IMG/VR virus record: IMGVR_UViG_3300005512_000040
Span: 1 to 57,231 of that record
Length of the DNA stretch: 57,231 bases
Strand: one strand, 5' to 3'
Origin: a virus
Lineage: Duplodnaviria; Caudoviricetes
Part shown: positions 1-57,231 of the stretch, piece after piece
Layout of the letters: every line of letters starts with the position of its first letter
Numbering within the stretch: the first letter of the stretch is position 1
Position numbers and translations under genes: made by a program
The notes under the pieces: generated by a model
What the model was told of the DNA's origin: nothing
What the model saw: only the letters and a program-made list of their open reading frames with translations
Database searches by the model: none

Positions 1-111
1 CGAACCCGACGAGGACGAACGGTGCGACCAGTGCGGGCAGACAAGCGGCTGCCTGCTGAACGGGCTGTGCCCGATGTGCTACGAGACTGGCGGAGGCGTT
101 TTGCATCGTCG

Positions 112-248
112 GTCCAACGTGAAAGGTGACGGTCGATGAAAAGATGGATGTGCAACGAGTGCAACTCAATCAATGACGGACAGACAATGTGTTGGCGGTG
201 CGGGGCAAAGTCGCCCTTTTCATCGTACCGTCCACCGCCTTGTTCTGC
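112..248 (-). repeat. Long attC-like site (137 bp) containing the start of the next gene
   Basis: GTCCAAC-GTGAAA-GGTGACGGT-CGATGAAAAG...CTTTTCATCG-T-ACCGTCCACC-GCCTT-GTTCTGC; extra base in the right arm. Confidence 0.85.
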
Positions 249-456
249 CTGGGAGGTCGATTACGACATGTTCGAGCGTGACGACTACACCAAGAAGGAC
301 AAGATCGCGCAACGCCTGAACGACGGCTGGCTCGAAATGGGGATGCTGCCCTGGGTCGTAGAGGGCAAACACGCCGGGTTCCATGTATGGTGGAAGAGGC
401 AGAACGATCAAGCTCACGCTTCCCGCGTGAGCGGCGGCGAACGGGGGATAGCGTGA
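136..456 (+). CDS. Cassette protein with N-terminal Zn-ribbon (CxxC...CxxC)
   Basis: ORF starts inside the attC at 112 and ends inside the attC at 399. Confidence 0.7.
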   Translation: MKRWMCNECNSINDGQTMCWRCGAKSPFSSYRPPPCSAWEVDYDMFERDDYTKKDKIAQRLNDGWLEMGMLPWVVEGKHAGFHVWWKRQNDQAHASRVSGGERGIA

Positions 457-471
457 AGCGCCTGGTTCGAT
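399..471 (-). repeat. attC-like site (73 bp)
   Basis: GCAGAAC-GATCAA-GCTCACGCT...AGCGTGAAGC-GCCTG-GTTCGAT. Confidence 0.85.
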
Positions 472-763
472 GGCTGGCAGCACCGATCCCGTTTGTGGGC
501 GAGTACGGCCAGAACGAACGTGCGCCACGGTGGACGTTGCTGCTGGACGTGCATCTCGCCGGACACGCATGGAGGTACAAGGCATGAGTAAGGCCGAGTT
601 CACCGCGTTGCTGGTCGAGTTCACGGCAACGCATCACTGCTCCCGCAACTGGCTTGAAACGGTTGTGGAGTGGATTCGTACATCGAACAAATAGCTCACG
701 AGTTCACGGGCGCGCACGCGTCCATATAGGCGACAACAACGCAACAACACAGCAGGAGGGAAC

Positions 764-1078
764 ATGAGCGAAGACAAACAGTTCATCGGAAAGGTTGAGC
801 AGAGGGACACCAAGTTCGGACCCATCATCAAGGTCGGGTTAGGGCCGCGTGACTTCGCGCAACTCGACGCACTGAGGGAGGCCAGCAAGAGCGGATGGGT
901 CAACCTGGAGTTCAAGTCCGGCAAGAGCGGCAAGTGGTACGGCGAGGTAGACACTTGGGAGCCGAACAGCGTCGGACATCAGGCACAGCAACCGGCACCG
1001 CAGCAGCCGGACCCGCACGGGCAGGGCGGCGACGTGGGCGGTGGTCCAGTAACAGACGACGATAATCTGCCGCTCTGA
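764..1078 (+). CDS. Small protein with acidic C-terminal tail, possible phage SSB
   Basis: AGGAGG RBS; Gln/Gly linker ending DDDNLPL, like an SSB tail. Confidence 0.55.
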   Translation: MSEDKQFIGKVEQRDTKFGPIIKVGLGPRDFAQLDALREASKSGWVNLEFKSGKSGKWYGEVDTWEPNSVGHQAQQPAPQQPDPHGQGGDVGGGPVTDDDNLPL

Positions 1079-1094
1079 CACAACCGGCAGCAAC

Positions 1095-1129
1095 CCGCCC
1101 GTTGCGCGGTATAACGGCGCAACGGGCGG
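1095..1129. terminator. Perfect 13-bp stem hairpin
   Basis: CCGCCCGTTGCGC-ggtataacg-GCGCAACGGGCGG; intergenic, no U-tract. Confidence 0.45.
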
Positions 1130-1141
1130 ACGGAGGGTGGT

Positions 1142-1471
1142 ATGAATACCAACGCACTACACCAGCACTTCGACGCCTTCTACGAGGCTGACGGACAGCA
1201 GGACAAGGGCAGGCGGCATGACATGCTACAGGCATTCACGGCAGGCGCGGCGGCACAGGCTACAGACGCGCCCCTCGTGGACTTTGAAGCAATCGACAGA
1301 GACGAGATTGACCGGACGTGCTGCGGCAAGGCAATCGACCAGCACTACGAAGAGAACGTGACGCACGAGCCGTTCATTGCACTCGGCACGACGGTCGAGT
1401 GTGGCCGGTGCTTCTCTGAGTGGACGCTGGTGAGTTTGAGGGGCAGCGCGCAGTGGAGGCGGACGGGATAG
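1142..1471 (+). CDS. Hypothetical protein (Cys motifs)
   Basis: ORF with GGAGG RBS. Confidence 0.6.
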   Translation: MNTNALHQHFDAFYEADGQQDKGRRHDMLQAFTAGAAAQATDAPLVDFEAIDRDEIDRTCCGKAIDQHYEENVTHEPFIALGTTVECGRCFSEWTLVSLRGSAQWRRTG

Positions 1472-1475
1472 ACGC

Positions 1476-1504
1476 TTGACTTGCCAGCGGGATGGTGGTA
1501 GGGT
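1476..1504 (+). promoter_or_regulatory. Sigma70-like promoter of the replication operon
   Basis: TTGACT-N17-TAGGGT in the intergenic gap. Confidence 0.45.
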
Positions 1505-1683
1505 AGGTGCAGAATGAAGTTGGACCATGACAATGCAGTATTCAAACGCAACTAAAATCTGGCCCCAGTGCGCCCACGTCCGATCGACTGCTTGTCGTCT
1601 GACTTCATTCTATGGGTTGCACTGGGGCCGCTTTATATCGTCTGCGTTTGGAGGGGCGCGGGCGGACGAAAGGAAGGCCCAAC

Positions 1684-2232
1684 ATGGGTAGTCGAAAAGC
1701 AATCAGCAAACGGCTGCGGTTCGAGATATTCGACCGCGACAACTTCACTTGTCAGTATTGCGGCAAGCAACCGCCAGAGGTCAAGCTGCACGTTGACCAC
1801 ATTGTTCCCGTTTCAAAGGACGGGACAGATGACCCCGAAAACCTGAGAACGTCATGCGCCGAATGCAACATGGGAAAGTCTGCCAGGTCGCTAGGAAAGC
1901 GAGGAAACGACAGGGACGAGGCAAGGCGAGCACAGGAAGCACTAGAGGCCGTTGATGCAGCAAAGGACTTTGCAAAGGCAGCCAAAGCAAGGGACAAGCT
2001 GCGCGACATGGCATGCAACCAGATTTGCTCAATAACTGGAGACAAGTCGTGCAGCAAAGCCTCCATAACCGGAGTATGTCGTGCGGTGATAGAGTTCGAT
2101 GCAGAGCGAGTGCTTGCATGGTTGGACCAAGCCGGACACAAGGTTGGTCAGGGGTATCCCCCAAACGAGTACGACATGATGCGCTACTTCTACGGCATTC
2201 TGCGTCACGTTCGCGAGGACGGCAATGAATAA
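1684..2232 (+). CDS. HNH endonuclease
   Basis: LRFEIFDRDNFTCQYCG...LHVDHIVP...GTDDPENLRTSCAECNMGK. Confidence 0.9.
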   Translation: MGSRKAISKRLRFEIFDRDNFTCQYCGKQPPEVKLHVDHIVPVSKDGTDDPENLRTSCAECNMGKSARSLGKRGNDRDEARRAQEALEAVDAAKDFAKAAKARDKLRDMACNQICSITGDKSCSKASITGVCRAVIEFDAERVLAWLDQAGHKVGQGYPPNEYDMMRYFYGILRHVREDGNE

Positions 2233-3079
2233 CGCACCAGCATACCAGATGTACGCCGGAGACTGGATAAAGCACCGCAGCGTTAGGCTGATGGAAGACT
2301 ATCAGCGCGGGTGGTATATCCAACTGCTAAACGAGGCGTGGGACGGCTCCCCTCAGTGCATGCTGCCCAACAACGACGCCATGCTTCAAAAGCTGGCTTG
2401 CGTTTCTGAATTGGCTCGCAGTCAACGGGACTTCAACGACCGTTGGAAAGCCGTTAGAAGCATGTTCAACGTGGACGGAGAATACGTCTACAACGAGCGT
2501 CAACTTGAAGAACTTGCGGGCCAAAAGCAACGAAGGCAAGCAGCCATAAAAGCAGGTAACGCAAGTGCAAAAGCGCGCGAGAAGAAGAGGAAGGAGTTGC
2601 AACTGCTTAAGCGCAAACACCTTAACGACGGCAACGGTCGTTCAACGGACGCTCAACGAGAAGGCAACGAGAAGCCAACACTTCAGTCTTCTACTGCACC
2701 TTCTTCTTCTGGCTACACTTCTCCCCCCATACCCCCCAAGGGGGGCCAGCAGAAGAAACGCAAGAAGCGCCTCACGGTAGCAGAGAAGAAGCGTATGAAG
2801 GTCGAGGTCAATAGCGACACCATGCGGCGGATAGGTCGCTGGTTTGGTCGCAATCCTGATACGCTATGGTCAAGATATGAAGCCGAGGCACTTGACCAGC
2901 TATCGCCAATCGACCCGTCAGAGCTTGACCTGTTGGAGTCGTACTACATGCCAGCAGACGGCAACAAGGAGTACCGGCGCAAGGACGTGGGCACTCTTCT
3001 CAACAACTGGACAGGAGAACTTGACCGCGCTAGCGCATGGACGCCAGCAAGGTCGATGAACCACGAGGACAGGCTATGA
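2225..3079 (+). CDS. DUF1376/YdaU-like replication protein
   Basis: PAYQMYAGDW...RGWYIQLLNEAW N-terminus; directly upstream of primase-helicase. Confidence 0.7.
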   Translation: MNNAPAYQMYAGDWIKHRSVRLMEDYQRGWYIQLLNEAWDGSPQCMLPNNDAMLQKLACVSELARSQRDFNDRWKAVRSMFNVDGEYVYNERQLEELAGQKQRRQAAIKAGNASAKAREKKRKELQLLKRKHLNDGNGRSTDAQREGNEKPTLQSSTAPSSSGYTSPPIPPKGGQQKKRKKRLTVAEKKRMKVEVNSDTMRRIGRWFGRNPDTLWSRYEAEALDQLSPIDPSELDLLESYYMPADGNKEYRRKDVGTLLNNWTGELDRASAWTPARSMNHEDRL

Positions 3080-4689
3080 CCCGCGACGAGATTCTACAGG
3101 CCAACCCAATCCTGCCGTTCGTTGAAGCGCGCGGCGTCAAACTCAAGCGCACCGGCTCGTCACTCATGGCGTTGTGTCCGTTCCATGCCGACAAGAACCC
3201 CAGCATGTCAATCCAAGAGGACAAGGGACGCTGGAAGTGCTTTGCTTGCGGCAAGGGCGGCACCGTGATTGACTGGCTCATGCATGAGAAGGGGCTATCG
3301 GTCAAGGACGCCATGACGGAGCTTGGCGGCACGGAACCGGAGGCGGAAACGTACCGACTGACCGACACGTACCACTATCAGGACGCATACGGTCGGGCGC
3401 TATACCACGTTGACCGCAAGGACTCCAACTGGAACCGCAAGAAGTTCGGACAGTGGCGCGAGAACTCCAGCGGCAAGCGCGTCAACTCGCTTGACGGCGT
3501 GACTAGGGTGCTGTACCGCTTGCCGGAAGTGCTGGCGTCAGACGAGGTATGGCTGGTCGAGGGCGAGAAGTGCGTACACGCGGCAGAGGACGCGGGGTGG
3601 GTTGCAACGACGAACTGCGGAGGTTCCGGCGGGTGGCTGGACGGGTACGCCGAATCGTTGGAAGGCAAGCATGTTGTCGTGTGTCCAGACAACGACAAAC
3701 CAGGGCAGAAGTGGCGCGATGCCGTATTGAAGTCGCTAGAGGGCCGCGTGGCGTCCGTCAGGGCACTAAGTGCGCCCGAGCCATACAACGACATAGCCGA
3801 CATACCAGAGGCGCGCAGAGCACCGCTGATGCTTGAGGCGTACAACGCGGCTGCGAGAGTTGACCGTGGCGTATCGTTGGCAATATACAGCGCGTCCGAA
3901 ATCATGGAACAGTACCAGTCGCAAGTGAAGCTCATGCGTACTCGCGGCCTCAATCTGCGCAACTGGTTGCCGTCGATTGAGTCGCGTCCGCTGGTTCCTG
4001 GCGACCTCGTGACGATTCTTGCAGATACAGGCGTGGGAAAGTCAGCAGCGTTGCAGAACATAGCCGTGTGTACGCCGGATCTGCCTACTCTGTTCTTCGA
4101 GATTGAGTTACCTGGTGCGCAGATGGGCGAGCGATTCAGCGCCATGACATTGCGGCGTGATGCTTGGGACGTCGAAAAGGCTGTAGAGCGCGGCGAGAAA
4201 ATTGACACTAGCGGCTGGGAGCACGTCTATATCTGTCCGAAAAGCAAGATGAGCGTTGAGGACATATCGCACTACATCGAGCGCGCTGAGTTGAAGATGG
4301 GCGAACGTCCTGCCGTCGTGATGATTGACTACATCGGGCTTGTGAAGTCCAGCGGTAGCAGGTACGAACGGTTGAGCAATGTAGCGGAAGGGTTGAAAGA
4401 CCTTGCCAAGAGTGCCAACGTGGTGCTATTGGTTGCGTCACAGGTACACAGGAAGGAAGGCGGCGACAACAAGGTACACTTACACGACGCCAAAGACAGC
4501 GGCAGCATCGAGAATAGCAGCCAGCTTGTCTTGGGAATGTGGAAGGAATCACCGGAAGAGTTGTACGTGAGAGTACTCAAGGACACGAAGGGGCGCGGGG
4601 GAAGTCCAATCAAGTGCATGTATCGCGGCTCGCAACTTTTCATACGAGAGCAAGTGCCCGACTACGGCGCGGACGCGGACGGGCTGTAG
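3076..4689 (+). CDS. Primase-helicase (CHC2 Zn finger + TOPRIM + SF4 helicase)
   Basis: CPFH..KNPS...CFAC; LVEGEK; PDNDKPG; Walker A ADTGVGKS; VMIDYIG; KDSGSIE. Confidence 0.92.
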   Translation: MTRDEILQANPILPFVEARGVKLKRTGSSLMALCPFHADKNPSMSIQEDKGRWKCFACGKGGTVIDWLMHEKGLSVKDAMTELGGTEPEAETYRLTDTYHYQDAYGRALYHVDRKDSNWNRKKFGQWRENSSGKRVNSLDGVTRVLYRLPEVLASDEVWLVEGEKCVHAAEDAGWVATTNCGGSGGWLDGYAESLEGKHVVVCPDNDKPGQKWRDAVLKSLEGRVASVRALSAPEPYNDIADIPEARRAPLMLEAYNAAARVDRGVSLAIYSASEIMEQYQSQVKLMRTRGLNLRNWLPSIESRPLVPGDLVTILADTGVGKSAALQNIAVCTPDLPTLFFEIELPGAQMGERFSAMTLRRDAWDVEKAVERGEKIDTSGWEHVYICPKSKMSVEDISHYIERAELKMGERPAVVMIDYIGLVKSSGSRYERLSNVAEGLKDLAKSANVVLLVASQVHRKEGGDNKVHLHDAKDSGSIENSSQLVLGMWKESPEELYVRVLKDTKGRGGSPIKCMYRGSQLFIREQVPDYGADADGL

Positions 4690-4716
4690 CGGCGGCGAAC
4701 GAGCGGAGGGCGGAGA

Positions 4717-4974
4717 ATGAGCAAGCGCAAACCAAAACCAGGCGACGTGGTGCGCGTCGAGTTCCGCGACCACGCGCAGGAGATGGACGGCACGATTGAG
4801 TGCGTGGCGTGGGGTCGTATGGTCGAGCCTGTCAATGCTGGCGACGTTCGTGTGCGCGTGTGGGAGTCGCGCTGCAATCCGCCGAAGCACGACGACGCGA
4901 ACCACACGCACTTTGACCTTGCATCCGGCGCGATAAAGAGTATAACGGCGATAGAACAGGAGGGCGGGAGATGA
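4717..4974 (+). CDS. Hypothetical protein
   Basis: ORF with RBS, in operon. Confidence 0.6.
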   Translation: MSKRKPKPGDVVRVEFRDHAQEMDGTIECVAWGRMVEPVNAGDVRVRVWESRCNPPKHDDANHTHFDLASGAIKSITAIEQEGGR

Positions 4975-5087
4975 GCAAATCGAAGGACAGCGGAGTATTG
5001 GCGTGGCACTTCACGGGACGATTGCGAAGGGTACTTCTGCTGGGAGCACCTTGTAATGACCGAGGTGGGTCAGCGGTGCCAGAGTTG

Positions 5088-5148
5088 CGCCAACGCCGGG
5101 GGTGTGCCTCGGCGCGGTAGCGACGTAGGCACCAGCCCTTTGTTGGGC
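5088..5148 (-). repeat. attC-like site (61 bp)
   Basis: CGCCAAC-GCCGGG-GGTGTGCCT...AGGCACCAGC-CCTTT-GTTGGGC; loop homologous to the site at 43847. Confidence 0.85.
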
Positions 5149-5199
5149 TTTTCTGGATCGGAAACAACGCCGGACAATCCGGCAGAAAGGTAGGACAAG

Positions 5200-6018
5200 A
5201 TGAAGGTTACAGAACTGGCGAGTGGAATTGCGCACGACGGGCGCACAAAGGTAGAGCGTTACGAGTGGGATGCGCTGAAGGCGCGATCCAAGCACATGCG
5301 AATCAAGATCGCAGACCTCAACGTCGATGATTACCAGAGGGGGGAGGCGAAGCGCGGATCAACAATCCAAAAGGCAAAACACTGGGACCATGCCGCCGCC
5401 GGTGCTGTTGTCGTCGGCCAGCGTTCCGACGGATCGTTTTGGGTGGTTGACGGATTGCAGCGCACGCTGGCAGAAGCATTGCGGGGCGACATTGATGCCG
5501 TTGACTGCATGGTGTTCCAGTCAGAAGGAACAGAACATGAGGCCAGAGTTTTCCAACTCTGCAACCTCGGAAGAATCCCGGTTGACGCAATACACAAGTT
5601 CCGCGTTGCCGTGAAGGCCGGAGACACTGTTGAATGCGCCGTTCAGAATTGGGTTGTGGCGAACGGTTTGCGGATTGCGGGGGATAAGGGCAAGAATGAG
5701 ATCGGCTTTCCGTCGTACGTCGTTCAGTTCTGGAAGGCAAACACGGATGCGGTCAAGCGCGCGCTGTTGTTTTCCATGCGCGTCGGTGACGGGGAAATGT
5801 GCTCCGAAGTATTCAAGGGCGCATACCTGCTTATCACACGGGGCGTTGATGTTGAAAAATATGAAACCAGCATCATCAAGCGAGGTGGGCACAAGCGATT
5901 ACTGCGCGACATCAACGCCACGGCTATCGAGGCGGGCGTCAGCAAGAACCTTAACGTATGCGCACGCGGCATACTGTCGAGCATCAACTATCGCCGCAAG
6001 TTACGGGTGGAGATTTGA
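5200..6018 (+). CDS. ParB/Srx-like N-terminal domain protein (DUF6551-like), cassette-borne
   Basis: LNVDDYQR...VVVGQRSDGSFWVVDGLQR motif. Confidence 0.7.
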   Translation: MKVTELASGIAHDGRTKVERYEWDALKARSKHMRIKIADLNVDDYQRGEAKRGSTIQKAKHWDHAAAGAVVVGQRSDGSFWVVDGLQRTLAEALRGDIDAVDCMVFQSEGTEHEARVFQLCNLGRIPVDAIHKFRVAVKAGDTVECAVQNWVVANGLRIAGDKGKNEIGFPSYVVQFWKANTDAVKRALLFSMRVGDGEMCSEVFKGAYLLITRGVDVEKYETSIIKRGGHKRLLRDINATAIEAGVSKNLNVCARGILSSINYRRKLRVEI

Positions 6019-6019
6019 A

Positions 6020-6075
6020 GCCCAACGTGCCCGTGAGCGGACCCGAAGGGGTACGCTCCACGGGGCTTGTTGGCA
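6020..6075 (-). repeat. attC-like site (56 bp)
   Basis: GCCCAAC...CGTGAGCG...CGCTCCACG...GTTGGCA. Confidence 0.85.
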
Positions 6076-6093
6076 ATTCTGGAGGCAACAGCA

Positions 6094-6366
6094 ATGGATA
6101 GGCTATACAGCGTAACGATCGAATATCTTGGGATCAAGAAGCAGGACAAGTTCCCGGCGTCCACTATCTGCCTCGGCAAAGACGGTGCATTCCTTGTGAT
6201 GGACGGGCAAGGCGAATCTGTCCGATTCGTTGCCAAGGATTGCAAGGTCGAACAGATCGCCGCGCATGTGATTATTCTGCACGGGTACACCGACAAGCCG
6301 CGACACATCACGGCGTACTGCGTATATGCCAACGCCGAGGGTCAGTTTTCGGCGGAACGACGATAA
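6094..6366 (+). CDS. Cassette hypothetical protein
   Basis: GGAGG RBS; ends inside the attC at 6327. Confidence 0.7.
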   Translation: MDRLYSVTIEYLGIKKQDKFPASTICLGKDGAFLVMDGQGESVRFVAKDCKVEQIAAHVIILHGYTDKPRHITAYCVYANAEGQFSAERR

Positions 6367-6386
6367 ACTGCACCCTTTTGTTGGGT
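6327..6386 (-). repeat. attC-like site (60 bp)
   Basis: TGCCAAC-GCCGAG-GGTCAGTTT...AAACTGCACC-CTTTT-GTTGGGT. Confidence 0.88.
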
Positions 6387-6404
6387 GCGAGATTGGAGGA
6401 CAAC

Positions 6405-6680
6405 ATGAGACTGGATGAAGTTGATAGAGCATGGATGATACGAGGCGCACACCACTTGGCAGCACGGCACCGCAAGCGGCATATCCCGCTGTGGTCATTC
6501 GTTGGGGCAGTGTGCTCCGTGGGCAGCACGTCGGCAACGATGATATGCCGCGAACTCGGATGGGACCCAAACGCGCCTGCGGACAGGGAACTTCCGTCAC
6601 CCAACGCTCCGGGTGAGGGTCGCGGTATTCCGCGTACCCTCGACCCGATTGTTGGCAGTTCTTCGGAGGGCACGGAATGA
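6405..6680 (+). CDS. Cassette hypothetical protein
   Basis: GGAGG RBS; reads through the attC at 6599 and overlaps the MTase start (ATGA). Confidence 0.7.
   Translation: MRLDEVDRAWMIRGAHHLAARHRKRHIPLWSFVGAVCSVGSTSATMICRELGWDPNAPADRELPSPNAPGEGRGIPRTLDPIVGSSSEGTE
6599..6657 (-). repeat. attC-like site (59 bp)
   Basis: ACCCAAC-GCTCCG-GGTGAGGGT...ACCCTCGACC-CGATT-GTTGGCA. Confidence 0.88.
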
Positions 6681-7375
6681 AACCATACTATCAAGATGAC
6701 GCGGTAACGATATACAACGGGGATTGCAGGGAGATTCTTCCGGCTATGACAGGGAATGTTGACATGGTTCTGTCTGACCCTCCCTACTTCGTCCCAGCAA
6801 ACTCCTACACTGGGAAGCGTGGCGAAGGCTATCACCGCAAGATGCTCGGCGACACTTCCATAATGGGTATGGCATTCGAGCTTGTGTTTGCGCACTACGT
6901 TGACCGTCTCGTATCTGACACCGGAACCTACTACGTCTTTTGTGACCCGCAATCATATCCGCATGTTTGGGCGTCTCTCTATCCGCTCTGCCATTCGACC
7001 AGGATGCTGGTATGGGACAAGATGACATCGTTCAACGGGTACACATGGCGCAGACAGTTCGAGTTGATAGCGTGGGCGAGTAAGCCGAACGCGCCGCGAA
7101 TCCCTACCGGGGACGGCGATGTGTTGCGGTGCCGGGCTGTGAAGGTTGGCGACAGGGAACACCCAGCAGAGAAGCCGCACGAACTCTTGCGGCAGTTGAT
7201 CGGCAAGCACGCTCCGACGTTGGTTCTTGACCCGTTCTGCGGGTCTGGCGCGGCGGTGGTTGCGGCCAAGACGTGCGGTGTACGAGCCGTGGGCATAGAG
7301 ATTGAGGAGCGTTACTGCGAACTGGCAGCGCGGCGATGCTCGCAGGAGATGGACTTTCATACTGCCAACACTTGA
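6677..7375 (+). CDS. N4/N6 DNA methyltransferase (beta class), cassette-borne
   Basis: DPPY...HPAEKP...LDPFCGSG. Confidence 0.92.
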   Translation: MKPYYQDDAVTIYNGDCREILPAMTGNVDMVLSDPPYFVPANSYTGKRGEGYHRKMLGDTSIMGMAFELVFAHYVDRLVSDTGTYYVFCDPQSYPHVWASLYPLCHSTRMLVWDKMTSFNGYTWRRQFELIAWASKPNAPRIPTGDGDVLRCRAVKVGDREHPAEKPHELLRQLIGKHAPTLVLDPFCGSGAAVVAAKTCGVRAVGIEIEERYCELAARRCSQEMDFHTANT

Positions 7376-7411
7376 ACTGTGCGGCTCGTCCGCACGAGTG
7401 CTTGGTTGGAA
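7363..7411 (-). repeat. Minimal attC-like site (49 bp)
   Basis: TGCCAAC-ACTTGA-ACTGTGCGG-CTCGT-CCGCACGAGT-GCTTG-GTTGGAA. Confidence 0.85.
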
Positions 7412-7424
7412 ACTGGAGGACAAA

Positions 7425-7610
7425 ATGGACATTGGAGAGATCAGAAACCGAGTGATGCAGATGGAATCCGAGGACGTGCGGAACGAGTTGGCCGCACTGT
7501 GCGACGAATGCGCGAAGACCCGCGTTACGCTCGCCATGCTGATCGGATGGCTACAGCGGGAGTTGGGCGAGCATAACGTCAAGACCCTGTTTGACCAGCT
7601 CGGACAGTGA
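7425..7610 (+). CDS. Cassette hypothetical protein
   Basis: GGAGG RBS; lies between cores at 7405 and 7615. Confidence 0.7.
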   Translation: MDIGEIRNRVMQMESEDVRNELAALCDECAKTRVTLAMLIGWLQRELGEHNVKTLFDQLGQ

Positions 7611-7686
7611 GTGTTTCCAACCCCAAGCACGGCGGCGCTTGCGTCCATTGATGCGGGAGTTGGCGGAGGCAAGAAGTGGACAATTT

Positions 7687-7821
7687 GCACTGGATGGCGT
7701 AAGTGGGAATGAATACCACAAAGGGCAAGCAAGTACAGCGAAACCGAGTCGACCAACGGTGCCTTGTGCAACGCCCCCGCATTGTAGCGGGGAGATGCGG
7801 GTTCAAATCCCGCTCCAGTGC
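7687..7821 (+). ncRNA. tRNA-like element with ~60-nt D-loop insertion and aberrant anticodon loop
   Basis: Acceptor GCACTGGA/TCCAGTGC, D stem GCGT/ACGC, anticodon arm CCCGC-ATTGTA-GCGGG, T arm GCGGG-TTCAAAT-CCCGC. Confidence 0.65.
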
Positions 7822-7836
7822 GCTTTTTGACACACA

Positions 7837-7867
7837 GAAAGGCCCAACCGCAATGGCTGGGCCTTTC
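7837..7867. terminator. Hairpin between convergent units
   Basis: GAAAGGCCCA...TGGGCCTTTC. Confidence 0.6.
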
Positions 7868-8042
7868 GCTTGCCGTACTGCCGCTCCCCAAACCTACTCC
7901 ACGGAACGGTCGTAATTTGCCAGCACCGCCCGCGCCATTTCGACCAGTTCCAGGTCGTCGTCGAATACCAGCGCGTCTGAATCGTCGCACACTCGCACCA
8001 CATCCCGCAATGCCTCTGCCAGTTCGCTCGTTGTTGGTGCCT

Positions 8043-9113
8043 TCATTCTGCCGCTCCTTTCGTCCATTCCGGCAATGCTGAGATTGCCCGTTCTGTCGCC
8101 TCTACCCCTATCCGCGTGTAATGGTCCATGATTGCCTTGCTGCCATGCCCGACGATCCCAGCCACAACGCTATCCGGCACGCCAGACTCGCGCATTTTCG
8201 TGACAAACGTGTACCGGAAGCTGTGCGACCCCACCATGCCATCCGTCGTGCTGCTTATGTGTAGCGTACGAAACAACCGCGAAAACGACCGATACACATT
8301 GCCATTGCGCGCCATGTAATCACTCGCCAGACCTGGAATCGCGTATTCTCGACCCATTCCGCACGAAACAAGCCGATCCCACAGCGCACGGTGCATACCC
8401 AACTCCACGCGCCTCCCCGTTTTCGCCTGTATGCGCCACATTCTGCGCCGGTCTAGGTCGATTTGCTTGCTGGGCCATGTCAGCGAATCGCCTACCCGCT
8501 GCCCCGTGTATGCCAAGACCATGCAGCACGTCAACAGTTCGCCGTCCGCCGCTCCCAGAATCCGCGCCAATTCCTCGTCCGTGAATGGCCGGTGTCCTCG
8601 CGCTGCCTTCGTGCTGAGTGTCGCGCACCCGTCAAATGGTGTCTTTACCGTGCGATTCCCGCTGCCCGTGCGTAATGCCGCCCTCAACACCTGGCGGCAC
8701 GCAGTTACGGCCAAATTGTGATAGCTGGCAGACTTGTCTAGGCTATCTAGCCACGCATCCGCGTCTGCCTCGCCTATTTCGTTGCAATTCGTGATTCCCG
8801 CCCGCTGGCACCACTCCGCAAATGCCGCCCACGCGCTGCCGTACGATCTGATAGTGTTTTCCGACGTGTTAGAACGCTTTAAACCGTCCTTAAAGGCGAT
8901 CCAAGCACTTGCGACGGGTATGAGTGCGGGTGCGGCGTCCGGCGGCTTTAAGGTGCATTTAATCGCCTCTAGCTGGTGCCACAGGTCGGCGCGCATGGAT
9001 TCGGCGCGCTCTGGGTCGTCGGTGTCAAGCGGGACGGAGAAGCGATACTCTACAGCATACCGCCCGTCCGTCCGCTTGTGTAGCCTGCCGCTGCCTTTGC
9101 GTGTGGTTGTCAT
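8043..9113 (-). CDS. int: Tyrosine recombinase / phage integrase
   Basis: YTGQR, QAKTG, HSFR, VGH, HY catalytic motifs; SAM-like domain (SENTIRSY); N-terminal arm-like segment. Confidence 0.92.
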   Translation of the reverse strand: MTTTRKGSGRLHKRTDGRYAVEYRFSVPLDTDDPERAESMRADLWHQLEAIKCTLKPPDAAPALIPVASAWIAFKDGLKRSNTSENTIRSYGSAWAAFAEWCQRAGITNCNEIGEADADAWLDSLDKSASYHNLAVTACRQVLRAALRTGSGNRTVKTPFDGCATLSTKAARGHRPFTDEELARILGAADGELLTCCMVLAYTGQRVGDSLTWPSKQIDLDRRRMWRIQAKTGRRVELGMHRALWDRLVSCGMGREYAIPGLASDYMARNGNVYRSFSRLFRTLHISSTTDGMVGSHSFRYTFVTKMRESGVPDSVVAGIVGHGSKAIMDHYTRIGVEATERAISALPEWTKGAAE

Positions 9114-9120
9114 TGGTTTT

Positions 9121-9318
9121 CTACTCGCTCGGCCACTCGTCACCGTCAACTTCTATGCCACACTTGCCCGCCATGTCAAGCGCACGGCATACCGCAAACA
9201 TGATGCTACCGCTGCTCGCCACAAGCCGCAGCCCGCCGTCCACATACACGCGCGACTGCCACTCGCCGGTAGCCAGGCGGGTAAGCGTGCCCGTGCCTTT
9301 CTGTATTGTCGTTGTCAC
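9121..9318 (-). CDS. Small protein resembling the integrase N-terminus
   Basis: GTG start after AAGGAG; TTTIQKGTGTLTR vs integrase TTTRKGSGRLHK. Confidence 0.55.
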   Translation of the reverse strand: MTTTIQKGTGTLTRLATGEWQSRVYVDGGLRLVASSGSIMFAVCRALDMAGKCGIEVDGDEWPSE

Positions 9319-9325
9319 TGGTTTC

Positions 9326-9648
9326 CGCTCCTTTCGTTCGCCGTCCGCACCGCCTCCGCAATCGTGGCAACCCAGAACAGCAGACCCGCCGTCAGGTTGC
9401 CCGCCACGATGCACAGAAGCCCGTAATATACTGCCGTCGTCATGGCTAAATCCTCACCCCGCACGAACGCGCCCAGTTATAGAGGCCTTCGTCATTAAGA
9501 ACCCAGTCGCGCCGGTCGTCATCGTTAAGGCTTCCGATATTTGGAACCGCTCCCATAATGCACTCCGTCAGTTCGTCCCTGTTCTCTCTTATGAACTCTC
9601 TCATTGTCATTTCTCAATCCCTCCTCCGCTCCTTTCGTTCGCCGTCCG
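9326..9648 (-). repeat. 23-bp direct repeat containing an RBS (two copies, at 9326 and 9626)
   Basis: CCGCTCCTTTCGTTCGCCGTCCG occurs twice, 300 bp apart. Confidence 0.8.
9446..9610 (-). CDS. 54-aa phage protein (not in the ORF track)
   Basis: MTMREFIRENRDEL...DWVLNDEGLYNWARSCGVRI, with a strong RBS. Confidence 0.65.
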   Translation of the reverse strand: MTMREFIRENRDELTECIMGAVPNIGSLNDDDRRDWVLNDEGLYNWARSCGVRI

Positions 9649-9702
9649 ACCATCGGACCCCGTTGCATCGGGCTGGACCCTCTTGCGAGGGTCCGCGCAC
9701 GC

Positions 9703-10137
9703 TCACGAGAAGTCGACCAGTCCGTCCTCCCGCATGCTGCAAAACTCATCACCAGCAGTGATAACAACATGGTCCAACACCTTGATGTCGATTATCTTGC
9801 CAGCTTCGACAAGTTGCTTGGTTATGCGTATGTCTTCGGAGGATGGCACGGCGCTTCCGCTTGGGTGGTTATGAACCAATACAATGGCCGTAGAATTGCG
9901 CGCTATCGCCACGCGGAATACTTCGCGAGGGTGAATCAATGAAGCGTCTACAATCCCGGTTGTGACAACCTCGGAGGCTATCATGCCGTTTTTGGTGTTC
10001 AGGCAGAGGACGCCGAAAGACTCTTGCGATCCTCCGGCCATTCCGACGCATGCGCCACGAACGTCTGCAGGCGTCCGTATGGGTCGCTCACTTGCCGTCC
10101 TGTAATCCGTTCCTGCTTCTTCCATCACTATTCTCAT
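9703..10137 (-). CDS. radC: RadC-like JAB domain protein
   Basis: QESFGVLCLN...IHPREVF...HNHPSG...PSSED...LDHVVI. Confidence 0.92.
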   Translation of the reverse strand: MRIVMEEAGTDYRTASERPIRTPADVRGACVGMAGGSQESFGVLCLNTKNGMIASEVVTTGIVDASLIHPREVFRVAIARNSTAIVLVHNHPSGSAVPSSEDIRITKQLVEAGKIIDIKVLDHVVITAGDEFCSMREDGLVDFS

Positions 10138-10172
10138 CTCTCTCGCTCCTTCGCCCGCTCGGGCTGTTTGGG

Positions 10173-10406
10173 TTATTCGCTCGTGTTGCTGTTGCTGGCG
10201 GTATCTTCAAACGTGTTCCACCGCCTCACGATCTCGCGGCATACGTCGTCCGCTTCATCTGGCGCGAAATAGTCCGGCGCGATCTTGCCCACAACCTGAT
10301 TGCCCATGACAATGCTGCCGTCAGATTCCAACGCCAGCTTGCCAAGCCGCTTGTGTCCCCACGGTCTTTGTCTCGGCGGCTGTCCTGCTCCTCTTGTCCT
10401 TTTCAT
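10173..10406 (-). CDS. Hypothetical protein
   Basis: ORF with AAGGA RBS. Confidence 0.55.
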   Translation of the reverse strand: MKRTRGAGQPPRQRPWGHKRLGKLALESDGSIVMGNQVVGKIAPDYFAPDEADDVCREIVRRWNTFEDTASNSNTSE

Positions 10407-10433
10407 GTCGTTCCTTTCCCCGCTGGCCGACGG

Positions 10434-10628
10434 CTAAAGCCGCCCGCTGATGTTGTCGTTGGGCGCATTTACCAGACGTATCCAAGCCCTTTTGCCCAAC
10501 CTTTCGATGGCGAGCAACGATTCACGTGCGTTCTGCAATGCAGCATGATGCGTTTCGTCACGCGGAATCGGGACGCGGTTGTATACATGCCCAAACACTC
10601 CATATACCTCGAACGCATAACCTTCCAT
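10434..10628 (-). CDS. Hypothetical protein in a relic cassette
   Basis: AGGAG RBS; flanked by GTTGGGC(10458)/GCCCAAC(10654); ends ...PNDNISGRL. Confidence 0.55.
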   Translation of the reverse strand: MEGYAFEVYGVFGHVYNRVPIPRDETHHAALQNARESLLAIERLGKRAWIRLVNAPNDNISGRL

Positions 10629-10758
10629 CGTCTTTCTCCTAGTTTTGCGGAACGCCCAACGAGGCGCTCCAGGGGCAGTCAGATATTCCGCGCCGCCATC
10701 CGTCTTGTGGTAGTATAGTCGCTTGTGCATCGTGGCCTCCTGTTGTTGGTTGTTCCTT

Positions 10759-11010
10759 TCACTGGATGACGTGCCCCGCCTTGAGCACCTTGTCGCAGCC
10801 GACCTGGTGGTCAAGCCACTCGATGTTGGTCGCGTGCTCGCACACGTCGTAACCTTCCGGGTCGGCATCGTAGTCGATCCCGTGCTTGGCGAGCGTCTCG
10901 CGCTTGTACAGCTCTTCGCGCCCGCTGACGCCGCCTTGCTCCAGCATCCCGTGCGCCGTGTTGGTGATCTCGTGCACCCAGCCTGCCTTGGTCTTGCGTA
11001 CTGTCGTCAT
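10759..11010 (-). CDS. Hypothetical protein
   Basis: AGGAGG RBS; MTTVRKTKAGW start. Confidence 0.65.
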   Translation of the reverse strand: MTTVRKTKAGWVHEITNTAHGMLEQGGVSGREELYKRETLAKHGIDYDADPEGYDVCEHATNIEWLDHQVGCDKVLKAGHVIQ

Positions 11011-11039
11011 CGTCCGTCCTCCTTGTTGTTCGTTGCGCT

Positions 11040-11965
11040 CATGCCGCAACACAATGCACCTCCCGTGCCAAACCACCACAAAACCCAATAATCGCAAAAA
11101 CAAGCGCAAAACCCCTCCGAAAGTGTCGCCTCAACACGTCATTACACAAAACCTCTCGCACAATCGACAAACAAAAGCAAGAATGAGAACGCCACTTTTG
11201 CGACAATGAGAAGAAAAACCCCGTCATCATTGGCCAATCCGACACGCCGGAAAACGCACCACCACACGCACCACTGATAACAGGGTGTAAACTCACCTCA
11301 TAACCCGCACAAACCCAACGCCTTAACCCCAACACGCGAAAAAATACGCTTGACAGACCAACAACAAGACCTGAATATGCGTGGCAAGCTGAGGCGGATA
11401 GCGACCTTAGGAGCGTTAAAGCCGCCGAAGGCACCCAACGGGCTTGCCATAACACAGCAGGATTACACTGGGCATGCACACAACCAATGCACACTATCCA
11501 GGCAACGACACGCAACCACGCACAGCACAGCACAGCACACGGCATGACACACTCGCAGCACAAGACGTCACACGACCAACGCAAGCCACGCACCGCAGCC
11601 AACGCACCACGCCACGCTGCCACAACGCAACGCCACGCTGCCAGAACGCAGCCCGCGCGTTACCAGGCAGGCGCACAGCATACGGGCAGAGAGTTGGTGA
11701 GGTCTGGTTTCACAAGCCCAACGTACCAGCGCAAAACGTCACGGGGGAGCACGATTCGTCACGTCGTTAGTGGATAGCCCGAGCAATAGACGTTGAGCAC
11801 ACGACTTAACAGGACGCGCACACACGCAACACACGCAGTACCAGTGACTTACAGAGGATGTAGTGATTAACATAGTATTAAACACGCACCATGCCGCCAG
11901 GGTAGGGCTTTCCCCGTGCCGGTGCGTATGGTATAGGAGTCCCATCCCGCTCACACACCAACCGT
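11040..11965. other. Largely non-coding C/A-rich region with short repeats; skew switch near 11965
   Basis: CACAGCACAGCACAG and CAACGC.CC.CGCTGCCA repeats, then an abrupt change to G/T-rich sequence. Confidence 0.65.
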
Positions 11966-12065
11966 TTCGTGCGTGGGGTTGTTGATTGCGTTTGAGATTG
12001 TTGCAGAAAAGTTTTGCGAATAGCTGCTGATATGGTATGTTGAGAGTAGTTGGAAGGAGGCCGGT

Positions 12066-12392
12066 ATGAGTTCATTGTTGATATATGTTGTTTGGCTCGT
12101 GTGTACACTGGTGGCTCTTGCATTGTCGTTGGTCAGTGCGATATGGTGTTGGGATATTGACTTGGACGCCATTGGTGTTTGGCGTTGGTGTACTGGCGTT
12201 GTGTTAGTTGTGTTGTTTTGTCGCTTGTCGTGGTGGTTCTGCGAGTTGGAGTGTGTCGTATGGGAGAGTTGGAGCGAGTCTCGGCGTAAGCGCCCAAAGC
12301 GTGATGGAGTGGATCTTTTGGCGCATTACGAAGTCCAGAGGGTTGTGAAGAGTTCTGATTGCGGTGGTCATGAGGAAACCGACGATGCCTAA
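12066..12392 (+). CDS. Small membrane protein
   Basis: Two hydrophobic segments; AGGAGG RBS. Confidence 0.6.
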   Translation: MSSLLIYVVWLVCTLVALALSLVSAIWCWDIDLDAIGVWRWCTGVVLVVLFCRLSWWFCELECVVWESWSESRRKRPKRDGVDLLAHYEVQRVVKSSDCGGHEETDDA

Positions 12393-12527
12393 CCGTCGAT
12401 TGGTACGTGAGCATAGTGGAGGAAAGGGCGACCGTTTGCGTCGAGTAGACCGCGAGAAGTGGGAACGTGGTTGGCGGTTGTTGGAGCGAAGTAAGCGTCT
12501 AAGAGAGGCGCGGAAGGATGGTGAGGG

Positions 12528-13013
12528 ATGAGTGAAGTGAAGACGAAGCGGGTTGTGGCTGCGAGTTTCCGCTACGAGGCTGATGCTTGGAATTACGCCA
12601 GTTCAAAGTGGAAGGACGCAGAAATGACTGCTGTGATTACGATGGATCGTAACGGTGACTGGTGGGACGTTATGTTCAGTGTTCAGGCGAAAGAGACGCC
12701 AAAGCAAGCCCCTACCCCCGTCCGCAAGTGCTCGACGTGCAGGTGGCGCAAGGCTGGGTGGACGGAGAAACGGCGTCAGTACTCTCCGGTGATTTTCGGT
12801 GAGTTTCGTGAGGTTGAGACAACGAGAGAGCACAAGCCCGAGTGCCACCTACGCGCGCCAGTGAGCGGCGAAAGGTGGCCGTACATATCTGACGACGACT
12901 GGTGCGGCGATTGGGAAGCGGCACCGAGCGATGGTGGCGCACGGTTGAATCGCGACGAAGACCCGTGGCCAGATTGCACTCCCGGCTGTCCGCCACCCGA
13001 GGACGCCGCTTAA
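12528..13013 (+). CDS. Hypothetical protein with Cys motifs
   Basis: CSTCRW...CHLRAP...DDWCGDW. Confidence 0.65.
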   Translation: MSEVKTKRVVAASFRYEADAWNYASSKWKDAEMTAVITMDRNGDWWDVMFSVQAKETPKQAPTPVRKCSTCRWRKAGWTEKRRQYSPVIFGEFREVETTREHKPECHLRAPVSGERWPYISDDDWCGDWEAAPSDGGARLNRDEDPWPDCTPGCPPPEDAA

Positions 13014-13498
13014 TGGGCGGCGACTTCCAGGACTTCCATTGCGTCGGGCTGGTGTACGACGAGCCTGTGCTGCGGTGGGTGCAGGCGAACGGACGAGAGG
13101 CGCCTCTGTTGAAGTTTCCGCTGTGCGTATTCAGCACGACGTTTGCTGGCGGGGAGCGTAAGCGCGGCCGGAAGCGGTTAAAGAAGACGCATGCCGCGTT
13201 TTTCAATGTGGTGGCGTGGGATTGGGTTGCGGAGGATGGGGCGGATCGGTTGAGTAAGGGCGACCGTGCGGTTGTAAAGGGGCGCTTTGACGGGCATTCG
13301 TGGACGGATGTGCGTGGGCAGCGTCGGTATTCGCTGGAGTTGCGTGCATTTGTGTTGCAGCGTGTAGAGCAGAGGAAGCTGCGGAAGGTAGGCGATCCGC
13401 GCGACGAGGTGATGAAGATGCCGAAGTTGCCGAAGGACGAGGGGCGGAAAGACGAGAGTATGCTGTACGAGGAGGAGGATGAGGAGCGCGATGACTGA
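13013..13498 (+). CDS. ssb: Single-stranded DNA-binding protein (OB fold)
   Basis: FFNVVAW...LSKGDRAVVKGR...WTD..GQRR; acidic tail. Confidence 0.8.
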   Translation: MGGDFQDFHCVGLVYDEPVLRWVQANGREAPLLKFPLCVFSTTFAGGERKRGRKRLKKTHAAFFNVVAWDWVAEDGADRLSKGDRAVVKGRFDGHSWTDVRGQRRYSLELRAFVLQRVEQRKLRKVGDPRDEVMKMPKLPKDEGRKDESMLYEEEDEERDD

Positions 13499-13501
13499 TT
13501 G

Positions 13502-13539
13502 CGTTGTAGTATTCAAGATGATTACGTTGTAGTATTCAA
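13502..13539 (+). repeat. 15-bp direct repeat upstream of the packaging genes
   Basis: CGTTGTAGTATTCAA at 13502 and 13525. Confidence 0.75.
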
Positions 13540-13595
13540 TAACGGACACAAGATGAAGTTTGTCGCCATTCACTCAGCAAACAAGGACGCAAGCA

Positions 13596-14171
13596 ATGAC
13601 TGACGAGCAAGCCAACGACCAACCGCCCGAATCCGAGACGACCGAGCCGATTGCACTGGACCTCACGCCGTCGATTGCGGCGAAACTGGACAAGTTGCCC
13701 GTGTACCCGCTGTCGGTGCGATCCAGCATTGGCGATGCGCTGGTGAGCGTTGGTCTTGGCGAGAGCATACCGGCTGCCGCGAAGCTGCACGGCGTTGCTA
13801 TTGGCGAATTGCGAAAGGCGTGCAAACAGTACCCCGAGACGATTGCGCGTCTGGGGAAACTGCGGTGGGCGGTACAGGACCACTACTGCGACCAGATATT
13901 GATGGATGCCATGCTCTTATTCAAGCGCACGGTACGCAAGATGGTTGACGATGGCGGTGCGTTGAATCCGCAGCAGGTGTCGCAGTTCTTGGGGTTGTTC
14001 CAGTCGATGTTGAAGTACAAGGACGGACAGCGGCCAATCATGCCTAGAGTGCCGTTGGACAAGCCTCCAGAGGACGACGTAGCGGCTAACGCCAAGCCCG
14101 TTAAGCCGGACGGGGTTGACGCGGTTAAGCCCGAGGTTTTGGGGCGCACGGATGATGGAGACGCCGTGTGA
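13596..14171 (+). CDS. Putative terminase small subunit
   Basis: HTH-like segment; overlaps the TerL start. Confidence 0.55.
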   Translation: MTDEQANDQPPESETTEPIALDLTPSIAAKLDKLPVYPLSVRSSIGDALVSVGLGESIPAAAKLHGVAIGELRKACKQYPETIARLGKLRWAVQDHYCDQILMDAMLLFKRTVRKMVDDGGALNPQQVSQFLGLFQSMLKYKDGQRPIMPRVPLDKPPEDDVAANAKPVKPDGVDAVKPEVLGRTDDGDAV

Positions 14172-16045
14172 TCTACAAGCTACCAGTCAACGGCGAGTGG
14201 GCGACATTCGACGACGCATGGTTGAACGAGCAGACGGTTGGCGTGCGGGAATACTATCGCGGCCTGATAGAGCAGTGGCGCGACAACAAGTTGAGCATGT
14301 TCCTGCCTCATGGCGTGCCGTGGCACAAGGGAATCAAGTCGTACGCTGGTGGTCTGGTGAAGCTGCCTCCGAGCAAGTACCCGAAGGAATGGGGCAACGA
14401 TGGCGTGGCGTTTCACAACGATTGGACGAACCAGTATTTGATGATGCTGGCCGCGAGACGCACGGGCAAGACGACTGACGGAGCGATTAAGTCGTTCTTG
14501 TACGGGTGTCAACTTGATCCAGAGTGGGCGGTGTTTGCGGATAACGGCATTGACTACTCGCTGATACCAGAGTGGAATGGACCCAAGCAGATATTGGTGT
14601 CGTCGTTTTCGTGGGAGAATGTGGCGAACGTGTGGAAGGTGTACCGCGAGTTCCTTCCGCGCCACGAGCTTGGTCCATACGCGCCGGATTGGGGGCGCGA
14701 CAAGAGCGAGACTGGCCAACCGAAGAACCTGTCATTTAGCAGCTACCGTGCGCAACGGTTGATACTGCAAGATAGCAAGACCGAGTTCCACTTCAAGTGC
14801 TACACGCAGCCGCAGCACGCATGGGAGAATAGCGAGTACCACCTGTGGCACGCCGACGAGCAGCCACAGATGCGCAATTTGACGGCGATTGCTGACGGTA
14901 TGCGGACGATGGGCGACTACACTCCTACCGTGTTCACGTTGAGCGGGTTCAAGATTGACGAGCGACCAAACGATACAGGGGCGGCTGGTGTGGTGAAGCG
15001 GCTGTTCTGGGACGGGCGCATTGAAAAGGGCGGTCGCAAGGTCACAATCGGCAAGTACAACAAGGACATACCATCGACGCCAGACGCCCTGATAAGCAAG
15101 GGCAAGAAGCGCGAGGCATACGATCTGTACGCCAATCCGAAGATTGACCGCGACGAAAAGATGAAATGGCGCGGATTGGCCGTGTACTATCCTGGGTGGG
15201 AGCCTGGTGGCGGACTGTGCTTCACGCCGGACGTGTGGGACAGGTCGATCCATATCATTCGGCGGTTTTGGGATGACGGAAAAACGCCGTCGTGGATGAC
15301 GAAGTACCGTTCGATTGACTACGCCGACAAAGGAAACACGTCGGTCGTATGGGCGGCATTCGGTCCGTTGTGGAGGATTGCGTCACATTGTGGGATTGAG
15401 TTGAACAAGGGCGCGGATGGCAGGCGAATCGTCGGCATTGTGTACCGCACCATGTTTGAGAAGGGTCTGACCGTGGCGACTGCGGCCAAGCAGATAATCG
15501 CTCTGAGCCACAACCGGCGCGAGAAGATTGACGAGGAAGAGGACGAGGATTCCGGTACGGCGTACCTGTGGGAAGAACAGTTTGACCGCGAGGAGTTCTA
15601 CGAGACGGTGCTGGACCGGCGCATTGGCAAGATTGCTGGCGGCGTAGGTCGGTCGGTAAGCGAGTTGTTCGAGCAGCACGGCATAGACGTGGACGACGCC
15701 TGTGCGCGGCATAACAAAGACCAGATACCGGCGCTAAAGGACATGCTGCGGATTGACGCATCGAAGGTACATCCGTTCAACCGCGACTCGGAGGGCAATC
15801 CGCTCAAGGGTTCACCGGCGCTATTCTTCTTTGTGGGCGTTGGCGAGGAGATAATGGACGAGTTTGAGACGATTGCCGAGGATGAGCGGCACGTATTCGA
15901 CCAGAGAGCGGTGCATGACGGCATCGACAGCATGAAATATCTGGCTGGTGCAGAGCCGACTTTCCTTGGGCGCGACGAGGAAGAGGAAGAAATCGTGCGC
16001 GAGGCGAGCAAATTGAGGACAAGAACCCCGTTCACCGGCTACTAA
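14168..16045 (+). CDS. terL: Terminase large subunit
   Basis: Walker A AARRTGKT, Walker B WHADE, nuclease SIDYA and DGIDSMKY. Confidence 0.88.
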   Translation: MIYKLPVNGEWATFDDAWLNEQTVGVREYYRGLIEQWRDNKLSMFLPHGVPWHKGIKSYAGGLVKLPPSKYPKEWGNDGVAFHNDWTNQYLMMLAARRTGKTTDGAIKSFLYGCQLDPEWAVFADNGIDYSLIPEWNGPKQILVSSFSWENVANVWKVYREFLPRHELGPYAPDWGRDKSETGQPKNLSFSSYRAQRLILQDSKTEFHFKCYTQPQHAWENSEYHLWHADEQPQMRNLTAIADGMRTMGDYTPTVFTLSGFKIDERPNDTGAAGVVKRLFWDGRIEKGGRKVTIGKYNKDIPSTPDALISKGKKREAYDLYANPKIDRDEKMKWRGLAVYYPGWEPGGGLCFTPDVWDRSIHIIRRFWDDGKTPSWMTKYRSIDYADKGNTSVVWAAFGPLWRIASHCGIELNKGADGRRIVGIVYRTMFEKGLTVATAAKQIIALSHNRREKIDEEEDEDSGTAYLWEEQFDREEFYETVLDRRIGKIAGGVGRSVSELFEQHGIDVDDACARHNKDQIPALKDMLRIDASKVHPFNRDSEGNPLKGSPALFFFVGVGEEIMDEFETIAEDERHVFDQRAVHDGIDSMKYLAGAEPTFLGRDEEEEEIVREASKLRTRTPFTGY

Positions 16046-16118
16046 TCAGCGGCGTGCGTGCAATTTGTGCTTGAAAAGTCCACATAAAGGAACTATCGTT
16101 CAGTTGCAAGGAGGGATA

Positions 16119-16613
16119 ATGGACGAATACGAAGGGATTGTTGATTACGGAGAAGGCGCGTCGTTCGTTCCAACGGCATTCGGTGGACACTGTTTGTACG
16201 TTCGCAGGTGCGTGACGGGAGACGCAGACGACCAACCGCACGAGCACATGGCGCTGAATGGGGCGCGGATGATTGGCGGCGTGATGATTCACGGAGTACG
16301 CGCCGACAACTCGTGTACGATGGAAGTGCTGGGCTGGGGGCGAAAGCTGGACGAGCGATGCAGCATTGGTCACGCAAGGAAGTACAGGCAACCTGAGATT
16401 GAGAAGTTCATTGCCGGTGGGTCCACGGAGCAGCGAGCCGAACAGATTGCACGAGGCGTGTACGTCAACACGCACGACATTGAGATTGGGACATTGCTGC
16501 TGTTGCCGTTGCCGTGGCCGTGCGTGGACGAGCGAGTGATACGTAGCCCGATAGTTGACACCGAGGCGTTCATAGAGAGCAGCCTGCCGATTTACGTGTG
16601 GGAAGATGATTAA
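16119..16613 (+). CDS. Hypothetical protein, possibly GroES-like
   Basis: Weak resemblance (…IGGVMIH…EVLGWG); located between TerL and portal. Confidence 0.4.
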   Translation: MDEYEGIVDYGEGASFVPTAFGGHCLYVRRCVTGDADDQPHEHMALNGARMIGGVMIHGVRADNSCTMEVLGWGRKLDERCSIGHARKYRQPEIEKFIAGGSTEQRAEQIARGVYVNTHDIEIGTLLLLPLPWPCVDERVIRSPIVDTEAFIESSLPIYVWEDD

Positions 16614-16860
16614 CGCAAGCATGAGGGTTTCGGAATGAAGGAGCGAAGCGACGGAATGGAGAATACCTCTCCATGCACTTGTTCGGCATGTAGTCAAAAG
16701 GCGGCATGGCGAGGGCGCCGCAGATCAACGATTGGTTCAAAGTGAAAACCATTGCAGAACATGCCATAGCACTCAACAACGATTTAGCGAGCCGTCCAGC
16801 GACCCTCCCAACCGCTCCGCTCACCACCCCTGCTGGGCGGCTCGCACCTTTTACAGACAA

Positions 16861-16934
16861 TGCGGGATAGTGTAGCGGCAGCACGCTGGGTTCATATCCC
16901 AGAGTCGGTAGTTCAAATCTACCTCCCGCAACCA
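16861..16934 (+). tRNA. tRNA-Met(CAT), initiator-like
   Basis: Full cloverleaf; anticodon arm CTGGG-TTCATAT-CCCAG with three G-C pairs; T arm GTTCAAAT; CCA end. Confidence 0.92.
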
Positions 16935-16965
16935 TTTGAGGACTCGATGACAAGGAAGCGATAGC

Positions 16966-19266
16966 ATGGCAAGCGACAGAAGCGAGAAATTAACCACGCC
17001 AAACACAAGCCCGAACGGAATGGTCGCAGGCAATGCCGTTATCGCCATTCCAGACAAGAAGAACCTGCCGGAACAGAAGGCGCACGAAGACGACCCGCTG
17101 GCAGAACAGAACAATCTCGCAGGTGACGAGGAGTTGTGCGACTCGGCGTGGAACTGGTGGCACATGCAGTACCAGCGGTACAAGTCGCAGTCTCAGCGCG
17201 TGGCGTGGGTTGACGGCGAGGGCAGCAACACCGCCAATCTCGACTTTGCTGATAGGGCTTGGCGCATTGCAGAACGGCGTGACAACGGCAACTCTCAGTA
17301 CCAGGATACCCTCTCGAACGTAGCCAATGGCGTGTACTACGACGTCGTTCGCACCAATTCTGCCGCCCTTAGTGCCATTTTCTTCGGGACCACCGAGGAG
17401 CTTCCCGCGGCGTTTGAGCCGGAAGTCGATACCGAGGAGTATTCCCCAGAGATCGGCAAGGAGATTGCGGCAAAGCAGAACGCGCTGGAGTTGTTTACGT
17501 GGGACGAGGACAAGCGGCGATCCAAGGTCAAGGAAGTCATCCTGTACAACGAGAAGAACGCCAACGAAATGGTGAGCATGGGATGGGCTCAGGAGTGGGA
17601 TGAAAGATGGGAGCGCGTTCCCGATGGGCTGGACGACGACGGAAGACCCAAGAAGTTCAAGCGCGAGAAGAAGCAACGACTCGTCAAGGCGGTGCCGACA
17701 TTTCAACGCCACGACTTGAAGGACTGCTTCTTCGACGCCATGATTGACGACATGGACTTGCAACAGGCGATCGGCATTCGCGAACAGTGGACGTACGACA
17801 AGCTCTCGCGTGAGTACGCGGCTGGTCGAATCAAGAACCTCGATCAAGTCAACGCAAGCCACCTGTACTTCGAGAAGACGCAAATCATGGACGACCGGCA
17901 GACCAATGCTGGAGAGAGTCCGACGCAGGGAGAAAACGGGCTGTTCGAGATTTGGCAAGTCAAGGGCTGGATGCCGATTAAGGAGAAGCAGCGCAAGGAC
18001 AAGAAAAGCGGTAAAGGAACGTGGAAAGAGGGTAATAAGCTGGGTTATTACTGGGCTACGTTCGCCGGAGAACCAGGCAAGAAGGCCGTATGTCTGCGCC
18101 TGATACTCGACCCGTTCTGGCTCATCATGGGCCGCAGCAACTTCCGCCTGTTGCACTCCGAGAAAGACGACAAGGGCGCGTGGCATGACGGCAATCCGAC
18201 GCGATTGACGAGCATCTACTGGCAACTTGTCACCAACGACAATCAGGGATGCGACAGCATTACCAAGCAGGTCAACGCTCCGCACTGGACGAATGGGCGC
18301 GTCAAGAAACGCAACCTCGTGTATCGGCAGAACGATCTGGTCAAGGTGAGTCCCGGTGCGGCGTACGGCATTCTGCCAGTGCCGGACGTGACGCAGGCGG
18401 TTGCCGCCAATCGTGGGTACTTCCTTGGCGAAGCGAAGAAAATCGGCGGGACAGACAAGCCGCTGTCTGCCGAGGCGCTTGGCAGTCGTACGTCGGCGCG
18501 CGAGGCACAGAACGTGTTTGATGCGTCGATGCTGCCGCTGGACGAGAAGGCTGCGTACTTCGGTGAAGACCAGCTATTCGGCTGGATGTACGAGTGGGAC
18601 GCACAGATTTGGCGTACGTGGGCACCAGACAAGCTAAAGCGCACGGTTCTGCTGGACGGCGAAGAGGTCGAGATAAAGCCATCCGAGCTTTGGGGGCCGA
18701 TACGGACGCGAGTGACGGCGTTGACGCGATTCCACAACACAACCGTCAAGCGTCAGGAGATCAACTCCATGATTCAGGGTACATGGGGCATGGCAGAGAA
18801 GTCGAGTTCGCCGGATGGTGCGCGGTTCATGTGGCGTCAGTTGTACGGACTTGCCGGATTTGAGCAGCCAGAGCGCATATTCCCCGAGGGCAGCGATGCC
18901 GATGCCGAGGAAAACGCCTTCCGCGCCGTCGATGAAATCATTGCAGGTGGCTGGGTTGAGCCGCGTCCGCACCACAACCACCGCGTATGGTCGCGAGTAT
19001 TCGAGGAAGCGATTGCCGAATACGCAAATCTCGCACCGAACGAGCAGGACCAGATGACCGCTCGTGCGCTTCGCCAAATCAAGCAACTGCATGACGAGTT
19101 CATACAGCGCGAAGAGGCGCGCGTAGGAGCACCAGGAGAGGCACAGGCGGCTGCGGCCCTTGGCGGAGGGCTACCGGGAGGCGAGGTGCCTGTAGGCGGT
19201 CCAGCTGGCGATCTGGCGGGCGACCAGGCAGTAGCACAGCAAGGGGAGGCGTTGAATGTCGGATAA
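16966..19266 (+). CDS. Portal protein
   Basis: 766 aa, after TerL and before scaffold; ...ALGSRTSAREAQ motif typical of podoviral portals. Confidence 0.8.
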   Translation: MASDRSEKLTTPNTSPNGMVAGNAVIAIPDKKNLPEQKAHEDDPLAEQNNLAGDEELCDSAWNWWHMQYQRYKSQSQRVAWVDGEGSNTANLDFADRAWRIAERRDNGNSQYQDTLSNVANGVYYDVVRTNSAALSAIFFGTTEELPAAFEPEVDTEEYSPEIGKEIAAKQNALELFTWDEDKRRSKVKEVILYNEKNANEMVSMGWAQEWDERWERVPDGLDDDGRPKKFKREKKQRLVKAVPTFQRHDLKDCFFDAMIDDMDLQQAIGIREQWTYDKLSREYAAGRIKNLDQVNASHLYFEKTQIMDDRQTNAGESPTQGENGLFEIWQVKGWMPIKEKQRKDKKSGKGTWKEGNKLGYYWATFAGEPGKKAVCLRLILDPFWLIMGRSNFRLLHSEKDDKGAWHDGNPTRLTSIYWQLVTNDNQGCDSITKQVNAPHWTNGRVKKRNLVYRQNDLVKVSPGAAYGILPVPDVTQAVAANRGYFLGEAKKIGGTDKPLSAEALGSRTSAREAQNVFDASMLPLDEKAAYFGEDQLFGWMYEWDAQIWRTWAPDKLKRTVLLDGEEVEIKPSELWGPIRTRVTALTRFHNTTVKRQEINSMIQGTWGMAEKSSSPDGARFMWRQLYGLAGFEQPERIFPEGSDADAEENAFRAVDEIIAGGWVEPRPHHNHRVWSRVFEEAIAEYANLAPNEQDQMTARALRQIKQLHDEFIQREEARVGAPGEAQAAAALGGGLPGGEVPVGGPAGDLAGDQAVAQQGEALNVG

Positions 19267-19540
19267 GCAGGACAATGTAGAGATTGACGGGGCAGAGGAG
19301 GAAGTGCCCCGCGAGAAGGCGGAAGGAATGCTTGCCATACTGCAAGAGCAGGGATGGAAGGATGTTTACGACACGTTCATTGGTCCGGCGCTGGAATCCG
19401 CCCACGAAGGTCTGGATGCCGGTGAGTTTGGCGATATGCCGATTGAACTGATACGCCACAATTCCGGCATGTGCTCGCTGGCCTCACGCATCCGCGACTT
19501 GCCAGAGACGATTGCCATTGCGCTGAACGTGCAGCAATAA
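19256..19540 (+). CDS. Small protein following the portal
   Basis: Overlaps the portal stop; GW..V motif. Confidence 0.65.
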   Translation: MSDKQDNVEIDGAEEEVPREKAEGMLAILQEQGWKDVYDTFIGPALESAHEGLDAGEFGDMPIELIRHNSGMCSLASRIRDLPETIAIALNVQQ

Positions 19541-19674
19541 CCACGTATTTGAAGTTTTCTCTTGCGAAGCATACAGAAATGCAATAGTGTGTTCTTGAAG
19601 TTACAAATATGTAACGCTCGGCGGACAAGCCCACAATTCTGTGCGCCCTGCCGATCACAACACGGAGGCAGTAA

Positions 19675-20460
19675 ATGCCCGATAACACAGTAATCGGCGG
19701 ACAAGGCGAGGATGCCCCTGCTGATGACAAGACGGCCACGGTAAAAGGCGTCGCTCCCCAGGAGGCTGGACAAGAGCAACCGTACTTGCATACGTGGAAA
19801 TCACGAGAGGATGCGGAAAAAGGAATCGAAGACCTCCAGAAGCAGTTGAACGATGCTCGGTCTCGCGCAGACAAGGCGAGGCAGGAAGCGCAGGAAAAGT
19901 CACAACTGGCACAGGTATTGGAGAAACTCGGTTCCGTTCAAGCTCCACAAGGACCGACACCAGAGCAGCAACAGGCAGACCGCGCTGCGCTAATCGAGAA
20001 ACTCGACAGCAACCTCGACGGAGAGTTGATTGTTGGATTGCTTGAGGATGCGATGGCGCGAACCGAGGACGCAGCGACACAACGCTCGGCCAAGGAAATC
20101 GAAGACCTGAAACAAGCTCTTGGTCAGGTTACTGAAAGACTGAGCGAGTATGACCCAGAGTGGCAGAAGACAGCGCCGGTTATCGAAGAACTGGGACTCA
20201 AGGAAGTCCTTGGCGACGGCGTTGACCGAAACACGATGATTAAAGTCGCAAAGCTAATCAGTGACGCGAAAGGACCGTCGCAGCCGGATCAGGCAGTACC
20301 GCCTGGAAGTATCGGTGGACAGGCGGTGTCGGGACAGACAGCAGAAGTAGACGCGAAGACGGCAGAAACCGTCAGGGGTCTCGTTAAAGCGGTGACAGGT
20401 CGCGAACCTACAGATGCACAGCACGCAAGGGCTGAAAAGAAGTGGAGCAAGAAACAGTAA
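19675..20460 (+). CDS. Putative scaffolding protein
   Basis: Acidic, coiled-coil; KSREDAEKGIEDLQK motif; upstream of the capsid genes. Confidence 0.7.
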   Translation: MPDNTVIGGQGEDAPADDKTATVKGVAPQEAGQEQPYLHTWKSREDAEKGIEDLQKQLNDARSRADKARQEAQEKSQLAQVLEKLGSVQAPQGPTPEQQQADRAALIEKLDSNLDGELIVGLLEDAMARTEDAATQRSAKEIEDLKQALGQVTERLSEYDPEWQKTAPVIEELGLKEVLGDGVDRNTMIKVAKLISDAKGPSQPDQAVPPGSIGGQAVSGQTAEVDAKTAETVRGLVKAVTGREPTDAQHARAEKKWSKKQ

Positions 20461-20948
20461 TGAGTAACGAAACAACACAACTCACGAAGGCTACGCTGAC
20501 CGATTTGCGTAAAAGGGCAGAGCACCAGCAAGTGCTGCGCAAGAAAGCCCCGAACGTAGACATTGGCGTTTCCGTCCGTATCCCGTTCAAGATGCTGGAG
20601 AAGCGCGTCCTCGACCGTTACAAGTCGGAGAACGTGGACCCCAGCACCATTCACACTATCCCGATCCCGATGAAGCGTGCGACCGAGTTTGCGGAACGCG
20701 GCTACATCGTTGAACTGGATAGCGCAGGCCAGCCGTATGAGGACCAAGGGCACATCATGATGACGTGTCCGCAGGAACAGTTCCTTGAAGGCAGGAAGAA
20801 CGTCGCGGAACGCTCTCGCAGGAAGCAAGAGGCATTCGAGAAAGACGTGAAACTTGCCGCCGAGAAGAGTGGTTCCGACATGGAAATGAAGACTGGCCAC
20901 ATTGATACAAGCGGTGGCGGCGTGAATGCCGTTGCCGATGAAGACTAA
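20460..20948 (+). CDS. Hypothetical head-module protein
   Basis: ORF coupled to the scaffold gene. Confidence 0.65.
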   Translation: MSNETTQLTKATLTDLRKRAEHQQVLRKKAPNVDIGVSVRIPFKMLEKRVLDRYKSENVDPSTIHTIPIPMKRATEFAERGYIVELDSAGQPYEDQGHIMMTCPQEQFLEGRKNVAERSRRKQEAFEKDVKLAAEKSGSDMEMKTGHIDTSGGGVNAVADED

Positions 20949-21011
20949 CAACTCCGCGAGCAGCGCATAACGGGCGATTCCGCATGGCTGTCGTGGAAAG
21001 GAGAATGAACA

Positions 21012-21542
21012 ATGGCGATTACACGCAAGACTCAGATTGAGTTCTACGGTCGCGAAGACGGCAGCAATGCACCGCCCACGACTCGGACGGTGCCGATTGC
21101 GGCATCTCAGGGAATCATCTACGAAGGTTCCCCGATGTACCGTTCCAGCACGAGCGGCCAGTGGAAACTGGTTGCGACGTCTGCTGGCACAGATGCAATC
21201 CACGGATTCCTGATGACCGACATCGACGTCGAGCAGGACGCCGGTACGCAGATTCAGGTGGCTCTGGCCTCTGACGAAGTTCTGTACCGCATCTACGCAG
21301 AGAACAACGGTGCAGATGTTGCCGAGAGCGGCGTCACTAAGGGCGCTCAGTACGGCATGACCGTTGACACGGCGACCGGATTTCGCGGGTGGACCACCCT
21401 CGACATTAACAACGCCAACGACGTGTTCACCGTTGAGGAAGGCATGTCTGTGCGGGACGACATCAAGTTTGCGTCCACCGACAGCCCTGGCTGCGTAATC
21501 GTTAAGATTATCGGCAGCGTAATCGAACAGCAGAAGGCATAA
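21012..21542 (+). CDS. Putative capsid decoration/cement protein
   Basis: Beta-rich, 176 aa, directly upstream of the MCP. Confidence 0.6.
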   Translation: MAITRKTQIEFYGREDGSNAPPTTRTVPIAASQGIIYEGSPMYRSSTSGQWKLVATSAGTDAIHGFLMTDIDVEQDAGTQIQVALASDEVLYRIYAENNGADVAESGVTKGAQYGMTVDTATGFRGWTTLDINNANDVFTVEEGMSVRDDIKFASTDSPGCVIVKIIGSVIEQQKA

Positions 21543-21554
21543 GGAGATCCACCA

Positions 21555-22499
21555 ATGGCTATCCAAGGAAACGAATGGTTGAAAGCTCTTGGCAGCATGG
21601 ATCGCAATACGTGGCCCGCGCTGCTTGACAAGACGATTGATGAAATGTGGGAGATGAGGGACAGCGTTCCAGGCATGAACCTCGCGCAGTTCTTCGACGT
21701 CGAAAACATTAGCGGAATGAAGACGTTCTCGCTGAGCTACGTGACGAACGAGTTGCCTCTGCCTCGCCTCAACAGCGATGGCGATGCGATGCCGTATGTC
21801 ACCGCCGCTCCCGGTCGCAGTCAGTCCTTCACGGTGCAGTGGTATCGCCTTGCGGTACGCGCTCTCCGCGATGCGTTTGAGACCGACCGCTTCGACGAGA
21901 TCATGTTCTCGCTGTCTGGCCTGACCCAGTCGCCCATGCGCTTTGACGAGTACAAGCGTGCGGCGATCCTGGACAACGCATTCAGCGGCACGGCAGGCGA
22001 CGACGAGAAGCCTCTGTGTGCGAACGACCACCCGAACGAAGATACGGAAACCGGCACTTGGGACAACCTGAGTACTGGCGTCCTTTCTGGTCCGAACCTG
22101 CATTCATCGCGTTTACTGATGGAGCGCATGACCGGTGCCAAGGGCAATCCGTTCGACGTCATGGGACAGGTTGTTCTCATCACGCCCGAGAACGAGCAGA
22201 CCATCATCGAGTTGACCAAGACCGACCGCAAGCCAGACAACACGGTTTGGGACGTCAACGCGCTGCTGCCCGAGTTCGGGTACGTCAAGAACAAGTACAC
22301 GTCTGACACGGACGCCTACTTCGTCTTTGGCAATCTCAACGGTCGCCAGAAGGGTCTCCACGAGGTCCAGTTGGCCGATTGGGATTTGAGCGACAACAGC
22401 CCGCAGAACGTGGACATCCGCATCGACCGCCGCATCCGCGGCGCGAAGGTGTTTGGGTTCACGCACAGCAGGAACGTCGTCGGTTCGGCAGGTGCCTAA
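21555..22499 (+). CDS. Major capsid protein
   Basis: 314 aa; AAILDNAF...DDEKPLCANDHP and ...VGSAGA end, typical of a family of HK97-fold MCPs; position. Confidence 0.82.
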   Translation: MAIQGNEWLKALGSMDRNTWPALLDKTIDEMWEMRDSVPGMNLAQFFDVENISGMKTFSLSYVTNELPLPRLNSDGDAMPYVTAAPGRSQSFTVQWYRLAVRALRDAFETDRFDEIMFSLSGLTQSPMRFDEYKRAAILDNAFSGTAGDDEKPLCANDHPNEDTETGTWDNLSTGVLSGPNLHSSRLLMERMTGAKGNPFDVMGQVVLITPENEQTIIELTKTDRKPDNTVWDVNALLPEFGYVKNKYTSDTDAYFVFGNLNGRQKGLHEVQLADWDLSDNSPQNVDIRIDRRIRGAKVFGFTHSRNVVGSAGA

Positions 22500-22559
22500 G
22501 CAATCACGGGCGCGGCTGGTTCATTCCGGTCGCGCCCACAACCCTCAAAGGGGGTAGAA

Positions 22560-23132
22560 ATGAAGAAACTCTTACTGATTGCGATTCCGGTGCTTGCCCT
22601 CGTGGGGTTTGCGCTGGCCGAGTCTGTGACGGTTCCGCTGGGTTTTGGCTCGACGTATGGCACGGCGACTGTGGCTGGTGACAGCGACACGAAGTTGACG
22701 ACCATCACGGCTGATTCCCTTGTTGGCGACGTGACGGGCGACATCACTGGCAACATCACGGGCGACGTGACCGGCAATCTCACCGGCAACGTAACGGGCA
22801 ACATCACTGGTAACGCCACCGGAAACTTCACGGTTCCTACGAACCTGGTTGTTGGCGGCACGGCATCTGTTACCGGTGTTGCTACGTTTGCATCGACGCC
22901 CGTTTGTTCCGATGGCCTTACCGTTGCAACAAATGCGACGGTTGGTGGAACACTTGGAGTTACCGGCGTTGCTACGTTTACGGCCGCACCGAAACTCACT
23001 GCCGTAACCGCATCTGGAACGGCGACGGCACTGATGACGAACGCACCCGCCATTACGGAAGAGACTCCTGTTTGGATCAACGTCAGTGTTGGCACGAACA
23101 GCTACGTCATTCCCGCATGGCTCAAGGACTAA
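22560..23132 (+). CDS. Fibre-like protein with signal peptide and G(D/N)xT repeats
   Basis: MKKLLLIAIPVLALVGFALA; (GDVT/GNIT)n; LxVxGTxxVTGVATF twice. Confidence 0.75.
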   Translation: MKKLLLIAIPVLALVGFALAESVTVPLGFGSTYGTATVAGDSDTKLTTITADSLVGDVTGDITGNITGDVTGNLTGNVTGNITGNATGNFTVPTNLVVGGTASVTGVATFASTPVCSDGLTVATNATVGGTLGVTGVATFTAAPKLTAVTASGTATALMTNAPAITEETPVWINVSVGTNSYVIPAWLKD

Positions 23133-23143
23133 CACAATCCGGC

Positions 23144-23170
23144 GAGGGGGCGGGATTAGCCCCCGCCCTC
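23144..23170 (+). terminator. GC-rich hairpin
   Basis: GAGGGGGCGGG-ATTAG-CCCCCGCCCTC. Confidence 0.5.
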
Positions 23171-23190
23171 TCTCTGCTTAGGAGAGAGAC

Positions 23191-23637
23191 ATGAGACGCG
23201 AACTTATTGCGACACTCGCAGGATTGCTTGTTGCTGGTGCGGCCTTTGCGCAGCCGGTGACATACCAGTTTAGCTCGAAGGCGTGCGAGACGAACGCCGC
23301 CGCGCAGACCACCTACGCGCCAGACAGCGACATCGTTGTGCATGGCTTTGTTGACGCGGTGATCGTTGACCAGACCGGCACGGGAACGGGCACAGTTACG
23401 GTTGCGACACTTGCGGGGCCAACGGGAGCATCGCGTTCAATCCTGTCGATTGCAACTCAGAGCGCGGACGCGGTGTATCCGGCGCGTGACTTGGCGGCAA
23501 CACAGGCAGGCGTGGACATCACGGGCGAGCCAGTTAAAATTCCGTTGGTTGGCGACAAGCTGCGTGTGACTCTGTTCAACTGGGGCGCGACGAATAACAC
23601 CGCCAGCATTTACGTTGTTGTAACGCCAGAATCGTAA
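23191..23637 (+). CDS. Structural-module protein with signal peptide
   Basis: MRRELIATLAGLLVAGAAFA|Q. Confidence 0.7.
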   Translation: MRRELIATLAGLLVAGAAFAQPVTYQFSSKACETNAAAQTTYAPDSDIVVHGFVDAVIVDQTGTGTGTVTVATLAGPTGASRSILSIATQSADAVYPARDLAATQAGVDITGEPVKIPLVGDKLRVTLFNWGATNNTASIYVVVTPES

Positions 23638-23647
23638 GGAGGGCGGC

Positions 23648-24091
23648 ATGAAGAAGTTGCTAATTCTTGCGGCGTGCCTCTGTGCGCCTGCTTTCGTATT
23701 CGCGCAGGCCGACAACCAGCGCGAGGTTTGGCTTTCGAACACCGGCAACGTCACTGTGGTTAGCGGCGATGTGAGCTGCAGCGCCGTCAAGCAGTCCAAC
23801 CGCAACTCATCGAACACGTCTGTATTTCAGGGGTTCGCAACTGGTTCTGGCGTCAGCAACACGGTCACGGTTGGCGAGGAAAGCGTAGACTCCATCTATT
23901 CGGGCGGGACCGCCATCAGCATCAAGCGCGACTACTCTGCGCGCAACATTGCGGGCGGTCAGTCGAGGCGCAATGAGATCATATTGAAGACAGACGAGTA
24001 TTACGCATTCACGCTGTCAAACAACGAGACGTCCACGCAGGGCGGACAGATCCGGCTTGAGTGGTACGAGCATACGCCGAAGACGGATTAG
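23648..24091 (+). CDS. Structural-module protein with signal peptide
   Basis: MKKLLILAACLCAPAFVFA|Q. Confidence 0.7.
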   Translation: MKKLLILAACLCAPAFVFAQADNQREVWLSNTGNVTVVSGDVSCSAVKQSNRNSSNTSVFQGFATGSGVSNTVTVGEESVDSIYSGGTAISIKRDYSARNIAGGQSRRNEIILKTDEYYAFTLSNNETSTQGGQIRLEWYEHTPKTD

Positions 24092-24100
24092 GAGCACGCA

Positions 24101-24508
24101 ATGGCAAACATCTCTGTCAACAGACTGCTTAAGTCGATGCAGCGCAAGTTCAAACTGGCGAGCGTTGACAATTTCGATATCGACTTTCTCGACGCGCTTC
24201 GGCGGACCGTTGGCAGGATCAACGTCAATGCAGACCTAGAGACGCGCATCACCATGCCAGACAACACCCAGGGCACGTTGAACCTTGACGACGCCTACGA
24301 GTATGTCGTCACGAACTGCCTGATTGTCGAGTTGTGGAAGATGGGACTCGCCATTCGTGGCGACAAGGACAACGAGTTTGCGCTACGCATCGAACGAAGG
24401 GTAGACGACGATATCGACATGATTCGGCAGGACATTCTCAACCAGGCGCGTGATGACGACCCAGACGACGAGGACGACCTTGTTGCGCTGGGCGGACTTG
24501 GCGACTAG
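24101..24508 (+). CDS. Putative head-tail adaptor
   Basis: Helical, 135 aa; position. Confidence 0.5.
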   Translation: MANISVNRLLKSMQRKFKLASVDNFDIDFLDALRRTVGRINVNADLETRITMPDNTQGTLNLDDAYEYVVTNCLIVELWKMGLAIRGDKDNEFALRIERRVDDDIDMIRQDILNQARDDDPDDEDDLVALGGLGD

Positions 24509-24526
24509 CCCAAAGGGGTACGACAC

Positions 24527-25588
24527 ATGGCACTCATACTTGACGACTCGCCAGAACTCGTACTTCTGTCTGGTTCCACCGAGGACGTGACGCTACCGCC
24601 TCGCATCAACACCGAACTTCCGGCAACCGAACTCGGCACGGCAGACACGCCGGACGGATACGGCTTTGACCTCGACAACGACGGCGTGATTTCCAAGGGC
24701 ACACAGCCGTCAGGAACGAGCCGCGTGCAGAAGGCGGTAGTCATAGACGGCCTGACGTATTACTGGCACTACAGGCGACTGTGGCGCTTCTCCGGCACGT
24801 TCCTTGAAGTGGGCGCGATGGACTACGATGACATCTGGCGTCAAGAGGGTCCGCGCATGGAGTTTAACGAGGATGCGCAACCGATTCTCGCCATTGTTCC
24901 GTTTGGCGAGGACAATATGCTGGTCGTCAAGAGTACGGGCAGCTACGTGTTGCAGAACACCTTTGACACTCGCGGTCCCGGTTTCTTCAATCGCGGCCCA
25001 CTCGTGCAGGAGATGCGTGCAGCGGCGGCTAACCGAGTGGCCGAGTTGGACGGAGCGGTGTATGCGTCGAATGACGACGGCGTGTTCTCGTACAGTGCGG
25101 GGCGCGACGAGGCGGTAGAAGTCACGCGGTTGGCTCGCGGTCTGTCCAGTTCGATTTGGGGCGGTGCGCTGACGGTTGATTACGACAAGAAGCGCATCAT
25201 CGTAGGGTCGAGTGCGGCTATCGTCGGCAGCAATGTCTACCGGTACAGCGGCAACTCGTTCTGGTACACGACGCCGGAGCTGCGGCATGCTTCCTACAAT
25301 CCTATCTCGGTTGGTGCAATCGTGTTCGTCGTGCGGCATCCGTCGTCTTCGTTTGGCAACATCAAGTACCAGACGAGGACGGAAGGCGGAAACTGGAGCA
25401 GTGTACAGACCGTTGGCGTGCCATACCAGCGCGACGGGTTTACGATTGTTCGTGCCGACGTGCCAGACCCCGATGACGATGCGTGCCGCAGGTTCCAGTT
25501 GCGGATTACGGACATAGGCGGAAGCAAGCAGATTGAGCGCATATACGCTTATGCGCAAACCCACGAATTTGACATAGGTACGAGATGA
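24527..25588 (+). CDS. Putative tail nozzle/stabilisation protein
   Basis: Beta-propeller-like pattern; position after the adaptor. Confidence 0.5.
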   Translation: MALILDDSPELVLLSGSTEDVTLPPRINTELPATELGTADTPDGYGFDLDNDGVISKGTQPSGTSRVQKAVVIDGLTYYWHYRRLWRFSGTFLEVGAMDYDDIWRQEGPRMEFNEDAQPILAIVPFGEDNMLVVKSTGSYVLQNTFDTRGPGFFNRGPLVQEMRAAAANRVAELDGAVYASNDDGVFSYSAGRDEAVEVTRLARGLSSSIWGGALTVDYDKKRIIVGSSAAIVGSNVYRYSGNSFWYTTPELRHASYNPISVGAIVFVVRHPSSSFGNIKYQTRTEGGNWSSVQTVGVPYQRDGFTIVRADVPDPDDDACRRFQLRITDIGGSKQIERIYAYAQTHEFDIGTR

Positions 25589-28500
25589 CATCACCAATCC
25601 TAGCCACGGCACTGAGCAACAGCACCGCGCTACTGCGTTCGTACACCGTTGACCCGCAACTTGGCAAGGTCATCGAGCTTGTCAGGACGTGGGAGCATAT
25701 CGACTCGCGTTATGCCGAGTCGCTGGTGGATTCGATGAGCACGACGGGGCCGGTGATTAACCCCGTGGCGTCCAGCAGCGTGTATAGCGGAACGTGGTAT
25801 CGGGCGAACGATATTGGCGCAGAGCAGATGCCGATGCAGGACCACATCATCATCGTTGAGACGCTGGTGCCGGATACGCTTGGAAGCAAGACCTACAGCC
25901 ATGCCGTGAATTGCAGGGAGAGCCGCACGGTTGAGTTGTTCTACGATTTGACTGCGGGGCAGATAGACACAGTTCTGGCGGATTACGCCTCGTCCTCACG
26001 AGGACACTATTACAATGTCAACGTGTCCCGCAACAATAACGGTACGTGGGACGTGATCGTGGTTGACCGCGTTGGGCAAGCGTACACCGATGCAGAGTTC
26101 ACGAGTGCAGACAGCACGGACTCTATCGACCGGACGCAGCGCAAGTACAACCAGTCCAACACTACGCTGTCACGGTCGCCGTCTCAGGGCGTGACGGTGA
26201 CGGCAGACATGACGCTCAACGAGTTCTGCCTGTGGGACAAGACCGAGCGCGGAACAACCAGCAAAGAGCACGGCGTTGCGACACACATCAACCGCGCTGC
26301 ATCTGGCGTGATTGAGACTCGTACGGTTGACCTTAACGAGCGCAGCGTTCCGGTTGACGCCACGAGTTCCCAGGGTATCGTCAACACGCAGGAAGTCGCC
26401 AAGCAGCAAGACGGCACGTACGATATTGTGCAGAACAGCCAGACGAGTGTGCCGCTTGACGCCGATGGCAACAGGATCGCAGCTGGGTTCACGGAGGCCG
26501 TGTCTACCACCGAGAACAGTCGTAGCGAAATCACCGCATCTGATGGCGGGATCGGCGTTGTAACCTCCGCACAGAACGCGCCGAATGTTGACGGCACCTA
26601 CAACTCGCAGCTTACCAGCCGGACGTCATTGCAACTCGACGTAACGGCGAATGCGGCGGCTACAGGGTTCACGACCAGCACTACGCGGCAACGCAATGCA
26701 CGGGCGGTTCTGACGGCAGCAAGTCAGCAGGGCGTCACTCAGGAGTCCGACGCCAACAAGAATGACGATGGCACCATTGACACCAATCTCAGGAGCAGGA
26801 CGAGCGTACCACTGACGGCAGATGGCAACACCGATGCGGATGGATACACCGAAAGCGTGTCGGCCACCGATAACAGCCGCACCGAGATAGTGGCCACAGA
26901 CGGCGGGACCGGCGTCATCAACTCCGCACAGAACAACGCCAATGACGACGGCACATGGAACGCACGCCTCACCAGCCGCACCAGCATACCGCTGGAGTCT
27001 GACGGCAATGCCATTGCTGAGGGATACACCGAGGCCGTATCAACTACGGAGAATAGCCGTAGCGAGGTTGTTGCCACAGACGGCGGGACCGGCATAATCA
27101 ATACCGCACAGAACAACCCGAACGACGATGGCACGTTCAACGCACAACTGCGCTCGCGCACGTCGTTACCGCAGGCCGTCGCCGGGAATGAAAGTGCAAT
27201 AGGGTACGAGCGTTCGTCCACTCGTCTGCGCAACCAGACCGCAACTCCAGCAGCACCAGCCGCAAGCATCGGGATAATCAACGAGAACGACTGGAGCAAG
27301 AACGAGGACGGCACCAGCGACGGGACCATACGCAGTACAACCACGATTTCGCAGACAACCACAAGCGGCGAGACGGCGGTTGGCTACTCCGAAGACGGCA
27401 CCATTGTAGACCACGGTACAGTCGCGCTTGACGACTCAGGCAGTAGCGTCGGCGTTACGGTCCGAGCCAACAATCGCAACAATCCAGACGGAACGTTCAA
27501 CTCAGAGCGCACCGTACGCAGCGTCACCACTCAGGACGTATCCAGCGGCGAAGTGGCGATTGGCTATGATGAGAGCACCACGCGATTCAGAGACCAGCAG
27601 AGCGCCCCCGTACTCGCAGGTCCGTCTACAGGCATAATCAACACGACCGATACTTCCAAGAATACGGATGGCACGGTTGACGGCGTGGTCAGGTCGCGCA
27701 CGGCAAAGGCTCAGTTCGCAAACGGTGGCGAGAACGCCATTGGTTACGCGGAAGAGTCCCAGCGATTCAGGGACAAGAGCACCAGCACTCCGGTATCGAC
27801 TGCATCAATCGGCATCGTCTACTCAACCGAAGCGTCGCGGAACATTGACGGCACCGAGTCTGGCGTCGTGCGTTCGCGAACGGCCAATGCGCTGTTTGCC
27901 AACGGGAATGAGAACGCGGAAGGTTACGTATCATCCGCCACAAATCTCAGAAACCAGCACGCTCAGTCGGCGGCACCGGCATCGTCTGTTGGCGTCATCA
28001 ACGAGGCCAACTGGAGGCGCGGTGACGACGGGACGTATGACGGCACACTCAACAGCCGCACGAGCATCGAACAGCAGGCGGACGGCGAAGAGACGGCAAT
28101 AGGCGAATACACGTCAACCACGCGCCTTGACAACACCCAGCAGACGCTTGTGGCAACGTCGTCAATCGGCGTCACGGAAGTCGTTGACGCACGAAAGAAC
28201 GCAGATGGCACTGACAACGTGGTTAAGCGCAGTAGCACGCGCAACGAGCTTGAGGCACAGGGCACAGAATACGCCGACGCATACACGTCCAGCAGAACCA
28301 ACGTAAACGGTGCTCAGGCGCAGTTGACGGCTCCCGCCGCATCTACGGGCGTGATAACGTCTGCAGACAGCCAGAGAGAGCGTGACGGCACCTACAGGGG
28401 CGCTATCACAAGCCGTACGTCCATCTCGCAGACCACGACGGCACAGACGCTTGCCGAGGGGCAGATACGCAGCACGACCAAGCTGAGAAACGAGACCGCC

Positions 28501-29220
28501 GCATCCAGCCCTGCCGCGTCGAGCATCGGCATTATCAACGTGGCAGACAACAGCAAGAACGCTGACGGCACTGTTGATACTGAACTTACGTCCACCACGT
28601 CCGTCAACCTTAACGAGAGTTGGTTGGCTGGCGGGTACTTCCTTGAGGACGGAGTTTCCGTCAACCGCGCAGCCTCCGTGATCCCGGTCGTCGCTCCCGG
28701 CGGCATAGGCATTTCCAACTCGCTGCGCACGAGCATCAACGTCGATGGAACGGTTGACACTACGCTGGTTTCGTCTACTGCTCAGAGCCACACGTCAACC
28801 GCCTTCCCGTACTACACGCCGTCGTCCACGCGCATCACCGAGTTGTTTAGAGGAAGCTCGACAGTTCCCGCATATAGTGGTACAAATTATGGCGGAATCA
28901 CGGCGAGTTACAGTTCGGATGGCACGCTTACCGGAACGATTCAGAAGGTAACGCTTGACGACAACACGTATCCGGTTGGTCAGTCGTCAACGGCAAGCAA
29001 GACCGTCTACTTTTTGATGCACCATAGCGGCGAAACGAAACGCAGGGGGGTGGTAATACTACAGACAAAGCGCGTTCACTCAAACATTTCGGATGCAATG
29101 AGTGCGATTGACGGAACGGATGGAATACCAGGATACAAGCCCCGCGTGACACACATGAACGGCAAGGTCATTTCGACCCGCTATGATGTGGTTAGCTGGG
29201 GCAACGAGGTAGACATATAG
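25585..29220 (+). CDS. 1211-aa Ser/Thr-rich protein with ~60-aa tandem repeats
   Basis: Recurring N.DGT...(S)RTS and SSxGI/V motifs; nucleotide repeat GCCACAGACGGCGGGACCGGC at 26893 and 27073. Confidence 0.85.
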   Translation: MTSPILATALSNSTALLRSYTVDPQLGKVIELVRTWEHIDSRYAESLVDSMSTTGPVINPVASSSVYSGTWYRANDIGAEQMPMQDHIIIVETLVPDTLGSKTYSHAVNCRESRTVELFYDLTAGQIDTVLADYASSSRGHYYNVNVSRNNNGTWDVIVVDRVGQAYTDAEFTSADSTDSIDRTQRKYNQSNTTLSRSPSQGVTVTADMTLNEFCLWDKTERGTTSKEHGVATHINRAASGVIETRTVDLNERSVPVDATSSQGIVNTQEVAKQQDGTYDIVQNSQTSVPLDADGNRIAAGFTEAVSTTENSRSEITASDGGIGVVTSAQNAPNVDGTYNSQLTSRTSLQLDVTANAAATGFTTSTTRQRNARAVLTAASQQGVTQESDANKNDDGTIDTNLRSRTSVPLTADGNTDADGYTESVSATDNSRTEIVATDGGTGVINSAQNNANDDGTWNARLTSRTSIPLESDGNAIAEGYTEAVSTTENSRSEVVATDGGTGIINTAQNNPNDDGTFNAQLRSRTSLPQAVAGNESAIGYERSSTRLRNQTATPAAPAASIGIINENDWSKNEDGTSDGTIRSTTTISQTTTSGETAVGYSEDGTIVDHGTVALDDSGSSVGVTVRANNRNNPDGTFNSERTVRSVTTQDVSSGEVAIGYDESTTRFRDQQSAPVLAGPSTGIINTTDTSKNTDGTVDGVVRSRTAKAQFANGGENAIGYAEESQRFRDKSTSTPVSTASIGIVYSTEASRNIDGTESGVVRSRTANALFANGNENAEGYVSSATNLRNQHAQSAAPASSVGVINEANWRRGDDGTYDGTLNSRTSIEQQADGEETAIGEYTSTTRLDNTQQTLVATSSIGVTEVVDARKNADGTDNVVKRSSTRNELEAQGTEYADAYTSSRTNVNGAQAQLTAPAASTGVITSADSQRERDGTYRGAITSRTSISQTTTAQTLAEGQIRSTTKLRNETAASSPAASSIGIINVADNSKNADGTVDTELTSTTSVNLNESWLAGGYFLEDGVSVNRAASVIPVVAPGGIGISNSLRTSINVDGTVDTTLVSSTAQSHTSTAFPYYTPSSTRITELFRGSSTVPAYSGTNYGGITASYSSDGTLTGTIQKVTLDDNTYPVGQSSTASKTVYFLMHHSGETKRRGVVILQTKRVHSNISDAMSAIDGTDGIPGYKPRVTHMNGKVISTRYDVVSWGNEVDI

Positions 29221-29231
29221 GGGGATGACGG

Positions 29232-30392
29232 ATGAAAGTGTTTAGCACAGACTACTTGTTCAAGAAGGACGGAATGCCGTGGCTGCTTCCGTTCATGCAG
29301 TACGTAAGCGTGAACGAAGAGGGCGGACAGGTCGAGCAGTTGTGTCGTAGCGCCGCGCAGACAATCGACTTCCGCATGAGCGACTTTGCCAGCTACGAGC
29401 GGCGGTACGGCGGACAGGACGCCAACGGTAAGCGGATTGCAGTCGTGCGGATGTGCGGCATTGGCGACCAGTTGATTGTGTCTGCCGTTATCCACTACAT
29501 CAAGGCGCTGTACCCGCGCGCAATCATCCACGTCTACACCGTTCCGAGCTATGCGTCAACCGTATGGCAGAACCACCCAGACGTGAGCATCAGCGAGGCG
29601 TTGCCGCTTCCGACCACGCTACAGGTCATGCAGTCGTACGACTATCACATCTGCTATGACGGCATGCAGGAAATGAACGTCGAGCGCAACCAGAACAACT
29701 GCTATGACGATATGTTCGAGTTTGCTGGGCTTTACGACGTACCGGATTGCTTCAAGCGCCCGTTCATTGCCGCACTCCCGTCAGACGACGATTACGCCAA
29801 TAAGCTAGGGGCCGATTTGCGCAAGAAGCATTTTGTGTACGTGGCGCACACGTCCGCACCGCAGCGCAACTATCCGTGGGCCACGCACGGCAAGCGCGTT
29901 GTCGAGGGGTTGCTGGAACGCTATCCCGATGCCAATGTGTATATCAGCACAGAGTTGAAGATTGAGCCGCCCGTTGACGATCCGCGCTGCATTGTGCTTG
30001 GCGACATGCCGAACTGGAGAAGCATCATTCCGTTCTTGCGCACGGCGTCTGCCGTCATCACGCCCGATACTGGCATTGGTCACTTGGCGGCATGCTGGCC
30101 CGAGATACCGGTTGTTAGCCTTTGGGGGTCGTTTAGCTATGAGTGCCGCGCACTTTACTACCCGAACCACCACCCGCTGACGGCAGAGACGTGTCCGCAT
30201 GCTCCGTGCTACAAGCATGGCGTCCAGTTGCCGGTGCATCTGTGCAAGGACTGCACGACGTTCGACCCGCAAATCAATGCTTGTGGTGCGATAGTTGGAA
30301 TCACGCCAGAGCAGGTGTTGGAGAAGGTGTCGGAGTTGGTTCCGATTAAGCGCATGCCGCCAGTCGAGCCCCCGCCCCCGCTTGAGGAATAG
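29232..30392 (+). CDS. Glycosyltransferase family 9-like
   Basis: RMCGIGDQL; ITPDTGIGHLAA...VVSLWG; CPHAPC. Confidence 0.85.
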   Translation: MKVFSTDYLFKKDGMPWLLPFMQYVSVNEEGGQVEQLCRSAAQTIDFRMSDFASYERRYGGQDANGKRIAVVRMCGIGDQLIVSAVIHYIKALYPRAIIHVYTVPSYASTVWQNHPDVSISEALPLPTTLQVMQSYDYHICYDGMQEMNVERNQNNCYDDMFEFAGLYDVPDCFKRPFIAALPSDDDYANKLGADLRKKHFVYVAHTSAPQRNYPWATHGKRVVEGLLERYPDANVYISTELKIEPPVDDPRCIVLGDMPNWRSIIPFLRTASAVITPDTGIGHLAACWPEIPVVSLWGSFSYECRALYYPNHHPLTAETCPHAPCYKHGVQLPVHLCKDCTTFDPQINACGAIVGITPEQVLEKVSELVPIKRMPPVEPPPPLEE

Positions 30393-30394
30393 CA

Positions 30395-30991
30395 ATGATA
30401 CGCACCGACGTACTAGAAACAGAGTTGGCCGAGACGAGGCAGCAGATGGTTGAGGTTCTCAACCGTCTGCAATCTCTGGAGTTCAACGAGCAGACGCTTG
30501 AGGACATGGACCCCGACACGGCGAACATTGAGACGTACGACGCGCGGTTCTGTGCGGACTACTCGGCAACGGCAGCAACCGTAATAGGCACTGTTGGATA
30601 TTCGACCATTGATGTTGTTGGGATATTCGAAGATGACCCATACTCTGAGGCGGGAGGCGTTGTAACGATATCGAGCGACACGAACACCGACGGATCTCGC
30701 TTTGGGGTCGTTGGCTCCGTGACGTACAAACTGGAGTTGAGTGCCGCTACTCAGTCTGCCAATATAACCGTGTCGTCAAGGCTTACGGCTGGGGGGGCGC
30801 AGTCAAACCAGCAGGAATCAGCATATCTATCTACAACGTCCACGACGGTTGGGTACATAAACATAGCTCATACGAGGATTCAGGAAGGCAGCGGGAACGT
30901 AAGCCTAAGCGCTATCTTCACGTCCACGAATGCGGCCACGGTGGAAGCAATCAATGCAGACCTCTCCATCCACCAGATAGAGGAATCGTAG
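30395..30991 (+). CDS. Hypothetical virion protein
   Basis: N-terminal coiled coil followed by a beta-rich domain. Confidence 0.6.
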   Translation: MIRTDVLETELAETRQQMVEVLNRLQSLEFNEQTLEDMDPDTANIETYDARFCADYSATAATVIGTVGYSTIDVVGIFEDDPYSEAGGVVTISSDTNTDGSRFGVVGSVTYKLELSAATQSANITVSSRLTAGGAQSNQQESAYLSTTSTTVGYINIAHTRIQEGSGNVSLSAIFTSTNAATVEAINADLSIHQIEES

Positions 30992-30992
30992 G

Positions 30993-31901
30993 ATGAAAAC
31001 GGTTGTCTATAGCACAACGACGGCATGGAACGTCGGCGACGATTACATTCGCGCTGGCGTTGAGTTGCTTGTCGATGAGGCGCTGGGAGAAACGCCGTCC
31101 GTCATGCTGCACGACCGAAACCCTCGCATGAGCGGACAACACTTCACGGCACCCAACGCCACGGCAAACCGCATGTTTGACGGCATCGGTCTGCGCGGAG
31201 TCGATTTGATCGTGATTGCCGGTACGCCAGATTGGGGCAAGAGCAATGCCGAGTTGTATCGCAAGGCGGCCGAGTTGAACATCCCGATTTGGTTCATTGG
31301 CATAGGCGGCGTATCTGACGCGCACCTTGCCGAGCATGTCGTGGCGTGTCCAGAAGCGGTGCGAGCACTTGAGCGTGCAGAGGTTGTCATTGCGCGTGAC
31401 GACTTGGCGCGACTGTATGCACAGAGGTTTGCGAGCGTTGACGTGCGCGTGTTGCCATGTCCGGCCATGCTTGCCGGTTTGCGGTACGGGCTACTTGGCG
31501 GCAATAAGCGTGGCGAGGCAATCATCACAAGCGACGCACGAGCGGTTATGCATTGTGCCATGAACGACTACACGTCTGGTGCATGCAGCGCCGACTTGGT
31601 GTGTCACAGCACGTTTGAGCGCGACATCCTGGCAAACCGTGGATACAAGGTCTTCACGCACTACGATCCATCCGAGTTGCTTCGATTCGTGGCGCGTCAC
31701 AAGGTTGTTCGTTCGGGTCGTCTGCATGGGGCAATATCGGCGTTGGGTTGCGGGTGCGATGTAAGCATTTTGGACGGTTGCGATGAACGTATTGTGCGTG
31801 GGTTTGGGGTTGCCAGTGAGTATTCATGTGACATCGACGGACTCAAGAACGAATACATGGCGATAATCAACGAACGCCACACACAGAAAGCAGGTGATTG
31901 A
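30993..31901 (+). CDS. Polysaccharide pyruvyl transferase family protein
   Basis: NVGDDYI; IGIG; ARD; LPCPA; GRLHGAI. Confidence 0.82.
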   Translation: MKTVVYSTTTAWNVGDDYIRAGVELLVDEALGETPSVMLHDRNPRMSGQHFTAPNATANRMFDGIGLRGVDLIVIAGTPDWGKSNAELYRKAAELNIPIWFIGIGGVSDAHLAEHVVACPEAVRALERAEVVIARDDLARLYAQRFASVDVRVLPCPAMLAGLRYGLLGGNKRGEAIITSDARAVMHCAMNDYTSGACSADLVCHSTFERDILANRGYKVFTHYDPSELLRFVARHKVVRSGRLHGAISALGCGCDVSILDGCDERIVRGFGVASEYSCDIDGLKNEYMAIINERHTQKAGD

Positions 31902-31902
31902 A

Positions 31903-33114
31903 ATGGCATTCAGGTCAGCACTAGGCGGCATTAGGGGAAAGGTAAGCGCGGCGGGGTTGACTCCGAAGCGTGGAGATTTTGCGGCATTTGCGACGGACCC
32001 AGAGACGGGCGAGTTCGTGTCTGACGTTGTGACAGACACTCCGGCTGGCAGGCGGGTTGCTGGCGCTGCCGGAGTTGGGGCCAGAGCTCCAAGGAACACG
32101 CAGGTTGGTTCGTTGTCCGAGCGCATCAGGACGGCACAGGGTCTTGCCGCACAGATGGGGTCTGGCGGCTTTGGTCTTGCTCCGGCGATGCGGGAAGCGC
32201 CGACGGCTGATGGCATGTCACCGGCGGCACAACTGCGCGAGAGGCAGGTGCTTGGTGGTGCGGGAAGCGTTGCCGAGCAGCGTCGTGTGCGTGCTCGCAT
32301 GAACCAGATTCTATCCGAAAGGATGGCTACGAGGCAGGCGGCGAAGACGGCGGCAGAAGCGCAGGCAGACAGAGAAGCTGGAATTGCGAGGGCTACAGAA
32401 CCAGCCAGAATCAGAGCAGAGGCACAACTTGCCGAGGCCGGAATCCAGCAAGAGATTTCACGGGCAGAGATTGACGCCCGTGCAGCATCCGACGCGGTGA
32501 CCGCAGACATTGCTCGTGAACGCATCCAAGCAGACCGCGACATTGCCGAGCGCAATAGCATGAGCGCAGAAGACCGCGCACGAATCAAGAGTGAGGGTGA
32601 CATTGCCGTTGCCCGCATCAAAGAAGGCTCGCAAGATCCGACAGACTTTGCGGCGGCTGCGGATGGAATCGTTGAATCAATGTCAAAACTGGCGGTCGAG
32701 ATTGAGAAAGCAAATGCCGATGCCGCCACCGCAAAGGAAGCAAAAGACCCTACTCGCGAAACGGCAAGCAGAGAGCGTGCGGCGTCTCTACAGGTGGCGT
32801 TGGACGACATGAACGGCCTTCGTGGACTCATGGCGGAACGTGCGGCGGAAGGGCTTGTCGCGCGACCGGCATCGCCAGCAGACGATACTGCCGTGATTGA
32901 CGCCGAAGGTCTTGCTGGGTCTGGTGTGGCGTCAGAGGGCGCGTTTGACCGAGCGCGCCAAATGGACATCAACGGAGACGGCGAGACAAGCCCAGACGAG
33001 ATTGAGTTCAACACGATTGACGTCATAATGAAGCAGAATCCAGACATGCCAGCAACGAAGCGCGAGAGACTTCGCAAGCGTCAGTCTGAATTGAGAGAAG
33101 TTTTGGGGCTGTAA
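31903..33114 (+). CDS. Putative internal virion (ejection) protein
   Basis: Ala/Arg/Glu-rich helical protein upstream of the large virion protein. Confidence 0.6.
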   Translation: MAFRSALGGIRGKVSAAGLTPKRGDFAAFATDPETGEFVSDVVTDTPAGRRVAGAAGVGARAPRNTQVGSLSERIRTAQGLAAQMGSGGFGLAPAMREAPTADGMSPAAQLRERQVLGGAGSVAEQRRVRARMNQILSERMATRQAAKTAAEAQADREAGIARATEPARIRAEAQLAEAGIQQEISRAEIDARAASDAVTADIARERIQADRDIAERNSMSAEDRARIKSEGDIAVARIKEGSQDPTDFAAAADGIVESMSKLAVEIEKANADAATAKEAKDPTRETASRERAASLQVALDDMNGLRGLMAERAAEGLVARPASPADDTAVIDAEGLAGSGVASEGAFDRARQMDINGDGETSPDEIEFNTIDVIMKQNPDMPATKRERLRKRQSELREVLGL

Positions 33115-33117
33115 ACA

Positions 33118-36100
33118 ATGGCTACAGACGTAAGCGACTTGATTGAAGAGTTCTCTGGGAAACCACGGCAGAAGGAGCAGACGGACGTTTCTGACCTGAT
33201 ATCCGAGTTCTCTCCGCGCCCAGAGACTCCGCAAGTCGCAACGCCCAAGCCGCAAACCGATGTCTCTGACATAATCTCAGAGTTCGGACAGCGGCGCGCG
33301 TCACAACCGGCACGGACGCAACCGCCCACAGACGTAAGCGATCTGATTGCCGAGTTTGCGCCTCGTGCCACCGCCCCGTCACCCGCCCGTCGCGGCTTTC
33401 GCTTTGGCCCTCCCGCCGACACAGCGGCTTCATCCACCGCTGGTCCTGACGCCGAGCCGACTACCGGCGCAAGGGTTCCTCCTGTCGGCGGAGAGGGTGT
33501 TTCTCCTATCGTCCCAGAACAAGCAGCGGGTGCGCCCCTTGCCGGTCCAATTGGTCGAATAGCCGTTGGTTCGGCAAAGGCCGGAGCACAGTCCATACAG
33601 GCTCTTGGTGGTCTGTTCGAGTTCATCGAGAAGACCAACCCAATAGTAGCCCAAACTCGACTGGTTGAACGCGCATTGTCTCGCGGGAAGAAAGAGACGA
33701 TAACCACTCGTGTTGGGCGCATGATTTCTGGGTTCGGAAAGAGTAGACTCTCAGAACTAAGCAAGGCTTTCCCAATAGAACAGATACGACAGAACGGAGA
33801 GTGGAACCTTTCGGCAATGCGCAATCCGGCGTTCTGGACAGAGAACATCTCACAGGGCTTGACGAGCATGAGCACGGCGTTCGCTGCCGGTGGCGGTACG
33901 GCTGCTGGTGGGGCGGCAGCCGGTGCAATCATGGAGGCTTCTCCGTTCTACCAGTCGCTTAAGGCTGGCGGGGCGTCTGAACAAGAGGCTCAACTCAAGG
34001 CAATGGCTTTCGGAATGTCTGTCGCCGCGCTTGAGAAGATAGGTTTGGACAAGGTTCTGGCTGGTGGCGGAAAGCGAAAGCTGCTGCGCGTTCTTGTGGG
34101 CGGCATAACAGAGTCGTTGTCAGAGGGTGCAGAGGCACCGGTCGAGAAGGCGATTGAACTGATTGGCAAGGAAGGCGTGACTCTAAAAGAGGGCGCGGAA
34201 CAGGTGCTTGAAGCCGCGTTTGAGGGCGTCAACGCCATGCCTGGTGCTTTTGGTGCCGGAACCGCGATAAGCACCGTGTCGAATATCGTACAGCAACCAG
34301 ACGCCGTTGCGCCAGAAGGTACGGAATCAGTCGCACCGACAGAACAACAAATCACACAGGAGGCCCCAGATGCCGAAGAAGTTGGACCGTTGCGTACGGA
34401 AGGTGAAGTCGCGCAGCACGAAGGTGAACCCGTGGGCCGTGTGCCAGATGTCGTTGAAGAGGGGGCGGCGAGGGCGCAAGAGGCGGTAGGGGATGAGGGC
34501 ATTGTTCCTCCTAGAGTTGAGCCAGAAGCAACCGCCCCACCCGCAATCCCAGAAGCACCAGAAGTTGCCCCCGTCACCGCCAAATCACCGGCAGACATGA
34601 ACCTGTCAGAGTTGCGCGCAGAGGCACAGGCGCGGGGGCTGTCAAGCAAGGGCACCGTCAAGGGGCTGCGGGATAGGTTGGACCGCTCTGCCGTAGCGGA
34701 GGCCAACAGGAGAAACTTCATTGACGCAGAACCGCGAACAGCAGAACCAGGAGAGTCGGACTTCATTCGGCAGCAGCGCGAGAATGACGCCAACGTAGAT
34801 GCATGGCGAAAGAGGCATTCACGAGACGCCATCAGTGCTTTGCGCTCTGAAATCGTGGACCGCCAAGGAGACGTTAAGAGGGCGCTAGAGGATGTTGGTG
34901 GAGACGAAGCGGTACAGCGGCTTGTTCTCAGGCAGGGTGCCGGAGCAGAGTCGGCGCGTCAGTTCCGCGAAACAGAGGCAGAGATAAACGAAATCCTGCC
35001 ACGTCAAGACCGCGAGCTAATGAAGGACTTTATCGCCGCCAACCGCCTAGTAGAAGCCACAAACCTACAGGCTGGCAGGGGCGTTGAGTTGAAGTCGCCG
35101 GTTGAGGCGGAAGCGGCTCAGCGGTGGCTTGACACAGAGTACAGAAGTCTCCCACAGGAGCAGCGGCAAAGAATTGAGTTGGCGTCAGAGCGGTATTGGG
35201 GCGCTATGCGTGGTCAGTTGGACGCATTGCGCCAAGAAGGGCTAGTGAGCCAAGAGGCTTATGACGACTTGATTGCGAACCACCAGTTCTATTCGCCTCG
35301 CGTATTCGTTGACTTTGTTGACCCACAGAGTTCAAAGCCTTCTGGCGAGCGATCCCACGACAGCGGAATAAGAGCATTGGATAAGGGCAGCGAGTCCGCG
35401 CTGGTGCAAGACCCAATGTACCTGCTGGCGCACGTCATAACCAGAACGCAGAATCGCGTGTTCCGTAATAGAGCATCGAAGGCACTAATGGCAACCGCAG
35501 AGAACGCGCCAGACAATGCAGTTGTGAGGGTTCTCGAAGACGGACAGGATGCAGCGCGAGACGAAGGCGTTGTTACGGTGTTTGAAGACGGGCAAGAGAC
35601 TCGCATGGCGATGCCCAAGAAATTGGCAGAAGAATGGGACGGTCTGCCGCCCGCGCTTGGTAGCGATATGGCAACATTTCTACAGTGGGCATCCGGTACT
35701 CGCGTCCTCAAGACGCTGGCCACAGGCGCAAACCCAGAGTTCGCAATCAGCAACCTTCCTCGCGATGCCATGTACGCATGGTTTAGCAGCGGACAGTACA
35801 GCAGCGTGTTGCCAAAGGCGATGGGACAAATGCTTGGCGACTACGGCAGGGTCATGGGCGACACGATAAAGCGCACCGGAGCATACACCGACTACGTTAA
35901 GCAGGGTGGCGGCATGGACTTCCTTACAACGCAGGGTATGTCCAGAAAACCAGGAATAGAGGGTGGAAGCAAGGTTGCCAGAAAGATTGGAGATATACTG
36001 GCGTGGGCTGGAGAAACGTCTGAAATTGCGACAAGACTAGCCGTAAGGGAGAGGGCGATACGTAACGGACTGTCTCCAGAACAGGCAACATTTCAGGCTC

Positions 36101-37224
36101 GCAACATGCTGGACTTCGCGCAGGGAGGAACGTTCGCCAAGGCCGCAGACAACGTGATTCCGTACCTGAACGCAGCAATACAGGGTACTCGCGGAGGGTT
36201 TCGCGCCTTCAAGACCAACCCGAAAGTGGCGTCGTTCAAGGCGGCACAACTTGCGTCTATGGGTTACGCAATGGCGCAGGCTACAGCGGCATTGGCTCCG
36301 GCGTTGTGGAACTCACTCAGCGACCGCGAAAAGGCTACCAAGTGGATAATTCCGCTGCCTTCCACGCGCAAGGACAGGAACGGAAACGACCGGCACGCAT
36401 ATCTCGCTATCCCCAAGGATCAGTTCCAGCAAACGTTTGCGGCAATCGGACAGAGTTTCGCCGATGGAGCGAACGGAAACCCGTGGGGCAGGCAGATAAT
36501 CAACTCCATTTCGTCCATGATTCCGGTCGAGGCTTCTGGCACGTTGCCGCCAATCGCAAACGCTGCCCTTGCATACTTCGGCAACTACGACACGTGGACG
36601 CAAGAGAACGTCTGGCGCGGGTACAAAGACATAAGCGCAAGCAAGGAACAGTCTTGGCGCACACCAGAGGTTGCCGTTGATATAGCGGAAGCTGCGGCGA
36701 AGGCTGGCATACAGATAAGCCCAGAACGGTTGGCTACGGCAACTACAAAGGTTGTTCCGACATCGAATCCTATCGGCGTTCTGTTGTCGTCTGCGTATGG
36801 GACCGGAACACCAGACAAGCAACTTGGAAAGACGGTCGTTGAGAAGGTTCGAGCAGCGCCTGGTCTCAGGAGGATTCTTCGATTCTCGCCGCCTTCAAAC
36901 GTCCAGCCGAGAACAACAGAAGAAGCGGAACGCCTGGGTGTTGGAACGGAAGGCAAAACAGAACGGCAGGCTCGTGAAACTGTGCGTGAAGCCAAGGTTG
37001 AACAGGCAGACGTAAGACAACCGCTGAATGTTGGACTAGACACGTTCATGGCACAGCAGAAGCGTACGCAAGGCGAAGTGCGAGCGTGGATTATGCGAAA
37101 CGCATCTGATGACAAGGAACGTCAGAGACTTTGGAATCGCGCACGGTCACGTTCTCGCGGAACGATTAAGGGAACATTCTCTGGTTCAAGCACCCGCCGC
37201 AGAGAATCGCGCACAAGACGTTAG
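33118..37224 (+). CDS. Large internal virion / polyvalent-type protein with SAP motif and LPD38-like C-terminal region
   Basis: TDVSDxIxEF four times; LSELRAEAQARGLSSKGTVKGLRDRL; NPEFAISNLPRD; LDFAQGG...IPYLNAAIQG. Confidence 0.75.
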   Translation: MATDVSDLIEEFSGKPRQKEQTDVSDLISEFSPRPETPQVATPKPQTDVSDIISEFGQRRASQPARTQPPTDVSDLIAEFAPRATAPSPARRGFRFGPPADTAASSTAGPDAEPTTGARVPPVGGEGVSPIVPEQAAGAPLAGPIGRIAVGSAKAGAQSIQALGGLFEFIEKTNPIVAQTRLVERALSRGKKETITTRVGRMISGFGKSRLSELSKAFPIEQIRQNGEWNLSAMRNPAFWTENISQGLTSMSTAFAAGGGTAAGGAAAGAIMEASPFYQSLKAGGASEQEAQLKAMAFGMSVAALEKIGLDKVLAGGGKRKLLRVLVGGITESLSEGAEAPVEKAIELIGKEGVTLKEGAEQVLEAAFEGVNAMPGAFGAGTAISTVSNIVQQPDAVAPEGTESVAPTEQQITQEAPDAEEVGPLRTEGEVAQHEGEPVGRVPDVVEEGAARAQEAVGDEGIVPPRVEPEATAPPAIPEAPEVAPVTAKSPADMNLSELRAEAQARGLSSKGTVKGLRDRLDRSAVAEANRRNFIDAEPRTAEPGESDFIRQQRENDANVDAWRKRHSRDAISALRSEIVDRQGDVKRALEDVGGDEAVQRLVLRQGAGAESARQFRETEAEINEILPRQDRELMKDFIAANRLVEATNLQAGRGVELKSPVEAEAAQRWLDTEYRSLPQEQRQRIELASERYWGAMRGQLDALRQEGLVSQEAYDDLIANHQFYSPRVFVDFVDPQSSKPSGERSHDSGIRALDKGSESALVQDPMYLLAHVITRTQNRVFRNRASKALMATAENAPDNAVVRVLEDGQDAARDEGVVTVFEDGQETRMAMPKKLAEEWDGLPPALGSDMATFLQWASGTRVLKTLATGANPEFAISNLPRDAMYAWFSSGQYSSVLPKAMGQMLGDYGRVMGDTIKRTGAYTDYVKQGGGMDFLTTQGMSRKPGIEGGSKVARKIGDILAWAGETSEIATRLAVRERAIRNGLSPEQATFQARNMLDFAQGGTFAKAADNVIPYLNAAIQGTRGGFRAFKTNPKVASFKAAQLASMGYAMAQATAALAPALWNSLSDREKATKWIIPLPSTRKDRNGNDRHAYLAIPKDQFQQTFAAIGQSFADGANGNPWGRQIINSISSMIPVEASGTLPPIANAALAYFGNYDTWTQENVWRGYKDISASKEQSWRTPEVAVDIAEAAAKAGIQISPERLATATTKVVPTSNPIGVLLSSAYGTGTPDKQLGKTVVEKVRAAPGLRRILRFSPPSNVQPRTTEEAERLGVGTEGKTERQARETVREAKVEQADVRQPLNVGLDTFMAQQKRTQGEVRAWIMRNASDDKERQRLWNRARSRSRGTIKGTFSGSSTRRRESRTRR
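34370..34489 (+). CDS. Nested out-of-frame 39-aa basic protein
   Basis: AGGAGG-N6-ATG; MPKKLDRCVRKVKSRSTKVNPWAVCQMSLKRGRRGRKRR. Confidence 0.55.
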   Translation: MPKKLDRCVRKVKSRSTKVNPWAVCQMSLKRGRRGRKRR

Positions 37225-37285
37225 AATACTGGTACGAGAATACGCAATCATGTATAGTAATAGCATACAGAAAGGGCAACGACGC

Positions 37286-39049
37286 ATGAAACGCTTTATC
37301 ACATCACTTGTCGCGCTTGCTGTGGTTGGCGCAACGTGGTCTTTTGCCGCGTATCCCAAGGCCACAAAGACCGCAGACATCGACGCATCCGTAGAGGCGG
37401 AGGGGTACGACTCGTACAACTGGGACATCAACGGGTTCAACGACTACGACTTCACGTGGACGTTTGACAACACCGACAGCCTTGCGGGGTTCTACGCGAC
37501 GTTCAAGATGTCGAAGGACCAGGGTGGCGGCGTATCGAACTACGTGCTGAAAACCACGTCTGAATGCACCACAACCAGCAATTCCATATCGACGTCGCTC
37601 GTGCATACGAACATCCCTCCGAACGGCCAGTATGACGCAGAGATTGCACTTCTTGACACGTTGACGACGAACACCATCCGGTCGTGGACGGGCAAGGTCA
37701 ACGTGAAGAACAGCCTGTTTGACGACGATGACAGTACGTACGTCTACCCGAGCGTGAGTCTGCTGGACTACTTGACCAAGGTTGAGGCGGCAGCTACGTA
37801 CAGGCAGCTTGTGACGGCGCTGGCTGGCGACGTCACGGGTCACTACCTTACGAATGTCGTTGGTTCGGTGCAGGGAATACCGTACAGCACGACGGACCCC
37901 GCGATTGGCGAGGTCTTCGCGTGGGACGGCACGAATATGTCGCCGTCATCTGCGGGTGACGCAATCCTGTCGAACGACCAGACGTTCACGGGCATAAACA
38001 CGTTCACGAAGACTATACTCGGGACGACAACGAATGCACAGTCACTAGGCGGCGTGGCTGCATCCGGCTACACAACCGACGCTGAGTTGAACGGGCACAC
38101 AAACCTGACGCTTGCAAGCGGCGCACACGGCGGCGAAACCGACCCGGTATGGGGGGCGGTCAGTAATCTGTACCTGCCATTGACCGCTGGACCGTCAAAC
38201 GTGATCACTGGCGATTTGTATCTGGATGACGGCAACGCAGCGAGTCCTTCTGTATTCTTCATTGATGAAGATAATGATTCCGGCGGGCTGGCCTTTGTGG
38301 GTGGGTCTATGCGACTCCTGACCTATACGGAGGACAGCGGCATAGAGATAGCGCCGTGGACTGGTGGAAGCGTTCGTATTGGCGGGGGGCTTACTGTCGG
38401 AAGTTCTCAGGACACAGAGGACGGCTACCTTCGCGTAGACGAGGACATAGATTGCTTCGGGAGTATCTATGTGCGCAACGTCTCCGGTGGCGGGTCAACG
38501 ACGACGGTAGCATCTATCACCAGTACGGGCATAGACTTCGGAACGAACAGTATGGTCTACACCTACGCCACGGACACGCTGAGCGCAGGAGTCATCACTG
38601 GCACGACGGTCTACGCTACGCACCTTGCTGGCGCGGCGGGGTCTACTGTGGTGGCAAACGCGGCCAACGGGCAGACGGCCTACGGCTGGGGGGATCACGC
38701 GACGAACGGGTATCTGACCGCAACCACAACCACAAATGTCTTCACAATGCCGTTTTACTCGATCCCGACCACGAACGCCATGTGGCTATTCGCAATCAAT
38801 AACAGCAACGCGCTTTCGGGGATCACGGTGCAATGTCGTAATGGAGCGGCATCGTTCGATCTGGTTAAGCAGGTGTCAACAAGCTCCTGGGGTACGGCCA
38901 CGGTCCTGGCCAACTCCGTGACGTGTAGTTCGACGTATGCCACAAGCGCCGTGAGTGGTTTCGTGGACGCAGGTGACTGGCTCGGCATCCGATGGGAGAG
39001 CACGGCGGCTACCGGCGTCATGGTGGCGGTGACGGGGGTGGCGCAATGA
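37286..39049 (+). CDS. Tail fibre/spike-like protein with signal peptide
   Basis: MKRFITSLVALAVVGATWSFA; QTFTGINTF, NAQSLGG, ETDPVW, YLPL.G, AYGWGDHA fibre motifs. Confidence 0.75.
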   Translation: MKRFITSLVALAVVGATWSFAAYPKATKTADIDASVEAEGYDSYNWDINGFNDYDFTWTFDNTDSLAGFYATFKMSKDQGGGVSNYVLKTTSECTTTSNSISTSLVHTNIPPNGQYDAEIALLDTLTTNTIRSWTGKVNVKNSLFDDDDSTYVYPSVSLLDYLTKVEAAATYRQLVTALAGDVTGHYLTNVVGSVQGIPYSTTDPAIGEVFAWDGTNMSPSSAGDAILSNDQTFTGINTFTKTILGTTTNAQSLGGVAASGYTTDAELNGHTNLTLASGAHGGETDPVWGAVSNLYLPLTAGPSNVITGDLYLDDGNAASPSVFFIDEDNDSGGLAFVGGSMRLLTYTEDSGIEIAPWTGGSVRIGGGLTVGSSQDTEDGYLRVDEDIDCFGSIYVRNVSGGGSTTTVASITSTGIDFGTNSMVYTYATDTLSAGVITGTTVYATHLAGAAGSTVVANAANGQTAYGWGDHATNGYLTATTTTNVFTMPFYSIPTTNAMWLFAINNSNALSGITVQCRNGAASFDLVKQVSTSSWGTATVLANSVTCSSTYATSAVSGFVDAGDWLGIRWESTAATGVMVAVTGVAQ

Positions 39050-40506
39050 AGTGCTCCATTATCATGGCTTTGCTTTTGCTGTGGGGTGCGGCCGCGCCAG
39101 CGGCGATCCGTTACCATTGTATCCCGATTCAGGGCACGGAGATTGCTAGTGGAGGGGGCGCGCCGTCCTACGTCATACCGACCAATGACGCCGCCTACTA
39201 TTGCGACTTTGCCACGGACACCAATGCCAGCGGTAAGTTTGCGTCAATTACTGGGGGAGATTCACTTGTCCCAAGCGGGGATGCGCGGTGGGTTGACGCG
39301 GACAACGGAGTATTCTTCGACGGCGTAAATCCCGACGAGCTGAAGACAGACGCTCCCAGCGGGGTGAACTTCGACGCCACAAATGGGACGCTTATGGCGT
39401 GGGCCTACCCGATGAACCGTGTACACATTCGGTCCGTTATGTCTGACGGCTTCCAGGGCGATTCGCGGTTGTGGATTGTTGACGGGTACAGCGCAAAGCC
39501 ACCGACTTACCCCGTGCCTCTTAATGTTACGATCAACGGTGGCTCTATTCCGATTGCATACCATGACCATGACGTTTTCGGATTGGCGCTTGAACAGTGG
39601 CACCACGTTGCTATAACAAAATCCAACACTGTCGGATCGCTCTACATTGACGGCGAGCTTGCTACAAATATAACCGCAGTCGCTGGCTTATGGGATTCGC
39701 ATGGGGTATGGGGGGCAAAGAGTCCGTCGTCAGAAACTACATGGCATGGTTTTCTTGACGAGGTCGCGGCCTACGAACGGGCATGGACAGCGGCAGAGTT
39801 GCAGGAGTACGTCGCCGCCACAGATCACCTCGACCCAACGTGGTCCGGGGCAAGCGTGGCAGACGAGAACCCGGTCTTGCAATACAAATTCGCGACCTCG
39901 TTGCTGGACGAGTATGACAGGATTGTGAATTCTGGATCGCACCAAGTACACGGGGTCAAGGACTATGCGACAGACCTCCCGTCGTACCATGTCAGCGAGG
40001 AAGCGGCTGCTGTTACGAACCAACTTTTCTGCTCGCAATGGTGCGGCACGATCGAAACAAATCAGTCTTACCTCTTTGCGTTTTGGGTGAACGTGCCGGG
40101 ATATCTAACATCAAAGACGAGCTTCGGTTTCGTCGGATCGGACGCAAGCATCATCCGTGCTTGGTGGGCGGCAGGCGGTGTCTACTTGTACGCAGACACA
40201 CCACACGGACCGGGGGTCAACGGTACTACAATGTGGCCAGCATACGATACATGGACACATTGCGCTTGGTTGCGCCATGCGGGAGACGACAAGGTGTACG
40301 GGTACAAGGACGGGGTGCTAGTCGGCACGGTGACAGACACCACTGTTGGCGCGTTTGATTTCTCGTATAGTTCTTGTCAGGTGGGCGGCTACGGCGGCTA
40401 TCGTATGACTGGCCTGCTGGATGATTTTCGCTTCTATCTATCGGACGATCCAGAGGGGATATCAACCAACTTGGCGACCACTATCTACAACGAGACGAGA
40501 CAGTGA
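39046..40506 (+). CDS. Tandem LamG/concanavalin A-like domain protein with signal peptide
   Basis: QWHHVAIT...LYIDG...GFLDEVAAYERA; second copy WTHCA...YKDG...GLLDDFRFY. Confidence 0.85.
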   Translation: MKCSIIMALLLLWGAAAPAAIRYHCIPIQGTEIASGGGAPSYVIPTNDAAYYCDFATDTNASGKFASITGGDSLVPSGDARWVDADNGVFFDGVNPDELKTDAPSGVNFDATNGTLMAWAYPMNRVHIRSVMSDGFQGDSRLWIVDGYSAKPPTYPVPLNVTINGGSIPIAYHDHDVFGLALEQWHHVAITKSNTVGSLYIDGELATNITAVAGLWDSHGVWGAKSPSSETTWHGFLDEVAAYERAWTAAELQEYVAATDHLDPTWSGASVADENPVLQYKFATSLLDEYDRIVNSGSHQVHGVKDYATDLPSYHVSEEAAAVTNQLFCSQWCGTIETNQSYLFAFWVNVPGYLTSKTSFGFVGSDASIIRAWWAAGGVYLYADTPHGPGVNGTTMWPAYDTWTHCAWLRHAGDDKVYGYKDGVLVGTVTDTTVGAFDFSYSSCQVGGYGGYRMTGLLDDFRFYLSDDPEGISTNLATTIYNETRQ

Positions 40507-40519
40507 TGGAGGCCACGCA

Positions 40520-41296
40520 ATGAAGGACAGACCAGCAGTAATCGCCGTCGCAATGATTCTCGCAGCGTTCGCCATGTTCCTGTGTGGGTGTGAGGACTTT
40601 GACGACGACGGTGGTGGCGGGGGCTGGTCAACGCACTTCCTCGCCGGATGGGGTGGCCAGACTTGCCCCCTGGTGGCATTATCACACGAGATAACAGACG
40701 ACCAGTTTGATGCGTGTCTGTCGGCAATGTCTGGCTATGGCGTCATCACCCCGTACCTCTACAATGACGGCGATGCAGGCGGTTACAAGGTTGCAGCACA
40801 CGAGAACCTCGACCTTTGCCGCGCTCGTATCGGGCGCATGATTGACAAGGGGCTGAAAGTGTGGCCGATTGTCGTGGCAGACGACTCGCCAGGTATCACG
40901 GGGCGCGGTGCTGCGGGGATTCTGGCGCTATTCGACGCATGTGAGCCGCTTCATGGGTACTTCTCTGGCGTCATTGATGGCATCGAGCCAGAGGAAAGCA
41001 ACATCGACGTAAACGCGCTAGGAAGCGGCTTAAAGGCGCGAGGCTTCCGAGTGGGCCACCATACCCTACCGCTCAACGCCGGTGGCTCCTATGCGGCTTG
41101 TAGCGCGTCGTGGTGCGACTACGCGATGTTGCAGCTTGGCTACCCGTTTGCGCGTATGGACATCGAGGAAGCCAAGGCGATTGTTGACGAGGTACAGGGC
41201 GCGGTGTCTGCCAGGGTTATCGCGTTTGAATACGATGTTACGCTCGACGGCTCGAAACTAGGCGCAAGCGGCTACGGCTGTGGGCGGGGCGGATGA
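40520..41296 (+). CDS. Putative lipoprotein, glycoside-hydrolase-like
   Basis: Hydrophobic leader with LCG|C lipobox-like site; acidic EPEE and FEY motifs. Confidence 0.55.
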   Translation: MKDRPAVIAVAMILAAFAMFLCGCEDFDDDGGGGGWSTHFLAGWGGQTCPLVALSHEITDDQFDACLSAMSGYGVITPYLYNDGDAGGYKVAAHENLDLCRARIGRMIDKGLKVWPIVVADDSPGITGRGAAGILALFDACEPLHGYFSGVIDGIEPEESNIDVNALGSGLKARGFRVGHHTLPLNAGGSYAACSASWCDYAMLQLGYPFARMDIEEAKAIVDEVQGAVSARVIAFEYDVTLDGSKLGASGYGCGRGG

Positions 41297-41448
41297 CGGC
41301 ATGGGCGAGCGTGTGTCAATTCCGTTGCTGCGGTTCTGGTTTCGCAAGCGTTTGCGGCACGCATTTGACGGCATCAGGCGGGACGGCTTGCCGACGTTCC
41401 CTCTGATTGTGTTATTGAAGCGGCTTTTAGGGAAGTAGGGCAGGACAA

Positions 41449-41742
41449 ATGGCGAATGGTGAAGGAATGAATAAGGCACAAAAGATGGTTGTTGGCGCTG
41501 GTTTAGGTATTCCCGCTGCGGCGCTGCTGCTGATTGGATCATACAAGGCAAAGGTCGACAACAACTGTGCAGACCTTGGAGTGATTAAGCCCAAGGTGCA
41601 ACAGATGGAAGTCACCATGCAGACGCATATTGCCGAGGCGCGTCAGGTGTCTCTTGACATCAAGCAGGAGCAGGGCAGGCAGGCAGAGAGGTCATTGCGG
41701 ATTGAGACGAAACTTGACGCGCTATCCGACCGGATCAAGTAG
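41449..41742 (+). CDS. Single-TM coiled-coil protein (lysis-associated?)
   Basis: TM segment plus ...RIETKLD end. Confidence 0.6.
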   Translation: MANGEGMNKAQKMVVGAGLGIPAAALLLIGSYKAKVDNNCADLGVIKPKVQQMEVTMQTHIAEARQVSLDIKQEQGRQAERSLRIETKLDALSDRIK

Positions 41743-41743
41743 C

Positions 41744-42205
41744 ATGTACCACGATTGGCGTCAGATGGAGTGGGTCAACCCCAAGGGCTTTACGTCCATA
41801 ATCGACCCCGACGAGCGCAGACGGTGGGGCCTGTTCTGGTCGATTGCCGTGCGCGAGGTCACGCTTGACAAAGACGCGCCTCTCACGCTAAGGGTGAATG
41901 ACGGTTGCTACGTGCAGCCGGACCGCCATTTCACGTCAGACCTTGGCAGCATACCGCCGCCGCTAACCGCAATACCTGGACTTGAGCGCGACCGATTCCC
42001 GAAGTCCTACCTCCTGCACGATTCGGCGTGCGACAATCACGGCCTGTACTTCTCGTCAACGCTTACCGGTCCGTTCGTGTTCTGTGAAATGCCGAGTGAG
42101 TCTGTCCACAAGTTGCTGCGGTCGTCAGTCCGCGCAGAAGGCGGCAACGCGGTGAACGCTGCCGCCATCTATGCTGCTGTTAGGTCGTGCGGGCCTAGGT
42201 GGTGA
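41744..42205 (+). CDS. DUF1353-like protein
   Basis: FTSDLGSIP...YLLHD...IYAAVR..G. Confidence 0.75.
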   Translation: MYHDWRQMEWVNPKGFTSIIDPDERRRWGLFWSIAVREVTLDKDAPLTLRVNDGCYVQPDRHFTSDLGSIPPPLTAIPGLERDRFPKSYLLHDSACDNHGLYFSSTLTGPFVFCEMPSESVHKLLRSSVRAEGGNAVNAAAIYAAVRSCGPRW

Positions 42206-42254
42206 AACAACGACTCACCGACCAGACGTGCCGCTGGTCAGTTCGGTGTTGGCC
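42205..42254 (+). repeat. Unbulged 50-bp terminal site (attI position)
   Basis: AAACAAC-GACTC-ACCGACCAG-ACGTGCCG-CTGGTCAGT-TCGGT-GTTGGCC; homologous to the site at 44965. Confidence 0.7.
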
Positions 42255-42820
42255 TCTACCTCGTTGCCCCACACCGTCCAGCCGGGGCGGGCGCGGCGGG
42301 CGAACAGTTCAAGCCGTGGCCCGTCGCTCACCGTCTCGATCATGTCCTGAAAGAACTCCGGTTTCGTGCTGTGCGAGTTGTGCGGGCGTTTCACCTGCCA
42401 CCACGTCGAGTCCACGCGCCGCTTGCCTTGCGGCATCCGGCCCTTGCGCCCCAACAACAGGAACTCGCTCGTCGGGCAGAACAGCCCGCCTTGCCCCAGC
42501 CCTCGCGGTCGCTTGCACCAGGTCAACGCCTGGCAATACCGGAAGCCCCACGCCTGCATGACGCTGAAGGCTTCCGGCAGGTACTTCTGCGTTGTCCACA
42601 GGTACAGGTCGCAGTCATCAGCGGCGCATCCGGCAACCGGAAGCGCGGCAATCTCGGAAACCGGCATGGTCGGATAGGGCATGTCGTATTCGTGTCCGTT
42701 CGGTCTGCTTGCCGGAGTTGCGCGGCCCCACTTTCCGTATTGCCACGGCGGGTCTGCCACAATCGTCCGGAACCGACCGGAAGGCCAACCAAGAGGTGCA
42801 GCCGATTCGCTATCGCTCAC
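42215..42820 (-). CDS. MT-A70 family adenine methyltransferase, cassette-borne
   Basis: IVADPPW; YPTM; LYLWTT; WGFRY; HSTKP; RLELFAR...WGNE. Confidence 0.92.
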   Translation of the reverse strand: MSDSESAAPLGWPSGRFRTIVADPPWQYGKWGRATPASRPNGHEYDMPYPTMPVSEIAALPVAGCAADDCDLYLWTTQKYLPEAFSVMQAWGFRYCQALTWCKRPRGLGQGGLFCPTSEFLLLGRKGRMPQGKRRVDSTWWQVKRPHNSHSTKPEFFQDMIETVSDGPRLELFARRARPGWTVWGNEVEANTELTSGTSGR

Positions 42821-42841
42821 GGCTGACCTCCATCGTTCGGC
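42783..42841 (+). repeat. attC-like site (59 bp)
   Basis: GGCCAAC-CAAGA-GGTGCAGCCG...CGGCTGACC-TCCATC-GTTCGGC. Confidence 0.88.
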
Positions 42842-43095
42842 AACTCGTGAATACGCAGTGCCCACATACCATCGTCTCGCTCGTGCCACCTGCCAATGTT
42901 GATGCTCTGTCCGCCGTCGGTCTCGACCTCGACGAATCGGCCCGCTTCCGGCCCCGGAGGTCCATCGAAGACGATGTTGATTGCCGAGCAAGCGGATGGA
43001 GAACTACACGATGAAGGACGCAATCTGCATCCTCCCGGTCTCCCACATTCCGAACCCGTCCACTCCGTGCAATCGTTGTCGATGTCACACTTCAT
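42817..43095 (-). CDS. Cassette hypothetical protein
   Basis: Starts inside the attC at 42983; ...FDGPPGPEAGRFVEVE... Confidence 0.7.
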   Translation of the reverse strand: MKCDIDNDCTEWTGSECGRPGGCRLRPSSCSSPSACSAINIVFDGPPGPEAGRFVEVETDGGQSINIGRWHERDDGMWALRIHELPNDGGQP

Positions 43096-43121
43096 CGTGA
43101 GTCTCATCCTTTCCGTTAGCT
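42983..43121 (+). repeat. Long attC-like site (139 bp) with mutated R'' (AGC)
   Basis: GCCGAGC-AAGCG-GATGGAGAACT-ACACGATGAAG...CTTCATCGTG-AGTCTCATC-CTTTCC-GTTAGCT. Confidence 0.8.
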
Positions 43122-43375
43122 GCATACAAATGTTTCTCAAGTGATTCCCACTTGCAGGTACACGGCCCCTCTGCATCGTACCACTCATTGCACGGCTTAC
43201 AGTGATCACCGTAGAAAAGCAGCATTCGCACTAAGAGACGATTCTCTGCTTTGAGTTCGTCGATACTGCTAGCAGCCAACAACGGCTCGGACGGTACAGG
43301 AGAAACCGCGCTCAGGCAGTCCTCACAGAATCCGTCTTGCAAAGGTTTATTGTGAATCTTACACATCATCGTCAT
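43085..43375 (-). CDS. Cassette protein, Cys-rich
   Basis: RBS and start lie inside the attC at 43274. Confidence 0.7.
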   Translation of the reverse strand: MTMMCKIHNKPLQDGFCEDCLSAVSPVPSEPLLAASSIDELKAENRLLVRMLLFYGDHCKPCNEWYDAEGPCTCKWESLEKHLYAANGKDETHDEV

Positions 43376-43411
43376 GTCTGTTTCTCCTGCCCGTCAAGCC
43401 GAGCGTTCGGC
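43274..43411 (+). repeat. Long attC-like site (138 bp)
   Basis: AGCCAAC...GACGGTACAGGAGAAAC...GTTTCTCCTGCCCGTC...GTTCGGC. Confidence 0.8.
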
Positions 43412-43569
43412 ACTTCCGTCGATGTCGGATAGACGATTTCTGCCCCGCACTCTCTATCAGCGCACACCAAACGGTCATTATCCCAACCGCCGCCGTACAT
43501 CGAATGCATAATCTCACCGCAAATGTCACACGTCACCGGCGATTGCTTTGCCTTTTCAAACTGCGTCAT
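43372..43569 (-). CDS. Cassette Zn-ribbon protein
   Basis: CDIC...CADREC. Confidence 0.7.
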   Translation of the reverse strand: MTQFEKAKQSPVTCDICGEIMHSMYGGGWDNDRLVCADRECGAEIVYPTSTEVPNARLDGQEKQT

Positions 43570-43826
43570 GCGTCACCACCTGCCGAACAATCAGATTCGG
43601 CGGACGGAGTACCGCCGCTGATCTGCGCGTTGGCAACATCGGCCTTGCGGTCGAGCACCACAATGCACTCGTACTGCTGGACGTGGTATATGTCGCCATC
43701 GTCATGCCATACAACCCAAGCGTCACCCGTTGCACACGGGACGTGCTTGACTGTGCCTTCCAGCGTTTCGCCACCCGCCCAACACACCCGTACTCTGTCG
43801 CCCACTCTTGCGCCTGTATCAGCCAT
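43566..43826 (-). CDS. Cassette hypothetical protein
   Basis: GGAGG RBS; C-terminus encoded by the attC at 43582. Confidence 0.7.
   Translation of the reverse strand: MADTGARVGDRVRVCWAGGETLEGTVKHVPCATGDAWVVWHDDGDIYHVQQYECIVVLDRKADVANAQISGGTPSAESDCSAGGDA
43582..43635 (+). repeat. attC-like site (54 bp), near-identical to 46297
   Basis: GCCGAAC-AATCA-GATTCGGCGG-ACGGAGTACCG-CCGCTGATC-TGCGC-GTTGGCA. Confidence 0.88.
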
Positions 43827-43846
43827 TTTCGTATCCTCCATTCAGT

Positions 43847-43907
43847 TGCCAACAAAAGGCTTCAGCTTACGTCGCTATCGCGCCGAAGCTGAGCCTCGGC
43901 GTTCACA
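43847..43907 (+). repeat. attC-like site (61 bp)
   Basis: TGCCAAC-AAAAG-GCTTCAGCTT...AAGCTGAGC-CTCGGC-GTTCACA. Confidence 0.9.
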
Positions 43908-44125
43908 TTCAAGCCGCGTTGCAACCCCATATAGCGCGCCTTGTTTGTCACCGCTGACAGCCTCCTGCCTAGGTACTTCGCAAGCTCTTTAGCGGAAACC
44001 TTGCCGTAGTATTGCCGCATTACGGACTCGTCATTCTCCGTCCACGGCACGCTGCGAGGCTTCGTGGTCCTTATCAGTTCGTCAAGCTCTGGAACGCTCA
44101 CAACGCCGGATTGACAGCTTTTCAT
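43862..44125 (-). CDS. Small HTH/Myb-like protein
   Basis: WTENDE...ELAKYLGR..SAV..KARYMGL. Confidence 0.7.
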   Translation of the reverse strand: MKSCQSGVVSVPELDELIRTTKPRSVPWTENDESVMRQYYGKVSAKELAKYLGRRLSAVTNKARYMGLQRGLNVNAEAQLRRDSDVS

Positions 44126-44931
44126 AGCACCACCGCCTTTGCTTTCTGCGACTCAATCTTGACAGTTTCGGCATGCCAGTCGAACGCGCCATCGTCGGCA
44201 ACGTCAAACACCGTCACGCCCCAATCCACGAGGCCGGTGCATTGCCGCGCACCGTACTTCGTGCCCATCCCCTGCAATGCTGGCAGCGTCATTGCGACCC
44301 AACCAGGGCCACCGCAGAACGCGTGATAGTGGACGTGTCCGCGCAAAAACACGTTGGCGTCAGGCTGTAGCGCGTCCTCGTGGTTCCACAGGATGTTCCA
44401 CATGCGCTCCTTGGCGGTTGCTGTGTGGCGTCCGTGCGGGATCGTGCTGCTTCCGATCTTGTGTTTGAGGTCGAATACGCAGCCGTTTACGTCAACCCAC
44501 TCGTGAGCGCCAATCTTCTTGAATCCCGCACGCTCGGCAATGCGGTTCTCCCAATCCTCATCGTTGCCGGTATGGTATCCGGTGCCGTATACTCCGACCC
44601 ACTCAAAGCCGCGACGTGCATTGAGAAGCACGGCGTTAAGGCACTCAATCGCCATGTCTGACTGTTCCTCGCGGTCGGTCGTGATTAGCTCTGTGCCACC
44701 GCTCTTGCGTCCGGTGCCGTCGATTCCGTCGCCGACGTACAGCCCGAAGTGGAACGGACCAAGCTCGTCAATCATGCGCTTGTAATGGTCCCACAGCTGC
44801 CGTTGAAGACGCGCCCACTTGTTGTGTTTGGTTGTCGTGCCATTGACCTCTTTTGTCTGCCATGCGGGAGGCGTCAACCCGCAGGCGTGTCCACAGTGTA
44901 GGTCGCTTACTACAATTCCTCGTTTCTTCAT
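44122..44931 (-). CDS. Metallophosphoesterase
   Basis: SDLHCG, GDGIDG, GTGYH, KH, GHVH. Confidence 0.85.
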   Translation of the reverse strand: MKKRGIVVSDLHCGHACGLTPPAWQTKEVNGTTTKHNKWARLQRQLWDHYKRMIDELGPFHFGLYVGDGIDGTGRKSGGTELITTDREEQSDMAIECLNAVLLNARRGFEWVGVYGTGYHTGNDEDWENRIAERAGFKKIGAHEWVDVNGCVFDLKHKIGSSTIPHGRHTATAKERMWNILWNHEDALQPDANVFLRGHVHYHAFCGGPGWVAMTLPALQGMGTKYGARQCTGLVDWGVTVFDVADDGAFDWHAETVKIESQKAKAVVL

Positions 44932-44964
44932 ACTTGCGCCCCTTTCTCCGTTCGCTTTTCCTTC

Positions 44965-45014
44965 CGCCAACGATTCATTGACGGGACGTGCCGCCCGTCA
45001 ACTCGGTGTTGTGC
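44965..45014 (+). repeat. Unbulged 50-bp terminal site (attI position)
   Basis: CGCCAAC-GATTC-ATTGACGGG-ACGTGCCG-CCCGTCAAC-TCGGT-GTTGTGC. Confidence 0.7.
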
Positions 45015-45199
45015 CGCTTGTTGGGTTTACAAGACTCTCTGGCTTCAATGTCGAACTCAACGTCGAAGCGCACGGACTCACGCTTCTCCCATTCTTCGCG
45101 GTCAACCGACATATCACGGTATGCCTTCAGTAACCGTTGCAGGATCTTCAGGCTGTCCGTCGACAGTTCATCCACATCAACAATGATCTCGTTTTCCAT
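44975..45199 (-). CDS. Cassette hypothetical protein
   Basis: AAGGA RBS; MENEIIVD start. Confidence 0.65.
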   Translation of the reverse strand: MENEIIVDVDELSTDSLKILQRLLKAYRDMSVDREEWEKRESVRFDVEFDIEARESCKPNKRHNTELTGGTSRQ

Positions 45200-45226
45200 C
45201 TGGTTCCTTTCCTGCCTTGCCGGGAA

Positions 45227-45286
45227 ACCCAACAAGACAATTCACGCTATCGGCGTTCCGCCGAATCGTGATTGTTAGCGTTGTGC
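45227..45286 (+). repeat. attC-like site (60 bp)
   Basis: ACCCAAC-AAGAC-AATTCACG...CGTGATT-GTTAGC-GTTGTGC; loop homologous to the site at 6327. Confidence 0.85.
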
Positions 45287-46284
45287 GTCAAAGGCAACAG
45301 CCCCTGCCGCAGTTCGTTTTCCAGCCGCGCCCGCGCAGATTCAAACTCGCGCTCGTCCTTTTCCACGCCGACAAACCGCCGCCCGGTCTTGATGCACGCC
45401 AGCCCGGTCGTGCCCGACCCCATGAAGCAATCCAACACCGTATCGCCCGGATTGGTCGTTGTCTCGACGATTCTTTGCATGAGTTCCAATGGCTTCGGCG
45501 TGGCGTGCCCGTTGGCTTTCGCGGGCGGGTATTGCCATACGCTCGACACTTTGCCGGGGTTGTTGAACGTCGGGCGGAGATGTTCGTACTCGCGGCGCAG
45601 GTCGTCGTACTCGCGGCGCAGGTCGTCGTAAGTTCTCTTTAATGGTAGGATTTTCCCCAATTCCGAATAGAGTTGCTTGTCGCATAAATCCCACCGCCGC
45701 CCCTTATTCCACCCGATTTTATACGACGCATGAACACGGACGCTCTCTTCGGTGGTATAGCGCCCGTCTCGCCTAAACACAGCATGCACGTCCTCTTTTG
45801 TTCTTCCGCTCAAATCAAAGGCAGCAAGAAAATACTCTCGCAACGGGCGACAAATGGCGTTCTGATCTGTCCACTGCCCGTCGTCAGCGTGGTAGACGAT
45901 GTACTCGGCCAGCTTCGCGAATGAACGCAGTAGTGGGCTATCTCGCGCGGCATACAACTGCGAATGTGCTTGCTCTGGTGCGTATTTATCCCACGTCACC
46001 CAGTTTTGCATCGGTCGCCCGTGCCGCTCGATGATTCGCGCAATGTCGGCCAGCACCAGCGGCTCAGAGTGGAAACACCAGAACGCACCTTGCCGCTTGC
46101 ACCCCCTTGACGCCGCCGCAATCCACGACTCGCACCATTCGAGGTAGTTGGGTATCTTGTCCCATGCCGCCTTGCCAATGTTGTACGGCGGGTCAGTCAC
46201 AACGGCGTCGCACTCCACTGGTAGCACGTCTAGGCAGTCGCCACGGATGATGGTCACATCGTCAGATAGTTTTACCGCTTTCAT
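45247..46284 (-). CDS. N4/N6 DNA methyltransferase, cassette-borne
   Basis: TDPPY; HATPKP; LDCFMGSGTT; YDDLRRE heptad repeats. Confidence 0.92.
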   Translation of the reverse strand: MKAVKLSDDVTIIRGDCLDVLPVECDAVVTDPPYNIGKAAWDKIPNYLEWCESWIAAASRGCKRQGAFWCFHSEPLVLADIARIIERHGRPMQNWVTWDKYAPEQAHSQLYAARDSPLLRSFAKLAEYIVYHADDGQWTDQNAICRPLREYFLAAFDLSGRTKEDVHAVFRRDGRYTTEESVRVHASYKIGWNKGRRWDLCDKQLYSELGKILPLKRTYDDLRREYDDLRREYEHLRPTFNNPGKVSSVWQYPPAKANGHATPKPLELMQRIVETTTNPGDTVLDCFMGSGTTGLACIKTGRRFVGVEKDEREFESARARLENELRQGLLPLTHNANNHDSAERR

Positions 46285-46286
46285 GA

Positions 46287-46778
46287 TCAATCCCTCGCAC
46301 AACAATCAGATTCAGCGGACGGAGTACCGCCGCTGATCTGGGCGTTCGCAACATCGCACGGCTTCCCGCACTCGGTACACTCGTGCCAGCGCGTTACGTT
46401 GCCGCGCACGACAACAGGCGCGTGACAGCAGGTGGAGGACTTGCCATCAATGCAGATTGCCGCACTTGCGTCCCAACCCTTGCGCGCCGTAACGTCGTTC
46501 AGCCACGCAACAAGCTCGTCTACGCTCTTGATTACCACAGCCTGACCGCGCCACGCCTCGTGCCACTCAACCTGCAACTCGTTCAGTTTCGACTTGCTCG
46601 GGCACTTGCTGCCGTCCTTTACTTCAACCAGGTAGTTGCGCCCGCTGTGCCCGACCAGCAAGTCGGGCACACCAGCACCGACAGCCTTAAGGTCGCACAC
46701 CGTCGCACCAACCTTGCGCAGTACGTCCACAATCTGCTTGTGATTGGCGTCTGGTTTGCCGTACTTCCTTGCGTTCAC
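46287..46778 (-). CDS. VRR-NUC-like nuclease with Cys-rich C-terminal extension
   Basis: DANHKQIV..LR..G...GVPDLLVG...LVEVKDG. Confidence 0.85.
   Translation of the reverse strand: MNARKYGKPDANHKQIVDVLRKVGATVCDLKAVGAGVPDLLVGHSGRNYLVEVKDGSKCPSKSKLNELQVEWHEAWRGQAVVIKSVDELVAWLNDVTARKGWDASAAICIDGKSSTCCHAPVVVRGNVTRWHECTECGKPCDVANAQISGGTPSAESDCCARD
46297..46350 (+). repeat. attC-like site (54 bp)
   Basis: GCACAAC-AATCA-GATTCAGCGG-ACGGAGTACCG-CCGCTGATC-TGGGC-GTTCGCA. Confidence 0.88.
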
Positions 46779-46978
46779 AGCACCCCTCCCAGCACCAGCG
46801 CGAGCATGATTGCCGCAAGTAGCGCCGCCAACTCAACGCGGCGTATGCGGTTGTCTTCGCGCTCCTTGGTCGTGTTTGACCACGTATCGGCTGGGCAGTT
46901 CGCGCACCGCAGCCGTCCGGTCGGGTCTGCCATGTGCCAATCGTGCAGTCCTATGCGGCACTTGAGCGGCGTTTTCAT
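46775..46978 (-). CDS. Small protein with C-terminal TM
   Basis: CRIGLHDW...CANC; hydrophobic end. Confidence 0.6.
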   Translation of the reverse strand: MKTPLKCRIGLHDWHMADPTGRLRCANCPADTWSNTTKEREDNRIRRVELAALLAAIMLALVLGGVL

Positions 46979-47391
46979 GCGGCGTCCTCCACATCGTCAA
47001 GCGGCTGTACGGTGTAGTCTGCGCGCTTGCTTCGTGTCGTTGTCAGTTTCAGGCTCAGCGGTTCGTCAATGCCGCTTACGTGCGATATGCGGATGCCGCC
47101 TACCTCGACGCCGCCGAACTTCACGGTCGGATCGCCGTACAACGTCATGCGTTGCCCTACCCAATCCTTGCCCTTGTCGCCCCATGCCGCAATCAGGACG
47201 CGGCGCATAGACTTGCACGGTCTGAATACGCGGTCCATTTCTGCCAGCACCACGTCAACGGGCTGCTCTGCCGCGCCTTGTCTGAGCGTGCTGACCGTCA
47301 CTGTCAACGGCGCTTTTGCCACGTCGTCAAAGTTCAACTGATCCGACTTGGGCCGAATCGTGTCTCTCAGGCTCATTGCTTTCTCGGTCAT
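46975..47391 (-). CDS. Conserved phage recombination-module protein (KSDQLN..DD type)
   Basis: PKSDQLNFDD...PCKSMRRVL...WG...GGIRISH; adjacent to the exonuclease. Confidence 0.7.
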   Translation of the reverse strand: MTEKAMSLRDTIRPKSDQLNFDDVAKAPLTVTVSTLRQGAAEQPVDVVLAEMDRVFRPCKSMRRVLIAAWGDKGKDWVGQRMTLYGDPTVKFGGVEVGGIRISHVSGIDEPLSLKLTTTRSKRADYTVQPLDDVEDAA

Positions 47392-48200
47392 GTCAACCCC
47401 TCCATGTTCACTGTTGCATCCTCCCCGCCGCAAGCCCACGACGGCAGCGCGTAGTCCTCTATCATTTCGGTCACGCCGGGAAACGAACCGGCAGCCTCGC
47501 AAGCCCTGTAACGCGCCGCAATCTCTATTGCCTCGTCACGCCCCTGCTCAAGTATTGGGAACGGCACGCGGTACACAGAGCAGTCATACGGTGGGTCTTG
47601 CTCAATGGCAATGACGTGGAACGGCAGCGATCCGTCACCCGTTGCGAGTCGTGCGCCCGTCCAGTACCATCCGAACTGCAAATGGTATCCCATGTTGTAG
47701 CACGTCCGCTCAAACGCGCTAGGCGCAATCTGCTTGGTGGTCTTCACGTCGAACAGGCCAACGCGCTTGTCGAACCCGTCAAAGCGCGCCTTGCCTTTGC
47801 CGTACCGCTTGCCCTCCCAATAGCAACTTACCTCGTGCTCGCTGTTGGCTATCAGGTGGTGTGCGTCGTGGTTTGCGTGTACCGCAGCCGAAATCTCAAA
47901 CAGAGCGGCGTGCGTGTCGCTTGTGACAATCCACTCTGGATCGTGCGACACCGCTGCGTCCTTGTACTGCTTTGAGTTGCGCGGCGCGTCGAGCACAAGC
48001 AACTGACCGGACAGCAATTTCGGCTCAAGTATCGCCGCGTGTATCAGCGTTCCGAGTTTCATTGCTGGTGACTGCGGTTTGCGTGGGCCAACAATGGCGT
48101 GGCGCATGTGCTTCATTGACTTGACGCCAGCCTTGATTGCCGTCGCGCTCATACCTGGCGCGCGTATGTACTCGTCAAACGGTATTCCTGCCTGCATCAT
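47388..48200 (-). CDS. RecE/ExoVIII-like PD-(D/E)xK exonuclease (DUF3799-like)
   Basis: LGTLIHAAILEP...KARFD...DVKTT...YHLQFGWY. Confidence 0.85.
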   Translation of the reverse strand: MMQAGIPFDEYIRAPGMSATAIKAGVKSMKHMRHAIVGPRKPQSPAMKLGTLIHAAILEPKLLSGQLLVLDAPRNSKQYKDAAVSHDPEWIVTSDTHAALFEISAAVHANHDAHHLIANSEHEVSCYWEGKRYGKGKARFDGFDKRVGLFDVKTTKQIAPSAFERTCYNMGYHLQFGWYWTGARLATGDGSLPFHVIAIEQDPPYDCSVYRVPFPILEQGRDEAIEIAARYRACEAAGSFPGVTEMIEDYALPSWACGGEDATVNMEGLT

Positions 48201-48223
48201 GCTTCCGCGCCTCCCTCCGCGCC

Positions 48224-48493
48224 TCACTCCGTGCTTTCAATCCTATCGTCGCCGCTCTCGTGCCTATCCCACATTACGTCCTCGCTGTCAAGCTCGCGCC
48301 AGTTCGTGCGCCTGTGCGCACCAGTACCGATTGACGACCAGCCAGACTCCGGCGTGGCTTCTACACGCGCTCCCCAACGCTTGTTGTTGCGAGCCTCGGT
48401 CACTCTGCACGCCTTGCGGTTGCAGTATCGCGCGAATGTCTCCGTGATAAACCGCCGTCCGCAGTGCTGGCATGTGACGTGTCGCATTATCAT
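48224..48493 (-). CDS. Zn-finger hypothetical protein
   Basis: CQHCG..F.....YCNRKAC. Confidence 0.65.
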   Translation of the reverse strand: MIMRHVTCQHCGRRFITETFARYCNRKACRVTEARNNKRWGARVEATPESGWSSIGTGAHRRTNWRELDSEDVMWDRHESGDDRIESTE

Positions 48494-48497
48494 AGCC

Positions 48498-48689
48498 CTA
48501 CCGCCTCCCGCTCTTGGTTGGGTCTTCCGCGCCCCATGTCTGTATTGTCGTCAGCGGCGCGTGATCGCCCATGTGCTCAATGGCCGACTCCGCGATGTCG
48601 GCAATCTGCTCGCACCTGTCGTCTGCGTCTGTGTCGTGGTCGCATGCGAGCGAGTAAATGTCAACGATGCACTGGTCTAGGTTTGCCAT
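48498..48689 (-). CDS. Hypothetical protein
   Basis: AAGGA RBS, downstream of the attC at 48718. Confidence 0.6.
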   Translation of the reverse strand: MANLDQCIVDIYSLACDHDTDADDRCEQIADIAESAIEHMGDHAPLTTIQTWGAEDPTKSGRR

Positions 48690-48717
48690 TGTGTTCCTTT
48701 CCTCTTAGCGGACAGTT

Positions 48718-48788
48718 GCCGAACCAGCGGATGGACAACTACCTTCATTCGCTGCGCTCATTTCGGAGTGTCATCCTTTCCGTTCCAC
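48718..48788 (+). repeat. Solitary attC-like site (71 bp)
   Basis: GCCGAAC-CAGCG-GATGGACAACT...AGTGTCATC-CTTTCC-GTTCCAC; arms homologous to the site at 42983. Confidence 0.8.
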
Positions 48789-49021
48789 CCGTGCAGCACC
48801 TTTGCCGCGACGGTCTGCACGTCGAACCGCAGCTTGGCCACGCGGTCGGTTTCGTCGATGGTGCATGGCGCGGCGATGGCACGCACGTCAATCATTACGT
48901 CGCCAACGTCGAGCGGTATGCAACACGCAACGCCCTTGCTGCCGTCAAACCTCTTGAACTCGAATGGCTTTCCTCGGTGCAGCCTGTTGCCAGCCTCGAC
49001 CATTTTGTTTGCGTCAGTCAT
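48758..49021 (-). CDS. Hypothetical protein
   Basis: AGGAGG RBS; ends inside the attC (WNGKDDTPK). Confidence 0.6.
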   Translation of the reverse strand: MTDANKMVEAGNRLHRGKPFEFKRFDGSKGVACCIPLDVGDVMIDVRAIAAPCTIDETDRVAKLRFDVQTVAAKVLHGWNGKDDTPK

Positions 49022-49126
49022 TTGGTTGTCCCTCCTGTCAACATGCGCAAACCATAGCACAACTGGCCGCCCGTGCAAGCGAAAAGTTTGCCGAAAATCA
49101 CGACGAAAAAAAATGCAGAAAGGGGG

Positions 49127-49156
49127 TTGACAACATGCAGCGGCGTGGGCTATTGT
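49127..49156 (+). promoter_or_regulatory. Sigma70-like promoter in the divergent control region
   Basis: A-tract, then TTGACA-N18-TATTGT. Confidence 0.55.
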
Positions 49157-49567
49157 TCGCGTGTCGACTGGGAGAAGCAGCAAGGAGGAGGCACCATGAG
49201 CACGACCGCAGAAAACAAGCAACAGCATCCTCCCGAGTGGGTGGAGCGCGCCATATTCGTTCTTGCGTTTGTCGGCGCGGTCTGGTGGGTTTGCGAAGTG
49301 GCGGCGCGTATGTTCGTGCCGTGGAACTGACGAGGGAGGATTGGTGTGGCAAACACTAGGAGGACCGACCATGCGACGGCTAATCCGAAAAGCAATACAG
49401 TGGTTCGAGATGGCGAGGGGCCTATGGTATCTCGCAAACCTGCCAACAGGCGAGTGGGAGTGCGCGGACGGCAGCACGCCAGAGGGCGCGTACAGGGGAA
49501 AGCAGTGCGGGGATGTGTGAGAACGCTGGCATTGAGCGGACAATGAAGCCGCAGAAGGAGGACTGAC

Positions 49568-49825
49568 GTGGACAACAACGATGGCGCGGCTTCATTGGTA
49601 CGCTCGGATGCTTTGTTGGGCTCCCTGTTCGACGGAGCGGCATACGTCGGCATTCACAAGAACGCAGCAGGGCGCATCACGCTTGTCGTCAATCACGGCG
49701 ACGGCTCCATGCGGACCTCGTGCAGCAAGAAGGGCCTCAGCTACGCGGACAAGCTGATTGAGTGCCGCAACCGTTTGTCCGAGACGCCCAACGCCGGGAG
49801 TCACCGGCAGGAGGAAGCGCGATGA
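49568..49825 (+). CDS. Cassette hypothetical protein
   Basis: AGGAGG and GTG inside the attC at 49518. Confidence 0.65.
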   Translation: MDNNDGAASLVRSDALLGSLFDGAAYVGIHKNAAGRITLVVNHGDGSMRTSCSKKGLSYADKLIECRNRLSETPNAGSHRQEEAR

Positions 49826-50103
49826 GGGAATGGGTTTGCAAACGATGTGGAACGTTCAACAGAGGAGTCCCGCGTTGCGAGAGATGTTGCGCGCTTCCTC
49901 CTGTACGGTCGGACTCCTTGTTCGATGTCCTGGTGGCTATTGTCAACACGGCGCAGACATGCCCCGACCGCTGCATGGCTGACGTGTGCAACGACAACTT
50001 CGCCGTGCATGGCGTGAACCTTCGGGCCGAGATGACCGACAACGAGGACGCGCCGGTCAGGATCGAGAGGACATCGAACGACAGCAATGAGCGGCAGCTT
50101 TAG
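49822..50103 (+). CDS. Cassette protein with N-terminal Zn-ribbon
   Basis: WVCKRCG...CERC encoded in the attC loop. Confidence 0.7.
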   Translation: MREWVCKRCGTFNRGVPRCERCCALPPVRSDSLFDVLVAIVNTAQTCPDRCMADVCNDNFAVHGVNLRAEMTDNEDAPVRIERTSNDSNERQL

Positions 50104-50157
50104 CTGTACGCTCCATTGGCCTTGTTGGGCAATCCCAGCGAGGCCGGAAAGGACAAG

Positions 50158-50451
50158 ATGAGACTGAGACGACAGATTAGACGGATGATGAGCCCGGTTG
50201 ATATTCTCCAATTCAGCCAGTTTACGATCGACTGGTTACAAGAGTTAGACGAGGCTGACGCGCACGGCGATACGACCGGCGACGAGCAGACTGACAACCT
50301 CGCCCTTGCCTACGAAATCGACACGATCCGCGAAGTCTTGCGCTACGGCAGCGACAAGGCGCTGTTCGATATGATGGCGGCATACGCACGGATCTGTATG
50401 CCCAACGATGATCCTCACGTTTCCGACGTGAGCACAGCGAACAAAGGATAA
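50158..50451 (+). CDS. Cassette hypothetical protein
   Basis: Ends PNDDPHVSDVSTANKG inside the attC. Confidence 0.65.
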   Translation: MRLRRQIRRMMSPVDILQFSQFTIDWLQELDEADAHGDTTGDEQTDNLALAYEIDTIREVLRYGSDKALFDMMAAYARICMPNDDPHVSDVSTANKG

Positions 50452-50606
50452 CGTGGAGGATTTTGTTGTGTGTCCGCGATGCGAAGAATGGAGCTTGCCA
50501 ATGTGCCTGATACGGACAACAGATGACGCATTGGTTGGCATGGGAATATCCGTAGCCCATGCATCGGGTGTGACTCCCGGCGCGGACTCCTTTTGTATAC
50601 ACAACG
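50400..50606. repeat. Duplicated cassette, copy 1
   Basis: 207 bp identical to 51502-51708 except one base seen (50408/51510). Confidence 0.95.
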
Positions 50607-50644
50607 TCCGGCCTGACGCGCCGGGCGAGAAAGGTGCGACATGA
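50453..50644 (+). CDS. Cassette peptide, copy 1
   Basis: GTG start inside the attC; CPRC motif. Confidence 0.6.
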   Translation: MEDFVVCPRCEEWSLPMCLIRTTDDALVGMGISVAHASGVTPGADSFCIHNVRPDAPGEKGAT

Positions 50645-50982
50645 CCAAGGCGGCTATACCCGGTCGCGTCGAGGCCGTTGTTCTCCACCTGGTTCTGACG
50701 CACCATTGGTTCGACGAGATGATCGCCGGCCGCAAGTGGACCGAGTACCGCAAGGTTACGCCACACTGGACGCGGCTGATATGGGACCGCCGCGACAAGA
50801 TCACGCACGCCCGGTTCAGCCGGGGCTACACGGCGCAGCGGATCATCCGCCGCGTGGAGCAGATCACGATAGGCCCGTGCCCCTACGACGGGTGGCCGGG
50901 GCAATACTACCGCATAGACCTCGGGGAGGTCCGTGTGGAGAACGACCGTCTTCACGGTCGAGGAAAGAGCGATAGCGAATGA
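50641..50982 (+). CDS. ASCH/PUA-like domain protein, paralogue 1
   Basis: LHLVL..HWFDEMIAGRKWTEYR...FSRGY. Confidence 0.8.
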   Translation: MTKAAIPGRVEAVVLHLVLTHHWFDEMIAGRKWTEYRKVTPHWTRLIWDRRDKITHARFSRGYTAQRIIRRVEQITIGPCPYDGWPGQYYRIDLGEVRVENDRLHGRGKSDSE

Positions 50983-51188
50983 CGAGTACCGTGCAAGACT
51001 TGGTTGTGCCCCTGTGGCCGTCCCGTTGCTTCTGGGGCTTCTGCCGGCACGAGATTCGCAAAGGTCTTATGTTTCGCTACTGGATCACGCTTCCGGCGAT
51101 CTGGCAGCGCGAACTGCAATTCCGCCGCGAGCTGACAGAGTGTTTGAATGGGCACAACGATTTGAATGAGGGGCGCAATGAAGGATAA
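50979..51188 (+). CDS. Cassette hypothetical protein
   Basis: ATGA-coupled inside the attC at 50937. Confidence 0.6.
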   Translation: MTSTVQDLVVPLWPSRCFWGFCRHEIRKGLMFRYWITLPAIWQRELQFRRELTECLNGHNDLNEGRNEG

Positions 51189-51313
51189 ATGTTCCGCCAA
51201 TGCTGATGAACAAGCCATGGGCTTGAGGCAGGACGGTCGGTCAGTTGACCAGCCTTCATTGCGTACCCTCCATTCTCTTGTTGGGCATCCAAATCAATGA
51301 AAGGAACACGACC

Positions 51314-51553
51314 ATGCTGATTACGATTCCACTGAGACGAACGTATCTTGTACTGAGCACCTGCAACCGATTCCTGCACGTCTACCTGTCGCGTAACGCT
51401 ACGCCGTGGCATCACTCCCGCGTCAGCCTGTGGGGGCGGCGCAAATACAACCGCTACGCAGCGCACGTCGGGGACGACGGTTGCTGCTGCGAATCCTGTA
51501 AGCCCAACGCTGATCCTCACGTTTCCGACGTGAGCACAGCGAACAAAGGATAA
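51314..51553 (+). CDS. Cassette hypothetical protein
   Basis: AAGGA RBS; ends PNADPHVSDVSTANKG. Confidence 0.6.
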   Translation: MLITIPLRRTYLVLSTCNRFLHVYLSRNATPWHHSRVSLWGRRKYNRYAAHVGDDGCCCESCKPNADPHVSDVSTANKG

Positions 51554-51708
51554 CGTGGAGGATTTTGTTGTGTGTCCGCGATGCGAAGAATGGAGCTTGC
51601 CAATGTGCCTGATACGGACAACAGATGACGCATTGGTTGGCATGGGAATATCCGTAGCCCATGCATCGGGTGTGACTCCCGGCGCGGACTCCTTTTGTAT
51701 ACACAACG
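51502..51708. repeat. Duplicated cassette, copy 2 (ORF 51555-51728)
   Basis: See copy 1. Confidence 0.95.
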
Positions 51709-51724
51709 CGGAGGTGACTGGACG

Positions 51725-52045
51725 ATGAGAGCGACAGCGAACAGCGGTACAGTCCACCGTCTTGTTCTCCACCTTGTCCTCACGGGAAGGTGGTTTGACA
51801 TGATGATGGGCGGTGTCAAAGACGTTGAGTATCGGGCAATCACGGAGCACTGGACGCGGTTGATTTGGAATCGCCGCGACAGGATCACACACGCCCGCTT
51901 TGCACGCGGGTACACGAAGGAAACCATCTTGCGTCCAGTGCGTCGCATCGACATTGGATCGTGTCCGTATGACGGATGGGATGGCGATTACTACAGGATT
52001 CACATGCCACCGATACAGGTGGAGAACGATGGGCGTCAGCCTTGA
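51725..52045 (+). CDS. ASCH/PUA-like domain protein, paralogue 2
   Basis: LHLVLTGRWFDMMMGGVKDVEYR...FARGY. Confidence 0.8.
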   Translation: MRATANSGTVHRLVLHLVLTGRWFDMMMGGVKDVEYRAITEHWTRLIWNRRDRITHARFARGYTKETILRPVRRIDIGSCPYDGWDGDYYRIHMPPIQVENDGRQP

Positions 52046-52104
52046 GCGAATAGCGAATAGGCTGGACGCCTTTGTTGGGCGGCCGGTCAGAAAGGGAAAC
52101 AACG

Positions 52105-52350
52105 ATGAAACTGTGCAAAGACTGCAAATGGCGTGACGGACACAGGTGCGTTGCGCCGCAAAACTCTTCCGGAGTTGACCCGGTTGACGGCGGCAAGGCG
52201 TCTGGATGGATTATGACGTGCCAGGCGCAACGCACTGGAACGTTTACGGGGTGGTTTTGGTGCCGCGTAACAAGGCTGTGCGGGAAAGAGGCTAGATGGT
52301 TCACGCCCAACGTAGCGCTCACGAGCGCCGACGAAGGAGGCGTATCGTGA
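52105..52350 (+). CDS. Cassette Cys-rich protein
   Basis: MKLCKDCKW...C...CGKEARWF. Confidence 0.7.
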   Translation: MKLCKDCKWRDGHRCVAPQNSSGVDPVDGGKASGWIMTCQAQRTGTFTGWFWCRVTRLCGKEARWFTPNVALTSADEGGVS

Positions 52351-52544
52351 AGCGCATGGTTGTGCGTCTGCTTTGCCGCCACGACTGGCGCGAACATACC
52401 GTTCTCGGAGTTGGGGATCACGAGTTTTCCGATCTACGCTCTTGCACCAAATGCACGGCCAGCAAGCTCTTGTTTTCTGGCACGCGGAAACAGTGGAGAC
52501 AACATCACGGCTACGATACGCACAACATTGCAATATCGAGTTAG
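52347..52544 (+). CDS. Cassette small Zn-binding protein
   Basis: AGGAGG and GTG inside the attC at 52305; LCRHDW...CTKC. Confidence 0.65.
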   Translation: MKRMVVRLLCRHDWREHTVLGVGDHEFSDLRSCTKCTASKLLFSGTRKQWRQHHGYDTHNIAISS

Positions 52545-52607
52545 GTTTCTTGCTGAACATGCGCAACCATCTACACGGCAACAGGCTACATAGAATGAGA
52601 GGGCAAC

Positions 52608-53501
52608 ATGGGAGATAAGGCACACGTGACGAATGGCGGCGGGAGGCCCTGGCGCATCCTTCTGGACGTGGACGGGGTACTGGCTGACTTCTACGGCGGG
52701 GCGTGCAGGGTGCACGGGGTTTCCAGGGAATCGCTCCCGGTGGGCCAGTGGGAGATGAGGCACGGTATGGGCATAAGTGAAGCTGCCTTCTGGGAGCCGC
52801 TGGACAACTACGACTTCTGGGTGGGGCTGCAAAAATACCCGTGGGCCGATAGTCTTGTGGCCTGCATGAAAACGGTTGCGGACGTGACGTTCTGCACCAC
52901 GCCATCCGTATCGTCGGACTGCCACAAGGCTAAGATGGACTGGATTCGTAAGCACTTCGGGGATGACGCCAAGGTGATGCTTGGCTCGCAGAAGTATCTC
53001 ATGGCCGCTCCGCGCCACATCCTGATTGATGACTACCACGCCAACGTGGACAAGTTCATTGCCGAGGGCGGCAAGGCCATCCTGTTTCCGGCCAGATGGA
53101 ACAAGTTACATGCAGTCCAAAAAGACAATGTTGATCACACCATCGACATCCTGAGTGCCATCATACAGGAATCCACGACCCCGCCCCCAATTTTCCCCGA
53201 GGGGGCGAGCGAGCGGCATGAATACCCTGTGTTCACGGGCCTGCTGGCTTATTTCCCGAGGGCCTGCGCGGCGGTGGCGAACGTGAGTTTCATTGGAAAT
53301 GAGCAGCATCAGCCGGGAGAGCCCATGCACTGGGCCAAGGAAAAGAGCATCGGCACAGGGGACCAGGTGGTCAGGCATACCATGCAAGGGGTGCTGGAGG
53401 GGTCCGCGTATCATTTGGCGCAGGCCGCTTGGCGGGCACTGGAACTGCTGGAGCGCAAGCTGTGCGGGATGCCGCCGTTCGGGGATCAACGTAGTGTTTG
53501 A
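52608..53501 (+). CDS. HAD 5'(3')-deoxyribonucleotidase-like domain fused to a DUF5664-like (dATP/dGTP diphosphohydrolase-like) domain
   Basis: LDVDGVLADF...CTTP...K..W...LIDD; then FPRA..AVA.VS..GN.QH.PG...W...RH...HLAQAAWRAL. Confidence 0.78.
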   Translation: MGDKAHVTNGGGRPWRILLDVDGVLADFYGGACRVHGVSRESLPVGQWEMRHGMGISEAAFWEPLDNYDFWVGLQKYPWADSLVACMKTVADVTFCTTPSVSSDCHKAKMDWIRKHFGDDAKVMLGSQKYLMAAPRHILIDDYHANVDKFIAEGGKAILFPARWNKLHAVQKDNVDHTIDILSAIIQESTTPPPIFPEGASERHEYPVFTGLLAYFPRACAAVANVSFIGNEQHQPGEPMHWAKEKSIGTGDQVVRHTMQGVLEGSAYHLAQAAWRALELLERKLCGMPPFGDQRSV

Positions 53502-53526
53502 CACTTGTTATACACTTGTGTACGGT
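53498..53526 (+). promoter_or_regulatory. Promoter with tandem ACACTTGT operator-like repeat
   Basis: TTGACA-N17-TACGGT; ACACTTGT twice within it. Confidence 0.6.
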
Positions 53527-53534
53527 GATTAGTC

Positions 53535-53717
53535 ATGGCGCAAAGAGAACTACTGACTGTCCGCGTGGACCCGCTGGTCCGCGCCCTGATTGAGAAGCAG
53601 GCCAAAAAGCTTGAGGGCAGTATGGGGTACATCGTCGAGTGCATGGCAATGCGCATGTTCGAGGCAGAACTACCCCCAGGCTACAGGCCGGGAAGGAGGT
53701 TGATAGACAATGACTAA
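53535..53717 (+). CDS. Ribbon-helix-helix-like regulator
   Basis: LTVRVDP....IEKQAK....SMGYIVE. Confidence 0.6.
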   Translation: MAQRELLTVRVDPLVRALIEKQAKKLEGSMGYIVECMAMRMFEAELPPGYRPGRRLIDND

Positions 53718-53912
53718 CCCCGCCACCCGACACGAGGGCTACCCCCTCCCCCGCCCCCCCGTCACGCTATACGGTGAGCACCAGCACCAGATTGAGTCGG
53801 TGCTGATTGGGCTTCTGGACAGGCACCCGGATGAGGGGGAAGCGGTGGACAGGATAAGGCGGGTAATGATCGAGCAAGTTCCTATGGACTTTAACCCCAC
53901 AAAGGAGGTATA

Positions 53913-54359
53913 ATGAGCAGCAAGTTCACAGAGTCCGAACTACGAGCGGCCCTAGCCGAGACCGGGGGAAACATGTCGGCAGCAGCCCGAATACTCGGGT
54001 GCGCCAAGAGTACGGTGCAGAAGGCCGTGGGGCGACACCCGGATTCCAAAGCGGAAAGGAGGGCGCACGTTGTACAAGAGCCAAGTGGTCCAGACATCAA
54101 GGTGGCGGCGGCTACGGGTGGCTTCAATCTCAAGGGGAAGACCCTGATGGCGAAAAAACCAACCGATGTGTGGGGGCCACGATTTAACGCACTGCGGACG
54201 GAAACTGGATACCCGCCTGATGTTCTTGCGAAGCAGTGGGGCGCATCCCTAGAGACTGTCAGAAAAAAGGCACGGGATGCCGGGGCGGTTAGATACACGG
54301 AACAGGATGGGCAGTACATCGAGGTGATTGTCCATCCCAAAACGAGAGGTGGAAAATGA
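53913..54359 (+). CDS. HTH (Fis-like) protein
   Basis: ALAETGGNMSAAARILGCAKSTV. Confidence 0.75.
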   Translation: MSSKFTESELRAALAETGGNMSAAARILGCAKSTVQKAVGRHPDSKAERRAHVVQEPSGPDIKVAAATGGFNLKGKTLMAKKPTDVWGPRFNALRTETGYPPDVLAKQWGASLETVRKKARDAGAVRYTEQDGQYIEVIVHPKTRGGK

Positions 54360-55375
54360 GTACGGACAGAAACGGAGACGGGACAGTAGACCTAAGCGGA
54401 CAGCACGTCACAGACGACGTGGCTATGGAGAAGGTTATTGCGGCTCAGGCCAAGGTGAACGCGCTCAAGCGGGAGGTGTCGGCGCTACGGAAGGACCGGG
54501 AGCTGTTGCTCGCTGAGTACACGGACATTCAGAACGCGCGTTCCGTCCCGAAGAATCCGGAATCGGCCCGCACCAAAGCCACAGCAGACAAGGTGCGCGT
54601 ATCGTTCGGCGATATGCACGGCATGCGGATGGACCGTGCCGCTATGGACGCGCTCGTGCGCGACCTGAAAGTACTGGACCCAGACGAGATTGTGCTGGGC
54701 GGCGACATGGCGGAATGCGGCGGCTGGCTGGCAAAGCACCAGCCCATCGGTTTCATCGCCCTGTTGGACTACTCGTATCAGGAAGACGTGGCGGCGACAA
54801 ACTGGGCCTTGGACGCTATCCAGAAGGCCGCGCCAAATGCAACCATAGACTATGCTGAGGGACAGCACGAAGATAGGGTGGAACGGTGGATCGTGGATCA
54901 GGTCACGGCCAACGCCCGCGACGCCGAGTTCCTGCGGTCCCTGTGCTCGCTACAAACGCTGTTGCGGCTGGAGGATCGCGGGATCAAGTATTATCGCCGG
55001 ACGGAAGTGTATGGCGAAGGGTTGCCGCGCGGATGGTTCAAGAAGGACAACATGCACTTTGTGCATGAGCTTGGCACCAGCAAGAACGCTGCACGTGCCG
55101 CCGTATCCGATGCGGCCGGGAATGTGACGTACTTCCATACTCATCGCCGCGACACATCAGTGCGTGTGTTCCCCGGCGTCGGGATGTGCGAGGCCAGCAA
55201 CCCCGGCTGCCTGTGTGTGATGCAGCCTGTGTGGCAGAACAGCAACGTCACCGACTGGTCGCAGGGCTACCAGATTGAGTTCATCAGCAAGGGCGGTAAC
55301 TATCTCGTAGTCCATGTCCCGATCTGGAAGGGAAAATCCCTCGCCGGGGCGATGGTCGAGCGGTTCAAGTCGTAA
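54356..55375 (+). CDS. Metallophosphoesterase with N-terminal coiled coil
   Basis: GDMHG, GGDMAE, EGQHE, FVH, FHTHR, NPGCLC. Confidence 0.85.
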   Translation: MSTDRNGDGTVDLSGQHVTDDVAMEKVIAAQAKVNALKREVSALRKDRELLLAEYTDIQNARSVPKNPESARTKATADKVRVSFGDMHGMRMDRAAMDALVRDLKVLDPDEIVLGGDMAECGGWLAKHQPIGFIALLDYSYQEDVAATNWALDAIQKAAPNATIDYAEGQHEDRVERWIVDQVTANARDAEFLRSLCSLQTLLRLEDRGIKYYRRTEVYGEGLPRGWFKKDNMHFVHELGTSKNAARAAVSDAAGNVTYFHTHRRDTSVRVFPGVGMCEASNPGCLCVMQPVWQNSNVTDWSQGYQIEFISKGGNYLVVHVPIWKGKSLAGAMVERFKS

Positions 55376-55676
55376 TCGCGCCACCCGCTACGAGGACTCT
55401 AGACGCCCCTCACAGGCCCTACAAGGCCCTAGAGGGGCACAGCAAGGGGGAAGACATGGGAACGGACTTCAACGACCTCTGGCGGAGCTTCTGCGAGAAG
55501 AACCCGAAGATCCTCACCGGCGACCCCGTGGCCATCCGGCCCGAGCGGCTGTGTGCCTTCGGGAGGATGTTCTATAACCGTGGGCTACGGCAGGGGCGCA
55601 GGGAGGGGGTACGCCCCCCGGCAGGACAGGGGGACACGGTGGACTGGTTGAGGGGGGCTATGGGGATGGGGGGGGT

Positions 55677-56048
55677 ATGACCGATAAACAGGAAGAAGTT
55701 GCCCACTTCATTCGTCTGATCCGGGGCATCTCCCCGCAGTACCTGCGCTACGCCTGTACGCACGGCGGGTGCTATCGTTTCTGGCTGATCCTGAAGGACC
55801 GCTTCCCGTCGGCGCGCCTATACTTCACCCGCTACGACGGCGGTGGGCATTGCGTTGCGAAGATCGCGGGGATGTTCTGGGACATTTGGGGGGAACACGA
55901 CCCCAAGACGGATGGCGCGGTGCGGCTGCCGAAGGGGAAGCGGGAGGTGGAGAGGATGTCGTCGTGCGTCTTCGACGAGGGGTTTGTGCTGGTGAACCCG
56001 CACGTGATTCGAGAGAACGAAATCAGGAAGCCGCAGGAGGCACAATGA
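55677..56048 (+). CDS. Hypothetical protein
   Basis: GGCYRF..ILK..FP......HCV......WDIWG motif. Confidence 0.65.
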   Translation: MTDKQEEVAHFIRLIRGISPQYLRYACTHGGCYRFWLILKDRFPSARLYFTRYDGGGHCVAKIAGMFWDIWGEHDPKTDGAVRLPKGKREVERMSSCVFDEGFVLVNPHVIRENEIRKPQEAQ

Positions 56049-56250
56049 TAACCTACTGGATAGCGGCCAAGCGTCCCATGTGCAGCAAGACCTGGACCCT
56101 GCACCCCGAAGTGGTGATCTCGCGCACCCGACACACGGCCAGTGACAAACTCTCCCACCTCGTCTCCCCCCCCGGCATAATCTGGGCTCTGGCCGTCTGT
56201 CACGTGCCCGAGAACGGGGAGGACGAGGCCCTGCTGGAGAGGGGGGCGGA

Positions 56251-56466
56251 ATGAAACCACTGCGCGTGACATACGCCTCCGGCATGGTGAACATCGGCAG
56301 CGACGACATCTCCTTCGGCTACATCCCCGGCATGTACACCGGAGGCCGTGCGGGGATGGGGCTACAGATAGACCGACACATAGACCGTGCGGCCTGTGAA
56401 CGGATGTGTGTACGGATCGCGGAGGCTGTGGTGGAGTTTGCGTCAAAGAAGAAGGGGGCAGAATGA
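56251..56466 (+). CDS. Hypothetical protein
   Basis: Translationally coupled ORF. Confidence 0.5.
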   Translation: MKPLRVTYASGMVNIGSDDISFGYIPGMYTGGRAGMGLQIDRHIDRAACERMCVRIAEAVVEFASKKKGAE

Positions 56467-56928
56467 TTTCGGCGGGAAGGCAGCGAGGGCACCACGTCAC
56501 TAAGGCGTACGTGCCGGGTCCGGCGTATTTAGCGCGGCGTAGCGGGGCTCATGCTCCCGTCCGTGCGAGTCGGCGCGGGGGTAGCCCCGTGGAGCATCCG
56601 AGGCTGGGAATACCCGGCTGAGTAGAAGGCAAGAGCATGGCATAAGGTGAGCGACCTGGCCCTTCCCGCCCCTTTTCGAGCAACGCGACATGAGGACAAG
56701 GAGGCAAGGCATGAGGACGAGGATATGTGTACATAGGGCAGCGCGAGTGGACGATACGGACGAGGACATTGAGCACTACCTGACGTGCGGTCAGATCCCG
56801 CGTTTCGGCTTCTGCTGGTGGTTCTGGATACCGTATATCAAGGCAGCCCGTATGGGCGGGGACGGGTTCGACGTGACGGTGTTCTGGCTGTGTTGGTTCG
56901 TGTCCGTCTACAGGGAGGGAAGCGGGCG

Positions 56929-57177
56929 ATGAGAAACGCACTCTCATGGGCGGCCATCTGGCTGGTGGTACTGGTTCTCGGCTTCGGGATGTGGAAGTTC
57001 CAGCGGTGGGCGCACTGGCGGTTCTTCTACAGCGGCAAGGTGGAGGGCAGGATCGAGGCCCTTGAGGCCCGCGTGGGGGCACTGGAGGCCGCGCCACCCG
57101 TCACTAGGCAATATCCCCCCCCTACAAGCCCCCTCACACCCCCTACAGGCCCCTATCCCCACGCAGGGTATAGGTAG
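56929..57177 (+). CDS. Small TM + coiled-coil protein
   Basis: Hydrophobic N-terminus; RIEALEARVGALE. Confidence 0.5.
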   Translation: MRNALSWAAIWLVVLVLGFGMWKFQRWAHWRFFYSGKVEGRIEALEARVGALEAAPPVTRQYPPPTSPLTPPTGPYPHAGYR

Positions 57178-57231
57178 GGGTGGGTAGAGGCCGGGGAAGG
57201 CCCTGGGGGGGGCGACCGGGGGACGCGGCCC

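Follow-up and report, generated by a model that had tools for sequence, protein, structure and literature searches.

One integron-type gene cassette is probably present twice in the window, the whole 57,231-nt stretch of viral DNA analysed here, and this phage, which is temperate, probably has early and accessory regions made up of arrays of such cassettes. The source contig is a metagenomic IMG/VR record (IMGVR_UViG_3300005512_000040), linear and estimated to be ~70% complete. A repeat search of the window returned a two-copy family of 213 nt with 99% identity and a spacing of 1102 (copy A 50394..50606, copy B 51496..51708, both on the plus strand), and a sequence search of the whole record placed the repeat at these two sites alone. 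A 213-nt match at 99% cannot be chance. In the pairwise alignment, the copies have two mismatches near the left edge (T at 50399 and A at 50409 of copy A, against A and C in copy B), followed by 197 bases of unbroken identity (50410-50606 of copy A). The sequence-only reading had equated 50400-50606 with 51502-51708 at the cost of one substitution, starting with GCCCAAC (50400-50406) and ending with ACACAAC plus one G (50599-50606), and the alignment bears out both the match and its edges. Upstream of the repeat the flanks are unrelated, and downstream they are ~65% alike, as calculated by subtraction from a 446-nt HSP of 81% identity.

The duplicated tract is exactly one cassette unit. Cassette c4, with boundaries set by the AAC triplets of hairpins 4 and 5, is 199 nt long (50406..50604, plus strand), runs from the last C of GCCCAAC to the AA of ACACAAC, and holds hairpin 4 and a small ORF. 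Cassette c8 (51508..51706, plus strand, 199 nt) is the same sequence bar one base, C at 51511 where c4 has A at 50409. Each unit ends in the box ACACAAC, which pairs perfectly with GTTGTGT, the 3' box of the unit's own hairpin, whereas the box ahead of that hairpin, GCCCAAC, is not complementary to it.

Hairpin 4 (50400..50471, plus strand) is of attC type, with the 5' box GCCCAAC, the 3' box GTTGTGT and an extrahelical G on the 3' arm. It is supported by a match to R1, a structure model built from six window hairpins (50401-50471, 25.5 bits, E 1.1e-4), by its fold, and by a rule-based scanner (10/10 pairs). The stop codon of the upstream ORF lies within it, as do the RBS (GGAGGA) and GTG start of the small ORF. 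Its copy, hairpin 7 (51502..51573, plus strand), matches R1 at 51503-51573 with 31 bits (E 3.6e-6). The attC-type hairpins that follow the two units share the boxes ACACAAC and GTTCTCC. Hairpin 5 (50599..50686, plus strand) has a long loop, is supported by the scanner (10/10 pairs) and by its fold, and its 3' box complements the GGAGAAC with which its cassette ends (50937-50943). Hairpin 8 (51701..51770, plus strand) scores 9/10 with the scanner and has a weak R1 match (E 0.74), and its 3' box complements GGAGAAC at 52021-52027. Bases 51704-51728 of hairpin 8 were found 100% identical in another contig, L003.

The crossover points lie inside reading frames, so the ORF upstream of each copy receives a tail from hairpin 4. 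The cassette c3 ORF (50158..50451, plus strand) and the cassette c7 ORF (51314..51553, plus strand) belong to no family and are unrelated to each other, and the last 17 codons of each are inside copy A and copy B, respectively. The common tail that had been claimed for these two ORFs is present, with the ends ...PNDDPHVSDVSTANKG and ...PNADPHVSDVSTANKG. The small Cys-rich ORF in turn has 58 aa in copy A (50468..50644, plus strand; tail VRPDAPGEKGAT after Asn) and 52 aa in copy B (51570..51728, plus strand; tail AEVTGR after Asn), which agrees with the two C-termini proposed for the cassette peptide (...CIHNVRPDAPGEKGAT and ...CIHNAEVTGR). A JGI metagenome protein, P0001, encoded on two contigs and called from the same GTG start, is 87% identical over the cassette part and changes to another tail immediately behind that Asn (AAC) codon, which gives a third context of the cassette peptide. 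The duplicated cassette and this third context together point to cassette movement, and the near-identity of the duplicate suggests that the movement was recent.

Both copies are followed directly by paralogous genes, which random insertion would give about once in 10-20. The first is a phrog_625-family gene of unknown function in cassette c5 (50641..50982, plus strand, E 8.1e-11), with its start codon (50641) in the loop of hairpin 5. The second, a diverged paralogue by alignment, is in cassette c9 (51725..52045, plus strand, E 6e-10), with its start codon (51725) in the loop of hairpin 8. In both copies, the small ORF ends in an ATGA that overlaps the start of this next gene.

Cassettes c4 and c8 are part of an array of 11 on the plus strand (49518..52526), delimited by R1, the scanner and box pairing and counted from the cut between AA and C to the next such cut: c1 49524-49791, c2 49792-50078, c3 50079-50405, c4 50406-50604, c5 50605-50942, c6 50943-51157, c7 51158-51507, c8 51508-51706, c9 51707-52026, c10 52027-52310 and c11 52311-52525. 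Hairpin 2 (49786-49926) and the last box, GCACAAC (52520-52526), both on the plus strand, were identified by eye. A second plus-strand array is found at 5088..7620 (hairpins at 5092, 6024, 6331, 6603 and 7367), with cassettes that include a ParB-like gene and a DNA methyltransferase. The array at 42783..46349 is on the minus strand (hairpins 42787-42837, 43278-43407, 43586-43631, 43851-43903, 45231-45282 and 46301-46346), and its cassettes include DNA methyltransferases. Family-matched genes lie downstream of the fold on the same strand (two methyltransferases, the ParB-like gene and the two phrog_625 genes), and not in the canonical cassette order, with the gene upstream of attC and on the strand complementary to the bottom strand.

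R1 has 16 matches in the window at E <= 0.015, all on the strand of the local genes, with none between 7411 and 42783. A rule-based scan found 23 elements in the window versus 0-2 in five shuffles, and 139 elements in 61 related phage-like loci versus 5 in shuffles; the sequences searched are those from which both the structure model and the scan rule were drawn up. In total, the contig carries 21 attC-type hairpins, all co-oriented with the early genes and numbering about one per early gene, and the element family is present in 59 metagenome contigs with phage replication genes. Plain folding of the 213-nt repeat gave modest z-scores of -2.2 and -2.6, and screening 3' arms for duplex energy with the sequence upstream of them gave poor discrimination. 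Rfam returned no relevant family in 49000-53000, the two sub-threshold matches being taken as chance.

The hairpin family has the geometry of the attC bottom strand, on the coding strand. In the attC bottom strand as described by Nivina et al. 2016 (PMC5027507), no triplet other than AAC is conserved, the cut falls between A and C, and the arm facing AAC carries the extrahelical bases, the first and last of them separated by a 6-bp stem and the far one being a conserved T. In the window family, AAC and GTT are invariant and paired in 24/24 aligned elements. Across these 24, compensatory changes are seen in 10/11 pairs of the inner helix, and 97.3% of cells are paired versus 31-46% when the partners are slid. 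In 21/24 elements, the 3' arm has an extrahelical base at position 16 (counted here from the 3' end of the GTT box, while the 6-bp spacing does not depend on the origin of Nivina numbering), followed by a 6-nt stem and then T, again in 21/24. The first extrahelical base is G in 10 elements, A in 7 and C in 7. Between the R box and the inner stem is a spacer of 2-3 unpaired nt on each side, terminal loops range from 3-4 nt to ~100 nt, and AAC-to-GTT spans are 41-130 nt. Thus, the AAC/GTT box, the extrahelical bases with a 6-bp stem and T, and an unpaired spacer with variable terminal structure are all found. The RYYY/RRRY consensus is seen in some boxes (GCCCAAC/GTTGGGC), with GGAGAAC and ACACAAC departing from it.

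In Tetrasphaera phage TJE1, for which Qi et al. 2023 (PMC9892861) report three attC sites and IntI1-mediated recombination of two, the top three R1 matches (244-292, 1016-1074 and 1462-1518) map to the 3' ends of orf1-orf3 and to the strand opposite these ORFs. Judged by this position, the matches are apparently the published TJE1 attC cluster. The Vibrio-type attC sites of phage MK672802 were not recognised by R1, so the likeness to attC in general comes from the geometry and from one phage.

The boxes also carry a circular-permutation signature of cassettes. In 58/95 pairs, all four variable positions of a hairpin's 3' box are complementary to the 5' box of the hairpin that follows, versus 3/95 for its own adjacent 5' box, with random boxes matching in 4.6%. 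Thus, the crossovers that built the arrays lie inside the boxes. Within the window, the next box matches in 14/18 pairs, and of the four pairs that fail, at least two do so owing to hairpins passed over by the scanner, number 2 at 49786 and probably one near 44970-45026. In TJE1, taken as a control, the signature is found in 2/2. Support for the predicted unit, in which an attC-type site precedes its gene and crossovers fall at AAC cores, thus comes from the hairpin geometry, from next-box over own-box pairing, from the repeat being one such unit, and from the break in P0001.

Relatives of the window give additional information on linkage. Where homology covers a hairpin and one flank only, the flank is downstream in 6/6 cases and upstream in 0, two of the six being this duplication itself and three involving one contig group. 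Two contigs, L063 and L078, share 991 nt at 99.7% identity and diverge one base before an AAC. Many hairpins of one subfamily (21 cases) are kept while both flanks vary, which is uninformative on the crossover. The histogram of break points in all contigs shows starts at AAC and ends at GTT, but is dominated by the conserved 49786-type hairpin that was used as bait and is likewise uninformative on the crossover. No second copy of c4 was found by tblastn in the 61 related loci, where a tblastn search with 38 window ORFs retrieved mainly methyltransferase relatives. No match to 49500-52400 was found by blastn in 50,697 phage records. Protein-seeded IMG/VR searches gave one locus for the small ORF, none for the phrog_625 gene and three for the NT5C-like gene, with L003 alone being related, via shared junction pieces. 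A 23-nt pattern from hairpin 4 had 0 IMG/VR matches. The pattern GTACSCTC-N6-9-TTGTTGGGC had 22, which lack other similarity to the window and were taken as chance.

The preferred explanation is that each cassette would consist of an attC-type folded site followed on the same strand by one gene. Cassette c4, with its hairpin and its 52-58-aa Cys-rich ORF, would have been copied to 51508-51706, ahead of another hairpin, presumably by excision as a circle and re-insertion by site-by-site recombination. The direction of this copying and its recency are likewise inferred. At each insertion, the upstream ORF would gain the tail encoded by hairpin 4, and the cassette ORF would gain a new tail from whichever hairpin comes next. 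The actor may be an integron-integrase-like enzyme, either of the host or encoded in the missing ~30% of the phage.

An integron integrase was not found in the contig, in two related viral records (G001 and G002), or among 69 ORFs of the eight longest metagenome loci. The sole tyrosine recombinase of the window (8043..9149, minus strand) is of the ordinary phage integrase type and not an integron integrase, scoring 29 bits on TIGR02249 versus a cut-off of 265, with XerA as its only PDB match. It has 46 residues where Vibrio IntIA has 87, and there is thus no room for the IntI-specific insertion. A complete integron, comprising IntI with its extra helix and an adjoining attI, was not found in the window. 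A 21-mer matched a single genome contig, from an Acidimicrobiia MAG, which is about what chance would give by estimate; the locus is without elements and does not point to a host. R1 found nothing among the 150 of 2271 candidates scored in this MAG, and its matches to the IntI model are Xer-like only and all below the cut-off.

Another explanation for the repeat is an old tandem duplication of the small ORF plus phrog_625 module, which diverged and in which the small-ORF part was later homogenised by recombination or conversion. The tract would then end at conserved boxes since those are the last shared bases. This is consistent with the paralogous genes and the ATGA overlaps that follow both copies, with an exonuclease VIII-like protein encoded by the phage (phrog_412, 47388-48227), and with the identity of the copies continuing for 6-12 nt, and loosely ~17 nt, to the left of the left crossover (CTGTA[T/A]GCCCAA). 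However, ~70 nt to the right of the tract are without homology, with an 18-nt gap and little identity, hairpins 5 and 8 belong to different subfamilies, and the left flanks are unrelated genes. Thus, a conversion tract would lack the flanking homology that it needs. In addition, the tract coincides with one unit of a system defined independently by box pairing, and P0001 breaks at the same codon. Given the box permutation and P0001, a partial tandem duplication with later homogenisation by conversion is no longer the lead reading, and we consider it unlikely. Assembly artefact appears quite improbable, although the contig is metagenomic and the identical 197-nt core is longer than usual k-mers, so that it could be a collapsed repeat node through which two strain variants or a loop were threaded. 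A sequencing-run search returned four runs with only 5-8% of the sampled words each (best shares 0.05-0.08), and short contigs of relatives from these runs break at boxes and are not informative on both copies per molecule. However, a chimera joined at the repeat leaves a single copy and not two, the sequence on either side of each copy is unique, the two differ at two bases near the left edge, and the 1102-nt stretch between the copies must link to the repeat on both sides in the data.

The hairpins could also act on the transcript, in processing or translational control, or as regulatory cassettes resembling the PeSL of T4-type phages, in which case they would be incidental linkers without site-specific recombination. 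All have the orientation of transcription, across three separate gene blocks, many carry a start codon and RBS in an arm or loop, the 3' arm of the 49786-type subfamily pairs with the RBS in 42 distinct variants, and a G-T pair that is possible on the coding strand only lies beside the AAC/GTT stem in 19/24 elements. However, folding in place predicts that a hairpin's own boxes match, and the match is instead with the next hairpin, 200-1000 nt away. The attC geometry and the lack of an Rfam match also argue against a role on the transcript, as do the promoter and terminator counts: in 49000-52700, neither sigma-70-like promoters (1 found versus 1.7 expected) nor terminators (6 found versus 3.2 +/- 2.0 expected) are in excess, and none is tied to the hairpin family. 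Such a role without site-specific recombination seems very improbable. The SAS/ESAS of Cluster K mycobacteriophages are reportedly repeats just upstream of many non-structural gene starts, some with inverted-repeat extensions; SAS is said to be a 13-bp motif at the RBS, of unknown function and without cassette boundaries. As described by Arbiol et al. 2010 (PMC2839356) and Comeau et al. 2014 (PMC4122927), PeSL are composite promoter-terminator motifs acting by homologous recombination. They share with the window repeated short motifs by novel small ORFs, in plastic regions with gene insertion, deletion and replacement. However, promoters and terminators are not enriched in the window, the early promoter plus terminator-like stem-loop of PeSL was not found, and the box permutation points to crossovers at a fixed dinucleotide.

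Integron-type cassettes thus remain the preferred reading, and the nearest parallels are the phage CALINs, attC site clusters without an integron integrase. Qi et al. 2023 list 17 of them among 10,705 phage genomes; each has at least two sites, and TJE1 has three. In common with those described there, the window has arrays of attC-type hairpins between small genes, DNA methyltransferase cassettes and no intI. However, it has 21 sites in one contig, and the 61 related contigs have 139. The bottom strand of TJE1 runs antisense to the genes, as is canonical, whereas in the window the bottom-strand-like fold is the coding strand and the site precedes the gene. With bacterial attC, as presented by Nivina et al. 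2016 and Loot et al. 2017 (PMC5371416), the window shares the R box, spacer, extrahelical bases and variable loop of a folded single strand, lengths of ~50-140 nt (57-141 bp for attC) and the A/C crossover. With bacterial integrons it shares circularly permuted cassettes and cassette duplicates within arrays. It differs from the integrons in these accounts in having no IntI, recognisable attI or Pc promoter, in its inverted gene orientation, in start codons and RBSs inside the sites, and in arrays in two orientations per genome. In addition, the spacer is 2-3 nt versus the 5-6 stated for attC, and the first extrahelical base is G in 10/24.

It is possible, if rather doubtful, that an environmental phage lineage has its own integron-like system, with nearly every early or accessory gene a mobile cassette, upstream sites on the coding strand that incorporate the RBS and start codon, and shuffling either by a recombinase other than classical IntI or by host IntI acting on phage DNA. 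Integron cassettes are a main route of bacterial gene exchange. The origin of cassettes and attC sites is described as largely unknown by Loot et al. 2017. If phages do run such a system of their own, they would hold a large and so far unrecognised stock of integron-type cassettes and attC sites, and could be a birthplace of cassettes. In reports so far, phage attC clusters are rare and small, whereas here the whole early gene set is in attC-bounded units of non-canonical orientation. If confirmed, this would provide a concrete, testable system, and would account for phage mosaicism by a mechanism in which a fixed dinucleotide is cut and neighbouring proteins have their C-termini rewritten.

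A repeat search identified one two-copy family of 213 nt (50394-50606 and 51496-51708; 99% identity, 1102 nt apart), and a sequence search of the record found it in exactly these two places. In the alignment, the copies mismatch at 50399 and 50409 and are then identical for 197 bases, to 50606. Their upstream flanks are ORFs without relation to each other. On the 3' side an 18-nt alignment gap is followed by two phrog_625 genes that have diverged from one another (approximately 65% identity, by subtraction from a 446-nt, 81% HSP); phrog_625 is a family without known function. The sequence-only reading had described this repeat and the peptide tails that change at its ends, and all of these features are present in the alignment and the ORF translations. 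With each cassette taken to begin at the C of an AAC and to finish with the AA of the following one, the 49.5-52.5 kb region consists of eleven cassettes of 199-350 nt, with one ORF apiece. Cassettes c4 (50406-50604) and c8 (51508-51706), the units within the repeat, are 199 nt each and differ at a single base.

A pattern search found exact occurrences of TTGTTGGGC on the + strand at 49613, 50122, 51278 and 52072. GCCCAAC is enriched in the window (21 copies versus 9.6 expected, a count reached by no shuffle), with 8 of the 21 copies within 49.6-52.3 kb; ACACAAC by itself is not enriched in the window (15 versus 10.7 expected). Folding of short stretches shows that GCCCAAC/ACACAAC-type words form both termini of imperfect hairpins. 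These measure about 55-75 nt, some extending to about 140 nt via a long loop. From the 5' end, nnnAACG and 2-3 unpaired nt lead into a first stem of 5 bp that ends in T, then a second stem of 5-6 bp and a variable loop. After the loop come T, the second stem's 6 nt, a single unpaired base, A with four further nt of the first stem, another 2-3 unpaired nt and, at the 3' end, T/G-GTTGnnn. A covariance model, R1, trained on six of the hairpins (alignment A4), was searched against the window with filters off and gave 16 matches at E <= 0.015, 5/16 being training sequences. These are at 5089, 6021, 6328, 6600, 7364, 50074, 50401, 50938, 51503, 52022 and 52306 on the + strand and 42783, 43582, 43847, 45227 and 46297 on the - strand, each on the same strand as the surrounding genes, with none between 7411 and 42783. 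A rule-based scan that also picks up long-loop hairpins (AAC; two stems of 5 bp in which 9 or more of the 10 pairs form; a T-A pair; a single unpaired base; GTT) detected 23 elements, versus 0-2 in each of five shuffles. Early-gene blocks hold 21 of the 23, and the remaining two, at 16612 and 33654 in the structural block, are at background rate. In an alignment (A5) of the 24 strongest matches, drawn from the window and from contig L029, no element departs from AAC and GTT (24/24), and compensatory changes are seen at 10 of 11 inner-helix pairs; 97.3% of cells are paired, versus 31-46% with slid partners, in an alignment fitted to a structure deduced from the same sequences.

A hairpin functioning in place is expected to have two matching boxes of its own (the AAC and GTT end words). 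In integron arrays a site's own boxes may mismatch, and, since the crossover lies inside the box, the box in front stems from the preceding cassette and the true partner sits at the end of the site's own cassette. Across all arrays (the window plus 61 loci), with a perfect match defined over all four variable positions, a hairpin's 3' box, once complemented, is identical to the 5' box of the following detected hairpin in 58/95 pairs, versus 3/95 for its own adjacent 5' box; the match rate for random boxes is 4.6%. This is the classical cassette signature. In the window alone 14/18 pairs are perfect, and of the four misses two or more have an undetected hairpin lying within the pair. One such hairpin, #2 of the array (49786-49926), carries a bulge of 2 nt and was recognised by eye; hairpin #1 is expected to partner with its GCCCAAC. 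In the Tetrasphaera phage TJE1, both pairs match on the bottom strand (2/2).

As described by Nivina et al. 2016 (PMC5027507), an attC site is recombinogenic as a bottom-strand hairpin in which only AAC, within R' (consensus RYYYAAC), and its complement GTT are conserved, and cleavage falls between A and C. Extrahelical bases stand on the arm facing AAC: usually a G at position 16 comes first, a conserved T at 23 or 24 comes last, and a 6-bp stem separates the two. The central spacer is unpaired, the terminal structure varies, and sites are 57-141 bp long (PMC5027507). The coding strand carries this bottom-strand geometry in the window elements. In 21 of the 24 aligned elements an unpaired base occupies position 16, counted back from the last base of the GTT box (G in 10, A in 7 and C in 7 across the 24), and inward of it a 6-nt stem is followed by T in 21/24. 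The central spacer is shorter than in the attC sites so described, at 2-3 nt. On TJE1 (HQ225832) the top three R1 matches (244-292, 1016-1074 and 1462-1518; E 0.04-0.1) are minus-strand hits at the 3' termini of orf1, orf2 (methylase) and orf3. Qi et al. 2023 (PMC9892861) place a three-attC cluster with four ORFs at the same genome end, and report that two TJE1 sites recombine with attI1 under IntI1. R1 is no general attC detector: it found no match within the array of the complete Vibrio-type integron in Vibrio phage MK672802.

The box pattern alone is equally compatible with an AA|C cut on the coding strand or a G|TT cut with the other strand active. We favour AA|C, because the extrahelical bases stand opposite AAC on the coding strand, because the duplicated tract spans AAC to the next AAC (with G|TT it would straddle two cassettes), and because in three contexts the peptide tail switches at the codon directly following Asn (AAC). 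These are the two window copies and P0001, a 56-aa JGI metagenome protein with the same GTG start, 87% identity over the cassette part and the C-terminus ...CTHN-DKAQLRSKVE. Homology between contigs over a hairpin and one flank only involves the downstream flank in six cases and the upstream flank in none, the six amounting to about two independent cases (two are this duplication and three are one near-identical contig group). One of these independent cases is the pair of loci L063 and L078, which are 99.7% identical over 991 nt and diverge one base before an AAC.

The earlier proposal of a duplicated cassette bounded by crossover points, with an attC-type site upstream of its gene, is supported, and the repeat probably arose by site-specific cassette duplication. 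Homologous conversion is an unlikely origin. Exchange in conserved linkers leaves the next-box matching unexplained, and so does folding in place, whether as RNA or DNA; a purely RNA-level or regulatory role for the hairpins is the least probable reading, slightly behind an assembly artefact, itself improbable. Random insertion does not readily explain why both copies of c4 precede paralogous genes and why their identity reaches slightly past the crossover, by some bases on its left. The stop of the small ORF overlaps the phrog_625 start codon as ATGA in both copies (50641 and 51725), despite differing intervening hairpin arms, and may reflect translational coupling. As both small ORFs end in this way at the next start, selection for coupling is one possible reason for their placement before paralogues.

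The record (linear, 57,231 nt, estimated completeness about 70%) is a temperate tailed phage. Its annotation includes an integrase (8043-9149, - strand), a primase/helicase, SSB, an exonuclease VIII-like gene, three DNA methyltransferases, and a structural block (about 14 to 42 kb) containing a tRNA-Met gene (16861-16934). No integron integrase was found by model and structure matching, by integrase alignment or in related viral records; the phage's own integrase resembles an ordinary integration enzyme and lies beside a tRNA-like fragment. This fragment (7745-7870; a tRNA-like 3' part with T-arm-like GGTTCAAATCCCGC, plus a terminator-like hairpin) lies between the integrase and the end of the + strand array (last box TTCCAAC, 7614-7620). 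ARAGORN called no tRNA there, and the fragment is possibly the phage attachment site. In one metagenome contig a tRNA 3' end directly abuts a GCCCAAC box. An Acidimicrobiia MAG, the only genome match, was rejected as a host lead, the match being at chance level in a locus without elements. An HNH endonuclease (1612-2232), whose HNH part matches NCBIfam IscB and Cas9d nuclease models below cut-off (60 versus 175 bits), is probably an ordinary phage HNH. The methyltransferase ORF at 42215-42991 (-) is listed with a start 68 codons upstream of its conserved domain; these codons traverse the hairpin at 42787-42837, so that the true start is probably just past it. The arrays diverge near 49.5 kb (42-49.5 kb on the - strand versus 49.5-57 kb plus 0-7.6 kb on the + strand), and in each arm the coding strand is the bottom-strand-like one. 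If replication starts near 49.5 kb, this strand would be the lagging-strand template in both arrays, an orientation that favours attC folding according to Loot et al. 2017 (PMC5371416).

The 5' arm of hairpin #2 contains a 21-mer that is present in 59 JGI metagenome contigs; in these and locus L030, R1 detected 80 elements at E <= 0.05. The scan found 139 elements in 179,063 nt of related loci versus 5 in shuffles, with a median spacing of 330 nt, and placement is on a single strand in 28 of the 33 sequences with at least two elements (window included). The eight longest loci carry phage-type replication and modification genes (5'-3' exonuclease, DnaB-like helicase, primase zinc finger, methyltransferases, HNH nuclease, RNA ligase), and no integrase was found among their 69 ORFs tested. 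The 37.9-kb viral contig IMGVR_UViG_3300034378_000015 (L003/L029) has no gene in common with the window region by tblastn, and shares with the window junction pieces of 25-79 nt at 86-100% identity; it carries at least 8 elements by R1 and 17 by the scan. Four runs from different habitats yielded contig pieces of the array region that break at boxes (49621, 49785-7, 50406/9, 51005 and 51705); being short and from relatives, they are taken as a lead only. The 49786-type subfamily (window 49786-49926; loci L031-L089) keeps its two arms conserved in 42 distinct metagenome variants, and the loop contains an RBS complementary to the 3' arm, an ATG and 20-30 variable codons, often encoding CxxC...CxxC (zinc-ribbon-like) patterns.

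A literature search returned no description of this hairpin family or of inverted phage cassettes, the nearest report being the phage attC cluster in Qi et al. 2023 (PMC9892861). Clusters of attC in phages are of an already known kind; new here are the density of the elements, their inverted orientation, the embedded translation signals and the spread in metagenomes.
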